Assembly (NCBI GenBank): GCA_001179505.1
Contig: CDMY01000255.1
Coordinates: forward strand, 496,001-560,000
Source: Vitrella brassicaformis CCMP3155
Taxonomy: Eukaryota > Protista > Chromerida
Direction: 5' to 3'
DNA: 64,000 bases
Below, in pieces: positions 1 to 64,000 of this stretch. Both the position numbers and the translations under genes were made by a program. How positions within the stretch are numbered: the first letter of the stretch is position 1; every line of letters begins with the position of its first letter. The notes under the pieces were generated by a model. That model ran no database searches. It had not been told where the DNA came from and saw only the letters and a program-made list of their open reading frames with translations.

Positions 1-2625
1 CATTGCTGCGAGTCGAGAGGATCCTCCACACGTTGGGAAACGGTGTCTCGGCAGGTATCTGGATGTTTGTGCGGAAGCCATAAAGGCGGTTGACCTGTGC
101 ACATTGCATGACCGATGCCTCAGAGTGGTCCACATCCTCTCTGTGTGTCCGTCTTACCTCCAGATTCTCTGCTGGCCTGAATGCGACCTTCCAACCAGCA
201 AATGGGTCCACGACAGGCACACTCAGGACGGTGAATGGCTGCGCTGACATTCCGACACTGTCGGATGACTCAAAGTACTCGTTGGGCTTCCAATCAAAGC
301 CGAACGGAGCCCATATCTCAATGGAATCGCTCGCTCTTAATTCAGTCCCCACACTGAAGCGAATTGTCATCTGATCGAGACAACACAAGAGTGGACCGAT
401 GAGAGCAAATAGTGATGAGACATGAATTTCAATAATGTTTGTGCTCACGCTGATGGTGCCTTCGGCCCGGCTGTCGGGAACAACTTCGAAGCTCTTGAAT
501 CGTGACGGCCATACATTGTAGCCGTCATACACGTTCGTCTGCCGAACAATCCCGTCAGGCCGCTGCGTCGATATCTGGAGTCACACCAGAGGGAGTTTAA
601 TGAAGTGCTTCTCGCTCGCAAAAGGCGAGCAGGTGGCCTACCATCCAAATGTTGTGCTTGCTCTCGTATCCGCCGTTGTCCATCGGGTTCATCACGTCGA
701 TCTTGAATCTGTACAGCACACCCACCTGCAGCGCATTCGACTGGTGAAATACAAGCAGCAGATAGCGATCGTTCTCCGCCACACACTCGCACTCGGGCAG
801 TGTGACTCTGTCAAAGCCGGGACACCTTCGGGGAAAACTCCATGACGGCGGCGCACGCACCATCACGCGGGATCGGTCAAGTACGCTGACCGTCTCTGTG
901 GCCATGAATTGCACCGTCAGCTGCGTCTGGTCGCCGGCAAGAAACGAGGCGGGAGAGAATATCACAGAGCTCAGGGCTCCGTACACAGCAAAGCCGCGCA
1001 GGTCTGCAACGCAACGAATGTGACTAAAGCAGGGACCGGAACGGCTGTGTCGCTCTTTTTGTCGATCATGTACGTGTCTCACTTGTGGCAGATGATATTT
1101 GGGTCGGCCGCGCTGCATCGGTCGAGTCGGTGATGGCCACACTCCACGCAACAGCAGACGTGGGCACCGACGGAGTGGTGACCCAGAAACGGACATAGTA
1201 GACGGTGTCTTTGAAAAAAGTGGCATCGAACACCTGAGAAAGATAAACACCTCAGCCCGTGCAGCAAGCCACGTGTGCATGAATGTGTGGCTTTTCTACC
1301 TGCAGCGAGACTTTGTTGCCGACCGGCGATGACGACTCTGTGTAGAGCGTCCAGCTGCCAGAGAGAGCGGGTTGCCCCTCCACATTCTCAGGCATCCTGT
1401 CGGGGGCAATCTTGTAGGCCGCGGGGGGAATGATGTCGATCGTTGTCGTGCCCTCCCTGCGTGGGTAGGCAGTCTGGCCAGGGCGCAGTGCGAAGGTCAC
1501 TTGCTGCGTCAACGAGGTCCTCTCAGCCAGCCAGTCGGTCAAACCACCACGTGGACCGCCTGGCGGCGTTCCCTGCACCATCAATGGCTCGACGAAAGAG
1601 ATCGTATAGAGTCCCCCCGCCTTGTTCTCCGATGTGATGATCCATTTCGCATTGACGGCTTCTGTGGGATTCTGGAAGCCTTCCAACAGGATGGTGCCGG
1701 TCGTCGCGGCGCCAACTGAGCCCCAGCCTGTGCTGCCGAACTTGACGCGAAAAGTGTTGGCGCATGTCGTGCACGGCACTGGCAGCCCCACTGTCTGCAC
1801 AAGCGCCCGGCTGACCCCGGCTAAAGGGGCCTGGTTGGCGTCGAGGATCTGGCATTTTGGGGTAGATGGAGGTGTGAGGGGCTCTTCCTCGGCCTCACCG
1901 AAGTCCCAGATATCGGGAGGGAAGGCGATAACGTCGATAGTGTCATCCTGTGTGAACCGCCCGTAGACCTGTATGGTGATGTTGAGCTTGTTGCTCGCCC
2001 CAGGGGTGGTCGTGAGGTCTGCGTCGCGGACAATTTGCATGGAGAGCACCCTGGCCGATGCGGGAGACGGCTGAATGACAGTAATGCCGCCGCCACTCGG
2101 CAGCAGGGACAGATCGGCGGTGGCATCGATGGGCACCTGCCCGCCATAGAGAATGGACAGCTCTGCATGCGGCTGAGATCCGGCAGTGCCCAGCGATGTC
2201 AGGATGGTCAGCGTGTAGGTGGTGACTGTAGCCAGCGGCGCCTCCAGATATAGAGTGACCTCTGTCTCGGTGAAGTCGCACACCGCAGGAGTGGGGAAAC
2301 CGAATTCTGCGCTGCTGCTGGACGCCGCCAAGAGCCCCTCACACTGATATCGGCTTGGGAATATGGCGTTGACAAGCTCGATGAAGACGGTCAGATATTC
2401 GGGCAGGCCGGGGACGCCAGCGAGCACCTCGACGTCGGGGTGGGGGAGAGAGTACAGCTGGCTGGACGACGTCGTGAACTCGTAGATGACGGGCGCCGTG
2501 CCGTTTGCCTCCTTGAGCGATGAGTAGGTCCTGCCGCCAATGGTGTTCCACCCCAGCTGGCCGTGAGACAAGATGAACTCACCAACGGTAATAACGAGAG
2601 AGGATGTCAGCCACGCAAGCCTCAT
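1..2625 (-). CDS. Large secreted/surface protein with repeated beta-sandwich-like modules, multi-exon, runs off the left edge
   Basis: Long exon 1300-2625 begins MRLAWLTSSLVITVGEF (hydrophobic, signal-like; the ATG follows CAG, so an upstream exon is possible). Further exons splice in frame via GT-AG introns: VFDATFFKDTVYYVRFWV..., LRGFAVYG...MNPMDNGG..., ISTQRPDG..., MTIRFSVG...IEIWAPFGFDW..., VNRLYGFRTNIQ.... Recurring 'F..P...I.I.AP..(F/W).F' pattern. Confidence 0.7.
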
Positions 2626-2921
2626 CTGCAGGACAGCTCTTTCACCGCATAACAACTCGCCCAACGGTCCTGCAAAAGGCGGCATGCATCGGTTTAGATA
2701 CCTGCAGACCGCGTCTCAGCCCCCACCGATTCCGGGCGCCGGCCAGTGAACATGCCATTCACAAACAAGGGGTCGACAGTCGATAGATCTACGTGTCCGT
2801 CTTGCTTGCGATACACACAATAGACAGCGGTGGGTACGTCAGTACTGCGATGCACGCATACCTACATGGCCATATGCATTCATTACATATGCACATCACG
2901 GACACACACCCTCACGCCAAA

Positions 2922-5720
2922 TTAGCCCGCCTGGTTCTTGGGCGCCCCATCCATCCCTCGCCGCCTACAGCAGCAACGAATCAATCGACCAATTGCGTGT
3001 GTGTATAATAAAACACCGACATCGAGCGCTGAGCCCTTGTCCAACCAGCTACCAGTGTACACAGAGGGCCCTTGTCCCCTTCGGACAAGGCGCTCGCTCA
3101 CGGCACCAAGATCTATCCTATCTGTCCTCCGACCTTCCCTTCCCTTGCGTTGATCAAATGCCGCACAACTCACCATACTCCCACTCTCCTGCCATGGTGC
3201 ACAGACACAGGTGGGACTCTCGTTTGCCTCTGCGTGATGCATGCATGTATCGTATGTTGAGTGAGTACCTTCGATGACGCGGCCTCTTGGGTATCTCACG
3301 CGGCCTTGGCCATGCAGCCGACCTTTGACAAAACTTCCCTCCATTGTGGTGCCGTCCGGCTTGCACAGCACACCTCGACCCTCTGGCACGCCGCGACGCA
3401 CCGTGCCTGTGTGGGTACGCAGCCAGGATGTCAATCTTTTTGCAGTGGTGTTGCACCATCTGGACGGACGTTGTGACCATGCACTGCACCCACCTTCATA
3501 GAATGACCCTTCCGGCAGCATGCCCCGGCCGCCTGCCGTCCACATGAAACCGTCCCGGATCGACCCATCGAATCTGATCCATTTCAAGACGCAAACACAC
3601 AGCGGGACGGACGGAGACTGATGAAGCCTCGCCGCTTCGCATTCGTTCTCCTGCCCTGGTTACCCGAGGCCCGTCACAGGGTCGAAGACACGACCAGAGC
3701 CGGAATTGGGACGCCTGATGGCAGTGAACACACAAGAGTGATGGACACACAATCGATGAAGCCGGCCACTGACGCTCCCCTTGCCCGTCGCATACCAGTC
3801 CTTCCAGTCTCCCGTGAAGCTGACCTCGTGGTCATACAAGCCGGGCAAATTGCCTATGAACAGAGATGAACACAGACACACCACCACTCGTAAGAGCATC
3901 CATCTCGCACGGCAAGCGTGCCACCCCTTGTACCTGAGCCTACCTGAGGGGCTGTATCTGATGATTGCGGGCCCGCCCCCGTACTGCATGAGGTAGAACT
4001 CCCACAGTGGCTGTGGCAGCACTGACGTCGGTGACAAGCGCATGAGCATGCATCCACAAACAAAACACATGATATGGCCAGCTTTGTACTCGCAAAGGCA
4101 GTGTGTTTCCTGCCGGCCTTACCGTGGAAGTCTCCGTCTTTGATGCCCTCCTTGAGGTTGGTCCGCAACTGGCCGTCAAGCTCAAACAGCTGCGGGAAGC
4201 CACACACACACACACAGAGCGAGAATGATAGGTAGGTGTGTTTGGTATGGCTTGGTATTCACATACATCCAGGTTCGATATCGGTCCAGGGGGACGGTCA
4301 CGGACATCCTCAATCTGACAGACACATTATGCGAGTCGTTGGCTCTTCCGTCCATGGCCATGGATGCCCGCATACCATTTTGCCGACGCCCACGAAGCTT
4401 CGCCACAGCCGCAGCCATCGGGCGCTGATCACAAACCCGAAACTGAGGCACGGAAGCACACATACACACACACACAGAGAACCATGCGCAAGTCAGAAAC
4501 CCATCGGTTCGTGCAGCGCGCTGACCATCCTCCGATCCACCAGAGCGGCCGTAGCTCTTGGCACCGCCGCTCCATGTCCTGCGCCTTCTTCAGCTCCTCC
4601 TTGCGCCGCATCGACAGATAGATCTGACGCTCTTCGGACGTCATGCCAGCCACCGCTATGCTCCACTGCAGCAATGCAGCCAACCAACATGCACAAGGAC
4701 AACAGCTTGACGGTCAGCTATCCCTTTCCTTAGAGATCTCACCTTGTCCTGGCCATCGATTTTGCTCCTCTGCGGTGCGCCAGCGCCCTCCCCCTCTCCC
4801 CTCTCTCCCTCTTCGCCCCGCCCCTTGCTGTCCCGCGGCCATATCGGCTCCACCACACACACGCGGGAGTGCTTGTCGATGTCCGACAGCTCCACCCTCT
4901 GTCCGCACACCGAACACTTGACGCGCGAGTACCGCTCCAGCTCCTCCTCGCTGTATCCATCAGTGGCCGGCGAGGGATCTGCAGGGGGCAGCACCGTCGT
5001 GCACGGCAGCAGCAGGCCCTTGCTGGCGTTGGCAGGGCTGATGGGGGAGGGGGAGGGCACGTGCGAAACGCAGTCGCCGGTGGGGGCGAGAGGCTTGTGC
5101 GGCGGGGCGCGCCGCCTCCGTCTGGACGGGGAGACCTCCTCGTCGCTGACCGAGCCCCTGACATAGTCGTGTGAGTGGCTGGTGGTGGTCAGGCTCTCCC
5201 ACATTGACACCGAGCGGCGGTAGACGGGGGAGCTGCCATTCATCGCATCTCTGGCGATCTCTGCAGGGGCCGGGGAGTGGTCGGGCGACGCTGCACATGG
5301 GGAGCCGTCACTCTGCTCGTGCTGGCTGGTCCCACTGTGCCGAATCTCCTGGCCGTCTTCGTCCTTATCGTGGTGGGCCGGCGATGCAATCGGGCACTCG
5401 AGCAGAGAGCCGGTGGAGCCGCCGTTCGAGGATGATGAAGACCCAGAGCCCGAGTACTCGGTCGACATGGACGCGTGGTTGTGATGATGTGCCTGGTATC
5501 CCCGCCTCAAATCGTCGCTCGCCGGCTTGTCATCATCCTCCCGCAGCCGTGAGACCCACTGGATGGTGCAGCTGTCGTTCTCATCGACATGTCCGCCCTC
5601 CCACTTCTCGCAGGCTCTGTCGAGGGCCCTGGGGGAAAGGCAGCCATAGTGCTCCCTCTCTGCCTCCATGATCAAAGTGCAGCTGTCGGTATCTCCTTCA
5701 CACCGCCGCAGTAAGGGCAT
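2922..5720 (-). CDS. C2HC Zn-finger + DUSP domain + MORN-repeat protein, multi-exon
   Basis: Exon 1 (4743-5720) is low-complexity and contains CSVCGQRVELSDIDKHSRVC. Four phase-consistent exons (3961-4442) give FGFVISARWLRLWRSFVG...PPGPISNLDLFELDGQLRTNLKEG...VLPQPLWEFYLMQYGGGPAIIR, which matches the DUSP consensus. Following exons give about 4-5 MORN repeats (FTGDWKD, FDGSIRDG, YEGTVRRGVPEGRG, MEGSFVKGRLHGQG, IEGEWEYG). The stop is at 3154, or at 2922 if one more exon is used. Confidence 0.75.
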
Positions 5721-5853
5721 TAACGGACCAACGAGAGAATAACACTTGAGGTACACCTTGCGTACTCTCCAAGCACCTCCTGCTTCTCCCCTCCCTTCTT
5801 CAGCTCGCAAATGCTTCTAAGCTCGCAGACGGTCACCGTGGAAAGAAGCAAAG

Positions 5854-8533
5854 ATGAGATCAGCTGTGCGGCTCCTCAGGTACGTGTGCGATGCTCACAC
5901 GAGTCGAATTGGACCATCGTTCATAACTGCTGATCTGATCTGTGTGTGGGAGGTTTGCTCTGCAGGAGTGTGGACACCTGTCTGGCAGGGGCGTCAGCCA
6001 AGCTGACGCCGCCGGCAGCGCCACCCTCGTGGGCATGTGTGCATCAGCAGAGGCGGTACATCGTCGACAAGGCTCTCGCCGCTATCCAATCAACCGCAGT
6101 CACACGAACCGAAGAGGAATCGGTACCCCGCCCCGCCCCGCCCTGCACACACACGCACATACGAGGCATGAGTGTGTGTGTGTGTCTGTGTGCATTCATC
6201 GACTGCCTCACTCATTGGTCGGTTGGCTGGTGCAATCAACATTTGTAGTTTCTCCGTGAGTGGAACGAGCAGCAGGCGCGTGAGGCCCGTGCGCTGTCCG
6301 CCAAGATGTACGGCGACCCCCTGACCTACATCGGGCCGGAGGAGTCGGAGCGCTACTACATACCCAGGCCGCGCAACGACCGCACACTGCTTGGCAGGAT
6401 CTCATGGCACATGGGCGGGTACGTCTGGATGCATGGATGGACAGATGGATGGATGGATGGATGGGAGAGGGAAGGGCAGAGAGATCTTCTCGTGTGGGTG
6501 TGTGCGTGTTGGGTGTCTGTCTGCAGGCATCACAAGTTCCTGAAGCATGTTGCGTGGCGGTTCGCGGCCCTCATCCATGAGAGGCTGGAGAACCACCAGC
6601 TCTGTGACGGTGCGCACCAATTTGCAATGTGTGAATGAAGTGGTGAAGGCGGATGGCATTCATTCTTTGGTTGTGTGTGTGTGTGTGTGTGTGTGTTGAT
6701 TGGTCAAACAGTGTTTGACATCGGTCCTGGTTTCAACATCCGGTGCTACTTCTTCATGCTGCACGTGTGGATGCTCCACTGCAGATGCATCACATGCGTA
6801 AAGATACCCGACACACACACACACACACACACACACAGAGATGGCTGATAGTGAGGTCCATTTCTCTCTCTCTCTCTGTGTGTGTGTGTGTAGGGTTGGG
6901 AGGGCCATGCGATAGACGAGTGGATGTTTTGGGGGCTGTGGTACGTCGTCCAGGACTGGATGCTCCTCAGAGATGTAAACAAACAAACACACACAGACTG
7001 TCTACTCACAGACAGACGTCGATTCGATGAAGGACCTTCTGTCTGTCTGTCTGTCTGTCTACTGCCAATCCAATCGTGTGTCTTTGGTTCGTCTCATCTC
7101 ATGTCATGTCATGTCATGTCATCAGGTGCCCGAGTACCGGTGGATGGCTGAGCTCAAGAACATCCAGGAGTACATGTACGGGGTACGCCACCTCAGCTCA
7201 GCCGCCCGCATTGCATTGCATGCATGTGATGCCATCCATGATAAGATAAGCGCTCGCTCTTTTTCTCTCTGTGTCTGTTCTGTTTGTGTGCTCACGTGTC
7301 GTCAGTTTTGTGTGTCGTTGGATTTGGCGATGGAGAAGTCCGACGTGCTGCCGGCACGGGTCAGGGAGGTCCTCTGGGGGTATGTATGTTATGTGTGCTG
7401 CTGAGCTTGTAACCACACACACATCCGTCAATGCATTGATATGATGCCTCCTCTTTCTCTGTGTGTGTGTGTGTGTGTGTGTGTGTCAGGAACCTGTATA
7501 GCGGCGAGATAGGTGAGGACTCGCCGGCCCTCGACCTGCTCACGATTTACGTCCTCAGACAGGTAGGTACTCATTCGACATGCCATGACAGACACCAGCC
7601 AAAAGGCAACACGAATCAACCACACACACCACACCGGTGTCCGTCTCGTGTGTACCTATGTGCCTGTGTGTCGGTGCTGTCTGTCGCAGCTTCAGTACGT
7701 GCTGCACATGGACAAAGACCAGTTCCTCACCGGCAACTTCGTCTGGTACGTGCAGGGCAGTGCAGTGCAGATGGAGGGAGACACCGAGAGAGAGCCCAGC
7801 CCACACCTCCCTGCATCACCTCCATCACCTCACCCGATTCGATTTCCCTTTCTGTCCACCTGTCTGTTTGTTAACACCCATTACCTACAGGGCCGATTTC
7901 CCCGTGGGAGACGTCCCCCGGATGAAGGTCATCCCGCCCCTCTCCCAGCGCAACATCTACTTCGGCTTCATGCCCGAGGGCGGACACGAAAAGTACTTCT
8001 ACTTCGGCGACGGCACAAGAGACTACCCCTCATCCTTCCCAGTCGTCAGACAAACCGAGCTCGAACACAAAGTCAGGAGAGGCGAGCTCCCCCCCGGCAC
8101 CGAACTGGGCAAAACCCGCACCCTCCCGCCCCTCCAGCCACGGGCGCCACGGCTGACAGAGGGCAAAGGTGGGCGGCCGGGCCAGCCGAGGCTGCCCAAG
8201 CCAGTGGAGAAGCTGGAGGCCGGCGGGAGGGAGAGCAAGGTGGCGCCGGGCAGCGTGCCGATGAGCCCCAGGTTGGCCCAGCGGATGGGCACCAAGGAGG
8301 AGAAGGTGCCCAGGAACCTTCACGAGCTCATCAAGATGGCCAAGGGGGAGGAAATCACCTGGGGAGAAGCGGAGCCGCCACCTTTCCCTGCAGAAGCCAA
8401 GGGCGGGGGTGGTGGGGATGACAACAAGACAAGAGACAAGGCCGCGGCGGGGTCGAGCAGTGGTGTGGTGAAGCCGGTGCGGACAAGCGACACCAAGAAG
8501 GCGCGGCACGCGGCCGGCAACAAGAGCTCATGA
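5854..8533 (+). CDS. CBP3: Ubiquinol-cytochrome c reductase chaperone (Cbp3/UQCC1 family) with a long Pro/Lys-rich C-terminal tail
   Basis: Spliced product has an Arg-rich presequence (MRSAVRLLR...QQRRY), then VFDIGPGFNIRCYFFMLHVWMLHCR (family LHVWM motif), MFWGLWYVVQDW, LDLAMEKSDVLPARVREVLWGNLY and LDLLTIYVLRQLQYVLHMDKDQFLTGNFVW. About 10 GT-AG introns; stop at 8533. Confidence 0.85.
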
Positions 8534-9318
8534 TATGATACATGCTTGATTCATGCACGGCCGAGCTGATAAGACGAAGGGGGGTGAGATTCGGTGGAGA
8601 GGAGCCGACCGGCCAAGGGGTTCATTCAGTGGTTGATGGTGAGTGGCTTAGGAGGGAGGAGAGGCAACAAGAGGAAGCGCCCGGGTAGCCCGTGAGAGGC
8701 TGTGACGGTGTGTATACTTGACGTGCTGACATTCTCCACCAATGGGTGAAATCAATGTGTCGCTGGGTGTGCTTATGGGGCGGCATGACGTTATTTGGGT
8801 GTGGGTGTAATATCATTACAGCTCAGCTGCAAGCCATGGGTAGTGTACATATTCACATTGAAAAACATCCACCGGTCTGCCAGTCAGTCAGCCCCACCCC
8901 TCCCTCACTGGCTGTGCTTGGCACACATCACACGTGAATGAATCGCTGACTGCACCCCTCTCCTCTCCCTCGTGGGCAGACCGTGACTCAGACAGACAGA
9001 AAGACAGACAGACAGGCAGGAGCAAGGGGCGAAAAAGAGTACGTGTCTGTGTGCATAACAAACATACAGAGAGAGAGAAAGAGAGACCAGCCAGCGAGAT
9101 GCACGCACATGACGTGACGAAAAAGACCACCGAACACACACACACACACGTCACACACACACACACGTCATGGCAGGCAGAGTCCGCCCGTCCCGTCCCC
9201 CCTCCCCGGCCGTGTGTGTCGCGTGCGTGTCGTAGAGGAAGACAAATACCACACAATCACACACATAGAAAGAGAGAGAGAAAGAGAGAAAGGGAAATGA
9301 GGAGAGAGCGAGAGACGA

Positions 9319-9510
9319 AAAAGAGCCCACCCACCCGTCTGTCTATCTGTCTGTGTGTCTGAGTCGTGTGGTGGTGCCACAGGACTTGGCCCCCCCTCCC
9401 TCCCCCTTATCAATTGAAAAAGAGCCCATCCACCCGTCTGTCTATCTGTCTGTGTGTCTGAGTCGTGTGGTGGGTGCCACAGGACTTAGCCCCCCCTCTC
9501 CCCCTCCATC
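9319..9510. repeat. About 98-bp imperfect tandem direct repeat (2 copies) next to a gap
   Basis: aaaagagccca(c/t)ccacccgtctgtctatctgtctgtgtgtctgagtcgtgtggtgg(g)tgccacaggactt occurs at about 9319 and about 9417. Confidence 0.8.
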
Positions 9511-9555
9511 CTTATCACTTCTCCCCACCCCCTCCATCCTTATCACTCCTCCCCA

Positions 9556-9855
9556 NNNNNNNNNNNNNNNNNNNNNNNNNNNNNNNNNNNNNNNNNNNNN
9601 NNNNNNNNNNNNNNNNNNNNNNNNNNNNNNNNNNNNNNNNNNNNNNNNNNNNNNNNNNNNNNNNNNNNNNNNNNNNNNNNNNNNNNNNNNNNNNNNNNNN
9701 NNNNNNNNNNNNNNNNNNNNNNNNNNNNNNNNNNNNNNNNNNNNNNNNNNNNNNNNNNNNNNNNNNNNNNNNNNNNNNNNNNNNNNNNNNNNNNNNNNNN
9801 NNNNNNNNNNNNNNNNNNNNNNNNNNNNNNNNNNNNNNNNNNNNNNNNNNNNNNN
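9556..9855. other. Scaffold gap (300 N); identical-size gaps at 21609-21908, 24291-24590, 26719-27018 and 47256-47555
   Basis: All five N runs are exactly 300 nt, so they are placeholders of unknown true size. Confidence 0.95.
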
Positions 9856-10063
9856 CCGTGGCTCCTTGTCTCTCTCGCTACTCCATCCCTCCCTCCTTGT
9901 CATATCACTTTGTCTGTCTGTTCTGTCTGTCCACCAACCACACTCAGTCGACTGACTGCGATACATCGTTCTCTCTGCAACCGTCTGCTCGGCACAACCA
10001 GCTATGCATCCACCATCCACTGGTCTACGGCCCATCCACCACACCGACCCACAGACAGACACA

Positions 10064-11130
10064 TCAGGCACTTGTGGACACGCGGCTGAGCTGGATCTTC
10101 TTGATGTAGCTGATCGCGAGTGCCTCCCTCTCGGCAGCCAGGGCAGCGTAGTAGTAGTGCTCTGATGACTGTTGGGGGCGGCCTTCGGTCTTCTCCCTCT
10201 CCCAGAGAGCGTACGCCCCCAACAACACCCTGCACACACACACAGGGGAGACACACACAGAGACGCAGACACACATGGATGTGGGGGTGTCTCGTGTGTG
10301 TCTCGGCCAGTGAAAGACTGACGGCAGCCCCCTTACATCGAGTCGAAGCTCTCGCGGCTGAGGCCCGCCTCGATGATGAGGCGGTCCTCTTCCGCAGGGA
10401 CGCTCCGCTCGTAGTGCTGCTGGGGCGACTCGTGACGGCCCTCCGACGACAGCGAGCGCTCAAACGCTCTCTGCTTGACGCTGCATGACAAGGCAGACAG
10501 ACAGACATCAGACAGACAGAGAGGTGAGACACACACACATCCATAGAAGGTGTGTTGGATGGTGTGTCAGTGAGGTGTGCGTGTTGGCTTACTACGCAGT
10601 GAAGGCGTCCTTGGGGGTCGGGCACACCAGCTGCCTCGCCTGCACGGTGTTCGCTGTGGGGGACGGTCTGTTGTTGGGGTGTTGGGTGTTGTGGGTGGGT
10701 AAGTTGTTGGCCTCCTCCGCCGGGGGTGTCGGGTGGGGCGGCTGGCTGGGCTGGTTGGGGTTGGGTGTTGTGGCTGGTTGGGTGTTGGTGTTGGTGCTAG
10801 TGCTGCCAGACGTGCTATCATTGTCTGCAACCATCAATCAGGCCACACACACCATACATATCAACACAACACAACACAATGGAAAATGACCCGTGACCAA
10901 CTGAGACAGCAAGTAGCGTGTGGCTGGCTGACTTACCGAAGTCTGGGTGCACCGGCATCAGTGCTCCGGCCATGCCCGGCAGGTCCAGTATCGGGGCTAT
11001 GGACTGCGTCATATTTCGTGGCCGACCAGCTGACGATTTATCAATCTCGCGTGTCAGCGGCGGCCTCTCCTCCTTGGTCGTCTCCTTGGCTGGCGAACGC
11101 GCTCGTGTGTCGCGGGCGCGTCAGTCACTG
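10064..11130 (-). CDS. Hypothetical protein, multi-exon, 5' end unresolved
   Basis: Exons RARSPAKETT...MPVHPDF | DNDSTSGSTS...VCPTPKDAFTA | VKQRAFERSL...SRESFDSM | VLLGAYALWERE...KKIQLSRVSTSA*, joined by microsatellite-rich GT-AG introns. No family recognised. Confidence 0.5.
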
Positions 11131-12525
11131 GCTGCGCTGGCTGCAGTGCAGTGCACTCACTGCCGACTTATCTGAATTTCTTGGCGGCGGCAGGGTGCAG
11201 GCTGTTGCGAGAAAGGAGGCTCACAGACGCGTTGGTATTGTTTGCACGGCTGTGTGGGCTGGACGGCGCTTGGCAGAGAGCGTTTCTTGGCGGCTGTGGC
11301 GAGGGCGGAGGAAAAGCGAGAGCGCACAGCCTCTTTTTGCCGTCTCCTGTCTCAAGTTCTCGCCAAAATGGAAATTTACTTCCTGTAAAGCAAGCGCTCG
11401 GCAGCTCTTACGTGTGCACAATCGGTGTGCGCATGTGGAAGCCACTTCTTTCTGACATGTGTGTTGTCGATAGACGCCACGCGACATCCAACTGACAAAG
11501 GGAAAGAGACACTCGCGGCTTTTGTGCGCAAGAGCCGCGAGGGAGAAGGCCATCGTGGTACAGCAATGACGTCCACTGACGAGACGGACAGTATAGCTAG
11601 TCTCGGTCAATGTTGGCCCATGATGGTGGGTGGGTTGGTGGACGGGATGGGAAGGTGGGGTGCGATGGGCCATGTTGAGAATTTGCTGTAGGTAACAAAT
11701 TGTCATTGATCCGGTAGGTATGGTAGGTATCAACTGTTCGCGAGGCCACCGACCGTCACAGACAGACGACCGACACACCACACCACACAAGCATGGGCAA
11801 GTCAGGTCGAGTCAGCCAGCACACACAACACCACACATCACAACCCGCTGCACAGCTCAGCCCCCACTCGTCCACCTCTCCCCGGCCCACATGTCCATCG
11901 ACGGGCCAGCTGGCCCCCCCGCGTTTCAACCTGAGAGGGTCGTCTAGCCCCGCGATGCCGACCTGTGTGTCAGAGAGAGATGCCAGAGTTAGAGCCAGGC
12001 ATGTCGGTAGGCAGGCACGCTAGTAAGGCCAACTCAGTCCAGCCGACTGAGGGCTTTCTACTAGGGTTCGTTCCCGCACTTGCTGTCACTCTCACAGGTA
12101 TCGTACAGACACCATTTCCCCACCTCCCTCTCCTCCCTCTCTCCCACTTTCGTTCTCTGGTGCGTGTGGCTTCAAAGGCAGGCCCATCCACGCACACACG
12201 CTCGCACGGAACGATGCTTGCACTGCACACATTTGCATACATATTGCACACATTCCATGGCAGGCATACAGCAAAAAAGGTGTGGTGTGGTGTGGTGTCC
12301 CCCCACGAAAACAAACGAGGCAGGCAGGCAGGCAGGCAGGCAAACCATTTTGGGCAGAGACGAGAGCACCGAGGGCCCTCTCCCTCCCTCCATCCAACCA
12401 TGCCTCTCAGACGACAGGAGGGAGGGAGGGAGGGAGGGAGGAGGCCCACACGCCCCGCTGTCCATCCATTCGCTGACCCACCCACCCACCCCCCGGTGTG
12501 TGTATTGTATGTGATGCGAGTGTGA

Positions 12526-13862
12526 CTAGATAGACCAGTCCTCACAGATGGTGCCAGGTTTCCACATGGCCCGTCTGGATCGGTACTTATCGGATAGCTG
12601 GTCCTCCTCCTTGAGGTCTCTGTGCTTCTTGGGCTCCTCCGGCATGACCAGGAAGTGCTTGGCGCGGCTGATGTCGAAACCCCAGATACGGTAGCCCTCA
12701 CTCTTGAGCTTCTCGAAACACTCCTTCTGCAATACACACACACCGATACATACATACACACACACACAGACAGACAGACAGACAGGCAGACAGGCAGAGT
12801 GAGGGAGAGGAAGGTCCTTCGTTGGATGGTTGGTTTGTTGTTTGACCGCACCCACCTTGCACTCCCAGTCGCTCCATCTGCACTCTCTGCATCTGTGCTT
12901 GGGGTAGGCCCAGAACCAGGGGGCCTCGCTGTGCCAGCTGTAGTCGGTCTTGCGCGCGTCGACGAACGGCTGGGGAGCCTTGGCGGGAATCGGAGGCTTG
13001 TGCATCTGATATATCGATCAACCAGTCAATCGATGGATTGGATCCATCCATCCATGGCAGGGCAGCCATGTCAGCCAGCCCAGCCACCGAGTGTGTGCGC
13101 GTAGGTAGGGTAGGGTAGGTACCATGTGTTGGATGGAGAGGATCCAGATGTAGAAGAGTATGGGGAGGTGGCAGGCGCCCATGCCGATCTGCAGCATGAA
13201 CCACTTGCGCTCGTACTCGGTCATCATGATCATCTTGTAACGCTCGTTCGGGTCCATGTCCAACAGCAAATACTTGCGACTGCACACCAGACCAACACAC
13301 CACAGCACAGCACAGCACAGCCAACACACACGCACATACAGGAGGGTGGGCGGATGGACGCGCTTCGCTTCCCTGTGACGCCTGTCTGTCTGTCTGTCTG
13401 TGCGCCTCTGGTCCCTCCCCTGCTGACCTGTTCCATCTGCTCCAGTAGCCCGAGACATCCAGCCAGCGATAGAACCACTCTGCCCACGTCTGCAAACACA
13501 ACACAACACACCCACAACACTTGCCTTTGCCTCCCCTGCCCTCTGCACGTGTCTGTGTGCCGTGCTGTGCTGTGCTGTGCTGTGCTGTCCTGTCCTGGCT
13601 GTCCCGCGTCCACGTGTCGTGTTGTGGCGTCCCTCCCTCCCTGTACCTCTCTCTCGAGCGTGGCAGATCCGCCGACGCTGTGCCCGCCGATGTGGGATGG
13701 CGGGTGGAGTCCCCAGGGGCTGATGCGGCCGGTGTTGTCCCAGTTGGTGAACCCGCTGCTGTTCCAGCCCGTCCACTTCTGCCCCGGCTTCGTCCACGCC
13801 ACAGGCACCTGACGAGCCACACGCGCCTGCAGCCCGCGGATGGCCGTGCGGAAGAAACTCAT
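12526..13862 (-). CDS. Mitochondrion-targeted single-TM protein, probably a cytochrome c oxidase subunit 6A-like protein of myzozoans
   Basis: Presequence MSFFRTAIRGLQARVARQ, one TM (KWFMLQIGMGACHLPILFYIWILSI), then H-K-PP...FVDARKTDYSW (resembles the COX6A R-K-x-FPW motif) and CRECRWSDWECKKECF. Five exons. Confidence 0.5.
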
Positions 13863-13974
13863 GATGGCTACTCCTCCAGCACACGGGAAGGGGAGGCCTA
13901 CAGCCCAAAAATTACCTGGCAGGATCGGGTGCGTGAAACGTGTCCACAGAGAGGGGGAAAGGAGCAGGAGAAAG

Positions 13975-14722
13975 ATGGGAACTCTCCTGGGGAGTGACAC
14001 GGCGTCGCTGGCGTTGTCTCAAGTGATGGCGATGGGCGCGTCTGTCGCTGTCGTCGTGGCCGCCTCGACATACATCCTGAGGCAGCGGCGAGCTGTCAAG
14101 GAGGAGAGAGAGACCCAGGCGGCCTCGGCAGACCCCCCCCCCAGTGAGTGTGGTGGCAAGAAGGTGGCTCTGCTGCTGGTTGACCACGGCTCGCGGCTCA
14201 AGGCTGCCAACGACATGATATTCGACGTGGCGCGGCTGGTGCAGGGGCAGCGGGATGACTTGATTGTGGATGCGGCGCACATGGAGATTGCAGAGCCCAA
14301 CATACCCGAGGTGGTTGACAAATGCGTCAAGGTGGGGGAGGGAGGCACACAGACCGGCCGACCGACAGGGTAACAGCTCACAAGTGTGTGTGTTGTGTGT
14401 TGTGTAGGCCGGTGCGGAGAAGATCATTGTGCATCCTTACATGCTGGCGCCTGGACGCCATGCGACGAAAGACATACCCAAAATGGTATGTAACCAATAC
14501 AGACACACGCACATGCTCTCACTGCTCAAGGCGCATCATTTCTGTGTGTCTGTCTGTCTGTCTGTGCTTCTTGTTCAGGTGATGGATGCCATGGCGTCTC
14601 ACCCGTCGGTCGAGTACGAGGTGACGAGCTGCCTCGGCATCCACGAGAAGATCGGACAGGTCGTCCTCGAGCGGGCGGGGCTGGTCGCTGGGGCAGTCGC
14701 TGGGGCAGTCGCTGGGGCATAG
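13975..14722 (+). CDS. cbiX: Class II chelatase, CbiX/SirB-like (sirohydrochlorin ferro/cobaltochelatase), with an N-terminal hydrophobic segment
   Basis: Exons 13975-14331, 14408-14485 and 14579-14722 give LLLVDHGSRLKAAND...AHMEIAEPNIPEVVDKCVKAGAEKIIVHPYMLAPGRHATKDIP...LGIHEKI. The HGS, HMEIAEP and PGRH motifs are typical of CbiX/SirB. Confidence 0.9.
14686..14719 (+). repeat. 12-bp coding tandem repeat (gtcgctggggca) x about 3, encoding VAGA repeats at the CbiX C-terminus
   Basis: ggtcgctggggcagtcgctggggcagtcgctggggca directly before the TAG. Confidence 0.8.
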
Positions 14723-15736
14723 ACTAGACTGACACAGACAGAGACAGAGACAGACACGGGCAGGGCAGAGGTTAACGGGCGTAAAGCTCATGTCATGTGT
14801 GTACAGTGTTGTGATGGCTCGAGAGTTTTTTCCGCGTGGTGGGTCTTGTCTGTCTGCACATGGCTGCCGCCCTCCCTGCCTGCCTGCCTGCCTGTCTATC
14901 ATAGGTGGGTGCCTGTCTGTGGATATGAGTGAGTCGAGGCGTTGAAGGCACTGTTGACGCGAACGGTCTGTCTGCATGAGTACGGTACGGTCTCGTGTTG
15001 CGTTGAGGCCCACCCTGCATCGTGTCGTTGTTCGACTGCGAGTTATGCGAGTGCCATGTCCGGACACCGCTGCACCGGTCTTCTTGCCACCAAAATGGCT
15101 AGAAGACCGATGAGGTAGTTGTTGGATACGACAGTGGCATGGCTCACGGTCACAAGCAACACACGATGGGGTGGCGTGCTGGGGGTGTGGTGTGATGTGA
15201 TGTGATGTGGTGTTCGCTCGGGTGACCGAGCCACATGCCTGCCTGGGTGTGTCGTGTCATGGGGGATTGGATTTTTGACTGACATGGGGGGTGGGTGACT
15301 CATGGAATGGACCTTGCCTGCATGTGCATGTGTCAACGGCCAGTTTTGTTCTGACATCGGCTGATGGGTGCAGTGCAGTGCAGGTGCACACGCCGACACT
15401 AGATATGTATGTCGATCGAGTCAGTTGGTCAGTCAGTCAGTCAGTCAGTCGGTCGTGCGGGCTGTCGATGTGCTCGATGTCCGAACTGGCACTTCACGGA
15501 CAAATAGACACATACACACATACACTAACCATCTCTCGCCTCTCCTCTGCAGCCACACCACACCACACCACACCACCAGCTATTGACACCGCCCGTCAGT
15601 CAGTCAGTCAGTCTCATGATTGATGACTCTCACCTCATCAATCACCACACAGCTTAAAAGCCCTCCTTCCCCGCTCTAGCTATCTACTCTCTCCTCTCAG
15701 CCATAGTGTACACACACGCCCCAGCTGACTGACTGA

Positions 15737-16893
15737 CTACAAGGTGACGCCCCCCTCCCCCGACCTCACCTGCAGCTCAGGCGGCGAGCTGCCGGGAGCC
15801 ACAGGATTGCCTGGCCCCCCTGGACCGGCCGGCATGGTCTGTGGGGCGTGCCATTGGGGTAGAAGGCTCTGCTGGAGGGCGGCGGGGCCCTGCCAACGGG
15901 GAGGGGGCTGCACGGTGACGTTCAGCAGGGGCTGGAACTCGTATGCCTGATGTGTGTGGGTGTGTGAGCCGGGACGCAGGTATACATGGGTGTGTGTCTT
16001 TGTGAGCGTTGTGGGTGTTGTGTGCAGTTGGTTGCTTACTTTGATGTAGTCGAGGATGGTGTAGTTGACGATGCACATCAACAGCACGGCGCACACAAAC
16101 ACCAAAGAAAACCCGGGAGAGAAACTGATAACCAACCACAGCAGGGGTGGGTGGGCGGGGCTGGCTCGTTCGGCGGTTGGTTCGTTGGTAGGGCAGCTTA
16201 CTGGATATTCGTTGCAATGCCGATAACGGGAGTGTTGTCGAGATGTGACTGCGCGGCGTGCACCACGATCAGCCACGTGACGACGATAGCCACCGAGAGC
16301 ACCCCCTCCAGAATGGTCACTAGCTTGGCCCACACAAACAGGTCCAAGGGGTGGTACGGCACATCCGCGATCGCATAGTAAGGCCGCGTGTCGAGCGTCG
16401 ACCACAGGGCCGAGAGAGGCGGCATGCCTCTCCTGGGCTCGACGGTGGGAGCGGGCGCCCCCCTCCACACCATGACGACAGCTGCGGACATCTTCTGGAT
16501 CAGCCGGAGGGCCGCCGCCCGGCATAAGATCTGTATGAGGATGAAGAGGATGGTGAAGGTGGCCACGACGCAGAAGGACCGGACGTATGTGCAGCTGTCG
16601 GACGAGGAGCCGAACGGCCCGAAGTTCTGTCCGCCGCCGCTGTCTGAGTCGTCCTGCTCGCCGCACAGCGACTGGCGGAGCTTGGCGAGGGAGATGGAGC
16701 GGCTCTGGCCCTCCACCTGCTTGTTAGAGTAGGGCGTGAAGAAGATCTGACAGACAGGCAGCACACACACGAGAGGGTGGTGTGGTGTTGCAGACTATGT
16801 GTGTGTCGTTATATTATTCACCTGTTTCGATCTGATGGAGAAGAGCCCGACGTCCACATGCACCTGGTTGAACGCCGTCCGGCCGCTGCCAGA
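15737..16893 (-). CDS. Multi-pass membrane protein with a Pro-rich C-terminus, hypothetical; further 5' exons possible
   Basis: Hydrophobic segments CVVATFTILFILIQILC, LVTILEGVLSVAIVVTWLIVV and AVLLMCIVNYTIL. Last exon AYEFQPLL...GGVTL*. GT-AG introns. Confidence 0.55.
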
Positions 16894-17991
16894 CATCCTG
16901 CACACACACACACATGGGCCGGCGCGCCTGATGAATGGGAGGAAACAAAGTGATTCGCTCACCATCCGTGGCTTAGGAGGCAGCATAGGAGCAGGGCGAT
17001 GGTCGTGAGGCTAAATATCTGCACACCGACGCACATAAGCACGGAGCACCAGCCGTCCATCCATCCATCCGGGTGCGGAGATCTGACTGCATTTGTCTTT
17101 CTTTCTTCATCGTACCGTCAGCAGGTTGCCCCATCTGTGTTGCACAGGCGGCGGATGGACGGCGGGAAGCGGCTCACCGTGCGGTCCGTACATTGATGAC
17201 TCACCAGATGATTCAACTCACTCAACAACGGTTATGGGATACTCATCTACGGCTATGACGCCACACTGGACGTAGTTCCAGAGCCTCTAACGAGTCGGTT
17301 GGTCAAGGCGTGGGCTCGCAGTCAGCAAGAATCGTTTACACGGGGGCGTATGGCTGATCTAGAGTCGGTATGGATTTGCACACGCAAAGACACAAGCAAT
17401 CGCAGAAACACATGCGCACCATACGGCATGGATGATAGCAGCACTCTGATATAAACCGAACAGCCCATCAAACGCAATCACACAAGCGACTATTACATGC
17501 CCTACCAAACCACCCAACAACCCAAGCCCGACCCATAACAACACGTCCCCAAATCAAGAGGCAGTCAGAAATAGCGGGAGGGCTCCCTGAACCGCTGCCG
17601 AAATAGCGAGAGGCGAATGTCGTACATATTCACATGTCCGCTGTCAACGAGCGACGACATTCTCTGGCATACACACACACACACGGCCAGCCGCAAAAGA
17701 AGGGCGACACTGCATGTGAGCATTTCACAGAAACCACACACTGTTGGAACCAGATTCTACATCCACCCGGGCAGAAGCCCACATAGACCTGTGACACTCC
17801 CCTGCACGCACACAGACATTCACATCCATGGCCACCCGCTAAAAATCTGACGACTTATGTGCGGGGATCGAATCGGAAGCGATTCGGGAACTCACGCACG
17901 AGTGAGCGCACCTTGGTCTCCTGCACAGCTGGTGGGTCTCTGGAGGGTCCGAATGCGTGTAGCTCGGCAGGGAAGACCAATCTGGGGGCGA

Positions 17992-18530
17992 GTGAGATGC
18001 GGAATGGGGTGGTCTGGACAGCGCTGCTGCTCCTCCTGCTGATGTGCGTGGCGGCGAGAGTGACGGAAGCCGGCCTGGGGCCGTCCTTCAGGTGCTCGGC
18101 AGAGCGGCCCTACACTGTTGTAGCCGCCGCTGCCCCGTCAGTGGCCCTGCCCATGACGTCGCTCTTCCCTCTCAACGGCGGCACGCCGCCCTTCACTTAC
18201 CGCTGGTCGGCTGTGATGGCGCGGCGGGAGGTGCGGGGCTGCATCATCTGCCACTGGCGGAGAGGCTGCTGGTGAAGGACAGCCATAGGAGGGAGAGAGC
18301 GACGCCGGAAGACGACTGCGGCAAAGGAGAGAGGTAGACAAGCTGGAGCGCTCGCGGAAACAGCTGCGGGACTTGAGGATCGAGCAAGAGCGAAAGCTTG
18401 CAAGAATGCGGTATCATGAAGGCAGACAGATTGCCGCGACCAATGAGATGCAGCAGAAGTTGCGTGAACTGGAAAGCAGCATTGCTCGATTGGAGAGGCA
18501 GATCGAAGACACAAGGAGACGGCCCTTTTA
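17992..18530 (+). pseudogene. Chimeric pseudogene: 5' exon of the 28454 secreted-protein gene fused to the 3' end of the 25805-26149 coiled-coil ORF
   Basis: 17992-18322 matches 28449-28841 (with a 66-nt and a 1-nt deletion, giving a frameshift and a stop at 18275). From about 18320 onward it matches 25938 onward (ggcaaa...gaggtagacaagctggagcgctcgcgg). Confidence 0.8.
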
Positions 18531-18721
18531 GATAGGGCGATTAGACTGTCGGCTTGTGGTCAGAAGACAAGAACTGAACAGTCGCATGTCTCTTCATATG
18601 TTGTGTCCTATTGTCTCTTCGTGCGTCATCAAAAGACTCTACTGCCCGCACATAAACTCTACTGCCATTCCTTTACGCACATTGGCCTTAATGTCTCTCT
18701 GTGCCGTGCCTCTCTGATCCT

Positions 18722-19369
18722 TTAGGCGATCTGGCCGCAGCCAGCGATGATGACCGGCCGTGCGGTGCGGCCGCCCTGACTGCTCTGGGCTTCCATCGCT
18801 TTCACCACATTGGCCCCGTCAAGTACCTGCATGACAGACACAGATGACGGTGAGCACAGTTGTCATGTGTGTACCTTGCCGAAGACGACGTGCTTGCCGT
18901 CGAGCCAGGGAGTGGACACCGTCGTGATGAAGAACTGACTTCCATTCGTGTTCGGACCTGCACACATGTACGACACGGGGTGTGTCGGTTCAGTCACGTA
19001 CGTCTCCGTTGAGCCGTGTGTGTCGGAATCTACCGGAATTGGCCATGGAGAGGAGGTACGGCTCGGTGTGCTTGAATGAGAAGTCCTCGTCAGCAAACTT
19101 CTCGCCGTAGATGCTCTCGCCACCAGTGCCGTTGCCGGCCGTGAAATCACCACCTGAGCAACACATACATACACATTCACACATTCACACCGAGCGTGGT
19201 GCATGCGTACATTCGTGCATATACCTTGGCACATGAACATGGGGATGATGCGGTGGAATGTGCAACCCCTACATGTCCACACACACATACACACACATAC
19301 ACACACACACACACACATTGATGCCTGTATCTGCTCTCGTGTCGTCTCACTTGTAGTGTAGGGGCTTGC
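18722..19369 (-). pseudogene. Cyclophilin (PPIase) copy 1, 5'-truncated
   Basis: Exons KPLHYK | [14 protein letters not shown] | [25 protein letters not shown]...LSMANS | [13 protein letters not shown]...[11 protein letters not shown] | VLDG...GCGQIA*. Homology to copy 2 stops at about 19369. Confidence 0.8.
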
Positions 19370-20070
19370 AAATCAAAAACAGCGAGAGGCGAAAATGGTC
19401 AAACACCATCGTACACAAATCGCCATCGTACACACGCGCCACCGGCGGCAGATCGCGAGAGTTCCTCTCGTATCTCTTTGCTCATCGATCGCCGGCAGAA
19501 TGGCTACGTGGTTGACGCGCGCGAGGCAGCCGCTCATCGATTGCGACAAGCGCTTCAAGGAGAAGGAGACAGAAGGGGGTGGATGGAACTATCCATAGAG
19601 GAGAGACACAGAGAACCATGACGCGAGAACGAAATCGGCTTGCCCTATCGTATGGTGAGGTAAAAATGATGGAGGCAGCGAAGTGAAGGCGTGAAGGCAC
19701 GAGGCAAACCCAATCAAACATCAGTAGCGTCACAGGGCATTAACAATAGGAGCGTTCACTGCAAGAGGGCCGATCCATGAGTCTCGTGTCGCTACATAAA
19801 GTACGTCCAGACTGCTGCAGGCTAGTGAAGAGACATCTTATGCAGCGATGCTCTTTGCACTTTTCTCCTCATGTGTATACGCGTGTCGTATCGTATCTAC
19901 AGCTGCTTGCCTCTGTCTCGCGTTTTGATTCATGTCATGACGCTTCATCGATAGAAGACTTAAGCTTGAGGGTTCCACACCACACTCCCTGTCCATTGAC
20001 CAGGATCAGCCGCTTACAAGCCGAGCCACATAACACTGCTCCCGAAAAGATTTATCGCCTCACTCTGGAT

Positions 20071-21608
20071 TCATGCTTTAACGGGTTGGTTCGTTGCTCT
20101 TGCTGGCGACGGGGGCCTTCTTCCTGTTCTTGCTGTTATCTCGCCTACCAAAAGAAATGGTACGCCTACAAAGTGTTTTGGGGGTTGCATAGGTGCATTA
20201 AGCGGAGACCTTGCATATTTCGATAAAGCACCATGACGGAGACAAAGTCTTCGAAAGAAACAGTATCTACATAAGTGATCCATCCATGCCACTTACTATG
20301 TATGGCCTTTGGTGTCTCTCACCTTGGTCAGCCGTTCTGTTTTTCTTGAACTCATTGATCAGGTATTGCAGCTATGGTCGATCTTGATGGCTGAGACGAA
20401 CAGTGGCGAGATGCAGAGTGAGCACACTAAGCCTTTCAATGTGCTCAGTCACTATCATTGCGGTCAGAAACTGTGCCAGAAGCTCTTCGAATGAAAGCAG
20501 CACACTCCTCGAAAGCCTGCTTGAACTCTGCAATTTGCGCATTCGTCAGCCTCCCAACGGTGGAGCCTGCCACGAAACGAAGCGGAAAAGCGTATGAGCG
20601 GAACTATAGGTTTTCTTTCACCTGGTGTGAATGCAAGGGTGCTCATGATCTGAAAAGGGAGACACAATCACACAATCTCACAATCTCACAGATTGCATAG
20701 GCCTGTTGTTGCCAATCACCTGCTGCCTGATGCCTTCTATGGAGAAGCCGTACTTCTGTGCAATGGCAGAGAGTTTTTCTTCAAAGTCTGCGAATGTGAT
20801 GCCTAGCGTCCCCTCTTCTGTTGATTCAGCGAATATCCGATTGACATCGCTTGAGCTCAGCCGAGGACGGTCACCGAGGACCTTAGCATCCTGATAGGGA
20901 AAATTGTCCCGTGTGCCGACAATTCATGCATTTGCTTACCGCGAGTAGTCTGACAAACGATTGACTATCCAGCCTGTCCTGACCATAGCTGTAGAAGATG
21001 AAGATGGAATAAAGAGACAGATCGATAGGAATGGGGTCCCTGTGAAAAGAAGGGTGTAGAGAAATGAATCGGCTGCAAGTCCTTTTTCCTCTCTTGTGCG
21101 ACTTACCTGTGCCCTTTTGTCCACCGGCCTGTATATGTCTCCCACCCAGAGTCATCATACAGGGTTCCTTCTCCATGATACACACCCTGATGCCACTGCC
21201 CTTCGTACTCAGCCATCCCTCCTGGCCGATACTTGATGCCTTCGCCGTGATACATCCCTTGCTGCCATTGCCCCTCGTACTCTTTCTGAACGCCGCCCCT
21301 GTGATATTTGGTGCCGTGTCCATGGTATTCGTCAGCCTCCCACTCTCCGTAGTATTCCATCGCGCCGCTGCGGAGGAATGATTTGCCGACGCCGTCTCGT
21401 TTGCCGTCTTTCCACCAGCCCGTGTACTCCATCTTGGAGGGGTCGTCATCGAAGAACTTGGTGCCCTCGCCGTGGAACTTGCCGGCCCGCCAGGAGCCCT
21501 CATAGAGCAGGGCGCCGTCGCCCATATTCTTTAGCACTCCCAGGCCATCTGGGAAGCCGTTGCTATCGAGCTCACCCTCGTACTTGCCTGCCTTACCCCC
21601 AGTTGGCT
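20071..21608 (-). CDS. MORN-repeat + p25alpha/TPPP-like + EF-hand-like protein (5' part lost in a gap)
   Basis: MORN exon (YEGELDSNG...YTGRWTKGH) with donor at 21106. Exons 20940-21039 and 20690-20890 give SIFIFYSYGQDRLDSQSFVRLLADAKVLGDRPRLSSSDVNRIFAES...ITFADFEEKLSAIAQKYG (p25alpha-like). Then LTNAQIAEFKQAF and LQYLINEFKKNRTADQDTVSFEDFVSVM (calmodulin-like). One internal junction is unresolved. Confidence 0.7.
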
Positions 21609-21908
21609 NNNNNNNNNNNNNNNNNNNNNNNNNNNNNNNNNNNNNNNNNNNNNNNNNNNNNNNNNNNNNNNNNNNNNNNNNNNNNNNNNNNNNNNNNNNN
21701 NNNNNNNNNNNNNNNNNNNNNNNNNNNNNNNNNNNNNNNNNNNNNNNNNNNNNNNNNNNNNNNNNNNNNNNNNNNNNNNNNNNNNNNNNNNNNNNNNNNN
21801 NNNNNNNNNNNNNNNNNNNNNNNNNNNNNNNNNNNNNNNNNNNNNNNNNNNNNNNNNNNNNNNNNNNNNNNNNNNNNNNNNNNNNNNNNNNNNNNNNNNN
21901 NNNNNNNN

Positions 21909-22415
21909 CCTGACTGCTCTGGGCTTCCATCGCTTTCACCACATTGGCCCCGTCAAGTACCTGCATGACAGACACAGATGACGGTGAGCACAGTTGTCAT
22001 GTGTGTACCTTGCCGAAGACGACGTGCTTGCCGTCGAGCCAGGGAGTGGACACCGTCGTGATGAAGAACTGACTTCCATTCGTGTTCGGACCTGCACACA
22101 TGTACGACACGGGGTGTGTCGGTTCAGTCACGTACGTCTCCGTTGAGCCGTGTGTGTCGGAATCCACCGGAATTGGCCATGGAGAGGAGGTACGGCTCGG
22201 TGTGCTTGAATGAGAAGTCCTCGTCAGCAAACTTGTCGCCGTAGATGCTCTCGCCACCAGTGCCGTTGCCGGCTGTGATATCACCACCTGAACACAAATG
22301 AAGGATTACACATACACACACATTCACACCGAGCGTGGGTGCATGCATAGATTCGTGCATACCTTGACACATGAACATGGGGATGATGCGGTGGAATGTG
22401 CAACCCCTACATGTC

Positions 22416-22446
<31 letters not shown>

Positions 22447-23641
22447 ACACATACACACACACACACACACATTGATGCCTGTATCTGCTCTCGTGTCGTC
22501 TCACTTGTAGTGTAGGGGTTTGCCTTTGCTGCTTCTCTCGCCCGTGCACAACGCACGGAAATTCTCGGCAGTTATGGGCACCTTGTGGGCAAACAACTGC
22601 AGCACATTCCAGACACGACGACGCGCATATGAGCACGTCTTCCAAGCCGCCTCAATGCGTGACAGCATGGAAATCCCGTTCTCTCTCTCACGCGCCGTAC
22701 ACGCATATGCTGACCTCGAATGTGATACGTCCTGCGGGCGCGCCGCCAATGCTGATGTCGAAGAACACCTGGGGATTGTTTTCTTTGCCCGTGTTCGTTT
22801 GATGAGAGGTTTGTTCGTATGGTTGTGATTGCTGCCGCTGCCGCTGCTGCTGCTGCTGAGTTGCCATCGTGGCGGTTCTGACCGCAACAAAATGAGTCCA
22901 ATACACATGAAGCTTTCAATCTCGGCTGACCTATGCCCATTGGTCCATGGGCCTCTATGTGTCCCTCGCCCAGAGGCATTGTACATAATGCCTTCGCCGT
23001 GATACATCCCTTGCTGCCATTGCCCCTCGTACTCTTTCTGAACGCCGCCCCCTGTGATATTTGGTGCCGTGTCCATGGTATTCGTCAGCCTCCCACTCTC
23101 CGTAGTATTCCATCGCGCCGCTGCGGAGGAATGATTTGCCGACGCCGTCTCGTTTGCCGTCTTTCCACCAGCCCGTGTACTCCATCTTGGAGGGGTCGTC
23201 ATCGAAGAATTTAGTGCCCAAGCCGTGGAACTTGCCCGCCTGCCAGGAGCCTTCGTAGAGCAGAGCGCCGTCGCCCATATTCTTGAGCACACCCAGGCCA
23301 TCTGGGAAGCCGTTGCTGTCGAGCTCACCCTCGTACTTGCCTGCCTTACCCCCAGTTGGCTTGTACATCTTGGTGTGAATGCCAGAAGAAGGGGCCGAGC
23401 CGCCAGCGCGGAGCTGCTGAATCTCCTTGCGGAGCCGCTCTCTTTCCTCTCTCAGGCCCTCCAATCGTCCTTTGAGCAGCCCCACTTGTTCGCTGAGCTG
23501 CGCAATCTGGTCCTCCCGCCGCAAATCAGTCAGGGCGGATGATGCCGTCGGTGAGAGGGCCTCGGGATAGTCGGGATTGTCGGGCTGTTCTGACATGCCT
23601 GCAGCAAGTGCATAGTACATACATCGTTCGCCTGGAGTCAT
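21909..23641 (-). CDS. Coiled-coil + MORN-repeat exon spliced in frame to a complete cyclophilin (MORN-cyclophilin fusion); carries a +1 homopolymer frameshift
   Basis: The MORN exon ends ...WTNGH-AG at 22931. A GT...AG intron at 22878-22930 (53 nt) is followed by [10 protein letters not shown]...[21 protein letters not shown] | [20 protein letters not shown]...KPLHYK | [17 protein letters not shown]... to the gap. C5 at 23048-23052 versus C4 in the other copies shifts the frame. The cyclophilin could also start from its own ATG at 22867. Confidence 0.65.
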
Positions 23642-24610
23642 GTCTACCCGTCATGTCGCTCCTCGTTGGACACGAAATGCCTTTCTATCCCTCTCCAACC
23701 TGGGGGCGATGCTTCTATACCGTGGTAGAGGTAAGAATGACGTCGACCAAAGAAGAAAAACGACTCACTTGCGCGACGACGGATCTGAGCGAAGGGAATC
23801 GGCCCCAAATGCCCCCCAAATGCACGGACAGACCATGCGACTCCCTCTCTGCTCGCGAACAGCAGTGCGGCGGGCGTGAGATCAATGTAATTGCAACTGC
23901 TGCACCACGATTTTGAATGACACATCATACCACACGCAACGTACTTGAAATGAAATGAATCAGTCGACCCCCCTCTCCTGCACCCGAACACTCACACGTG
24001 CACACGCTGACGAGCTACTTGTCACCCATAAAACACGACAGAGGGCACACACAGACACACACAGACAAAAGCACACAAACACACACGACACAGGGTTTAC
24101 TAAGGCAGCACTGGCAGAGGCAAGCACAAGTTGAAAAACAACGCGATAAAAGGACGAGTAAGACACGGCAGGACAGTGCTGCAAGCAGGGCGCCAACCCC
24201 CGCCGTGTCACTCATGAACACACGCCCTCCACCGGGCCAGCCAGACACAAACAACATCATGTACCCTGTTTCCGGCCCCCCCCCCCCCCCNNNNNNNNNN
24301 NNNNNNNNNNNNNNNNNNNNNNNNNNNNNNNNNNNNNNNNNNNNNNNNNNNNNNNNNNNNNNNNNNNNNNNNNNNNNNNNNNNNNNNNNNNNNNNNNNNN
24401 NNNNNNNNNNNNNNNNNNNNNNNNNNNNNNNNNNNNNNNNNNNNNNNNNNNNNNNNNNNNNNNNNNNNNNNNNNNNNNNNNNNNNNNNNNNNNNNNNNNN
24501 NNNNNNNNNNNNNNNNNNNNNNNNNNNNNNNNNNNNNNNNNNNNNNNNNNNNNNNNNNNNNNNNNNNNNNNNNNNNNNNNNNNNNNNNNNCCCCCCCCCC
24601 CCTCTCTCTC

Positions 24611-25273
24611 TCAGCCTCCGATGCAGCGCGTGTAGTGTCTCTCATAAAGGCGGCGCTGCTCCTCCCGGTATCTTCTCTCCTGCTCCTCGCGAATGCGCCG
24701 CTGCCTCTCCTGCTCCGCCCGCTGACGCTCGGCAAGGGCTTGTTGCTCACGGTGCAGGTCCACCTGGAGAGAAGCCCTCGTGCCCTCCTTCTGCTGCATC
24801 GCTCGGCACAACTCGCCCTGCTGACGGTCTCTGCCGGCCATACGCTCCTTGATGTCGTCCTTTTCCTGACCAGCCGCGACGATGTGACCACGCTCATGGG
24901 CCACCTCGGCTTGCAGGCGCCGTGCGTTGGCGTCCTGCTGGCTTCTCTCCAGCACCTCTCGCTGCAGCTTCTGTTGGATGGCTCTCTCTCCTCGCACCAG
25001 ATCTTCGTGTTGCAGCCTCAGCCAAGCCTGCCGGTCCCTGTCTGTCTTGGCACGGAGCTTTTGCTTCAGCTTCCTGAGTGCGTCGTTGGTGGACTCGCCG
25101 CTCGATGGGTGGGAGGACTCGACCTCGCTGGAACATCGGGTGGTCCTGGGGGAGGCCTCGGACTCGCTTGGGCACGTGGTGGAGATCTCGTCGTCATCAC
25201 GCCGGTTGATGGCGTCATTGTCGGCGTCGATGAGGACTTTCGACAAGACTTCGCGACCGTCGCTCATGACCAA
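24611..25273 (-). CDS. Coiled-coil Glu/Arg/Gln-rich hypothetical protein
   Basis: 220-aa ORF rich in E/R/Q heptad-like sequence; its end abuts a gap. Confidence 0.55.
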   Translation of the reverse strand: MVMSDGREVLSKVLIDADNDAINRRDDDEISTTCPSESEASPRTTRCSSEVESSHPSSGESTNDALRKLKQKLRAKTDRDRQAWLRLQHEDLVRGERAIQQKLQREVLERSQQDANARRLQAEVAHERGHIVAAGQEKDDIKERMAGRDRQQGELCRAMQQKEGTRASLQVDLHREQQALAERQRAEQERQRRIREEQERRYREEQRRLYERHYTRCIGG

Positions 25274-25360
25274 GGAAGAGGGAAGGGAAGGAAAGGAGCG
25301 AAGAGAGCATCCTTGTGTTTAGGGTTGATGTTGTGTTTCACGCGGAAAAGTCCTGGCACC

Positions 25361-26149
25361 ATGCAAGGCAGACGGCTAACCGCTGCAGAGGTCAGCAGTC
25401 AGAAACAAGAAAGGAAAGCGAACACAGAACATTCTGGTTTTTTGAGTGGTCGCTTTCTTCAGCTGCGTGAACTGGTGGGGGAACAACAAGCTCAGCAGGC
25501 GGCGGAAGCCGAGGACGAGTCTTCCTCGCGGCGAACGGCGACCGATCCTGGAAGTCCCATTCATTGTGTAGGTGCACGAGTTCTTCGTGGATCATCGACG
25601 TGTGTGCCTCGATGTCTCTCCGTCGCCTGCAGCCTACTGATGCACCCCCCCTTGCGCATGGAGACGTGAGTGGAACCATCTCGGGGTCTCTGTCGTCACA
25701 AGGTGTGCGCCAGACAGTGACAGATTCTTACAGCTCTCTAATATGAGTCTCTATGTCTCTTTCTGCCTTCAGCATTCCTGCAGAACTCCGTCAGCGACGC
25801 TCAATTGCGCGAGCTCGCAGGAAGACGCAGGAAGAACCTGAAAATGATGGATCGCACTCGCTTTGAGACGATCAAGCTTTCCCAAGAAATTCGGGAAGAG
25901 AAAATCATGGACCGGCAAAGAGCCGCCGAAGAAGAATGGCAAAAGAGAGAGGTAGACAAGCTGGAGCGCTCGCGGAAACAGCTGCGGGACTTGAGGATCG
26001 AGCAAGAGCGGGAGCTTGCAAGAATGCAGTATCATGAAGGCAGACAGATTGCCGCGACCAATGAGATGCAGCAGAAGTTGCGTGAGCTGGAAAGCAGCAT
26101 TGCTCGATTGGAGAGGCAGATCGAAGACACAAGGAGACGGCCCTTTTAG
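25361..26149 (+). CDS. Coiled-coil hypothetical protein (exon structure of the 5' part uncertain)
   Basis: Last exon ...WQKREVDKLERSRKQLRDLRIEQERELARMQYHEG...EDTRRRPF*; its 3' part is duplicated at 18320-18530. Confidence 0.5.
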
Positions 26150-26339
26150 ATAGGGCGATTAGACTGTCGGCTTTTGGTCAGAAGACAGGAACTGAACAGT
26201 CGCATGTCTCTTCATATGTTGTGTCCTATTGTCTCTTCGTGCGTCATCAAAAGACTCTACTGCCCGCACATAAACTCTACTGCCATTCCTTTACGCACAT
26301 TGGCCTTAATGTCTCTCTGTGTCGTGCCTCTCTGATCCT

Positions 26340-26718
26340 TTAGGCGATCTGGCCGCAGCCAGCGATGATGACCGGCCGTGCGGTGCGGCCGCCCTGACTG
26401 CCCTGGGCTTCCATCGCTTTCACCACATTGGCCCCGTCAAGTACCTGCATGACAGACACAGATGACGGTGAGCACAGTTGTCATGTGTGTACCTTGCCGA
26501 AGACGACGTGCTTGCCGTCGAGCCAGGGAGTGGACACCGTCGTGATGAAGAGCTGACTTCCATTCGTGTTCCGACCTGCACACATGTACGACACGGGGTG
26601 TGTCGGTTCAGTCACGTACGTCTCCGTTGAGCCGTGTGTGTCGGAATCTACCGGAATTGGCCATGGAGAGGAGGTACGGCTCGGTGTGCTTGAATGAGAA
26701 GTCCTCGTCAGCAAACTT
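26340..26718 (-). CDS. Cyclophilin copy 3, 3' exons only (5' in gap)
   Basis: About 98% identical to copy 1, with substitutions giving [12 protein letters not shown] in place of [12 protein letters not shown]. Confidence 0.75.
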
Positions 26719-27018
26719 NNNNNNNNNNNNNNNNNNNNNNNNNNNNNNNNNNNNNNNNNNNNNNNNNNNNNNNNNNNNNNNNNNNNNNNNNNNNNNNNNN
26801 NNNNNNNNNNNNNNNNNNNNNNNNNNNNNNNNNNNNNNNNNNNNNNNNNNNNNNNNNNNNNNNNNNNNNNNNNNNNNNNNNNNNNNNNNNNNNNNNNNNN
26901 NNNNNNNNNNNNNNNNNNNNNNNNNNNNNNNNNNNNNNNNNNNNNNNNNNNNNNNNNNNNNNNNNNNNNNNNNNNNNNNNNNNNNNNNNNNNNNNNNNNN
27001 NNNNNNNNNNNNNNNNNN

Positions 27019-27728
27019 TCTCCATGATACACACCCTGATGCCACTGCCCTTCGTACTCAGCCATCCCTCCTGGCCGATACTTGATGCCTTCGCCGTGAT
27101 ACATCCCTTGCTGCCATTGCCCCTCGTACTCTTTCTGAACGCCGCCCCTGTGATATTTGGTGCCGTGTCCATGGTATTCGTCAGCCTCCCACTCTCCGTA
27201 GTATTCCATCGCGCCGCTGCGGAGGAATGATTTGCCGACGCCGTCTCGTTTGCCGTCTTTCCACCAGCCCGTGTACTCCATCTTGGAGGGGTCGTCATCG
27301 AAGAACTTGGTGCCCTCGCCGTGGAACTTGCCGGCCCGCCAGGAGCCCTCATAGAGCAGGGCGCCGTCGCCCATATTCTTTAGCACTCCCAGGCCATCTG
27401 GGAAGCCGTTGCTATCGAGCTCACCCTCGTACTTGCCTGCCTTACCCCCAGTTGGCTTGTACATCTTGGTGTGCACGCCAGAAGGGGGGGCCGAGCCGCC
27501 AGCGCGGAGCTGCTGAATCTCCTTGCGGAGCCGCTCTCTTTCCTCTCTCAGGACCTCCTCTCGTCCTCTGAACTGCCCCACTTGTTCCTTGAGGTGCGCA
27601 ATCTGGTCGTCCCGCCGCAAATCAGTCAGGGCGGATGATGCCGTCGGTGAGGGCCTCGGGATAGTCGGGATAGTCGGGCTGTTCTGACATACCTGCAGCA
27701 AGTGCATACCACATCCATCGTTCGTCAT
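27019..27728 (-). CDS. Coiled-coil + MORN-repeat exon, copy 3 (3' end in gap)
   Basis: 27019-27458 appears identical to 21170-21608; N-terminal coiled coil IAHLKEQV...[13 protein letters not shown]. Confidence 0.75.
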
Positions 27729-27751
27729 GCCGCTCCAATATGTAGTGCCGC

Positions 27752-28133
27752 CCCTGGTTGTTCACACGAAATGCCTTTCTATCCCTCTCTCACCTGAGGG
27801 CGATGCTTCTCTATGGAGGCAGAGGGAAGAACGACGTCGACCAAAGAAAAGATAACGACTCACTCAAGGGGACGGATCCGGGAGGAGGGAAATGGCCGCG
27901 AGTGGGAAGTCCTTGAAGGGAAGCTTGCGATAAGGCATCGATCCCTGGTTGTTCACACGAAATGCCTTTCTATCCCTCTCTCACCTGAGGGCGATGCTTC
28001 TCTATGGAGGCAGAGGGAAGAACGACGTCGACCAAAGAAAAGATAACGACTCACTCAAGGGGACGGATCCGGGAGGAGGGAAATGGCCGCGAGTGGGAAG
28101 TCCTTGAAGGGAAGCTTGCGATAAGGCATCGAT
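27752..28133. repeat. Perfect 191-bp tandem duplication (2 copies)
   Basis: ccctggttgttcacacgaaatgcc...ggcatcgat starts at 27752 and at 27943. A diverged single homolog lies upstream of MORN copy 2 (about 23670-23810). Confidence 0.9.
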
Positions 28134-28453
28134 CTCTGCACAGCCGACACACAGATGAAGTTCCCTCCTCCGTCGGAAATGCATGCAAAGCCCCCAGGCT
28201 CGCATGCGAAGCCCCCACAACGGAACGGCTGGTGCCCATTTACGGACGGAGGAACACTTTGTGCCGCGCTAGCAAGCTTCGCGAGTCCCGAATGTGCCTG
28301 ATTTCTCTGATCGGTAGTATTTCCCAGCGGGCCGGCGCCCCGGCGGCTTGGATTTCTATGTGCTATTATTTCCCCCTGCCTGAACAAAATGACGTGTCAA
28401 TAGAATAGGGCTGTTCGAGTGTGCCGATGATGAGGTGACATTTGGCAGGTGAG

Positions 28454-31400
28454 ATGCGGAATGGGGTGGTCTGGACAGCGCTGCTGCTCCTCCTGTTGAT
28501 GTGCGTGGCGACGGAAGCCGGCCTTGGGCCGTCCTTCAGGTGCCCGGCAGAGCGGCCCTACACTGTTGTGGCCGCCGCCGCCCCGGCAGTGGCCCTGCCC
28601 ATGACGTCGCTCTTCCCTCTCAACGGCGGCACGCCGCCCTTCACTTACACGCTGGAAAATAATGATGGCGTCCACGATGGTGGTCTGAACGTCACTGTGG
28701 ACGGGGGCGGTGTGCTGCTGGTCGGCTGTGATGGCGCGGCGGGAGGTGCGGGGCTGCATCATCTGCCACTGGCGGAGAGGCTGCTGGTGACGGACGGCCG
28801 GGGGAGGGAGGCCAGAGCCACGCCGGACGACGACTGCTGGCTGCACGTCGGTGGGTGGCTGTTCTTTCGAAAGAGATATATATGGGATGCTTGTCGGTAT
28901 ATATATGTGTGTCTGGTCGTGCAGACTGCAGCGAGCGCCCCTCCCACGCATACATCGTCGCAAAGGTAGGTACTCTCTGCTCGTCGGAAGGAATCCCCGA
29001 TCATTATGTATGGCTCACTGGCTTGTTTGCTGCTTGTGATTGCAATGCAGGCCCCCTACCTCCAGGCCATCATCGGCGGCGACCCCGTCACCCTGCCACT
29101 AAAGGACGTCTTCCCAACCGTCCCTTCGCCAATACCCGTCGAATCGCAGCCGGACCACCCCTATGTGCAGGCCTTTGGGGGCGAGCCGTACTATCCCCGT
29201 CCGGGGGCCCGCGTGACTGTCCATCGCGAAAACGACACATCGTCCCAGTGGCAGCTTGAGCTGCTTTGCGAGGGCCAGGCCCCCCTGGGCCCGTCGATGG
29301 TCTTCCTCTCGCCGTCCCGCGACCCCCCATTGGTCATGATCGACTCCCACCTCACCCTGAGCTCCACCAGCGGCGGTCAGGCATTTGGCATCGAGTGCCT
29401 CGCCACTGACTCGCCCACCTTTGCACGCGCCCCCCTTAACTCGCCCTTTGGCTACAGCCACCCCCTGGTCACCCCGGCTGACCGGCTCGCTGCCCTGCCG
29501 AGCCTCACGGCAGAGGTCGATGGGGTGATCGCGAGGACGTCCATGACGTCTGTGTGTTCGCTGCACCCCCGGTCGAGCATTCCGCCGTTTCGGAGCACTT
29601 TCAGCACCAAAAACATCGGCTACTTCAGGCAGAGCCCTCACCACATTGTCATCGATGTGGGCGTGGAGCTTGCTATCAGGTGACTGACAGACTCACAGAG
29701 AGAGGGGGACAGGAGGGAGCAATGCAATGTGTGTGTGGATGTGTGGCGTCTGTTTAACAGGCCTGTGGGTGAGGCTGACGTGTTGGAGCTCAAGTGCTCG
29801 GGCAAGTCGGCAGCCATGATGGGCGCCAGCAACGGGGTCGTCTACCAGACAACCATCGATGTAGGTGCACCTTCGCGGAAACAGACAGACCACACACACA
29901 GACATACATCGACAAGTGAGTGGCTTAGGCTATTCTCTGCGTGACGTGCGTGTATCAATCAGCTGGCGGGCACGTTGGTGGTGGCCGACCGAGGGGGCGC
30001 CAAGGCGGTCGCTCCACACGATGTCTGTCTCGTACAGCTACGTGAGGAAGGAACCAAACATGCCATTCACGGAATCGATCCATCTCGCTCTCTCTCTCTC
30101 TTGCCGATGGTCGACAGAGTGTGCAAGGGGCCTCCACTTCACCGCCTCCCCCTCCAATGGTGGTCGCATCCCCACCCTGCGTGCCGACGGCAGGGCCGCT
30201 ATGCCCATCTCCGACGTGTGTGACCTCCGGGGCGGCGAGGGGCCCTTCAGATTCGCACTCAATACTTCGTGGGGGCCGATGCAGCTGGGCGTCACCGATG
30301 ACGACAGAATTGCCCTCACGTGCGACGCGGCGAATGTCGGGGGGCTCTCGTCAGCTTTAATCGATCTGCAGGGGTAAACAAAGGGATGGATGGAGGGATT
30401 GAGGAGGGGACACATTCATTAATTCTGTTTGCTTGTGTCTGTTCCTTCTTTCCTTCAGTCTGTTGTACGCTGGTGACACCAAGACGAAGACCAAGACCAC
30501 GCCGCCGCCCAACCAGTGCCTCCTGCGCATCGGTCAGATCACAACAGAAACCAAAGGCAGACACACAGACACACAGACAACCTGTGTCCTTTCTATCTCT
30601 CATATCAATCAATCAGAGTGTACGGGCGGTCCCAGCAGCCCCCTGGATGTGTCGGCAGCCATGCCCCCGACATCGCCATCGCCCTCGTCGTCGGCAGCCC
30701 CAGCCCCGCCGACGGTCACGCGGCTGCGTGTGCGGCGCAACACGGGCCCCCAGTACGTCATGACCGTCCCCCGGACATGCTACCCCCCGCCCACAGACGG
30801 CCTCCCGCCATTCAGCTACAAGCTCGCAGAAGAACGTGCCAACGCACACTCTGCCCCTGGGACGGGACGGCAAAGCACCAGCAGCAGCAGCAGCTCACAA
30901 GGGCTGATCAGGGGGGGCGCTGGTGAGCTGGCCTTCTCCATGGGAGGGTCTGGGGCGCCGTTTGACGGCGGGATGGCGAAAGCGCTTGGAGACGCTGTGA
31001 CGTTCGCGTCACCTGCGTGGGGCGTGACGCTGTCGGTGGGCAGCCAGTATGGGCTGCTGGCCTTGGAGTGCGGGGCGGTCAGCCGGCCGGGCACCATCAG
31101 GCTGGACCTCTTCGGTATTATGCTCATGACCGACAAGAACGGCACCAAGATCACACCTGACCCGGGCACTTGTGTGCTGGATCTCGGTGAGTGCCGAGAT
31201 GAGATGAGATGCACCCACTGCACTGCCTGCCGAAGGAATGTGTGTTTTGCATTGTCACTTTCATTCAGAGTGTGTCGACGGCGAGGATACCGATATGTCG
31301 GCACCAGACCTGGCCCATGACGGGGCTGTCACCAGCCAGCACGGCAATGACTGCCCACTTCTGGAAGCCCCCACACCCCAGCTCACTGCAACGGTTGGCG

Positions 31401-32856
31401 GAGACGACAGCGAGCCCATCGACCACGTGTTGCGCATACGCCAGAGCACCGCCACAGCCAATGACGACCAGGAGCAAGGCGGGTCCGACGGCTCTCTCCG
31501 GGTGAGAGTGCCGCAGCAGCCGGTGGTGCTGGGCGGCATGGCGCTGTCCATCAAGGGGGAGGGCACAGTGAGAGACCCGACGGCTGTGACGGACGGGCGA
31601 GAGGGGCTGATGGTCAGCATGTCGCTGCAGTGCAGGCGCGGCTATCCCCCCACCAATTTGACGGTCGACCTCATGCACCTCATGGACGTGGAAACCGAGG
31701 ACCACGCCAGCCTGTGCAGCAATCCTGTCATCCTCTCGTGTCGAGGGGAGACCAACCACCCGCCCACCATCAGCTGCCGCGACCCACCGCCCTCCCTCGA
31801 CGCCATGACGGTCCGCGACCCTGAGGTGCAGGAGCTGGCCTTCACCGACATTTTCGACGTGTCTGACGACGACGGCGACGCCGTGAGGGTGCTCTCCCAC
31901 GGCACAGTGGACGGCAGCGACCCCAACAGCATCGTCACCAACCCCCCTCTCCTCTCCACCAACCTCATGGGCTCTTCCGGCGACCTGCAAGCCTTCGGCC
32001 GCAACGGCGGCCCGGAAACCGCACCCTCCACACCTGACAAACACTGGTGGGAGTACACCGAGCACATTAAGACTACCTATCCCCTCACGGCGAGGACGGC
32101 GGCCGTCAGCTTGCTTCAGTCGGCTGGGCTGGAGGGGGTGGAGGGGGAGGGAAGTGGGGAGGGGACTGGCGATGGTGAGGGGGGTGAGAAGGTGCTGGGC
32201 TTGGACGTGGCCGACGTGGTGCTGCGCATCGGGTGCCAGAAGGCCGGGCAGAGCGTCCACGCCACGGCGTGGATCGGGGCGCAGGTGACGGACGGGCACT
32301 ACGTCAGGGGCGCACAATGCCCCGTGGAAATCGGTACGGTACGATCACGGACGGACGGACAGATAGACAGAGAGGCATCTGGAGACTGCTTCGTGTCCTG
32401 TGTGCAGACTGTGAGTCCGACACGGGCTACTCATCATGTCGAGTGTGCGAGGGCGACACGTGCGAGCAGAACCCTCCAGCCATCACCTGCAGCGACCCAG
32501 CCACCCCCATCTGCATGCTCACCATATCCACGTCAGGATCAAGGGGAAGCGACGACACCAACACAACCGCGGCCAACGAGACCGAGCCCGAGCCGGCGGC
32601 AGTGGCGGCCGGCCCGCCCCTTCACGGCCCGCACGGGCTGCCCCTTCCCCCAGCAGGCCCTCCCGCCCCACCATTGTTCAGGCACAGACGGTGTGTGTCT
32701 GAGCAGCAGGCCATCGAGGCCTGGTGGGAGCAGTCAAGCGTACATGCCGCGCAGCACCCCGCGTCGCCCGAGACACACCGGTGGAGTTGGAGAGAAGTGG
32801 AAGACTGGTACGCTCACCAATTATCCAGATGCTTTGGGCTCACCCTCTCCCTCTCC

Positions 32857-32893
<37 letters not shown>

Positions 32894-33081
32894 TGTCTGT
32901 CTGTCTGCAGGGATTGGGGTGCTCAGCACTTGCTGGCTACGCGCGGCAACCCGTGTCTGGCGCTGGCAGCAGGGCTGGAGCCGATCATTTCCCAGGGAAA
33001 AGAGGGGGAGGGTGGGGCGGCACCCGAGCTGACGTGCCACTTTGCTGGGGCGGGCGGGCTGGCGGAGGACGCCGGGAGTAA
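28454..33081 (+). CDS. Large secreted protein with repeated Cys-containing Ig/cadherin-like modules (adhesin-like)
   Basis: Signal peptide MRNGVVWTALLLLLLMCVATEA. Recurring motifs GGTPPFTYTL / GGEGPFRFAL / PPFSYKL and L.L.C. Cys-rich segment CESDTGYSSCRVCEGDTC.... About 8-9 exons; the stop position is uncertain (33081 or 33142). Confidence 0.7.
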
Positions 33082-33299
33082 TTCGATGCCGCTGGACATT
33101 GACAACATGCTTGTTTCTGTTGTTGATGCTGCTGCAGCGTGATAATGAGGATTATAAGACAATGATGAATGAGTGTACGTGTGAGTGTTTTTGCACACAT
33201 CACATGCATGATCTGATAATATGATTCATTCATGTGTGTGCCTTTATGTGCCCCCTATATTGATGTGGGTGTTGTCTGTGTCCGTGCGTCCCTGCGTGC

Positions 33300-35050
33300 G
33301 TCTCCGTGCGCGTGTGGTGCGATGTGTAAGCGGTTTGCACAGCGGATCGACCGCGAGACGTGATTGATATATTTACTGTGGCCACCTGGAGACATGATCA
33401 GCCACACAAATGATGGATGGATAACATGATGCATGCTTGCAGTGGAACTGTCAACGAGTGTTCGGCTCAGGGGCATCCCTGATAAAGCCAACCAACATCA
33501 CATACTCTCCATCCACCACAGCTCGTACAAGGGCAGGGGCAGAGACATAGGGACATAGGACGCCCATACTTCCTATAAGCGCCACGCCGAGGTCAGCACA
33601 CAGTTGATGTTGTTCTGATAGAGTAAGTCTCGAGTGGACTGTTTCAGCTGGCGTCTCTGGCGCTTGTCGCACAGCAGCTCCGCGTAAAAAGTGGAAGAGC
33701 GTCCACCGTGATATGTCGAATCGGTCCTCATGGAAGTGCTTGGCCGTGCCCTCGGAAAGCCACTGCTGCGACAGCTGGCTGTGGATGGTGCCACGATGGT
33801 GCTGCCTCTGTTGGGCTGGAACCCCAAGCTCTGTGCAAGCATTTTGCAGTGCATCTCAGTGATACTTATCGCTACACCCATCCATTGAGTATTTCTCTAC
33901 CTGGCCACATGATAAGCTCCTTGATCCGTTGGACCTCAACATACTCGCCCGCAGCTGTCAGCTTATCCATCACTGAAGGAAGCCAAGTCGGAGAAATAGA
34001 CACGCATTTCCGCTAGTCAGAGTGTCATTGCTTGTACATGACTGCACCCTGTCCTGTGCGTATGTTCGTTCCTCCCGAACAGTGAGAGGAACGAGTCGAC
34101 GGCGGGTGATAAGCCCTCGTACATACCTGAATACACATCAAAAGAGAGATGAACATTGGTGCGTTGAGGTCTGTGCTACATACTCTTCATTTGACTGAGC
34201 GCGAAGAGAAAAAGGACAAGACATGACGACAGGGAGGCCGCAGAGAGCAAGGATGAAAAACTCGCGGAACTATGCGAAGGTAAAGGAACAGAATATCCCT
34301 GCCCTCGCTGCGTGTACGATGCGATGTCTGTTGTGCTGCTGTCGTGTACTTAACACTCAGCCGCAATTAACTCAAAGAACAAGAAGGGATGACCGGCAAT
34401 CAAGAAGCGGCACTTATCGATAAGCGGACCACAACGAGCGAGGGAGAGAGAGTGCGGCGTGCGAATGGCTGGCTGACTGACTGGCTGACTGGCTCGTGCC
34501 TGCGTGTGTGCTCTATAGCTTAAGTTGCGTGGGAGTATGGTTTGTGCGGTCTGTAGCGGCTGGTATGCATGACTGACAGGCGAGTGAGCTCAGCGTGCAT
34601 GCATCGCGTGTTTGGCATTTCAGCTGATATTACACAGCTAGAAAGACACATGTAGAAGAGACAAGAAGTGCAGTCAACTAACTAACATACACCCACCCAT
34701 GCATCCACCACCCATTCTCTCCATCTGTTCCATCTCATCTGCCCCCGCCGCTCCTCCTTGCGCATCGCATGGTTGCGCGCCTGCAGCTGGTACTCCAATC
34801 AGTGCGTGGTGCTCTATCGACGTCTCACGATTGACTATCTCACACAGACACACACACACAGAAGAAGACACGGACGCACCATGGTCATCGGTATGTCCAG
34901 ATACATCTGAGTTTGATCACTCACCTGACAGGTCGCATTCTGTTGATGACGTATCAGGCCGTTCGAACGCGCCGTACGCATAGCTCACGAAGGCCCGGTC
35001 AAAATCTGTTTCCCTGATAAAAGCCTGAATGTAACTACCGTATGAGCACA
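33300..35050 (-). CDS. Hypothetical multi-exon protein divergent from CAX
   Basis: Putative exons AFIRETDFDRAFVSYAYGAFERP..., MDKLTAAGEYVEVQRIKELIMWP | ELGVPAQQ...ALVRAVVDG with GT-AG borders. The full model is not resolved. Confidence 0.4.
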
Positions 35051-35337
35051 ACGGATGAGTAGGCGTGCATGATTTCGTACCTGTGGGGCAGAGTTTGCAT
35101 CGCGTGTGCAGATGTAACGCCACAGATCTGCGGAAAGAGCAAAATAACATCCATTCGATCCATTGACGGAAAAGGAGACCGGGAAACTGAGAAAATCGCG
35201 ACTTTGGGGAGAGGTCGCCCAAAAGTAACAGATCTATCGCAGATCTATCAATTCCCGACCACAAGTGTGACCACAAGTGTGTGCATTTTCATCCGCGCAG
35301 CTGAGGGATCCATCAATTGACCTTCACTTCAGCGAGG

Positions 35338-37521
35338 ATGGCGCAAGAGAGAATCGTGAGGGCACTGGAACGAGAACAAGAAGAGCATACGCACGCGGAT
35401 GTTTGTTGTGAAATGTACGTCTGTCTTTTCAGCGTGCCTCGTCGTTCATCCGAAAGACATGTCCGGCGTCGATGTCCATGTCAGGGCCATCCCTCGTCGC
35501 CCTGCGGGACGAGAGCGCACGCAGCCTGCTGGTCAGCGAGAGGAAGGTCTTCACATGGAGGTCAGACGCGTCAGCACTCAAGGACATGATATTCAACGAC
35601 AGGTAAGAATCCGGGAAGACCTCTATCGGCCTTTGACGGCTTCTCTCTCTCTCTACTCTGTGTGTGTGTGTGCGTGTGTGTGTGTGTGTTGCAGCCTGAA
35701 TCTGCTGCTGGTTGCTGTGCCGCTGGGTGTGGTTGCTTCATCCGCCAACTGGGGTAGCTTCTGGATCTTCGCGCTCAATTTCGTCGCCTTGGTCCCGCTG
35801 GCCAAGGCGCTGGGCAGCGCGACGGAGGAGCTGGCGCTGCACGTTGGGGAGATACTGGGCGGGCTGCTCAACGCCACATTCGGCAATGCCGTCGAACTCA
35901 TCCTCACCGTGCAGTCACTGCGGCAGGTTAGAGAAAGGATGTGAATCGAGTGCAGTTTCTTTCCATCTGCAGGGAAGGGAGGCGTGTGTGTGTGTGTGCG
36001 TGTCAGGGTCTGATAGCGGTTGTGCAGGGGACGCTCTTGGGGTCGATATTGTCCAACATGCTGCTGGTGCTGGGAATGTCATTCTTCTTTGGTGGCATCT
36101 ACCACCATGTGCAGACATTCAACGTGCAGGGTAGGGTGCCTCACCCACACACCGACACAGAGGGACTTACGGTGACAGACAGGGGAATAGATGGCTGTGC
36201 TGTGTGTATCCATTCGATGATTTGATCAGGTGCCACGAGCTGCACATCTCTGCTGCTGTTGTCTGTCCTTGGGATGGCGCTGACGTCATGCTTCCACGAG
36301 TACTCGACCCTCGTGCAAGAGTCCAGCGTGCTCACGGTAAGTCATTCCGTGCAGGGAAGCCAACAGGTGATGGTTGTCGCTCGGGTGGTCTGTGGCCGCT
36401 CAGGTGTCCCGTATCGCGGCTGTGGTGATGCTGCTGACGTATGTGCTATTCATCTACTTCCAGCTGCGCACACACAGAGACCTCTTCTCTGACGACAAAG
36501 GAGGCCAGGAAGATGACCAAAGTACGCCCGCAGCAACACACATACGAACAATCAGGCGGACAGCGCATGTGGAGGTCTCAACTGCACAGTCTTGCTTCGA
36601 TGTGTGTGTGTGTGTGCAGGTGCAGCCGACATTGACGAGCTGGGGGATGTGGCCAACCTCTCGTGGGTGTCGGCTGTGTTCCTCCTGGCCGTCGTCACCC
36701 TTATCATCGCCATGAACTCTGACTACCTAGTGGGATCCATAGAAGGCATTGTGACAGAGTGGGGCGTGCCTGAGGACTTCATTGGCGTCATACTGCTGCC
36801 TATCGTCGGTCAGACAGACACACACACGCACCACATGCGCATGACACACCTTGTTTTGTCGGTCTCTCTCAGGCAATGCGGCAGAGCATTTGACGGCTGT
36901 TACAGTGGCCATGAAGAACAAGCCAGACCTGACCATTGGGGTCGCCATCGGCTCTAGCACTCAAGTAAAGCACATCACCATCAATCGGCACACGAGGGAT
37001 GGACGATTAGACCGTGCGTGTGTGTGTGTGTGTGTGTGGCCTCTTTCCCTCCCTTTGAGCAGATAGCGTTGTTTGCGGTGCCAGTGGCGGTGATAGCTGG
37101 GTGGCTGATGGATCAGCCAATGACGCTGGACTTCAACACGCTCGAGGCCACCGCACTCGCACTTAGCGTACTCGTAGTCCAAGGTGGTCTCCGTTGCAGA
37201 GTTCACACGGAGCACCTGCCTGCAGCCGTCATGTCGTTTGTGTTGTGCCACAGGTGTGCTTGCGGACGGGCAGTCCAATTGGCTGGAAGGGGTCATGCTG
37301 ATGAGCGCTTACTTCGTGATTGCCTGCATCTTCTGGTGAGAAAAAGATAACAGACAAGGCCGCGGAAAGAGCCAGCCAGGCAACATTGAAAATATGCCGG
37401 CTCGTGGCTGGCTGGCTGGCTGGCTGGTGTGTGTATGCGATGCGTGTGCAGGTACGTGCCTGCCGGTGTAGCAGACGAAACGATGCAGCCTGGCCTCGCA
37501 GCCGCCGTACCAATGAGCTGA
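35338..37521 (+). CDS. CAX: Ca2+/H+ exchanger (CAX, CaCA superfamily)
   Basis: LNLLLVAVP...[12 protein letters not shown]...TEELA...[13 protein letters not shown]; [14 protein letters not shown]; [17 protein letters not shown]; [14 protein letters not shown]; [24 protein letters not shown]|YVP...*. Both alpha-repeat motifs are present. Confidence 0.95.
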
Positions 37522-38059
37522 GGAGGCAAGCTCTCTGTCTGCCTGCAAATGAAGCGACGACTCTAGTGGGAAGGGGCGGGTGGGTGGGTGGGACGTGTAC
37601 AGACAGCGACCTGCCGATTGAGCGCTCTCATTTGTTTTGTTGAGCCGATGGATAGACGTCGTGTCGTTCCATGAAACGACAGTGGGACGATGCTCTCTGT
37701 CTGTTTTGCTTGCCGTCGGACTGACCGAGCGAATGGCATTGCGTGGCGGTCGTTGGTTTGCTCTTGGCCTGGATGTCAATATTACGTATGATGATACTCA
37801 TATACTTTATTTATGTACACGGATGTGTAGACGCGCTCACTAACTGTCTGTCTGTCTGTATTGCTCACTATCCACACACCTACAAGGAAACACAAACAGA
37901 CGGACGGACGGACGGACCTGAGCCAGCCGAGTACAAAGGCAGTGTCCGAATCACGTCAATTAGCCAGCGACCTGCCAGGGACGAAAAATAGACCGACATC
38001 ATCTCGTATGCACCCCATCGGTCCATGCAGCCATCTCATCTCACTCCCCTGCACCCATC

Positions 38060-38772
38060 TCAGGTGTCCCCCAGTAGCACTTCTGGCGGAACCGTCTCCT
38101 CCGCCTCGACTGCTTCATCGACTTCCAGCAGCATGTCGTCCATGTAAGCCGATATGTAGCTGTCCTCCTCGTCGCTTGCCGTGCTGATGGTCGTCGGCGT
38201 GTCCACCAACGTCGGGTGAGACAGGTCCAAGGAAAAGCCTTCTCGCAGGGGGGAATGCTCATTCTCTAAGGCGGTGTGCCACGAGCTGACGACCTCCTCC
38301 CAGGTCCAGTTATCGGTGTCGAAATGGACGATCTCCGCCAGCACGTCGAGGGATGCGTTGGTCGGCAGTTCGTCTGCCTTTGGGAGGTAGGAGATGGGCT
38401 GCAGGAGAATCTGATGCTCCTGGACCGTTCCGAGCGACGCCGCCAGCAGCTGCCGCACCGACCACTCAAAGGATAGCCTCTTCGCCATCTGCACCGCCAC
38501 AAATCAAAATGAACTGGGGATGGGAGAGGACGTGCAGCGTTCCTTCTCACCGTGTCGAGGCCGGTGATGTTGACGTGTGTTAATCGAAAAGAAAGCAGCG
38601 GTCTGCTTTCCTCCTCCTCGGCGCCGTCGTCCGCTTGCGTGGCCACGGCTTCAAGTCCCTCAGCATCGTGATGAGGCCGCTTCCTCGCTCCTCTCACCTT
38701 TTCGTCCACCCCAAACACTGCCGCGAGGAAGATGAAGAGGAAGAGGAAGGTTGTTAAGATGTTGGCAGGCAT
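38060..38772 (-). CDS. Secreted acidic hypothetical protein (2 exons)
   Basis: Signal peptide MPANILTTFLFLFIFLAAVFG; second exon ORF 38060-38490. Confidence 0.65.
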
Positions 38773-38838
38773 CGTAGTATAATTTCAGCCGGTGCCAGAT
38801 CCGTTTCATGAACCCTAAGGCTTGATGGTCCCTCAGCG

Positions 38839-40154
38839 ATGGTTGATTTGCCGTACGACGGTCCTCCGCGCGAGGGGACGCGCGGAGGTCTCGAGCAGTT
38901 CCGATGGGAGGACATCAAGGACCAAACCATGAAGGACAGAGAATGCTACCTGGGTACGGACACACGACAGGCACCACAGCACTCACACGCATCCTGTGTC
39001 CTCTCCCTCTCTCTGTGGGTGCGTGTGTGCGCAGGTCAGTCGTTGATGGTGGGTATGCAGGGCCGCGGCGGTCGGTTCTTCAAGCACGACTGGTGGTCGC
39101 AGAAAGTCGGCAAGGACACCCAGGCCAAGCTGCAGGAGGAGCGCGACATCACCCAGATGTACGAAGACGAACTCATGCAGGAGGCTCTGTAAGCAAAGAG
39201 AAAGCCGCTCGAAGCTGCAATCTCTCTCTCTCTGTGTGTGTGTGTCTGTGTGTGTGTGTGTGTGTGTGTCCATGTCAGTGGTGTGAAGCCCAAGAAGTTT
39301 CTCCTGCTGAAGAACCAGATGAGCGAGGAGGAACTCAAAGCGGTGAGAGCACAGAGCACACCCCCGCACAGACACAAACACCACGTCTGTCTATCTGTCG
39401 GTTGTGTTTGTTGCTTGCAGCACTTCAAGAGGGAGAAGATGAAAGAGGAGGCTCCCGAGGCGGCACAGGAAAATGGAGGTGAGCGCAAACAGAGCGCACG
39501 TCGATATTTGTCCTCTGGTCTCACTGCCTTGGTTTGACCGCAGACCCATCGCACGACAAGAAGGAGAAGCGCCATCGCTCCGCCGGCGGCTCAGAGTCGT
39601 CCGATGAAGACGCCAGAGAGCGCAAGCGCCGCAAAAAGGAGAAGAAAGCCCAGAAGCGGCAGAAGAAGGAGCAGAAGAAGGAGCAGAAGCGCTCCCGACG
39701 GCACAGAGACGACTCCGACGCCGACAGGCGGCACTCCCCCTCCCCCCGCCCCCCAGCTGATCTCTCTCCCCCTCGTCGCGAACGTCTGTCCCCCCCTCGT
39801 CGGGAGCGTCTTTCGCCCCCTCGCCGCGATCGCCACAGCGACGATGAGGACAGGGACCACCATCGACGGCGAAACGAGAAGGATGCGGGGCGGGACAGCG
39901 GGAGGGGGGATCGCGACGACGAGAGGCATCCAAGGTGAGAAGGACAAGGCAGCAGAGCAGTCCTGGTTACCAGCATCTGTTCTCGTCTTGTCTGTCTCTT
40001 CAGTCGCGCCGACCGCCGCCGCGACAGTCCAAGGCCTTCCTATCGTGACCGCCGTGAGAGGGAACGGCGGGGCAGCCCTGACCATGACAGGCAGAGGTCA
40101 CGCGGACGGGATGACGACGACAGGAGGCGATCTGACAGGGATGAACGACGATAG
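38839..40154 (+). CDS. MMTAG2: MMTAG2/C1orf35-like protein with an Arg/Asp-rich tail
   Basis: GTRGGLEQFRWEDIKDQTMKDRECYLG|QSLMVG...DWW resembles human GVRGGQDQFNWEDVK...ENYLGNSLM. Six exons; RS/RD-rich C-terminus. Confidence 0.8.
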
Positions 40155-40820
40155 GCAGAGGGGCTGGATGCAATGAGATGGGTGTGCAGGGAGGGGCTGG
40201 CAGGATGACTGACTGCGTACGTTGCGTGTCCTTTTCCAATCGTTGACGGCATCGCCATGTGTTCTGCTGGTGTCTCACCATTGATGCCGTGATGTCCGTG
40301 ACTTTCGTCAAGTGGCCTGGCGAAGGCATGAACCTCACGACAGCGATGGTACGGACCGACGCAATACCGAATGGTGTGTGCAGCAACATTCGTGGGCAGT
40401 GTCTGTCGATGGATACGGAGACTGACAGGCATATGTGCGTCTTCAGCGATCAACGAACGATTGCCAGCCACTTTTTCGACAGACGTCATTATGAATTGAA
40501 ACGCTCACGACATGCTGTGAGGGCACGCATCCAGTTGTCCTTACAATGCAGCACCATCCAGGCAGACCGAACGAATCAGAACGAGAAGGCTCCCACACAC
40601 GAAACCACACCAGCCCATGTTGCCGGAAAAAGTTCGTCGGCCTTCCTCCCTCCCTCCCTCCCTCCCTCCTGCATGTTGGTCAGTGTACAGCCATTCAACC
40701 ATGGACATGACTGAGCTCACAACAACAGCTACAGCCACGCACTACACTCCCCACCGACCCCCCATCCTCATCCCCCACCCTGCCCTCCCCTGATGGCGTC
40801 GTGGCATGGTGGCCGTCTAC

Positions 40821-41057
40821 TCACTCGTAGGGTCTGTACTTCTGGTCCATGCAGAGTCGATGGCTGTGCCAGATGCCGAGTGACCAGAACTTCTTCCAGC
40901 CGTCAGGGATTGCGGGGAAGAAGAACCAGCCGATGGTGAAGAAGCCGAAGGGCGCCCACTTGCTGAGGTTGGACCACAGCTTGTAGTACCCGTAGTTGCG
41001 CCGGTGCGTGGCCTGCGCCGTCGACGCCCATATCTTGGCGTACACCGCCTTCGTCAT
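40821..41057 (-). CDS. QCR11: Myzozoan-type cytochrome bc1 subunit QCR11
   Basis: 78-aa ORF MTKAVYAKIWASTAQATHRRNYGYYKLWSNLSKWAPFGFFTIGWFFFPAIP...LGIW with a single TM. It matches my recollection of the Toxoplasma QCR11 pattern (VYAKxWASTxQ...RRxY...FPAxP...GIW). Confidence 0.7.
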   Translation of the reverse strand: MTKAVYAKIWASTAQATHRRNYGYYKLWSNLSKWAPFGFFTIGWFFFPAIPDGWKKFWSLGIWHSHRLCMDQKYRPYE

Positions 41058-41547
41058 GACCAACCGACAGACGGACGGCTGCACACACCCAAACAGAACA
41101 AGAACCTATGTTCCTCTATGCAGTCCTTCGTGTGTTTTGCGTGGCATTCTCACCGAATGTCGTCGCTCTCCCTGAATCTAGGGTTTCTGGGGTGAAAGGG
41201 TTGGCTGGAAGGCGAGCTAAGCCGAAAAAATCGAATCATCATCACGCAACGGCACAAATTGAGGAAACGCTCACTTTCTGTTGCCCCCACGAGTTGTCTG
41301 CCTCCCCCACGAAGCCCCGACTCAGTTATGGCCAACTCCAGGCGATTGGATGACTAAAAGTCTGAAGGCCTTGCGGCCGAGAACCGACACCGACAACGCA
41401 GCATTTCTCTCAAGCGGTTATTCCATACGTAAGTAAGGACACACATTCCCCCTATCACTCGCTGAGTCTCGACACGGCAAGTCTGTGTTCCTCTGCTGCT
41501 GTTGCTGTTGCTCTGCTGTGCCGTGGCTGCTGCAGGATGAGATGTAA

Positions 41548-42057
41548 ATGGGCTGCGCTCTCTGCCGTGTGCTTCTGAGAACTGAGCCAGACATGGAGTT
41601 TTACATGCGCAACCGACTGAGGAGGGCCTCCGCCACAAAGAGGAAGAGCATCGACCAACAGTGGGAAGACGAGCTCATCACACACATCGAGACACGCTTG
41701 AGGAAAACAGAAGAAGCCCCCCCAGCAGCCCTCGTACCCCCTCCCCCACCACCCCCACGCCCCAAGAGCCCCGCCGCTTCGGCCAGGCACAGCCTTCGCG
41801 ACAGCATCTGCACGGCAGCCGCAGGGGCACCTGCTGCCGTGCAGATTCCTCCGCGGCTGGTGGCACTGAGTGCGCGGCCAGTGGACATCACAAACAAGAA
41901 TATGATCAATGAGGGCGGGGTGGCGTGGAATGCGCTGGCGATGCCGGCCCCGTTTGGCGACACTCTGGACCAGGAGGAAGAAGAGGATGAGTCAGCCGGG
42001 GGGTCGACTGGTCGGAGCAGCATGAAGTACAGGCCTAAGGCCGTGACCACGAGATAA
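41548..42057 (+). CDS. Hypothetical protein with an N-terminal MGC acylation-like motif
   Basis: 169-aa single ORF MGCALCRV..., with a Pro run and an acidic run. Confidence 0.5.
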   Translation: MGCALCRVLLRTEPDMEFYMRNRLRRASATKRKSIDQQWEDELITHIETRLRKTEEAPPAALVPPPPPPPRPKSPAASARHSLRDSICTAAAGAPAAVQIPPRLVALSARPVDITNKNMINEGGVAWNALAMPAPFGDTLDQEEEEDESAGGSTGRSSMKYRPKAVTTR

Positions 42058-42849
42058 AGAGTTGGAGCCTCGGGCATCGCGCGCCTTGGCAGGGGGCAGA
42101 AGGAAACGGGGGAGGGGGGAAAGATGGCGAAGAGGACCAATGCACTCACTGGTCGATCGATCGATGTCTGTCTATCGGCCGGCTTGGCTTTCTGGACGTT
42201 TCGGGCGTGAGTGCATGTGGTGGCTGCCTGCCATGGTTAGTTGGCTGTCTGCCCATCTCTCTCACTTGCTCGCTGCATGAGTGGTCTTTCTCTCGTCAGA
42301 GGTCGCTTCTCGCTGTGCTGCGGTTGGGGGGCTTGTTGATCGAGACACAATCAACTTATGTGCATGTCGAGTCTTTCATGAATGACTGCCGGCCGTTCAA
42401 ATGCTGCATGCATGCATGTGGTCCGCTCTCCTCACAATAAGGTATTCTGCACCCATTCCATTGCATTCAAAGCCAAAACAAAAAACAGACAGTAGAAAAA
42501 TCTCACAGGGCGGAAGAGGATATCGGCTCCATCTAGCTATCGCACATTTAGAACACCCTCGTGTCGCTAAAGGCCTCACATCAATGAAAGTGCCAGTGGT
42601 GACAAAAAGTCAGCCCGCTTCTTCTTTGCCTCGATCAGTAGAGACCGGGAGGCGCCACGCCAGATCGCGAGACGACAGCCACAGGCAGGCAATAACGCTC
42701 CGACGAGTGCAAAGGGTTGGCGACGGTGACATGGCCATGCGCCCTAGAGAGGAAACCAGAGGGCAGCAGGAAGGCCAGAATCAGATGCTGACCACCCTGC
42801 ACACCCACATAAATGCACAGACAGCCACGCAGAGCATTGTGATATCAAG

Positions 42850-43800
42850 ACAGCGGGGGTCTGACAGAGAAAGTCCAGGCAATCAATGCACCACCGACCT
42901 TCGTGTATCCGAGCGAAACGGAAGGAGTGGCGCCGAAGAATTCAGCAGGGATGCCGCATTTTCGGCAGTTGACGTTCCAGCTGTTGCGGCAGATATTGAC
43001 GAGGCTGCTCAGGTCCGTACCGTGCCTGCATCAACCCATCAGCCACACCACATATAGACAGCGCTCAGAAGGCAACATCAGTGTCAGTGACCCATGCATG
43101 CATCACATTACCAGGCGAACACTCCTCCCGCCTTCATGGCCTCACACATGGCCTCGACAGTGCCATAGCTGCCGCACAGCTGCTGCAGAGCCTGGAAGAA
43201 CGCCTGAATGGATGGACGTGGGGATGACAGTGAGTGCACACGACGGTCAGCTGAGGCATGCAGCCTTCGTTAGTACCTGCACTGCCGGAGAGGATGTAGG
43301 GTTGTACAGACCAGGATTGATCGTGACCTGCACACACACACAAGATCCACGAACATACACGTGGTGACGTGCACCGTTTCCGCATTGAATTGCTCCTTTC
43401 GCTGCATTCTACCGTGACAGAGCCACCGAACTGAGCCGCGTGCTGCTGTGCGAATGAGTAAGCCTGCTGCACGATCCATTGGAGGAGCACCAAAACAGCC
43501 TGCGACGAACCGACGACCTCAAGACCCATCTCAATTGTGCGGTGTGTGAGCGGTAAGGGGCAGACGGCGAGAGAACAGTGCCTGCAGATCCACGTGGAGC
43601 GTCCACACGCTGACGGCAGGATGCCAGGAATACATGATGTCTGCGAGGAGGAATACGGTAGGGTCTTGTTCCTGCTGAGTCGCGAAGCGCCGCGAGAAGC
43701 GCAGGACGAAGAAACAGATACGTAGGCGCAGAATCCATGCTGCGAGCAGGTTTGAGGCCAGCAGGCAGGCGAGGGCAAGCCTGTGAGTGACCTCATGAAT
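42850..43800 (-). CDS. Possible hypothetical multi-exon gene
   Basis: Protein-like segments IEMGLEVVGSSQAVLVLLQWIVQQAYSF..., IQAFFQALQQLCGSYGTVEAMCEAM... and TDLSSLVNICRNSWNVNCRKCGIP.... The model is not closed. Confidence 0.3.
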
Positions 43801-43895
43801 TTACGTCTTCGTACGCGATCCCGCTCGATTAGCCGTTGAAGGCTTTGATTCTCAGCGATTGATGCCAAGGAGCGTCTCGTGAACCTTCCAGTCAG

Positions 43896-45715
43896 ATGAC
43901 AGCAATGAAGTCCGCCAGCGCCGCCAAGAAGCAAAGCTCCCACGGACAGTCACGATGGCGGTTCGCAGCAGCGATGGTGGCGGCGAGCGCCCTGCTCGTC
44001 ATCGGACTGGTCACCCTCCCGATGATGACCGTGCATGAGGAGGAGCCCGCACGCAGACGCCTCGGCATCTTCTCGGGCCTCCTGCCCCGGAACTTCCTCA
44101 ACTCCATCAGAAAGTGAGACACACACGCGCCACCATGCACCCTGTCACCGCACAAATTCCGTACATGTGTGGCTCTCTCCTCCTCTGTGTGTGCAGCGTC
44201 GTGAGCTTCGGCAACTGGGGCGCAGACGTCGGCCGCAACCGTGTGGAGCGCGCCACGAGTGTCGGCGTGGGCAACTCGAACAACTTCATCGGCGTGGGTG
44301 CCAACCAGCAGGAGCGGTCCTTCCAGACAGACGTCCTCGCCGGGCCGGCCTCGGTCAGCGCCGGGGCCTCAGAGGAGCTCGGCAGTGCCGACGTCAGCGG
44401 AGGGGTGGGTGTGGGCTCCGGCGCGTTGGGGCTGAGCGCTCTCGGCTCATCCATCCTCCCCGGCATAGCCACACCTCGTGGCAGGAGGAGCAGAGCTAGT
44501 AGCCGCTCGACGGGGCGAGGCCTGCAGGCCGATGAGGCGGCGGAGGCCGCCGGGCCGACCCCTGCGGCGAGTGAGGACTACTACGGTGACGCCCCGGACC
44601 GCGACATCATGGAGGCCGCACTGGACGAGGCAAATGCCGCCGAGCCAGCAGAGGAGGACAGCGAGAGCGCCGAGGCAGCCAAGCCGGCCGAGGAGGGTGA
44701 TGCGTCGGAGGGGGAGGAGATCCTCGAGGGCCGGCCTCCCGGCCCTTACCGCGACCCTTCTGCTGGCACTCCAATGTTCCCCGATCAGCCAGAGGGTGAC
44801 CTGCCGCTGCCCCCAGCTGCTCACCCCGAGCCCGCCTCTGAGGCTGGTGAGGCCGCCGAGCTGCCCCAGGCCTCCTACTCGTCCCAGCCCCGCCCCCGCC
44901 CCTCCTACTATGGCGACGATGAGGAGCACGAGCAGCCTGCGGCTCACGAGCCCGAGGCGGCCCCCGATGCCTCGCCAGAGGAAGCCGGTGAGGCCGACCT
45001 CCCCGACTACACCCACCAAGTGACCTACGAGCTGGACCAGGAGGCCCGCACCATCGGCCGCAACCGCTCCAATGACACGCCCATCTCCACCGGCGAGTGG
45101 CTGACCGTCGAGCAGCAGCAGCAGCAGCAGCAGGCCGCGGAGGACGGTGAGGCCGCCGAGGACGCCGAGGGCGAGCGCGCTCCCCGGCCTCGCCCCCGCG
45201 GCAGACCTGAAGGCGACGACTCGGGCCCGGTCAAGCGCTCGGTCGATTGGGCCGGCGGCGTCATCGACAACATGCGCGACCGGCTTCAGGGTCTGTCGAC
45301 GGACATCGAGAAGAAGATCCTGGAGAGAGATCCCGACGGCCAGCTCTTCCCACTGGAGTTCCGTGAGGAGACGGTGGAGAAGAAGCGGGCGCAGAGGGAG
45401 AAGGAGCGTAAAGGCAAGGGCCCTCCCCCGCCACCGCCAGGACGTGCAGGCAAGGGCAAGGGCAGCATGGGCAAGGGCAAAGGCAAGGGGTCAGCGGCCA
45501 AGCGCGAGAAGGACCACGTGATGGACGGTGAGGTGAAGATGGCCTCCAAGGCTGAGGCTGGCCACAAGAAGGTCGAGGAGGGCCTGTTGTCGGCCCATGC
45601 ACACGCCACGCAGGCCTCCAAGTGGGACCGGCAGATGGGGGGGCCGAGGGACAGCAGCAGCAGCAGCAGAGAGGGTGGCAAGGGGCCAAAGAGCCGCAAC
45701 ACTCAAGACAGCTAG
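43896..45715 (+). CDS. Signal-anchored, highly acidic, low-complexity protein (2 exons)
   Basis: MTAMKSAS...RWRFAAAMVAASALLVIGLVTLPMM (TM), then EEEPARRRLG. Intron at about 44114-44196, then a long E/A/P-rich exon to the stop at 45715. Confidence 0.7.
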
Positions 45716-47643
45716 ACAGACAGACAGCTGTATGCTATCCTTTGCACACATACATACACACATACATACACACATCACATACATGTGATGTGCGCGTGTC
45801 GTGTAGGTGTGCAAAGGAAGGTTGATGCAATACCCATCAGCCAGCCAGCCAGCCAGGCACACATGTGTTTGTCGATAACAATGTATTGCAATGTCCCGAG
45901 AGGGGAGGGGAGGGGAGGGGAGAGGGATGGGGGAGAGGGAGGGCTTCGTGTACATGAAGGACACACAGATACACACACCATACTAACAGGTTTATAGGTG
46001 AGTGATTACTCGGCTGGCTGTCTTTACGTTGCTTGCGCACGTTTGTTGATTGGTTGAGTGAATGAATGGCTGGCTGGCCCACGTCGTTTTCTGCAGAATG
46101 GGAGGGATACGCACCACCAGACACCAGAGAGAGGGAAAGGCAGAGGGGCAGGGGCGTAGTTGATTGAATTCAGTCCAATCTATCTGTCTGCTGTGTCCAT
46201 GTGTTGTGTACATAATTCAGTTGTCATTTTTCGATATTACCGATAGATAAACAAATAGTCACGGCTGGTGGGTGGGTGGGGGGAGGGGGGGCGTAGAGAT
46301 GTGTGTGTGTGTGTGTGTGTTTCTATTCTATATGTGGCTCTTCTTAAGAACAGCTGCATACAGACCGACTTAAGTCGTTGCTCCTTGCGCTTCACAGGAT
46401 ATAGTTTGTTTCAATTCACAAAGAGGCGGTTGACACGATCAATGAATAATCGATACTGACTGACTGACTGACAATAATCAGGGGGTCCGCACCGCAATCA
46501 CCGCGCAGACACACACACACACACACACACAAATCCCCTAATCCATCCATCCATCCACCCACCCACCCACAACACACATACGATACGCCCCGGGGGCTAT
46601 GGATGGACGGACGGACACACAACTTCATTCACCTTGTCTGTCTGTCCATTTTGGTTTAAAACATAAGACCAAATCAGCCGTCCCCACCCTCCCATCCCCC
46701 CAGAAATCCGTCAATCACCGCTCTCTAGTGTACACGGTCTACCTACTGTGTGTGTGTGTGAATGATGGATGGAGAGACGGCTGGCTGGCTGGCTGGCTGG
46801 CTGAATGGGCAGCAGGCGATCGACTTGACCAGACACAACTCACTCATTCACTGCCTGTGCCTGCATGTCACTCAGCCAAGCCAAGCCACCACATAGTAGC
46901 TATGTGTGTGTGTGCGTCAAGTACTGCCAACAAGCCAGGGAGGAAGGGGCCCACACACACGAGACAGACACACGAGGTAGCAAAACACCACCCCCTCCTC
47001 TCCATAGCTTTCCTCTGCGTGTCGGGTCGGGTCAGTCGAGTGGCCGCAGCCAGCCAGCCGCAACAAAAACGACCGTACCGAACGAACGAATCTGCTCTGC
47101 CGCACTCTGTCTGTCTGTGGTTGGAAAAAAGCCGCTAAACGAACGAACGAATTGCTTGTGGTGAGTGAGTGAGTGGTTGACAAAGAAAACAGCACATACA
47201 AACATACAAACATACATACAACACCCCTGCCCAGCCAGCCCCTCGTCCCGACCCCNNNNNNNNNNNNNNNNNNNNNNNNNNNNNNNNNNNNNNNNNNNNN
47301 NNNNNNNNNNNNNNNNNNNNNNNNNNNNNNNNNNNNNNNNNNNNNNNNNNNNNNNNNNNNNNNNNNNNNNNNNNNNNNNNNNNNNNNNNNNNNNNNNNNN
47401 NNNNNNNNNNNNNNNNNNNNNNNNNNNNNNNNNNNNNNNNNNNNNNNNNNNNNNNNNNNNNNNNNNNNNNNNNNNNNNNNNNNNNNNNNNNNNNNNNNNN
47501 NNNNNNNNNNNNNNNNNNNNNNNNNNNNNNNNNNNNNNNNNNNNNNNNNNNNNNNCCCCACCCCCCCATCAGCAGCGCCAGGGAGCCAGCCAGCCAGCCA
47601 GCCCGCCATCAAACCAAAGTCATCACTCGACTCGCTCACTGAC

Positions 47644-48890
47644 TCACACCAGGGACTCGCCCGGCGGCCGCGTGTGAGCTTCCCTCCCAGCCGAGCAGTC
47701 AATTATAGATTGCGCCCTCGGCTCCGCAGCAGAAAGGCCCACATTGGCATTCCAGCTGCTGCTGTGTGTACACACCGCCACCGCCACCCCCCCAGCCTCC
47801 TCCACCACGTGGCTGTCGCCCTCCTCCCCCTCCTCGCCAAGGCTCATGCGCCTCGCCATCTGCAGACCTCTCTCGAGGCCGAGCAGACCGTCGTTGCTGT
47901 CGGTGGGGTCGAAGTCCATCCCGCGCCTCAGGGCGGCCTCCCTGCTGAGCTCCAAGAGGCTCACGTGGATGTCCACGGCGCTGTCGAACGAGTGGGGGAG
48001 GGAGGGGCGGGGCGTCCTGTCACTCTTCCCGTCGTCGGGTGGTTCGGCTGCCGACGACAGTGTCTGGGGGACACCAGGTGTGTCGGACTGTTCTGCGGGC
48101 GAGGGAGGGTCCGACATCCCCCCAGCTCCAGCAGCCGGTGGGTCGATGCCATCGGACACCTGCATGCTGCCCGTTGCCGTGTGTCTGTAGGGCGCCATGA
48201 GCAGCTCGAGGGATACGGGCGGGGGGCTCTCCCCGGGAGAGCGGAAGAATGAGGTGTAGGTGCTGCCGTTGGCGTTGTTGCTGTCCGACGAGCTGCCGTG
48301 AGGCGGCGCTCGCGTCGACTGGCTGGGCCCCGACACCGATGGAGGAATGACGCCCAGCCTCTCGGGATCGTCAACATACAGACCCTCCGCCTCTGCCTCT
48401 GCCGCCGCCTCTTCGGCATCGCACTCGGGGATGACCTGCCTGCTGATGCTGATATTGCCGAGTGAGCCACCGATGCCCACGCCGCCACAGGCGTCACCGC
48501 CGAGCGTGTGGTGGACGTAGCCGGTGTTGTGATGGTGTCGCTGCTGGGCGGGGGGGCTGGAGGGGGAGGGCTTGGGGTGGTGAGAATGGGGGTGGTGGGA
48601 GTGGCGGCCGCGTGTTTTGCGGCGGGGGATGCGGAAGTGACGCGCAGGGAGCGACTGCATCATCACACACACCACACCACACGGACTTGAACAATCCTCC
48701 TTCCTCAGTGCATGTCCGTTGCGTGCATATATCGTGAGTGTGTGTGACCACCTTACGTACCTTCCACACGAGTAGGTAGAGCAGGCACCAGGAGAGGATG
48801 AAGAGGCCTCCCCCGACGAGCCGCAGGTTGGTGTTGGTCGCCCAGTCGTAGGCTGTGTTGGCGCTCGTGGATGGACTTGACATCCCATCA
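47644..48890 (-). CDS. Single-TM low-complexity hypothetical protein
   Basis: Exon 1 MSSPSTSANTAYDW...GGGLFILSWCLLYLLVW; long second exon rich in His/Pro/Ser. Confidence 0.5.
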
Positions 48891-49243
48891 CGCGCAGAGG
48901 CAACGACCCAAGCGCCGAATGCAAACCCACAAACCGACCCTGGGAGGGAGGGAACGCACGGCGACAGCAGGGGGCTGCTTCCGCGCCGAGAGAAATAAGA
49001 CCGAGAGATGATCCCCAATGGAGTCGGGAGGTGCTCACTGCCTCTCAGGGCATGCACACACAAGCGAGGACCTGCCTATTTGGCGCTTTTGCATCTCCTT
49101 GGTCTGCGAGCGTTGCTGCGAGCTTAGGGGAAGTGACCTTGAATGGAAGAAACGAAGGCGCCGATTATGCAGCTGCGAGGCTGATACGATACGAGCCTGC
49201 CATCGATCCATCGATCGCATCGACGACAGACAGAGATAGATAG

Positions 49244-49859
49244 ATGAGCGGAGAGGTGGATCCTCTCCTGGCGGGCCTCTCCAGTGACTACTGGGACGAT
49301 GACGCACGCCGAGATCAGCTCAACCTGCCGCCGCAGAACAACAAGAAAAAGAGAAGGATTAGCGATGAAGATGATGAGGACAGACAGCGGCCATCCGAGG
49401 GCATCTTGGGCTTCAAGGCTGCGTCCGCACGGAGCAGGGCAGTGGAGGAGAGCATCGGTGGGGCGAAGAGCAGGGAAGAGAGGGAATACTGCTTCAATGT
49501 CAACGAGGGCGGGTTCACTGAGCAGATGCAGGAGGACTTCTACGTAAGGCAGGCCTGCAGTGCAGGCCAGGCAGCACACACACACACACAGGGGTGAACT
49601 GACTGCATGCACGCCTGTGCGTGTGTGTGTGTGTGTGTACATGTGTTGTGTGTGGGGTCATGCAGATGAACCTGCATGACGGGAAATCGGTCGGCCGGCG
49701 TGGGCTCGGTCTCGATGCCGACGAGATGCATCGCCGGCTGCTGCAACTGAAACGGTGACTGACTGACATACACTCATCCACTCACAGCAACCAATGATCT
49801 TTCAAGACTGACTGTCCTTCCTTCACTCTCAGCAGCCTCTGCCTTCTTCTCTCTGTGGT

Positions 49860-49890
<31 letters not shown>

Positions 49891-51001
49891 GCCCCAGGAG
49901 AGAGAGAGGCGGCGGCAGCACGATGACAGAGACCATCGAGGGTACAAGATGTGCACTCATCTGCTCCCCCCTCCCACATCCATTCCATCAGCCACTGTGT
50001 TTGCTGTCTGCCTACGTTGTCGTCAGGCGTGATCGGAGGCGCTCAAGGTCACGATCAAGATCAAGATCTCTGTCACCATCCCCCGGCCATCTAAGAAGAA
50101 GGGACGACATGCCCGTGAGAGCTCACCGGAGGCGCGATGACGATGAGAGAGACGAGGACGGCAGGTGGCACCAGGACGGCGAGGCGGGTGGTGTGCAGCG
50201 GCCGGCCACCACGTCCGATCCAAGGGCGCTGTCGCTCAAGGAGAAGATCGCGCAGAAAATGAAGGTCAGACAGATGGCGTTCATCATCAGCCATGGTCAC
50301 ATGGTCACGTGTGTGTAGGCGATGGCTGAGAAGAAGCAGAGCGGCGGCGGCAGGTCTGCTGCAGGGACGTCGCGGAATCCGCTGAGGAACGAAGACAGGT
50401 CAGTCAGTGACTCGACGCAATGGATAGGTGCGCACTCTCACTCTCACTCTGACTGGATTGTGTTGCGTGTGGCTGTGGTGGGTGCGCTCAGTCGTCTGCT
50501 GGACATCAAGGAGGCCATCACACGGGAGAGCCGCCAGTTCGGCGGCGGAAAGGTCAAGCACCCACAGCACCTCCTCAAGGTCGGTTAGTCGGTCACATGC
50601 ACTGCACGCCGGAAACGCTGGCGGACACCCACACCAATGTCTCTCAGGCCGAGCAGGACGACCGTCAGGCAATGGCCAGAATGATCGAGTCCGATGATGC
50701 TGATGGATTCGGGTCCTTCCTCGAGCAGCGACGCATCGAAATGAGAGGGAGTGGGAGGGCGGGGGCAGGTGACGCCGAGCGACAGCAGGGGAGTGCGGCG
50801 AGAGAGGAGAGGGACCATCTCGACGCCATATTCGGAGCGTCGGCGGCCCCTGTGGATGGTGACGTGAGGGATGGTGGGGGTGAGAGGGGCGGTGGTGCAC
50901 CGTCCGCAGCACCTGGTGGTGGTGGTGGTGGTGGCGGTGATACTAGCCTGCTTGGTGCGGCCGCATTACCTGGCCGACGGAATGCATGGCGACGCAGATG
51001 A
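49244..51001 (+). CDS. SR-rich, probably nuclear hypothetical protein, multi-exon
   Basis: KKKRR NLS-like motif and an RSRSRSRSRS tract; about 6-7 GT-AG-bounded exons. Confidence 0.55.
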
Positions 51002-51370
51002 GATGATAGATAGCTTGATGATGGGGTTGTGTGCTGTGCTGTGCAGTGGGCGTCGTGTCGGTAGATCGGTGTGCGCGTGCGTGCGTGTATGTGTGTGTAG
51101 ACGTCTGACCGCACCCCTCGGTTGACTAACGGTGAAAGATCTGTCTGTCTTGTTTGATTCCATCCCATCATCCATCCTTGACTAAATACACACACCTACA
51201 CCGTGATCGATCGGCGAGGGAGGGAGGGAGTCCACACACACCACTCACATACACACATAACATACAAACACTCGCCGAACTGAATGAAGCTTCCCACCCA
51301 CACAAAAACCCGTAGGCACACCCACACCCACACACATACACACATAATTACAGCCCTATAAGGCAGCAAG

Positions 51371-53552
51371 CTACACCTGTGGCCTTCCCCGTTTGGGCCC
51401 CCCCCCACCCTTTCCCATCAGCCGTGCCGCCGCCTTCTTTTGGTTCTTCTCGACCTGTTTCTCCAGGTTGATGGCCTGGTGCTCGTTCATTTTGCGTGGG
51501 TTGAGGTCGAATGCGGGGGTGTCCCGGGGCCGCATCAGGAGGTAGATCATGGTGACCAGAGACCACGCCAGCAAGATGTAGATGAACACGTTGTTGGCGA
51601 AGAAATACCTGAGACACACACATACAGAAAGAAAGAGAGGGAGAGGGGGAGAGAGGGAGAGAGTGTGTGGGCGGATGGGATGGGTGGGGGATGGCTATCT
51701 AGTGCTCATGCTCACTTGAAGAACTTCAGGTGTCTAATTTGTGCGCTGAAGATGACGTCGGCGTCCGTCAGGCGGGCGTACTCCGCAAAGGCATCCTGTT
51801 TGTTTGTGCGTTTGTTAGTAGGCCACACACACCAACCCAGAGCAGAGCCCAGAGAGCATCCATCCATACCATAGATACGGTGCGGTGTGGTGTGGTGTGT
51901 GGGCGGCCAGTTCAGTTCTCCTTGCATCGCATACCTGTGAGAACTGTACGATGGCGCCCGCCGAGATGAGTATGAGCATCACGTTGAACAGGAAGGTGTT
52001 CATGTGCGTCTCATGCGGCTTCATCGGGTGAATGGGGAACAGAAAGAATATCTGACACACACACACATAACACATACATATTGGCCGACACACACACATA
52101 CACCCACACCCACGCCCCCCAACGCCAAGAGATCAGATCCGTGTGTCGGTAGGTACCCTACCCTACCCTACCCTCATTCCGAATTTGAAGCACCCCTTGA
52201 CGACACACGCCATGAGGTACACGACCAGTATGGCGTATGCGGCCAGCGAGAGCATGAAGAAGCCCGTCCGCTCCATGGCGATGAGGATGTCGTTGAAGAA
52301 GGCCGTGATGGGCACCAGGTCGCCCGTGAGGCGCGAGACGATGTTGTAGAGGAGGATGTGCAGCAGCCACAGCACCGACAGGATGGCGCAGAGGATGCCC
52401 AGCACCAGCTTGGCGATCGATATTACCGGGTTCTCGCCCTTCTCCTTCAGCGAGATCTCCAGGTGGGCCCACTCTCGCTCCAACAAGTACACCGCCTGAC
52501 AGGCAGACAGACACATCGATGGTGGGATGGTGGCTGGAGTGGGTGGAGGATCAGATCAGATCACCTGCTTGAATTTGTTGTATTCTTGGCTGAGTGCAGC
52601 CTTTTCTTTGCGGCTGCTCCACCCCGTCTTGCTACGCAGGTCCAGCTCCTTGCCCTTCAGGTCCTCACCGATCTGACGCAAATTGGTCGCCTTCTCGCCC
52701 AGCAACTTCTTCCGCGCACTGAGTCACGCACGTCACACACAGACACGCAAGCACAACAACAACAAGTGAGTACAATACACTCATGAAGCGAAGCGAAGCA
52801 AACAGCCATGCAGCCGATGGCCCACCGCGTACCCACCTGAACTTGGAGAGGTCCATGGCAGTGGGCCGGTCGATGTAGCTGAGTATGAGGTCCAGCGGGA
52901 TGGCCGTCAGACCGATGCCGCCGAACAGGGCGAACAGGAACCAGCCCACGAAGCACATAATGCCGATCAGGTAGATCTCGAAGCTCACATTCACCTCCAG
53001 CACGGCGTCTTTCGCCTTGCTGCACACCGAGGGCGCCTCAGAGCTGTCGGCAGCGACTGCCCTGTCACACTCGATGCTCTTGACGGGGATGGAGGCCTTG
53101 CTGAGGAGGGCAAAGGAGATGCCGACGATGGCCGCCACAATGACGATCGTGAAGCCCATGTAGAAAAGCGCCGACTGCCACGGCTTGCACTTGGTCACCC
53201 TCTGGTCCGTGTCGGCCTCGTAGTAGAAGGTGGCAAACGGCAGGAAGACCGTCACGAACACGGCGATGCAGATGTACATTCCGCTCCAGAACCACTTCAT
53301 GTCTAGCCGCGGGCAGTCGCTGCCGCCGAAGAGGCATGACGAGAAGGCCGGGCGGGAGTTGTAGACGTCGATGGGCAGGAGGAGGATGAGCAGCCAGGCC
53401 AGGAGCAGGCCGACGACGACCATGATTTTGCAGAGGACGGCCTGGCCGATGGATCGGTCATCGGGGTGCTCGTAGTAGTAGAGGAGCTTGAGGTTGGTGA
53501 GGATGAAGATCACCACAAAGGCCAGCACCGTGAACAAGATGAACAGATCCAT
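51371..53552 (-). CDS. LMBR1/LIMR-family multi-pass membrane protein
   Basis: YYYEHPDD...LLLPIDVYN, FLPFATFYYEAD, FALFGGIGLTAIPLDLILSYIDRP, KGCFKFGMR...IHPMKPHETHMNTFLFNV are characteristic LMBR1-like motifs. About 7 exons. Confidence 0.9.
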
Positions 53553-53970
53553 GCTCAGCGGCAGAGAGCACACAAAGAGCGTCACGTCGATGATATGATC
53601 TCACACAGCTGCTCTCGACTCATGTCGTTCTTTTCCTCCTTTCATATTCGCAAGCTCGCCCATTCAGCAGCGGTTTCACGGACACCCTAGTGCGAGCTGT
53701 TCTGCTCTCGGACATCCCTTTTCTCTCTGTTTCGCTGTTGCGGCAGGCAGGAAAGCAAGCCTGGGAGATCCTGGTGCTTCACAAGGCGAAAGGAGCAATT
53801 TCGGCAGAGGCGGAGATCGGCGCGAGAGAGATACACGCGAGATCTGTTCGTTTCGACAAGCATCCTTCGCTCCCGTGCTCATCATCATCATCATCAGAAG
53901 ATCCACTCCTTGCTCGATTCGGCGGCTTCCTGAGATCCGATGACCGTGGTCCGCTAGCGGCCCACGCGAG

Positions 53971-56331
53971 ATGACCAGCACCGTGGACTCTGCCTCATCG
54001 TCACACACGACAACCCTGTCAGCAGCAGAGGAGCCAGCCACCTCAGCTGTCCCACCGATGGAAGCCACTCCCACGTCAGCGTCTGGCCTGATGCGCCAGA
54101 ACACGCCAAGCTATGCCAGGCGGGGGAGGAAGTCCTCATTGTTCGAGGAGGACAAGTACAAGCGGCTGAACCTGCAGAGGCTCGCAGAGGTCTGTGAGCC
54201 AGACAAGCCGAGAGAAGCCAATGCAGCCCCACACACAGGCATCGATGTGTGTGTGTGTGTGTGTGCGTGTGTGTCGTGCAGGCGATAATAGAGGACCATG
54301 ACATTGAGGTTGAGGCCGAGGACGAGAAGACCTACTGCCAGAGGATTGCGACGTCGTGGCGGTTCGAGCTGGGTGTGTGGATCCTCATCATCCTCAACTG
54401 CCTTGCCGTCTGGATCGAGACCAGCGAGTACGCCAAGAAACTCAAAGAGGACGGCGAAAAGCCCAACTACTCCATGGTCACATGGATACCCCGCATGTAT
54501 GTCAGTACGTCAGACAGACAGAGAGAGTTGCATGAGATTGAGATGAGCAGCAAACGCAGGGACGGGCCCAGATGTGACTGGTGTGTGTGTGTATGTGTGT
54601 GTGTGTGTCTGCAGCTCTCCGTGGCTTTGGCTTCAGTTCGCGTGTCTGGCGCTGTTTGTGCTGGAGGTGGCCTTCAAGGTGGCGGTGCTGGGGCGAAAGT
54701 TCTTCCGCAATGTCTACAACTGGATCGACTTATTTGTCCTGCTCATCACTATTGTGCCATGGTATAGGAGGGAGGGAGGGAGGGAGGGAGGGAGGGAGGA
54801 TGGGACAGACCACACCACACCACACCACAGCCATGCCACGTGCCTTCAACGTCTGTCTGTCTGTGTCCCTCTTTCTTCAGGGTGATGTCGCTCATCCTTT
54901 CAAAAGACTATGGCCCCGGCAGCAACGCCGAGATGGCCTGGCGCAAGCTGCTCATCCTGCGGATCGTGCGCCTCTTCGCCATCACCAAGGCACTCAGACG
55001 ATGGCCCATCTTCAGAGAGCTATGGTCAGTCTCGCCTCCATCACCATCACACACACACACACACAGAGAGAGACACACACACAGGCCTACCGACACATTT
55101 GGCCACTAACTCCTGTGTGTATGTCATTTATATGGGTTTTTTGCAGGATGTTGACCACCGGGGTGACATACTCGATCAAGACGCTCATCTGGGGCCTGGC
55201 CCTCACCTTTGTGCTGCTCTTCGTCTTCGCCGTCTTCGCCACGAGCATGATCGGCTTCAGCACTGACTTCATCCCCACCGATGCAGAGAAGGGATACTTC
55301 AACAACGAGGACAGGCCCTACTGCCCCGACACCGACGACGAGATCGCTTGCTACAGCGCAGAGGCCAAACGGGAAGTGCGGGTGAGTTGAGTCCCTCCTC
55401 CCCCCGTCGATGACCTCCTCACATCGCCTTGTGTGTGTGTGGTGGGTTGCAGGAGAGCTGGGGCACGGTGACGCAGAGTATGGCGACGCTCTTCCAGATC
55501 ATGACGCTTGACGACTGGATGCAGGAGATAGGGCCGGTCCTGGAGGAGCAGCCCGGCATGCTCCTCTTCTTCATCGCCTTCATCGCCGTCTCCGTCTTCG
55601 CCCTCACCAACCTCATCACGGCCGTCCTGGTGGAGAGCGCCATGCAGGTGTCGCGCGAAGACGAGAAGCAGAAGGAGTACGAGGCAGCCAAGGAGGTGCA
55701 AAAGCTGAAGAAGCTGCTGGTGCGAGTGCTATGCCCCGAGAGCTCCGTGCAGAAGCAGGACAAGGACAAGGACAAGCCCAACACGCGGCTGGTCATCCCA
55801 TCCCTCCAAGACGCCGCGACGTCGCCCACCACGGCTGAGAAGGCGGGCGGCGCGGGAGCGGCAAGCAAGACGGGGACGGTCAAGGCAGTCATGCTGTCGG
55901 TGGGGCACTTCCTGAACCCTTTGCGCAAGCGGCGGCCGATGGACAGCGCACAGACGGTGATGCGCATGGCGACTAAACATGATGCGTCGTTCCGGAAGGA
56001 GCAGCTCATGGAGGTCATCGACAGACCTGAGATCAAGGTCCGGACGCTTGTGATCAAGGGTGGATGGATGGATGGATGGAGGGGCACACTCACCCTGGGT
56101 GTGTGTGTGTGTGTGTTGTGGTTGTGTTTATCAGCGCTTGATGAAGATCTATGACGTGGAGGAGTCTGATCTGCTGGGTCTGTGCGACCTGCTGACCATG
56201 GACGAGATGAACAATGGCACTGGAAGTCCCGAGATCATGGTCGAGGACTTTATAGTCGGCACACAGAAGCTCCGGGTATGTCCGATGAATGCACACCTGT
56301 GACAGACACGCAATGCTTTGGGCTCTCCTGC

Positions 56332-56368
<37 letters not shown>

Positions 56369-56974
56369 GGTCAAGCAAAGAGCAAGGATCTGTTTGAGCT
56401 GCGCACACGGCTGTCAGCCATGGAGCGGAACCAGCTCAACCTCATGGAAGAGATGGCTCGCCTGCGATCCACACTCAGGTCGGTAAAAGGCAACACACAC
56501 ACGCAGACACTCTCTCACCCACACAGACAGGCAGGCAGAGAAGACAAGACACCTTACTTACCTCGCTCACCTCTTGCTTGCACCAGGGGCGGCTCCACGG
56601 CCTCTCTCGACGACAAGCTCGGCCCCTCTCTCCGCGTCTACAATCCATACGCCACACGATCCACCCTCGGCTCCGCAGAAGGGGGCACGCCACTCGCAAC
56701 CACCGGACAGACAACCGCCACCGACTCGCCCATCGACACCCAGCGGCAGCTCGACGCGCGCAGCCCCAACAGCATCAGCGTCCCATCTGGCCTTGGCGCG
56801 CCGCAGCAGGCGAAGGGCCTGGTTCGGCGTAGGAGCTTACGCCGTCGGCTGTTCAGTGCTGTGGTGGGTCCGCGTTTCTCGCTGCGGCGGCCGGTGGCCC
56901 CCCACAACCACCATGAAGAGATGGACGAGGGGGTGGCCGAGGACAGCATACGGGCCAGAATGTCTGACGTGTGA
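53971..56974 (+). CDS. Single-domain (6TM) voltage-gated Na+/Ca2+-type channel with a C-terminal EF-hand-like and coiled-coil region
   Basis: S1 FELGVWILIILNCLAVWIET; S2 LFVLEVAFK; S3 YNWIDLFVL; S4 LRIVRLFAITKALRRWPIFREL; pore TLFQIMTLDDW (55504-55518); S6 FALTNLITAVLVESAM; then EDFIVGTQKLRGQAKSKDL. Only one 6TM repeat. Confidence 0.85.
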
Positions 56975-58160
56975 TGGAGTGTGGTGCTAACTTAGGGCAG
57001 GGAGGGAGGGTGGTTGGTTGGTTGGTCTTTTGTGAGTGAGGGAGGTAGCAGGTGTGTATGTGGGTATGTGTGCTGCATGTGTTGTGGGTTGGTTCATGCA
57101 ATGCCGCTGCGGCGGTTGTGGTGTTTCATCATCCTATCCTGTTTTTGCCCATGAATTTTCCTGTCACGTCCGTTTTTAGTGCCGCACAAGCCTTGTGCGG
57201 TGCGAACTCACTGCATCCACCCGGCCGTGGTGTCATGTCATGTCTTGTTGTGCTGCGTTGTGCTGTGTCTGTCGTGTTGTGCCTGCCTGCCTGTGTTGTG
57301 TCTTTCATTAATCCATCCCTTTTCTTGTTTTGCGTGCGTGCGTGCCGTCATGATTCGATTCGCATCACATACATACATACATGTGCGTTGCATACGTGTG
57401 GTTTTGTACACAGACTGTGCGTGGCGGCCTTTTTCTGTGTTTGTTTTCCCCGTGTGCTATGCGTCCTTTGAGAGCGCCTCACACGAGTTTTTCGTGTGCG
57501 TGTCGGTCCACCACTTGGTGACTCACGTACTGCGCGTTGCGTTGGGATGGGATGGGATATGGGCGCAGTGCACCCATCACCTGCATCACCACCTGGTGTT
57601 TCTCGCTCACGCCAACCGTGTCTGGTATGTTGCCAACTGCCTTCCTGATTGCAAACGTGTCCATGTCCGTGTCCGTGTCGGGTTGTCTGTCTTTATATAG
57701 GCTTTAGTGTGCGCATACCACTGTGGACATGCAGACGTGCGTGCCTACCTACCGCCTACCGTATCTATCGCTCCCTCTCTCCATCCCTCCCTCCCTCCCT
57801 CCCTCCCTCTCTCCCTCTCTCCCTCCCTGACGTCCTGGGGATTTTCGTGTGCGTGTGGGGTCGAGTGCGTCCAATGGTTGGATGGATGGATGGATCAGTG
57901 AATGGATGAGTTTATTGGTTGGTTCTTGTTTAACCAGACGAGCTGACAGAGTTCCCAGAGAGAGTATATGAGTTACGAACCCGCGATGACTTAACGTAGG
58001 GTGGACAAGAAACGACGCAGACCAGACCAGCCCAGCAGCAGCAACAGCCGCACACAGCCATACACACTTCAGCTCAGCGCAGCGAAACAGAAAAAGACCA
58101 GAAACCAACCAGATCAGATGATGACCCTCCCCCCCATCTCGCCCCGTCTCTCTCAATGGT

Positions 58161-61100
58161 TCATGCCCTCGCTGCCCTCGGTTTTTTGGCGTACTGCATA
58201 CCGCACAGCGGGCTGCACAGGTTGGCCTGCGACGGCTCCATCACCAGCACTCTCCCACTCCCGCCCTCTTTCGCCCCGGATGAGGAGGAGCACAGGTAAG
58301 AAGAGACACAGCAGCTGTTGGTGGTGGCTGGCTGTAGCTGTGGCCGAGCTACTGTGAGCGGCTGTCTCGGCGACACGAGTGGGGTGTATATGTGTGTGGC
58401 CGTGGCCGTGGCTGTGGCTGTGGCTGGCGGAATGGGAGCTTGTGCAGCACTCGGTTGTGCTTGTCTCGCAGGTGGTGCTTGTGCTGTGACTGGTGGGAGT
58501 TTATCCTTGTTCTTGACTTGGGGGGGCCCGACGGTGGCGTCGCGGTAAATAGGCCGCGACTCAACCACAATGTACTCGTTAACCACCTCGCCTGACACAC
58601 ACACACAGAGACAACAATCCCTTCCTTCGGCTATCCAACTTCTGAGCAGGCGTACCTATGACATCTCTGTCCCCCTCTCTCGGCGCCCAGCAGCACGACC
58701 GCCCCACCCCGCCCCTCGCCAACACCATCGGTGTCTCGCCAACAGGCCTTCCCGTTGGCCACGGCGAGGGCGGCGCCGATGCCGATGCACCCAGACGACA
58801 CGGCATCATGCAGATCGTCGGCACCTTGGGCGGAGTCTGCAGCGCACGGGCGCCCCTCGGAGTGATGGATTGCGGCGTGGCCAGGAGGGACGAGCGTGGC
58901 GACTGCGACTCTTCGGGGATCGGACTGAGGCACGGCCTCGGCTGCTGTTGCGGGAGCGGGGGCGGCAGTGTTTGCCGCGTGGGAGACACGTCCGTCTGTG
59001 TGGCGTGGTCCACCTGAGGCTTGGTGAGGATCCTCGACAGCCACTCGGGTGTGCGTGCGCGTCCGACCGTGGCGCCCAGCTTGGTCTTGACTGGAGGTGC
59101 TGCTGGAAATGTGTTGCGTCGCTTGATGTCGCGGGCGAATGGGAAGCTGACCCATGAAGATGGGTGCCTCGGCGAGACGCTCATGTTGAGCTGCACAGGC
59201 AGCCTGGAACGCCGTTCGGTCTTGCTGCCTGGCGACGGGGGCGGCAGCATCGACACACCCGAGTCGTTGAGGGCCTTGTTGCGCTGTGATGCGTCCTCGT
59301 CCGGCGACGTGTAGAGGCTAAGACGCGAGTAGGGCGTGCCGATGCCGCGGTAGACGTCTCCCGCCTCGCTGGGCGGGCGGGACACGCGAGGGCGGCGACG
59401 GTCGGCTGACGCCTTCCATCGCTGCAGCTCCTCCACGAGGCGCTGGTTGTCTCGCTTCAGCACATCTGAATGACGCACAGACACAGACACGTGCAATCCA
59501 CATATATGTGGCCTGCCATCTGCACCCACCGACCCATTCTCGCGGTGAGAGCGTCCATTTCCTCGTCGATCCCCCGTCGCGGCTCCATGGGCGTTCCGAC
59601 AGGCGTTGGATGACTTCTGCTTGACCAGGCCGACATGCTCGACAGCAGCTGCAATTGCTGCGGCGCCTCGAGCGGCGACTGAGGGCCCTGCACCATGATG
59701 ATGGGCGACCACCCCATGGCCAGAGGAGACGGTGCCATCAGTCGCAGACCTTGGGACGGGGGGAGGCGGCCAGGGGCAGTGAGTGGGCGGCCTGGTGTTG
59801 AGGGAGCTGGCGCACTCTGGGCTCCACCTGGTGGCTTGCCGACCGACGGGGGTGGATGGAGCTCGCTGGGAGTGTGGACACTGTAAGGGGATCCGTCACC
59901 GCGGAGATATGGGGTGCCACTGGGGCTGATCGGGGCTGCGTGCACCGCACACCACCGCCACACAAACAAACAGATAGATGACCACCACGCCAGTGTGTCT
60001 GTGTGGATGTGTGTACCTCTCGCGAGTTCGTCTGCGAGCGAGATTCGAGCATGGACAGGGCCAGTCTGCATCATAGCTGCAGCAACGGCATAGAAAAGGG
60101 GTATGTCACAGTCACAAGCAGCCAGCGAGCTCGGGGAATGATGGAGTGTCGAGTTTTCGCTCACAGTTTGGCTGGGAGGGTCGAGGGTGGTACAGTCGGA
60201 CTTTGAGCGACGCCACCTGCTGCTTGGCCTCATTGTAGTGGGCCTGCAGGTGCTGCATCGACTCCATCATACGCTCATGCAGACGAGACACCTCCCTGCA
60301 CACACAGACACACAGACACACAGACAAGGGATTGGAATCGGGCGGCTAGACAAGTATGTGCACCTTCTGACCTTTGCTTGTCTTCCTGCGCTTCAAAAAG
60401 ATCATTCTGCAGCTCGTGGATGCGCTGACGCAAAGCGTCATTCTCCTGCAGCAGCTCTGGCAACCAGACAGCACAGCACAGCACACATGTGTTGATTCAG
60501 AAGCATGCAGTCCACTGACAGACGCCCACCTTGCATCTTCCTTTGGAGGGTGCGGATGTGGTCGTCTTTCTCGATCTGGGCCGCCTCGGCCGTGAGAGCC
60601 ACCCGCTGCGACTGCTCCATTGCCAGCAACTGCTCTGCCTCCATGTAACGCGCATAGATGTGCTGTAGTCACACACACACACACATACAAATTGGTGACA
60701 TTGTCGGTTGCGAGGTCTGTCCTTGCTGTGACGATGCATGCGTACATCGATGTCCTTTTGCAGCTTCTCGAGGTGTGCGATGGAGGCCCTGCGCGACTTG
60801 TCGACGCGGAACTCCTCCGCTGCCAACACGTTCTGCAGCTGAACCCGCAACTGTTTGCACCAATCACACACAGGTGACACGAACAGACGGACATGCACTA
60901 TTTCGTGGCGCACTGCAGCTGACCCCTTCTATGTCGTCTTTGGCCTTTTGTGCCGTTGCCCGCTTCTCTGTCTCGGCGCTGGCCAGCTCCTCTTCCAACT
61001 GCATCATGGCTGCACTCACAGAAGGAGCCACAAAACAGCGACAGATATAGAGAGAGGAGGAGGGAGGAACAGAGGCCTTTCCGTGCCATGCGTACCATTG

Positions 61101-61776
61101 ATGAGCTCTTCTCGCTGCCTGCGGTAGTGCTCCGCTTCTGCATACAGCCTACAGCCACCAAACACAGACACACAGAGACATGAGACTGTGGCGCGAGTGG
61201 AAGAGGGTGTCAAGCAAGGGGTGGGTGAGCCACCTTTGGTTCTCTGCATCTGTATCGGCCATTGCGCTTTCGATGTCCTTCCGTCGCTCGTCAAACTCCC
61301 GCTGCTGCTCGTCGAACTTATCCTGCAGACAGGCCAGGCGGGACAGAGTATTGTGTGTGTATGTATCAATCGCACCCACTCACTCACTCACTCACTCAGC
61401 CGCATTCATTGTACATCAATAATTGTCTCGTGTGAATGAACAACGAATCAGTCAACCAATCAATCTCACCCTTAATGCCCCATACTCCGACTTCAAAATC
61501 CTGCGAGGCACGGCGTACAGTCATTCATAACGCTCCCGTCACTCACTCCTCGCCCTCTCACCTATATGTCTGCTTAGGGTCTGTTGTCTCCAAGAAGCGA
61601 TCAGCTCCCTCAGACAACATCGGTGACGCACCCAGTGACGACACACCACCCACCGACCTTCCCTCTATCTCCTGGGTCATATTGAAGCCACCCGGCCGAG
61701 ACCCCTCCGACTCCCCCATGCTGCTGGGCCGCTTTTCAGGCAGCCCGTCGTTGGCTTGAGGCTGCCCCTCACTCAT
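58161..61776 (-). CDS. Large coiled-coil protein with a Pro/Ser-rich C-terminal half, multi-exon, hypothetical
   Basis: Series of E/Q/L-rich exons (DKFDEQQREFDERRKDIE..., QLRVQLQNVLAAEE..., ELLQENDALRQRIHELQ...) followed by long low-complexity exons. About 13 introns. Confidence 0.65.
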
Positions 61777-62365
61777 CTGAGATGCGGGGCTGCGGGCCCC
61801 CAGCGCTTGCGAGGCCTTGACAGTGCTCCGGTCCGCCGCGAGTGTGCGCGTGACGTTGCGATTGGCTGAGGGGCTGCTGGCGGCGCTCGATGCACGTTTG
61901 GGAGCGGGGGGATCCGCCGGACCTGCACGGGAAAGGCAGAAGGGTGGATGCTGGCACGTGTGACTGGCATGGCGTCCATCCAGTGTTTTCTGGCGTACCC
62001 GGCTGCCCCCTTGCTTCCATGGTTGCGGACGGGGTCCTGGTTACAGAAACAATTTCAAACAAACAACCACAGGAGGGGCGGTTGTCTTCCTGTTTCCCTG
62101 CCTTTCTTTTGCTCCTCACCTCCCTCCCGAGTTACGGCGGCGGCCGAGCACCCCAGAGGCTGGCCCTCTCTTGGGGCTCATCGAAGAAGCCTTCATTCCG
62201 ATGGATGGACGACTCTGTACAGGTGGCAAAGTTGCCTCTCTTGGTTTCCAGCACTCGACGCACCGTGCTGGGGGTCGAAAACAGCGTCTTCTCGGTGGAA
62301 GGGACCAAATGCGGTTGTGGAGTCTCTCCTGATGATGCTTTGAAAAAGCTCGAGGGTGGGCGAAA

Positions 62366-62437
62366 GCCCGTATGGCCAAGCGGTAAGGCGTCGCACTTGT
62401 AATGCGAAGATCGTGAGTTCGATCCTCACTGTGGGCT
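62366..62437 (+). tRNA. trnT-UGU: tRNA-Thr (anticodon UGU), intronless
   Basis: Cloverleaf with acceptor GCCCGTA/TGTGGGC, D-arm GCC-AAGCGGTAA-GGC, anticodon stem TCGCA-CT[TGT]AA-TGCGA and T-arm GTGAG-TTCGATC-CTCAC. Confidence 0.95.
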
Positions 62438-62616
62438 GGTTTGCCTCTTGGGATATTTTGTAGTTCGAAGTCATTTTCGGAGGGCGTATCCACCCCTGTT
62501 GCCACCCATTTGGGCTGCCGACGCCTCCACGGGGGAAAAAAGGAGAAGGGGAGAGAGGGGAGAGAAAAAGCGCGCATCGCCCCCACCTGCCCCCAGCCTC
62601 AATCGCGATTCTCCGG

Positions 62617-64000
62617 ATGCCTGCGATACGGCGGAAGTTCCGCTTTCTTTTGCGGCGCCTGCTGAACCTCGACACAGTCATACAGACCACTGGTGTCTTT
62701 TGGCGCCGCCTCTTTCCGGCCTACCTCGCCTTATTGCTCGATATCATTTCCACATGGCTCATCCAGGTGAATGCCAGCGTTTTGTACCGTGGCGGCACGA
62801 TTCATCTTCGGTCTGTGTCACTGGTCACTGCAGGGCATCGGTCCGTTCTTCATTCCCGAGTTGGGTGGGGACCCCGCATATTGGCTGCCAATCATGCAGG
62901 TGAGCGACAGCCGCACCATGGAGGCACCTCACCTGGTGGAGATCGGCGTTTTGATTTGCAGAGTGTTCTGTTCGCTGCCACGATGGTGGGGATGAATGTG
63001 AATGGCGTCCTGGTGGATGTGCTCCCGCCTTATGCCCTGGTGCAAATAAGCGTCCTGGGAACGTCCATATCCGTGGCGGTAGCAGGCGTCGTCACCCAGC
63101 CGTGGATGTTTGTCGCCACAGCAGGTGCAGTGCATGCCTTATTCCTTCCTGTGCTGGCATTACATGCACATCCACGGAAGTGCCAGATATTTGTCTGCGT
63201 GTGTTTGTTGTGTGTGGCGTGGATAGCCTTGGTTGGGGCTACTGCCTGCACGGATCCTGTGGTGGGTGCGATGGTCTTTGAAGCGATACCCGACTTCCAT
63301 ATGGACGGACTCACGAGTGTTCTCAGGGCCCAATTCATCACATACAAAGTGAATAACACGCAGTCGAGAACCTCAGCGTGATGATGAGACATGCGCTTGT
63401 TGTGCATGCATGTCCTCTCCAGTCAGTCACCAAAGGGATGGGCTTCATCCTCGGCCCTCTGCTCGCTATCCTCATCTCGCCCTTCATCGGTGTGTCGATT
63501 GAACCTGTCTTGCTACTGCATGAACGCTGTCCGGTTGTCATGTGTCCTACAGGCTATTCGCTGACGTTTTTCAGCGTCGCAGGCCTTGGTGGCGTGCTTT
63601 TCATCCTGCTGGCCGGCTACAGGCTTGCCGGAAAGCACCCATCAGTCGACCAAATCGTCCAGGCTTTGTAAGCAGCGAAATACCCACCCCTGTACCGTCG
63701 CGAGCGCTACCTGAGCCTGTCTCCTTCGTTTCTATGAATGGGCAGTGCGGCTCTGGTTCGGTCTGGCACAACGGAGGTCGATGAAGACGAGGAAGAGCAG
63801 GACGACGATGAGGGCAGCAATCCCAGCATCGACGTGGCCGCCAGCTATCAGCACACGCTCTCAAACGCAATGGAATCCTTCCCCACTTCGCGAAAGAAGA
63901 GAAAACCCAGGGCGAGCAAAGGAAATGCACGCGCCATTTCAGCACAAACTCACCTGGCTGACCGATTTGTCTGTCATGCAGTCGCAGGGCGGGACGAAGT
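62617..64000 (+). CDS. MFS-like multi-pass transporter, runs off the right edge
   Basis: Successive hydrophobic exons (PAYLALLLDIISTWLIQ; SVLFAATMVGMNVNGVLVD...; GMGFILGPLLA; GYSLTFFSVAGLGGVLFILL) followed by an acidic loop. The GxxxGPxxG-like motif fits MFS. Confidence 0.6.

What the first reader, a model, noticed from the sequence alone, without database searches (positions are those of the whole stretch)
18722..23641. Exon shuffling caught in the act: one MORN exon, one donor, two different C-terminal partners
MORN copies 1 and 2 both end at an equivalent phase-2 donor (GGG CAC/CAT AG|GT at 21107 and 22931). Copy 2 splices in frame to a full cyclophilin. Copy 1 splices in frame to p25alpha + EF-hand exons and is then followed by a cyclophilin lacking everything before KPLHYK. 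The simplest reading is that a MORN-cyclophilin gene duplicated, and in one lineage of copies a TPPP/EF-hand module replaced the cyclophilin 5' part. That would give a small family of coiled-coil-MORN scaffolds with swappable effector domains.
Basis: partly seen in the sequence, partly recalled or inferred. Interest (0 to 1): 0.75.

Follow-up and report, generated by a model that had tools for sequence, protein, structure and literature searches.

The report
MORN genes with swapped tail domains
In the alga Vitrella, neighbouring duplicate genes share a coiled-coil/MORN front exon joined either to a cyclophilin or to part of a tubulin-binding p25alpha domain; it is a real but modest case of domain swapping in a badly assembled, wrongly annotated repeat.

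Summary
The window is Vitrella brassicaformis CCMP3155. The sequence facts mostly hold.

- **Shared donor.** MORN exons end at homologous phase-2 donors at 21107 and 22931.
- **Copy 1 splice is supported.** It joins through a 67-nt GT-AG intron to p25alpha exons. An independent JGI protein (P0002, 348 aa, from a 1916-bp contig) has exactly these junctions.
- **Relic cyclophilin.** A cyclophilin 3' half, starting 20 nt before the end of the KPLHYK exon, lies downstream at 19369-18722.

Three corrections:
1. P0002's frame stops at 20447-20445. The "EF-hand exons" are an untranslated, frame-broken remnant, and only about 60% of a p25alpha domain is encoded.
2. Copy 2's MORN exon has an extra base (about 23046-23050), so it does not reach its donor in frame as assembled. 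I found no independent MORN-cyclophilin product.
3. The event is not fresh. MORN-core dS is about 0.15, and the last repeat is only 74.5% identical.

The gap at 21609 separates two genes. The public 657-aa model CEL97746.1 reads across it and is chimeric. Copy 1 and copy 3 MORN are 100% identical over 439 bp at contig ends, and P0002 bridges them, so the copy number (2 or 3) is unresolved.

Verdict: a lineage-specific domain replacement, partly supported, of moderate interest.

The parts
27458..27728 (-). 5' coding part (N-terminus plus coiled coil) of copy 3. It is the 5' part seen in the MORN-p25alpha product.
   Evidence: P0002 residues 1-187 map at 100% to 27581-27021. Weak coiled-coil hits (bZIP, ZapB).
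27019..27457 (-). MORN exon copy 3. It starts at a contig end and is 100% identical to copy 1 at 21170-21608, including the extra MORN repeat that copy 2 lacks.
21107..21608 (-). MORN exon copy 1. Its 5' end is cut by the gap. It has six Pfam MORN stretches and ends at the phase-2 donor AG|GT.
   Evidence: Pfam MORN E=1.5e-18. Sequence read. P0002 residues 43-209 match at 100%.
21040..21106 (-). 67-nt GT-AG intron between the MORN exon and the first p25alpha exon.
   Evidence: It is removed in P0002 and in CEL97746.1.
20940..21039 (-). p25alpha exon A, holding the start of the domain (LYSIFIFY...FVRLLA).
   Evidence: 52% identical to p25alpha domain 2 at the C275 locus, with the same intron position after LL(A/K).
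20720..20890 (-). p25alpha exon B.
   Evidence: Alone it scores Pfam p25-alpha E=0.0011. Within P0002 the score is 28.7 bits (cut-off 22.6), covering profile positions 17-90 of 153.
20622..20649 (-). 28-nt mini-exon (IMSTLAFTPG).
   Evidence: Needed to keep the frame, and present in P0002.
20445..20566 (-). Last coding exon (STVGRLTNAQIAEFKQAFEE...DSD) with stop TGA at 20447-20445.
20073..20444 (-). EF-hand-like remnant, frame-broken and downstream of the stop. It is probably part of the 3' UTR.
   Evidence: Frames read. No Pfam hit even at E<=10. P0002's contig has about 870 nt beyond the ORF.
19370..20072 (-). Unique non-coding stretch between the remnant and the cyclophilin relic. 19443-19696 has one 83% match elsewhere in the genome.
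18722..19369 (-). Relic cyclophilin 3' half: the last 19-20 nt of the KPLHYK exon plus four further exons, with stop TAA at 18724-18722. No internal stops.
22931..23641 (-). Copy 2 first exon (coiled coil plus MORN). One extra base at about 23046-23050 shifts the frame. The donor follows 22931.
22878..22930 (-). Predicted 53-nt GT-AG intron between MORN copy 2 and the cyclophilin exon. The cyclophilin's ATG lies 10 nt after the acceptor.
   Evidence: Sequence read. The acceptor is used in CEL97746.1. No independent transcript was found.
21909..22877 (-). Copy 2 cyclophilin. Six exons are present; the last is cut by the gap. It carries GGDIT in place of the canonical GGDFT.
   Evidence: Pfam Pro_isomerase E=2.2e-44 within P0019. 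Exon map.
21609..21908 (.). Assembly gap separating the 3' end of copy 2 from the missing 5' end of copy 1. By comparison with the other copies it must hide at least about 1 kb.
25919..26718 (-). Copy 3 downstream region plus cyclophilin 3' end (last two exons and part of a third). It carries R and L at invariant positions of the [10 protein letters not shown] motif. The contig ends exactly at a site that differs between paralogues.

Best explanation
This is a lineage-specific tandem gene cluster in Vitrella brassicaformis. An ancestral gene encoded a short coiled coil and about 6-7 MORN repeats in one exon. That exon was spliced through a phase-2 donor to a CypA-like cyclophilin that has introns of its own.

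The gene duplicated. In one duplicate (beta), about 1.8 kb of foreign genomic DNA replaced the stretch from the first intron to the middle of the KPLHYK exon. This DNA carried the front of a p25alpha domain followed by EF-hand-like sequence, with its own introns. The old MORN donor now splices to the incoming p25alpha acceptor.

The resulting product is coiled coil + MORN + a partial p25alpha domain, and it terminates early. The EF-like part and the orphaned cyclophilin 3' half remain as untranslated relics.

Inferred function: both proteins oligomerise through the coiled coil and dock through the MORN repeats. One brings a prolyl isomerase to the site; the other brings a tubulin or microtubule contact.

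Shown here: the sequence anatomy, the MORN-p25alpha splice and stop, and purifying selection on the MORN core. Inferred: the direction of the swap, the MORN-cyclophilin splice, and all function.
For: - P0002 (JGI, 1916-bp contig) is collinear with the coiled coil of copy 3, the MORN exon of copy 1 and four downstream exons, all at 100% identity. It ends at the stop at 20447-20445.
- Pfam on P0002 gives MORN 6.6e-16 and p25-alpha 28.7 bits, above the 22.6 cut-off.
- The donors are homologous and both phase 2.
- Cyclophilin homology starts inside an exon at 19369, and the relic has no stops.
- The MORN core has dN/dS 0.09 at dS 0.146, so both copies were functional for most of their history.
- The cyclophilin shares intron positions with the standalone Vitrella paralogue P0143, so it was a DNA-level duplicate and not a retrocopy.
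- The p25alpha exons share two phase-0 intron positions with the known Vitrella p25alpha/EF-hand gene locus on C275 (Orosz 2023, PMC10304595, Table 3).
- No collinear relative appeared among the top 150 of 14,450 hits in 1.84 billion representatives.
Against: - No independent sequence supports the MORN-cyclophilin junction.
- Copy 2 is frame-shifted as assembled, and its cyclophilin has I in place of the active-site F in GGDFT.
- The U|cyclophilin junction at 19369/19370 rests on a single contig in a repeat-rich, gapped region.
- The relic's near-identity to copy 2 (256 nt without a difference) is far below the dS of 0.15 seen in the MORN core. It needs gene conversion or assembly collapse to explain it.
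Confidence: 0.6

Rival explanations
1. Assembly artefact. The repeated pieces are collapsed or wrongly joined copies. There may be only two genes, with contigs 9856-21608 and 27019-47255 overlapping, and the relic cyclophilin or the three-copy layout is produced by scaffolding and gap filling.
For: - 21170-21608 and 27019-27457 are 100% identical over 439 bp. Both abut gaps, and P0002 bridges them.
- Contig A ends inside a 59-nt stretch that is identical between paralogues.
- Contig C ends exactly at a paralogue-variant site.
- The first 256 nt of contig B equal contig A.
- Two public gene models read across gaps.
Against: - The three cyclophilin 3' ends differ from one another by 3-4 substitutions, including amino-acid changes, so at least three such ends exist.
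- The MORN-to-p25alpha join is independently confirmed.
- The junction at 19369/19370 is flanked by unique sequence on one side and lies inside an N-free contig.
- The gap at 24291-24590 has poly-C on both sides, which supports that adjacency.
Confidence: 0.2
2. An older, independent MORN-p25alpha(-EF) gene. The p25alpha gene already had MORN repeats and this donor long ago. The high similarity of the 5' exon and of the cyclophilin 3' piece comes from later ectopic gene conversion or recombination with the neighbouring MORN-cyclophilin gene. On this view there was no recent replacement of the cyclophilin's front half.
For: - Identity is mosaic: upstream 84%, coiled coil 93%, MORN core 96%, last repeat 74.5% (dS about 0.58), and cyclophilin 3' 97.8% with a 256-nt identical block.
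- Copy 1 has an extra 72-nt MORN repeat next to the divergent end.
- No donor locus exists for the 1.8 kb.
Against: - A cyclophilin fragment that begins mid-exon directly behind the p25alpha gene is hard to create by conversion alone.
- The final repeats share the unusual W-T-x-G-H-R ending and donor phase.
- The sample for the last repeat is only 18 codons.
Confidence: 0.15
3. MORN copy 2 and the cyclophilin are not one protein. Copy 2 is a decaying pseudogene, or the cyclophilin uses its own ATG (22867-22865), which lies 10 nt after the putative acceptor. On this view there is one partner, not two.
For: - Frameshift in the copy 2 MORN exon.
- GGDIT substitution.
- An ATG right after the acceptor.
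- No MORN-cyclophilin protein other than the genome's own models turned up in two word searches.
- The public model avoids the frameshift only by using a cryptic internal donor.
Against: - There are only 63 nt between the MORN donor and the ATG, which leaves no room for a separate promoter.
- The homologous donor is used in the sister gene.
- The MORN core shows 10 synonymous against 4 non-synonymous differences (Nei-Gojobori estimate), which argues against long-term decay.
- The frameshift is a homopolymer-length difference, typical of a sequencing error.
Confidence: 0.2

Closest known systems
Myzozoan multidomain p25alpha proteins with an EF-hand (Vitrella CEL98751, Chromera Cvel_31116, Polarella; Orosz 2023, PMC10304595, Table 3)
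   Same: A p25alpha domain lies next to EF-hand-type sequence in the same lineage. The window's p25alpha exons share two phase-0 intron positions and 33-52% identity with domain 2 of the Vitrella C275 locus.
   Different: Those proteins have two complete short-type p25alpha domains and working EF-hands, and no MORN. Here there is one partial domain (profile positions 17-90 of 153), no GGP or Rossmann-like motif, and the EF-like part lies behind a stop. The N-terminus is coiled coil plus MORN.
Apicortin (partial p25alpha + DCX)
   Same: It is a precedent for a partial p25alpha domain working as one module of a chimeric cytoskeletal protein in apicomplexans and chromerids (PMC8293464, PMC7048138).
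   Different: As I recall it, apicortin keeps the C-terminal part of p25alpha; I did not check this in the papers here. The partner domain is DCX, not MORN. It is widely conserved, whereas this gene has no collinear relative outside Vitrella.
Classic young chimeric genes (TRIM5-CypA in owl monkey, jingwei in Drosophila), from general knowledge
   Same: A duplicated gene's 5' exons and splice donor are re-used with a different C-terminal domain. Cyclophilin acts as an exchangeable C-terminal module.
   Different: Those cases arose by retroposition of an intronless cDNA. Here both partner modules carry their own introns, so the exchange was at DNA level, and the displaced half of the old module is still present.
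Standalone Vitrella cyclophilin P0143 (172 aa, also in MMETSP)
   Same: About 85-90% identical to the window's cyclophilin, with shared intron positions.
   Different: It has no MORN exon and no Q-rich linker, and it keeps the canonical GGDFT.

Membership tests
MORN repeat proteins (PF02493) | Several tandem 23-residue YxGxWxxGxxxGxG repeats scoring above the Pfam cut-off | tested here: met
   Copy 1 exon: E=1.5e-18, 65.9 bits against a cut-off of 22.5, six stretches. P0002: 6.6e-16.
p25alpha / TPPP-like (PF05517) | A match above the Pfam gathering score | tested here: met
   P0002 scores 28.7 bits against 22.6, E=1.8e-6, residues 229-301. Exon B alone scores only 19.7 bits.
p25alpha / TPPP-like (PF05517) | A complete short-type domain: L(V)xxxF(Y)xxF at the start and GGP in the C-terminal half (Orosz 2023) | tested here: not met
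   Only profile positions 17-90 of 153 are matched. The start motif is present as the variant LYSIFIFY. No GGP or GXGXGXXGR occurs after residue 212 of P0002.
p25alpha / TPPP-like (PF05517) | Binds or bundles tubulin or microtubules | not testable with these tools
   This needs biochemistry or localisation. The single-sequence AlphaFold model was unusable (mean pLDDT 38.9).
EF-hand (calmodulin-like) | A helix-loop-helix with a 12-residue Ca-binding loop, detectable by Pfam and lying in the translated frame | tested here: not met
   No EF-hand family matched any of five candidate pieces even at E<=10, nor P0002. Only a calmodulin-like first helix (LTNAQIAEFKQAFEE) is translated. The later EF-like stretches are in other frames, behind the stop at 20447-20445.
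Cyclophilin-type PPIase (PF00160) | A full domain above the cut-off with catalytic residues (R55, F60 and others in human CypA numbering) | tested here: inconclusive
   Copy 2 within P0019: E=2.2e-44, profile positions 1-143 of 159, with the end hidden by the gap. The FHRIIP arginine is present, but GGDFT reads GGDIT. The relic behind the p25alpha gene covers only the region from P0143 residue 56 onward.
Exon shuffling / chimeric gene by 3' module replacement | The same 5' exon and donor are joined in mRNA to two different downstream modules | tested here: inconclusive
   The p25alpha junction is supported by P0002. The cyclophilin junction is only predicted. No independent product was found, and the exon is frame-shifted as assembled.
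Exon shuffling / chimeric gene by 3' module replacement | A remnant of the displaced module at the locus, and breakpoints that can be mapped | tested here: met
   The 3' breakpoint is at 19369/19370, inside the KPLHYK exon. The 5' breakpoint lies between 21229 and 21040. The relic exons are intact.

The most novel reading that the evidence does not exclude
The coiled-coil/MORN exon may be a portable docking scaffold whose paralogues were actively insulated after the tail swap. The coiled coil shows 12.5 non-synonymous against 1.5 synonymous differences (dN/dS about 3; Fisher p=0.001 against the MORN core). That could mean selection against mixed oligomers of the isomerase and the microtubule-binding form. 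In addition, the relic cyclophilin exons are kept intact and phase-compatible: the MORN donor and the relic's first complete exon are both phase 2. The p25alpha gene might therefore still produce alternative MORN/half-cyclophilin isoforms.
Probability: 0.12. Interest if true: 0.55.

Novelty: new member of a known kind. Interest (0 to 1): 0.35.

Why it matters
It is a tidy natural example of how a new domain combination arises at DNA level. The old donor is re-used, the incoming module keeps its own introns, and the displaced half-gene is still visible. I found no description of a MORN plus partial-p25alpha architecture in the p25alpha survey of this lineage (PMC10304595), and it has no collinear relative in 1.84 billion representative proteins.

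The practical result is that the public models CEL97746.1 (657 aa) and CEL97748.1 (293 aa) are artefacts that read across assembly gaps. They should be replaced by separate MORN-cyclophilin and MORN-p25alpha genes. The biological reach is limited: one locus, one species, and no functional data.

Tried and rejected
- **Reading the transcript contig.** Its cDNA nature is inferred from the intron-free collinear protein.
- **Metagenome scan with P0002.** It returned only bacterial MORN proteins (L026 checked). Records close to this genome are left out of that collection.
- **Donor-locus search.** No second copy of the p25alpha exons or of 19370-21169 exists. The only match is an 83% non-coding stretch of about 270 bp on C264.
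- **Rfam on 14000-32000.** Nothing found.
- **ESM Atlas on the p25alpha tail.** Scores were at most 0.86, which is a lead only.
- **AlphaFold on P0002 without an alignment.** Mean pLDDT was 38.9, so no fold search was run.
- **Pfam on flanking ORFs.** Nothing significant.
- **Literature.** No paper turned up describing a MORN-cyclophilin or MORN-p25alpha architecture.
- **Rejected: SL trans-splicing or polycistron reading of the acceptor before the cyclophilin ATG.** From general knowledge this is not known in chromerids, so it was not pursued.
- **Left out as instructed:** spliced models were searched exon by exon by reference or through database proteins, and the step of joining exons into a typed model was omitted.


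Full report
**Source and layout**

The window is G000:C255:496001-560000 of a 72.7-Mb, 1064-contig assembly. Database hits name it Vitrella brassicaformis CCMP3155. Five 300-N gaps cut the window. The region of interest falls in four contigs:
- A: 9856-21608
- B: 21909-24290
- C: 24591-26718
- D: 27019-47255

All genes discussed here lie on the minus strand.

Self-comparison shows three repeated elements:
- Three cyclophilin 3' ends, at 18775, 21909 and 26393.
- Three MORN blocks, at 21170-21608, 22982-23361 and 27019-27457.
- A duplicated first exon of a plus-strand signal-peptide gene flanking the whole array (17992-18322 and 28449-28841).

**The gap, tested first**

Left of 21609 is the MORN exon of copy 1, cut off at its 5' end. 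Right of 21908 is the last cyclophilin exon of copy 2, cut off before its final codons. These belong to two different genes. By comparison with the other copies, the gap must hide at least about 1 kb: the rest of the exon, the downstream region, a promoter and a coiled-coil-coding 5' part.

The public model CEL97746.1 (P0019, 657 aa) reads straight across this gap and fuses both genes. CEL97748.1 (P0001, 293 aa) does the same across the gap at 26719. Both are artefacts.

**Copy 1 anatomy**

Read, the structure is:
- MORN exon ending GGG CAC AG|GT, last exon base 21107, phase 2.
- 67-nt intron, 21106-21040.
- Exon 21039-20940.
- 49-nt intron.
- Exon 20890-20720.
- 28-nt mini-exon, 20649-20622.
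- Last coding exon from 20566 to the stop TGA at 20447-20445.

The join is supplied by a database protein instead.

P0002 (348 aa, source JGI, from a 1916-bp contig) matches these exons with exactly these junctions and this stop. It is not the genome annotation. Its first 42 residues occur only in contig D (27581-27456), and its last 139 occur only in contig A. A collinear intron-free protein on a short JGI contig is most simply a cDNA.

Pfam on P0002 gives:
- MORN, 6.6e-16.
- p25-alpha, 28.7 bits against a cut-off of 22.6, but covering only profile positions 17-90 of 153.
- No EF-hand.

**EF-hand claim**

Only a calmodulin-like first helix (LTNAQIAEFKQAFEE) is translated. They lie in other frames, behind the stop, and match no Pfam family even at E<=10. 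They are a decayed remnant. They are probably transcribed as 3' UTR, since P0002's contig has about 870 nt beyond the ORF.

**Origin of the inserted 1.8 kb (19370-21169)**

The genome holds no second copy of it. Other p25alpha genes exist. The nearest is the C275 locus, whose layout is p25alpha, then EF-hands, then p25alpha. That matches the "2 p25alpha + EF-hand" protein CEL98751 listed by Orosz 2023 (PMC10304595, Table 3).

The window's p25alpha exons are 52% and 33% identical to domain 2 of that locus. They share its two phase-0 intron positions, after LL(A/K) and after IRQ(Q/K). So the module is an old, diverged paralogue of a known lineage-typical p25alpha/EF-hand family. It is not a fresh copy.

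**Copy 2 anatomy**

- ATG at 23641, then coiled coil and MORN.
- Donor GGG CAT AG|GT after 22931, phase 2.
- 53-nt intron, with the acceptor ending at 22878.
- An exon that adds three codons, an ATG and a Q-rich linker before a CypA-like domain.
- Further exons running to the gap.

The splice would be in frame, but the MORN exon carries GGGGG where copies 1 and 3 have GGGG (about 23046-23050). As assembled, the ORF from the ATG therefore ends at 22955-22957, before the donor. The public model escapes this by using a cryptic donor inside the exon.

Two word searches should have found any independent MORN-cyclophilin product of 130-1150 residues. They returned none. A search with the cyclophilin C-terminus found only the genome's own model and a standalone paralogue, P0143.

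In favour of a real fusion:
- The homologous donor is used in the sister gene.
- Only 63 nt separate the donor from the ATG.
- The frameshift is a homopolymer-length difference, typical of a sequencing error.
- The MORN core shows purifying selection (see below).

**The relic**

Homology between copy 1 and copy 2 resumes at 19369/22523, which is 19-20 nt before the end of the KPLHYK exon. It runs to the stop at 18724-18722. All exons there are open.

Polarised against P0143:
- The relic keeps the canonical GGDFT.
- Copy 2 has GGDIT.
- Copy 3 has R and L at invariant positions of [10 protein letters not shown].

The three ends are therefore distinct sequences.

**Age and mode**

| Segment | Identity or rates |
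|---|---|
| Upstream | 84% |
| Coiled coil | 93% |
| MORN core | 96.3% |
| Last 51 nt of the exon | 74.5% |
| Cyclophilin 3' part | 97.8%, with a 256-nt block without any difference |
| MORN core, Nei-Gojobori | dS 0.146, dN 0.014 |
| Last repeat, Nei-Gojobori | dS about 0.58, from 18 codons |
| Coiled coil, Nei-Gojobori | dS 0.03, dN 0.085 |

By the counts of differing codons, the coiled coil has 10 non-synonymous against 1 synonymous. Fisher p=0.001 against the MORN core.

The duplication is thus moderately old, and both MORN copies have been under selection. The near-identity of the cyclophilin 3' part needs either gene conversion or assembly collapse. "Caught in the act" overstates it.

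**Copy number**

- 21170-21608 and 27019-27457 are 100% identical over 439 bp. This includes the extra repeat and every site that distinguishes them from copy 2. Both blocks abut gaps, and P0002 bridges them.
- Contig A ends inside a 59-nt stretch shared by the paralogues.
- Contig C ends exactly at a paralogue-variant site.
- On the other hand there are three distinct cyclophilin 3' ends, and the B-C gap is flanked by poly-C on both sides.

Two genes plus a fragment, or three genes, both remain possible.

**Wider distribution**

P0002 is alone in its 50%-identity cluster. In a full HMMER pass over 1.84 billion representatives, none of the other 149 listed hits has a best match reaching beyond query residue 226. 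All of them are MORN-only matches. Other MORN loci in the genome are at most 47% identical. The architecture appears confined to this locus.

**Mechanism**

The mechanism proposed is a DNA-level replacement of the 3' module in one duplicate of a MORN-cyclophilin gene.
- Shown: the sequence anatomy, the p25alpha splice and stop, and selection on the MORN core.
- Inferred: the direction of the swap, the MORN-cyclophilin splice, and the function.

The proposed function is coiled-coil oligomers docked by MORN repeats that deliver either a prolyl isomerase or a partial tubulin-binding domain.

**Verdict**

The finding is a new member of a known kind, and I score its interest at about 0.35.

Noticed in passing
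window 18722-23641 and 26481-27728: The public gene models CEL97746.1 (657 aa) and CEL97748.1 (293 aa) read across 300-N gaps. They fuse parts of different genes, and the first also uses a cryptic donor to skip a frameshift.
   Followed up: yes
window 23345-23554 and 27441-27650: The coiled-coil segment of the paralogues differs at 10 non-synonymous but only 1 synonymous codon (dN/dS about 3). The adjacent MORN core has dN/dS 0.09. This may reflect selection for paralogue-specific oligomerisation.
   Followed up: partly
window 17992-18322 and 28449-28841: The first exon (start codon plus signal peptide) of a plus-strand gene is present twice, about 92-96% identical. The two copies flank the whole 10-kb MORN array like the junction of a segmental duplication.
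   Followed up: partly
window 27752-28138: A 191-bp segment is tandemly duplicated at 99.5-100% identity in the upstream region of copy 3.
   Followed up: no
window 19443-19696; L003:1501-1775 (G000:C264:14304-14574): A non-coding stretch of about 270 bp between the p25alpha gene and the cyclophilin relic has a single 83% match on another contig. It has no Rfam family and no clear ORF.
   Followed up: partly
window 24280-24602: The gap at 24291-24590 has poly-C on both sides, so the break is probably a long C homopolymer and the two contigs are truly adjacent.
   Followed up: partly
window 19278-19320 and 22390-22470: A (CA)n microsatellite inside a cyclophilin intron differs in length between the copies.
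   Followed up: no
L035:3700-5400 (G000:C275): This locus has the order p25alpha, EF-hands, p25alpha, probably the CEL98751 gene of Orosz 2023. One of its introns appears to use a GC-AG donor (AAG|GCAAGG).
   Followed up: partly
window 19268 and 21107: The MORN donor of copy 1 and the acceptor of the relic's first complete cyclophilin exon are both phase 2. Skipping the p25alpha module would still give an in-frame product of MORN plus half a cyclophilin.
   Followed up: no
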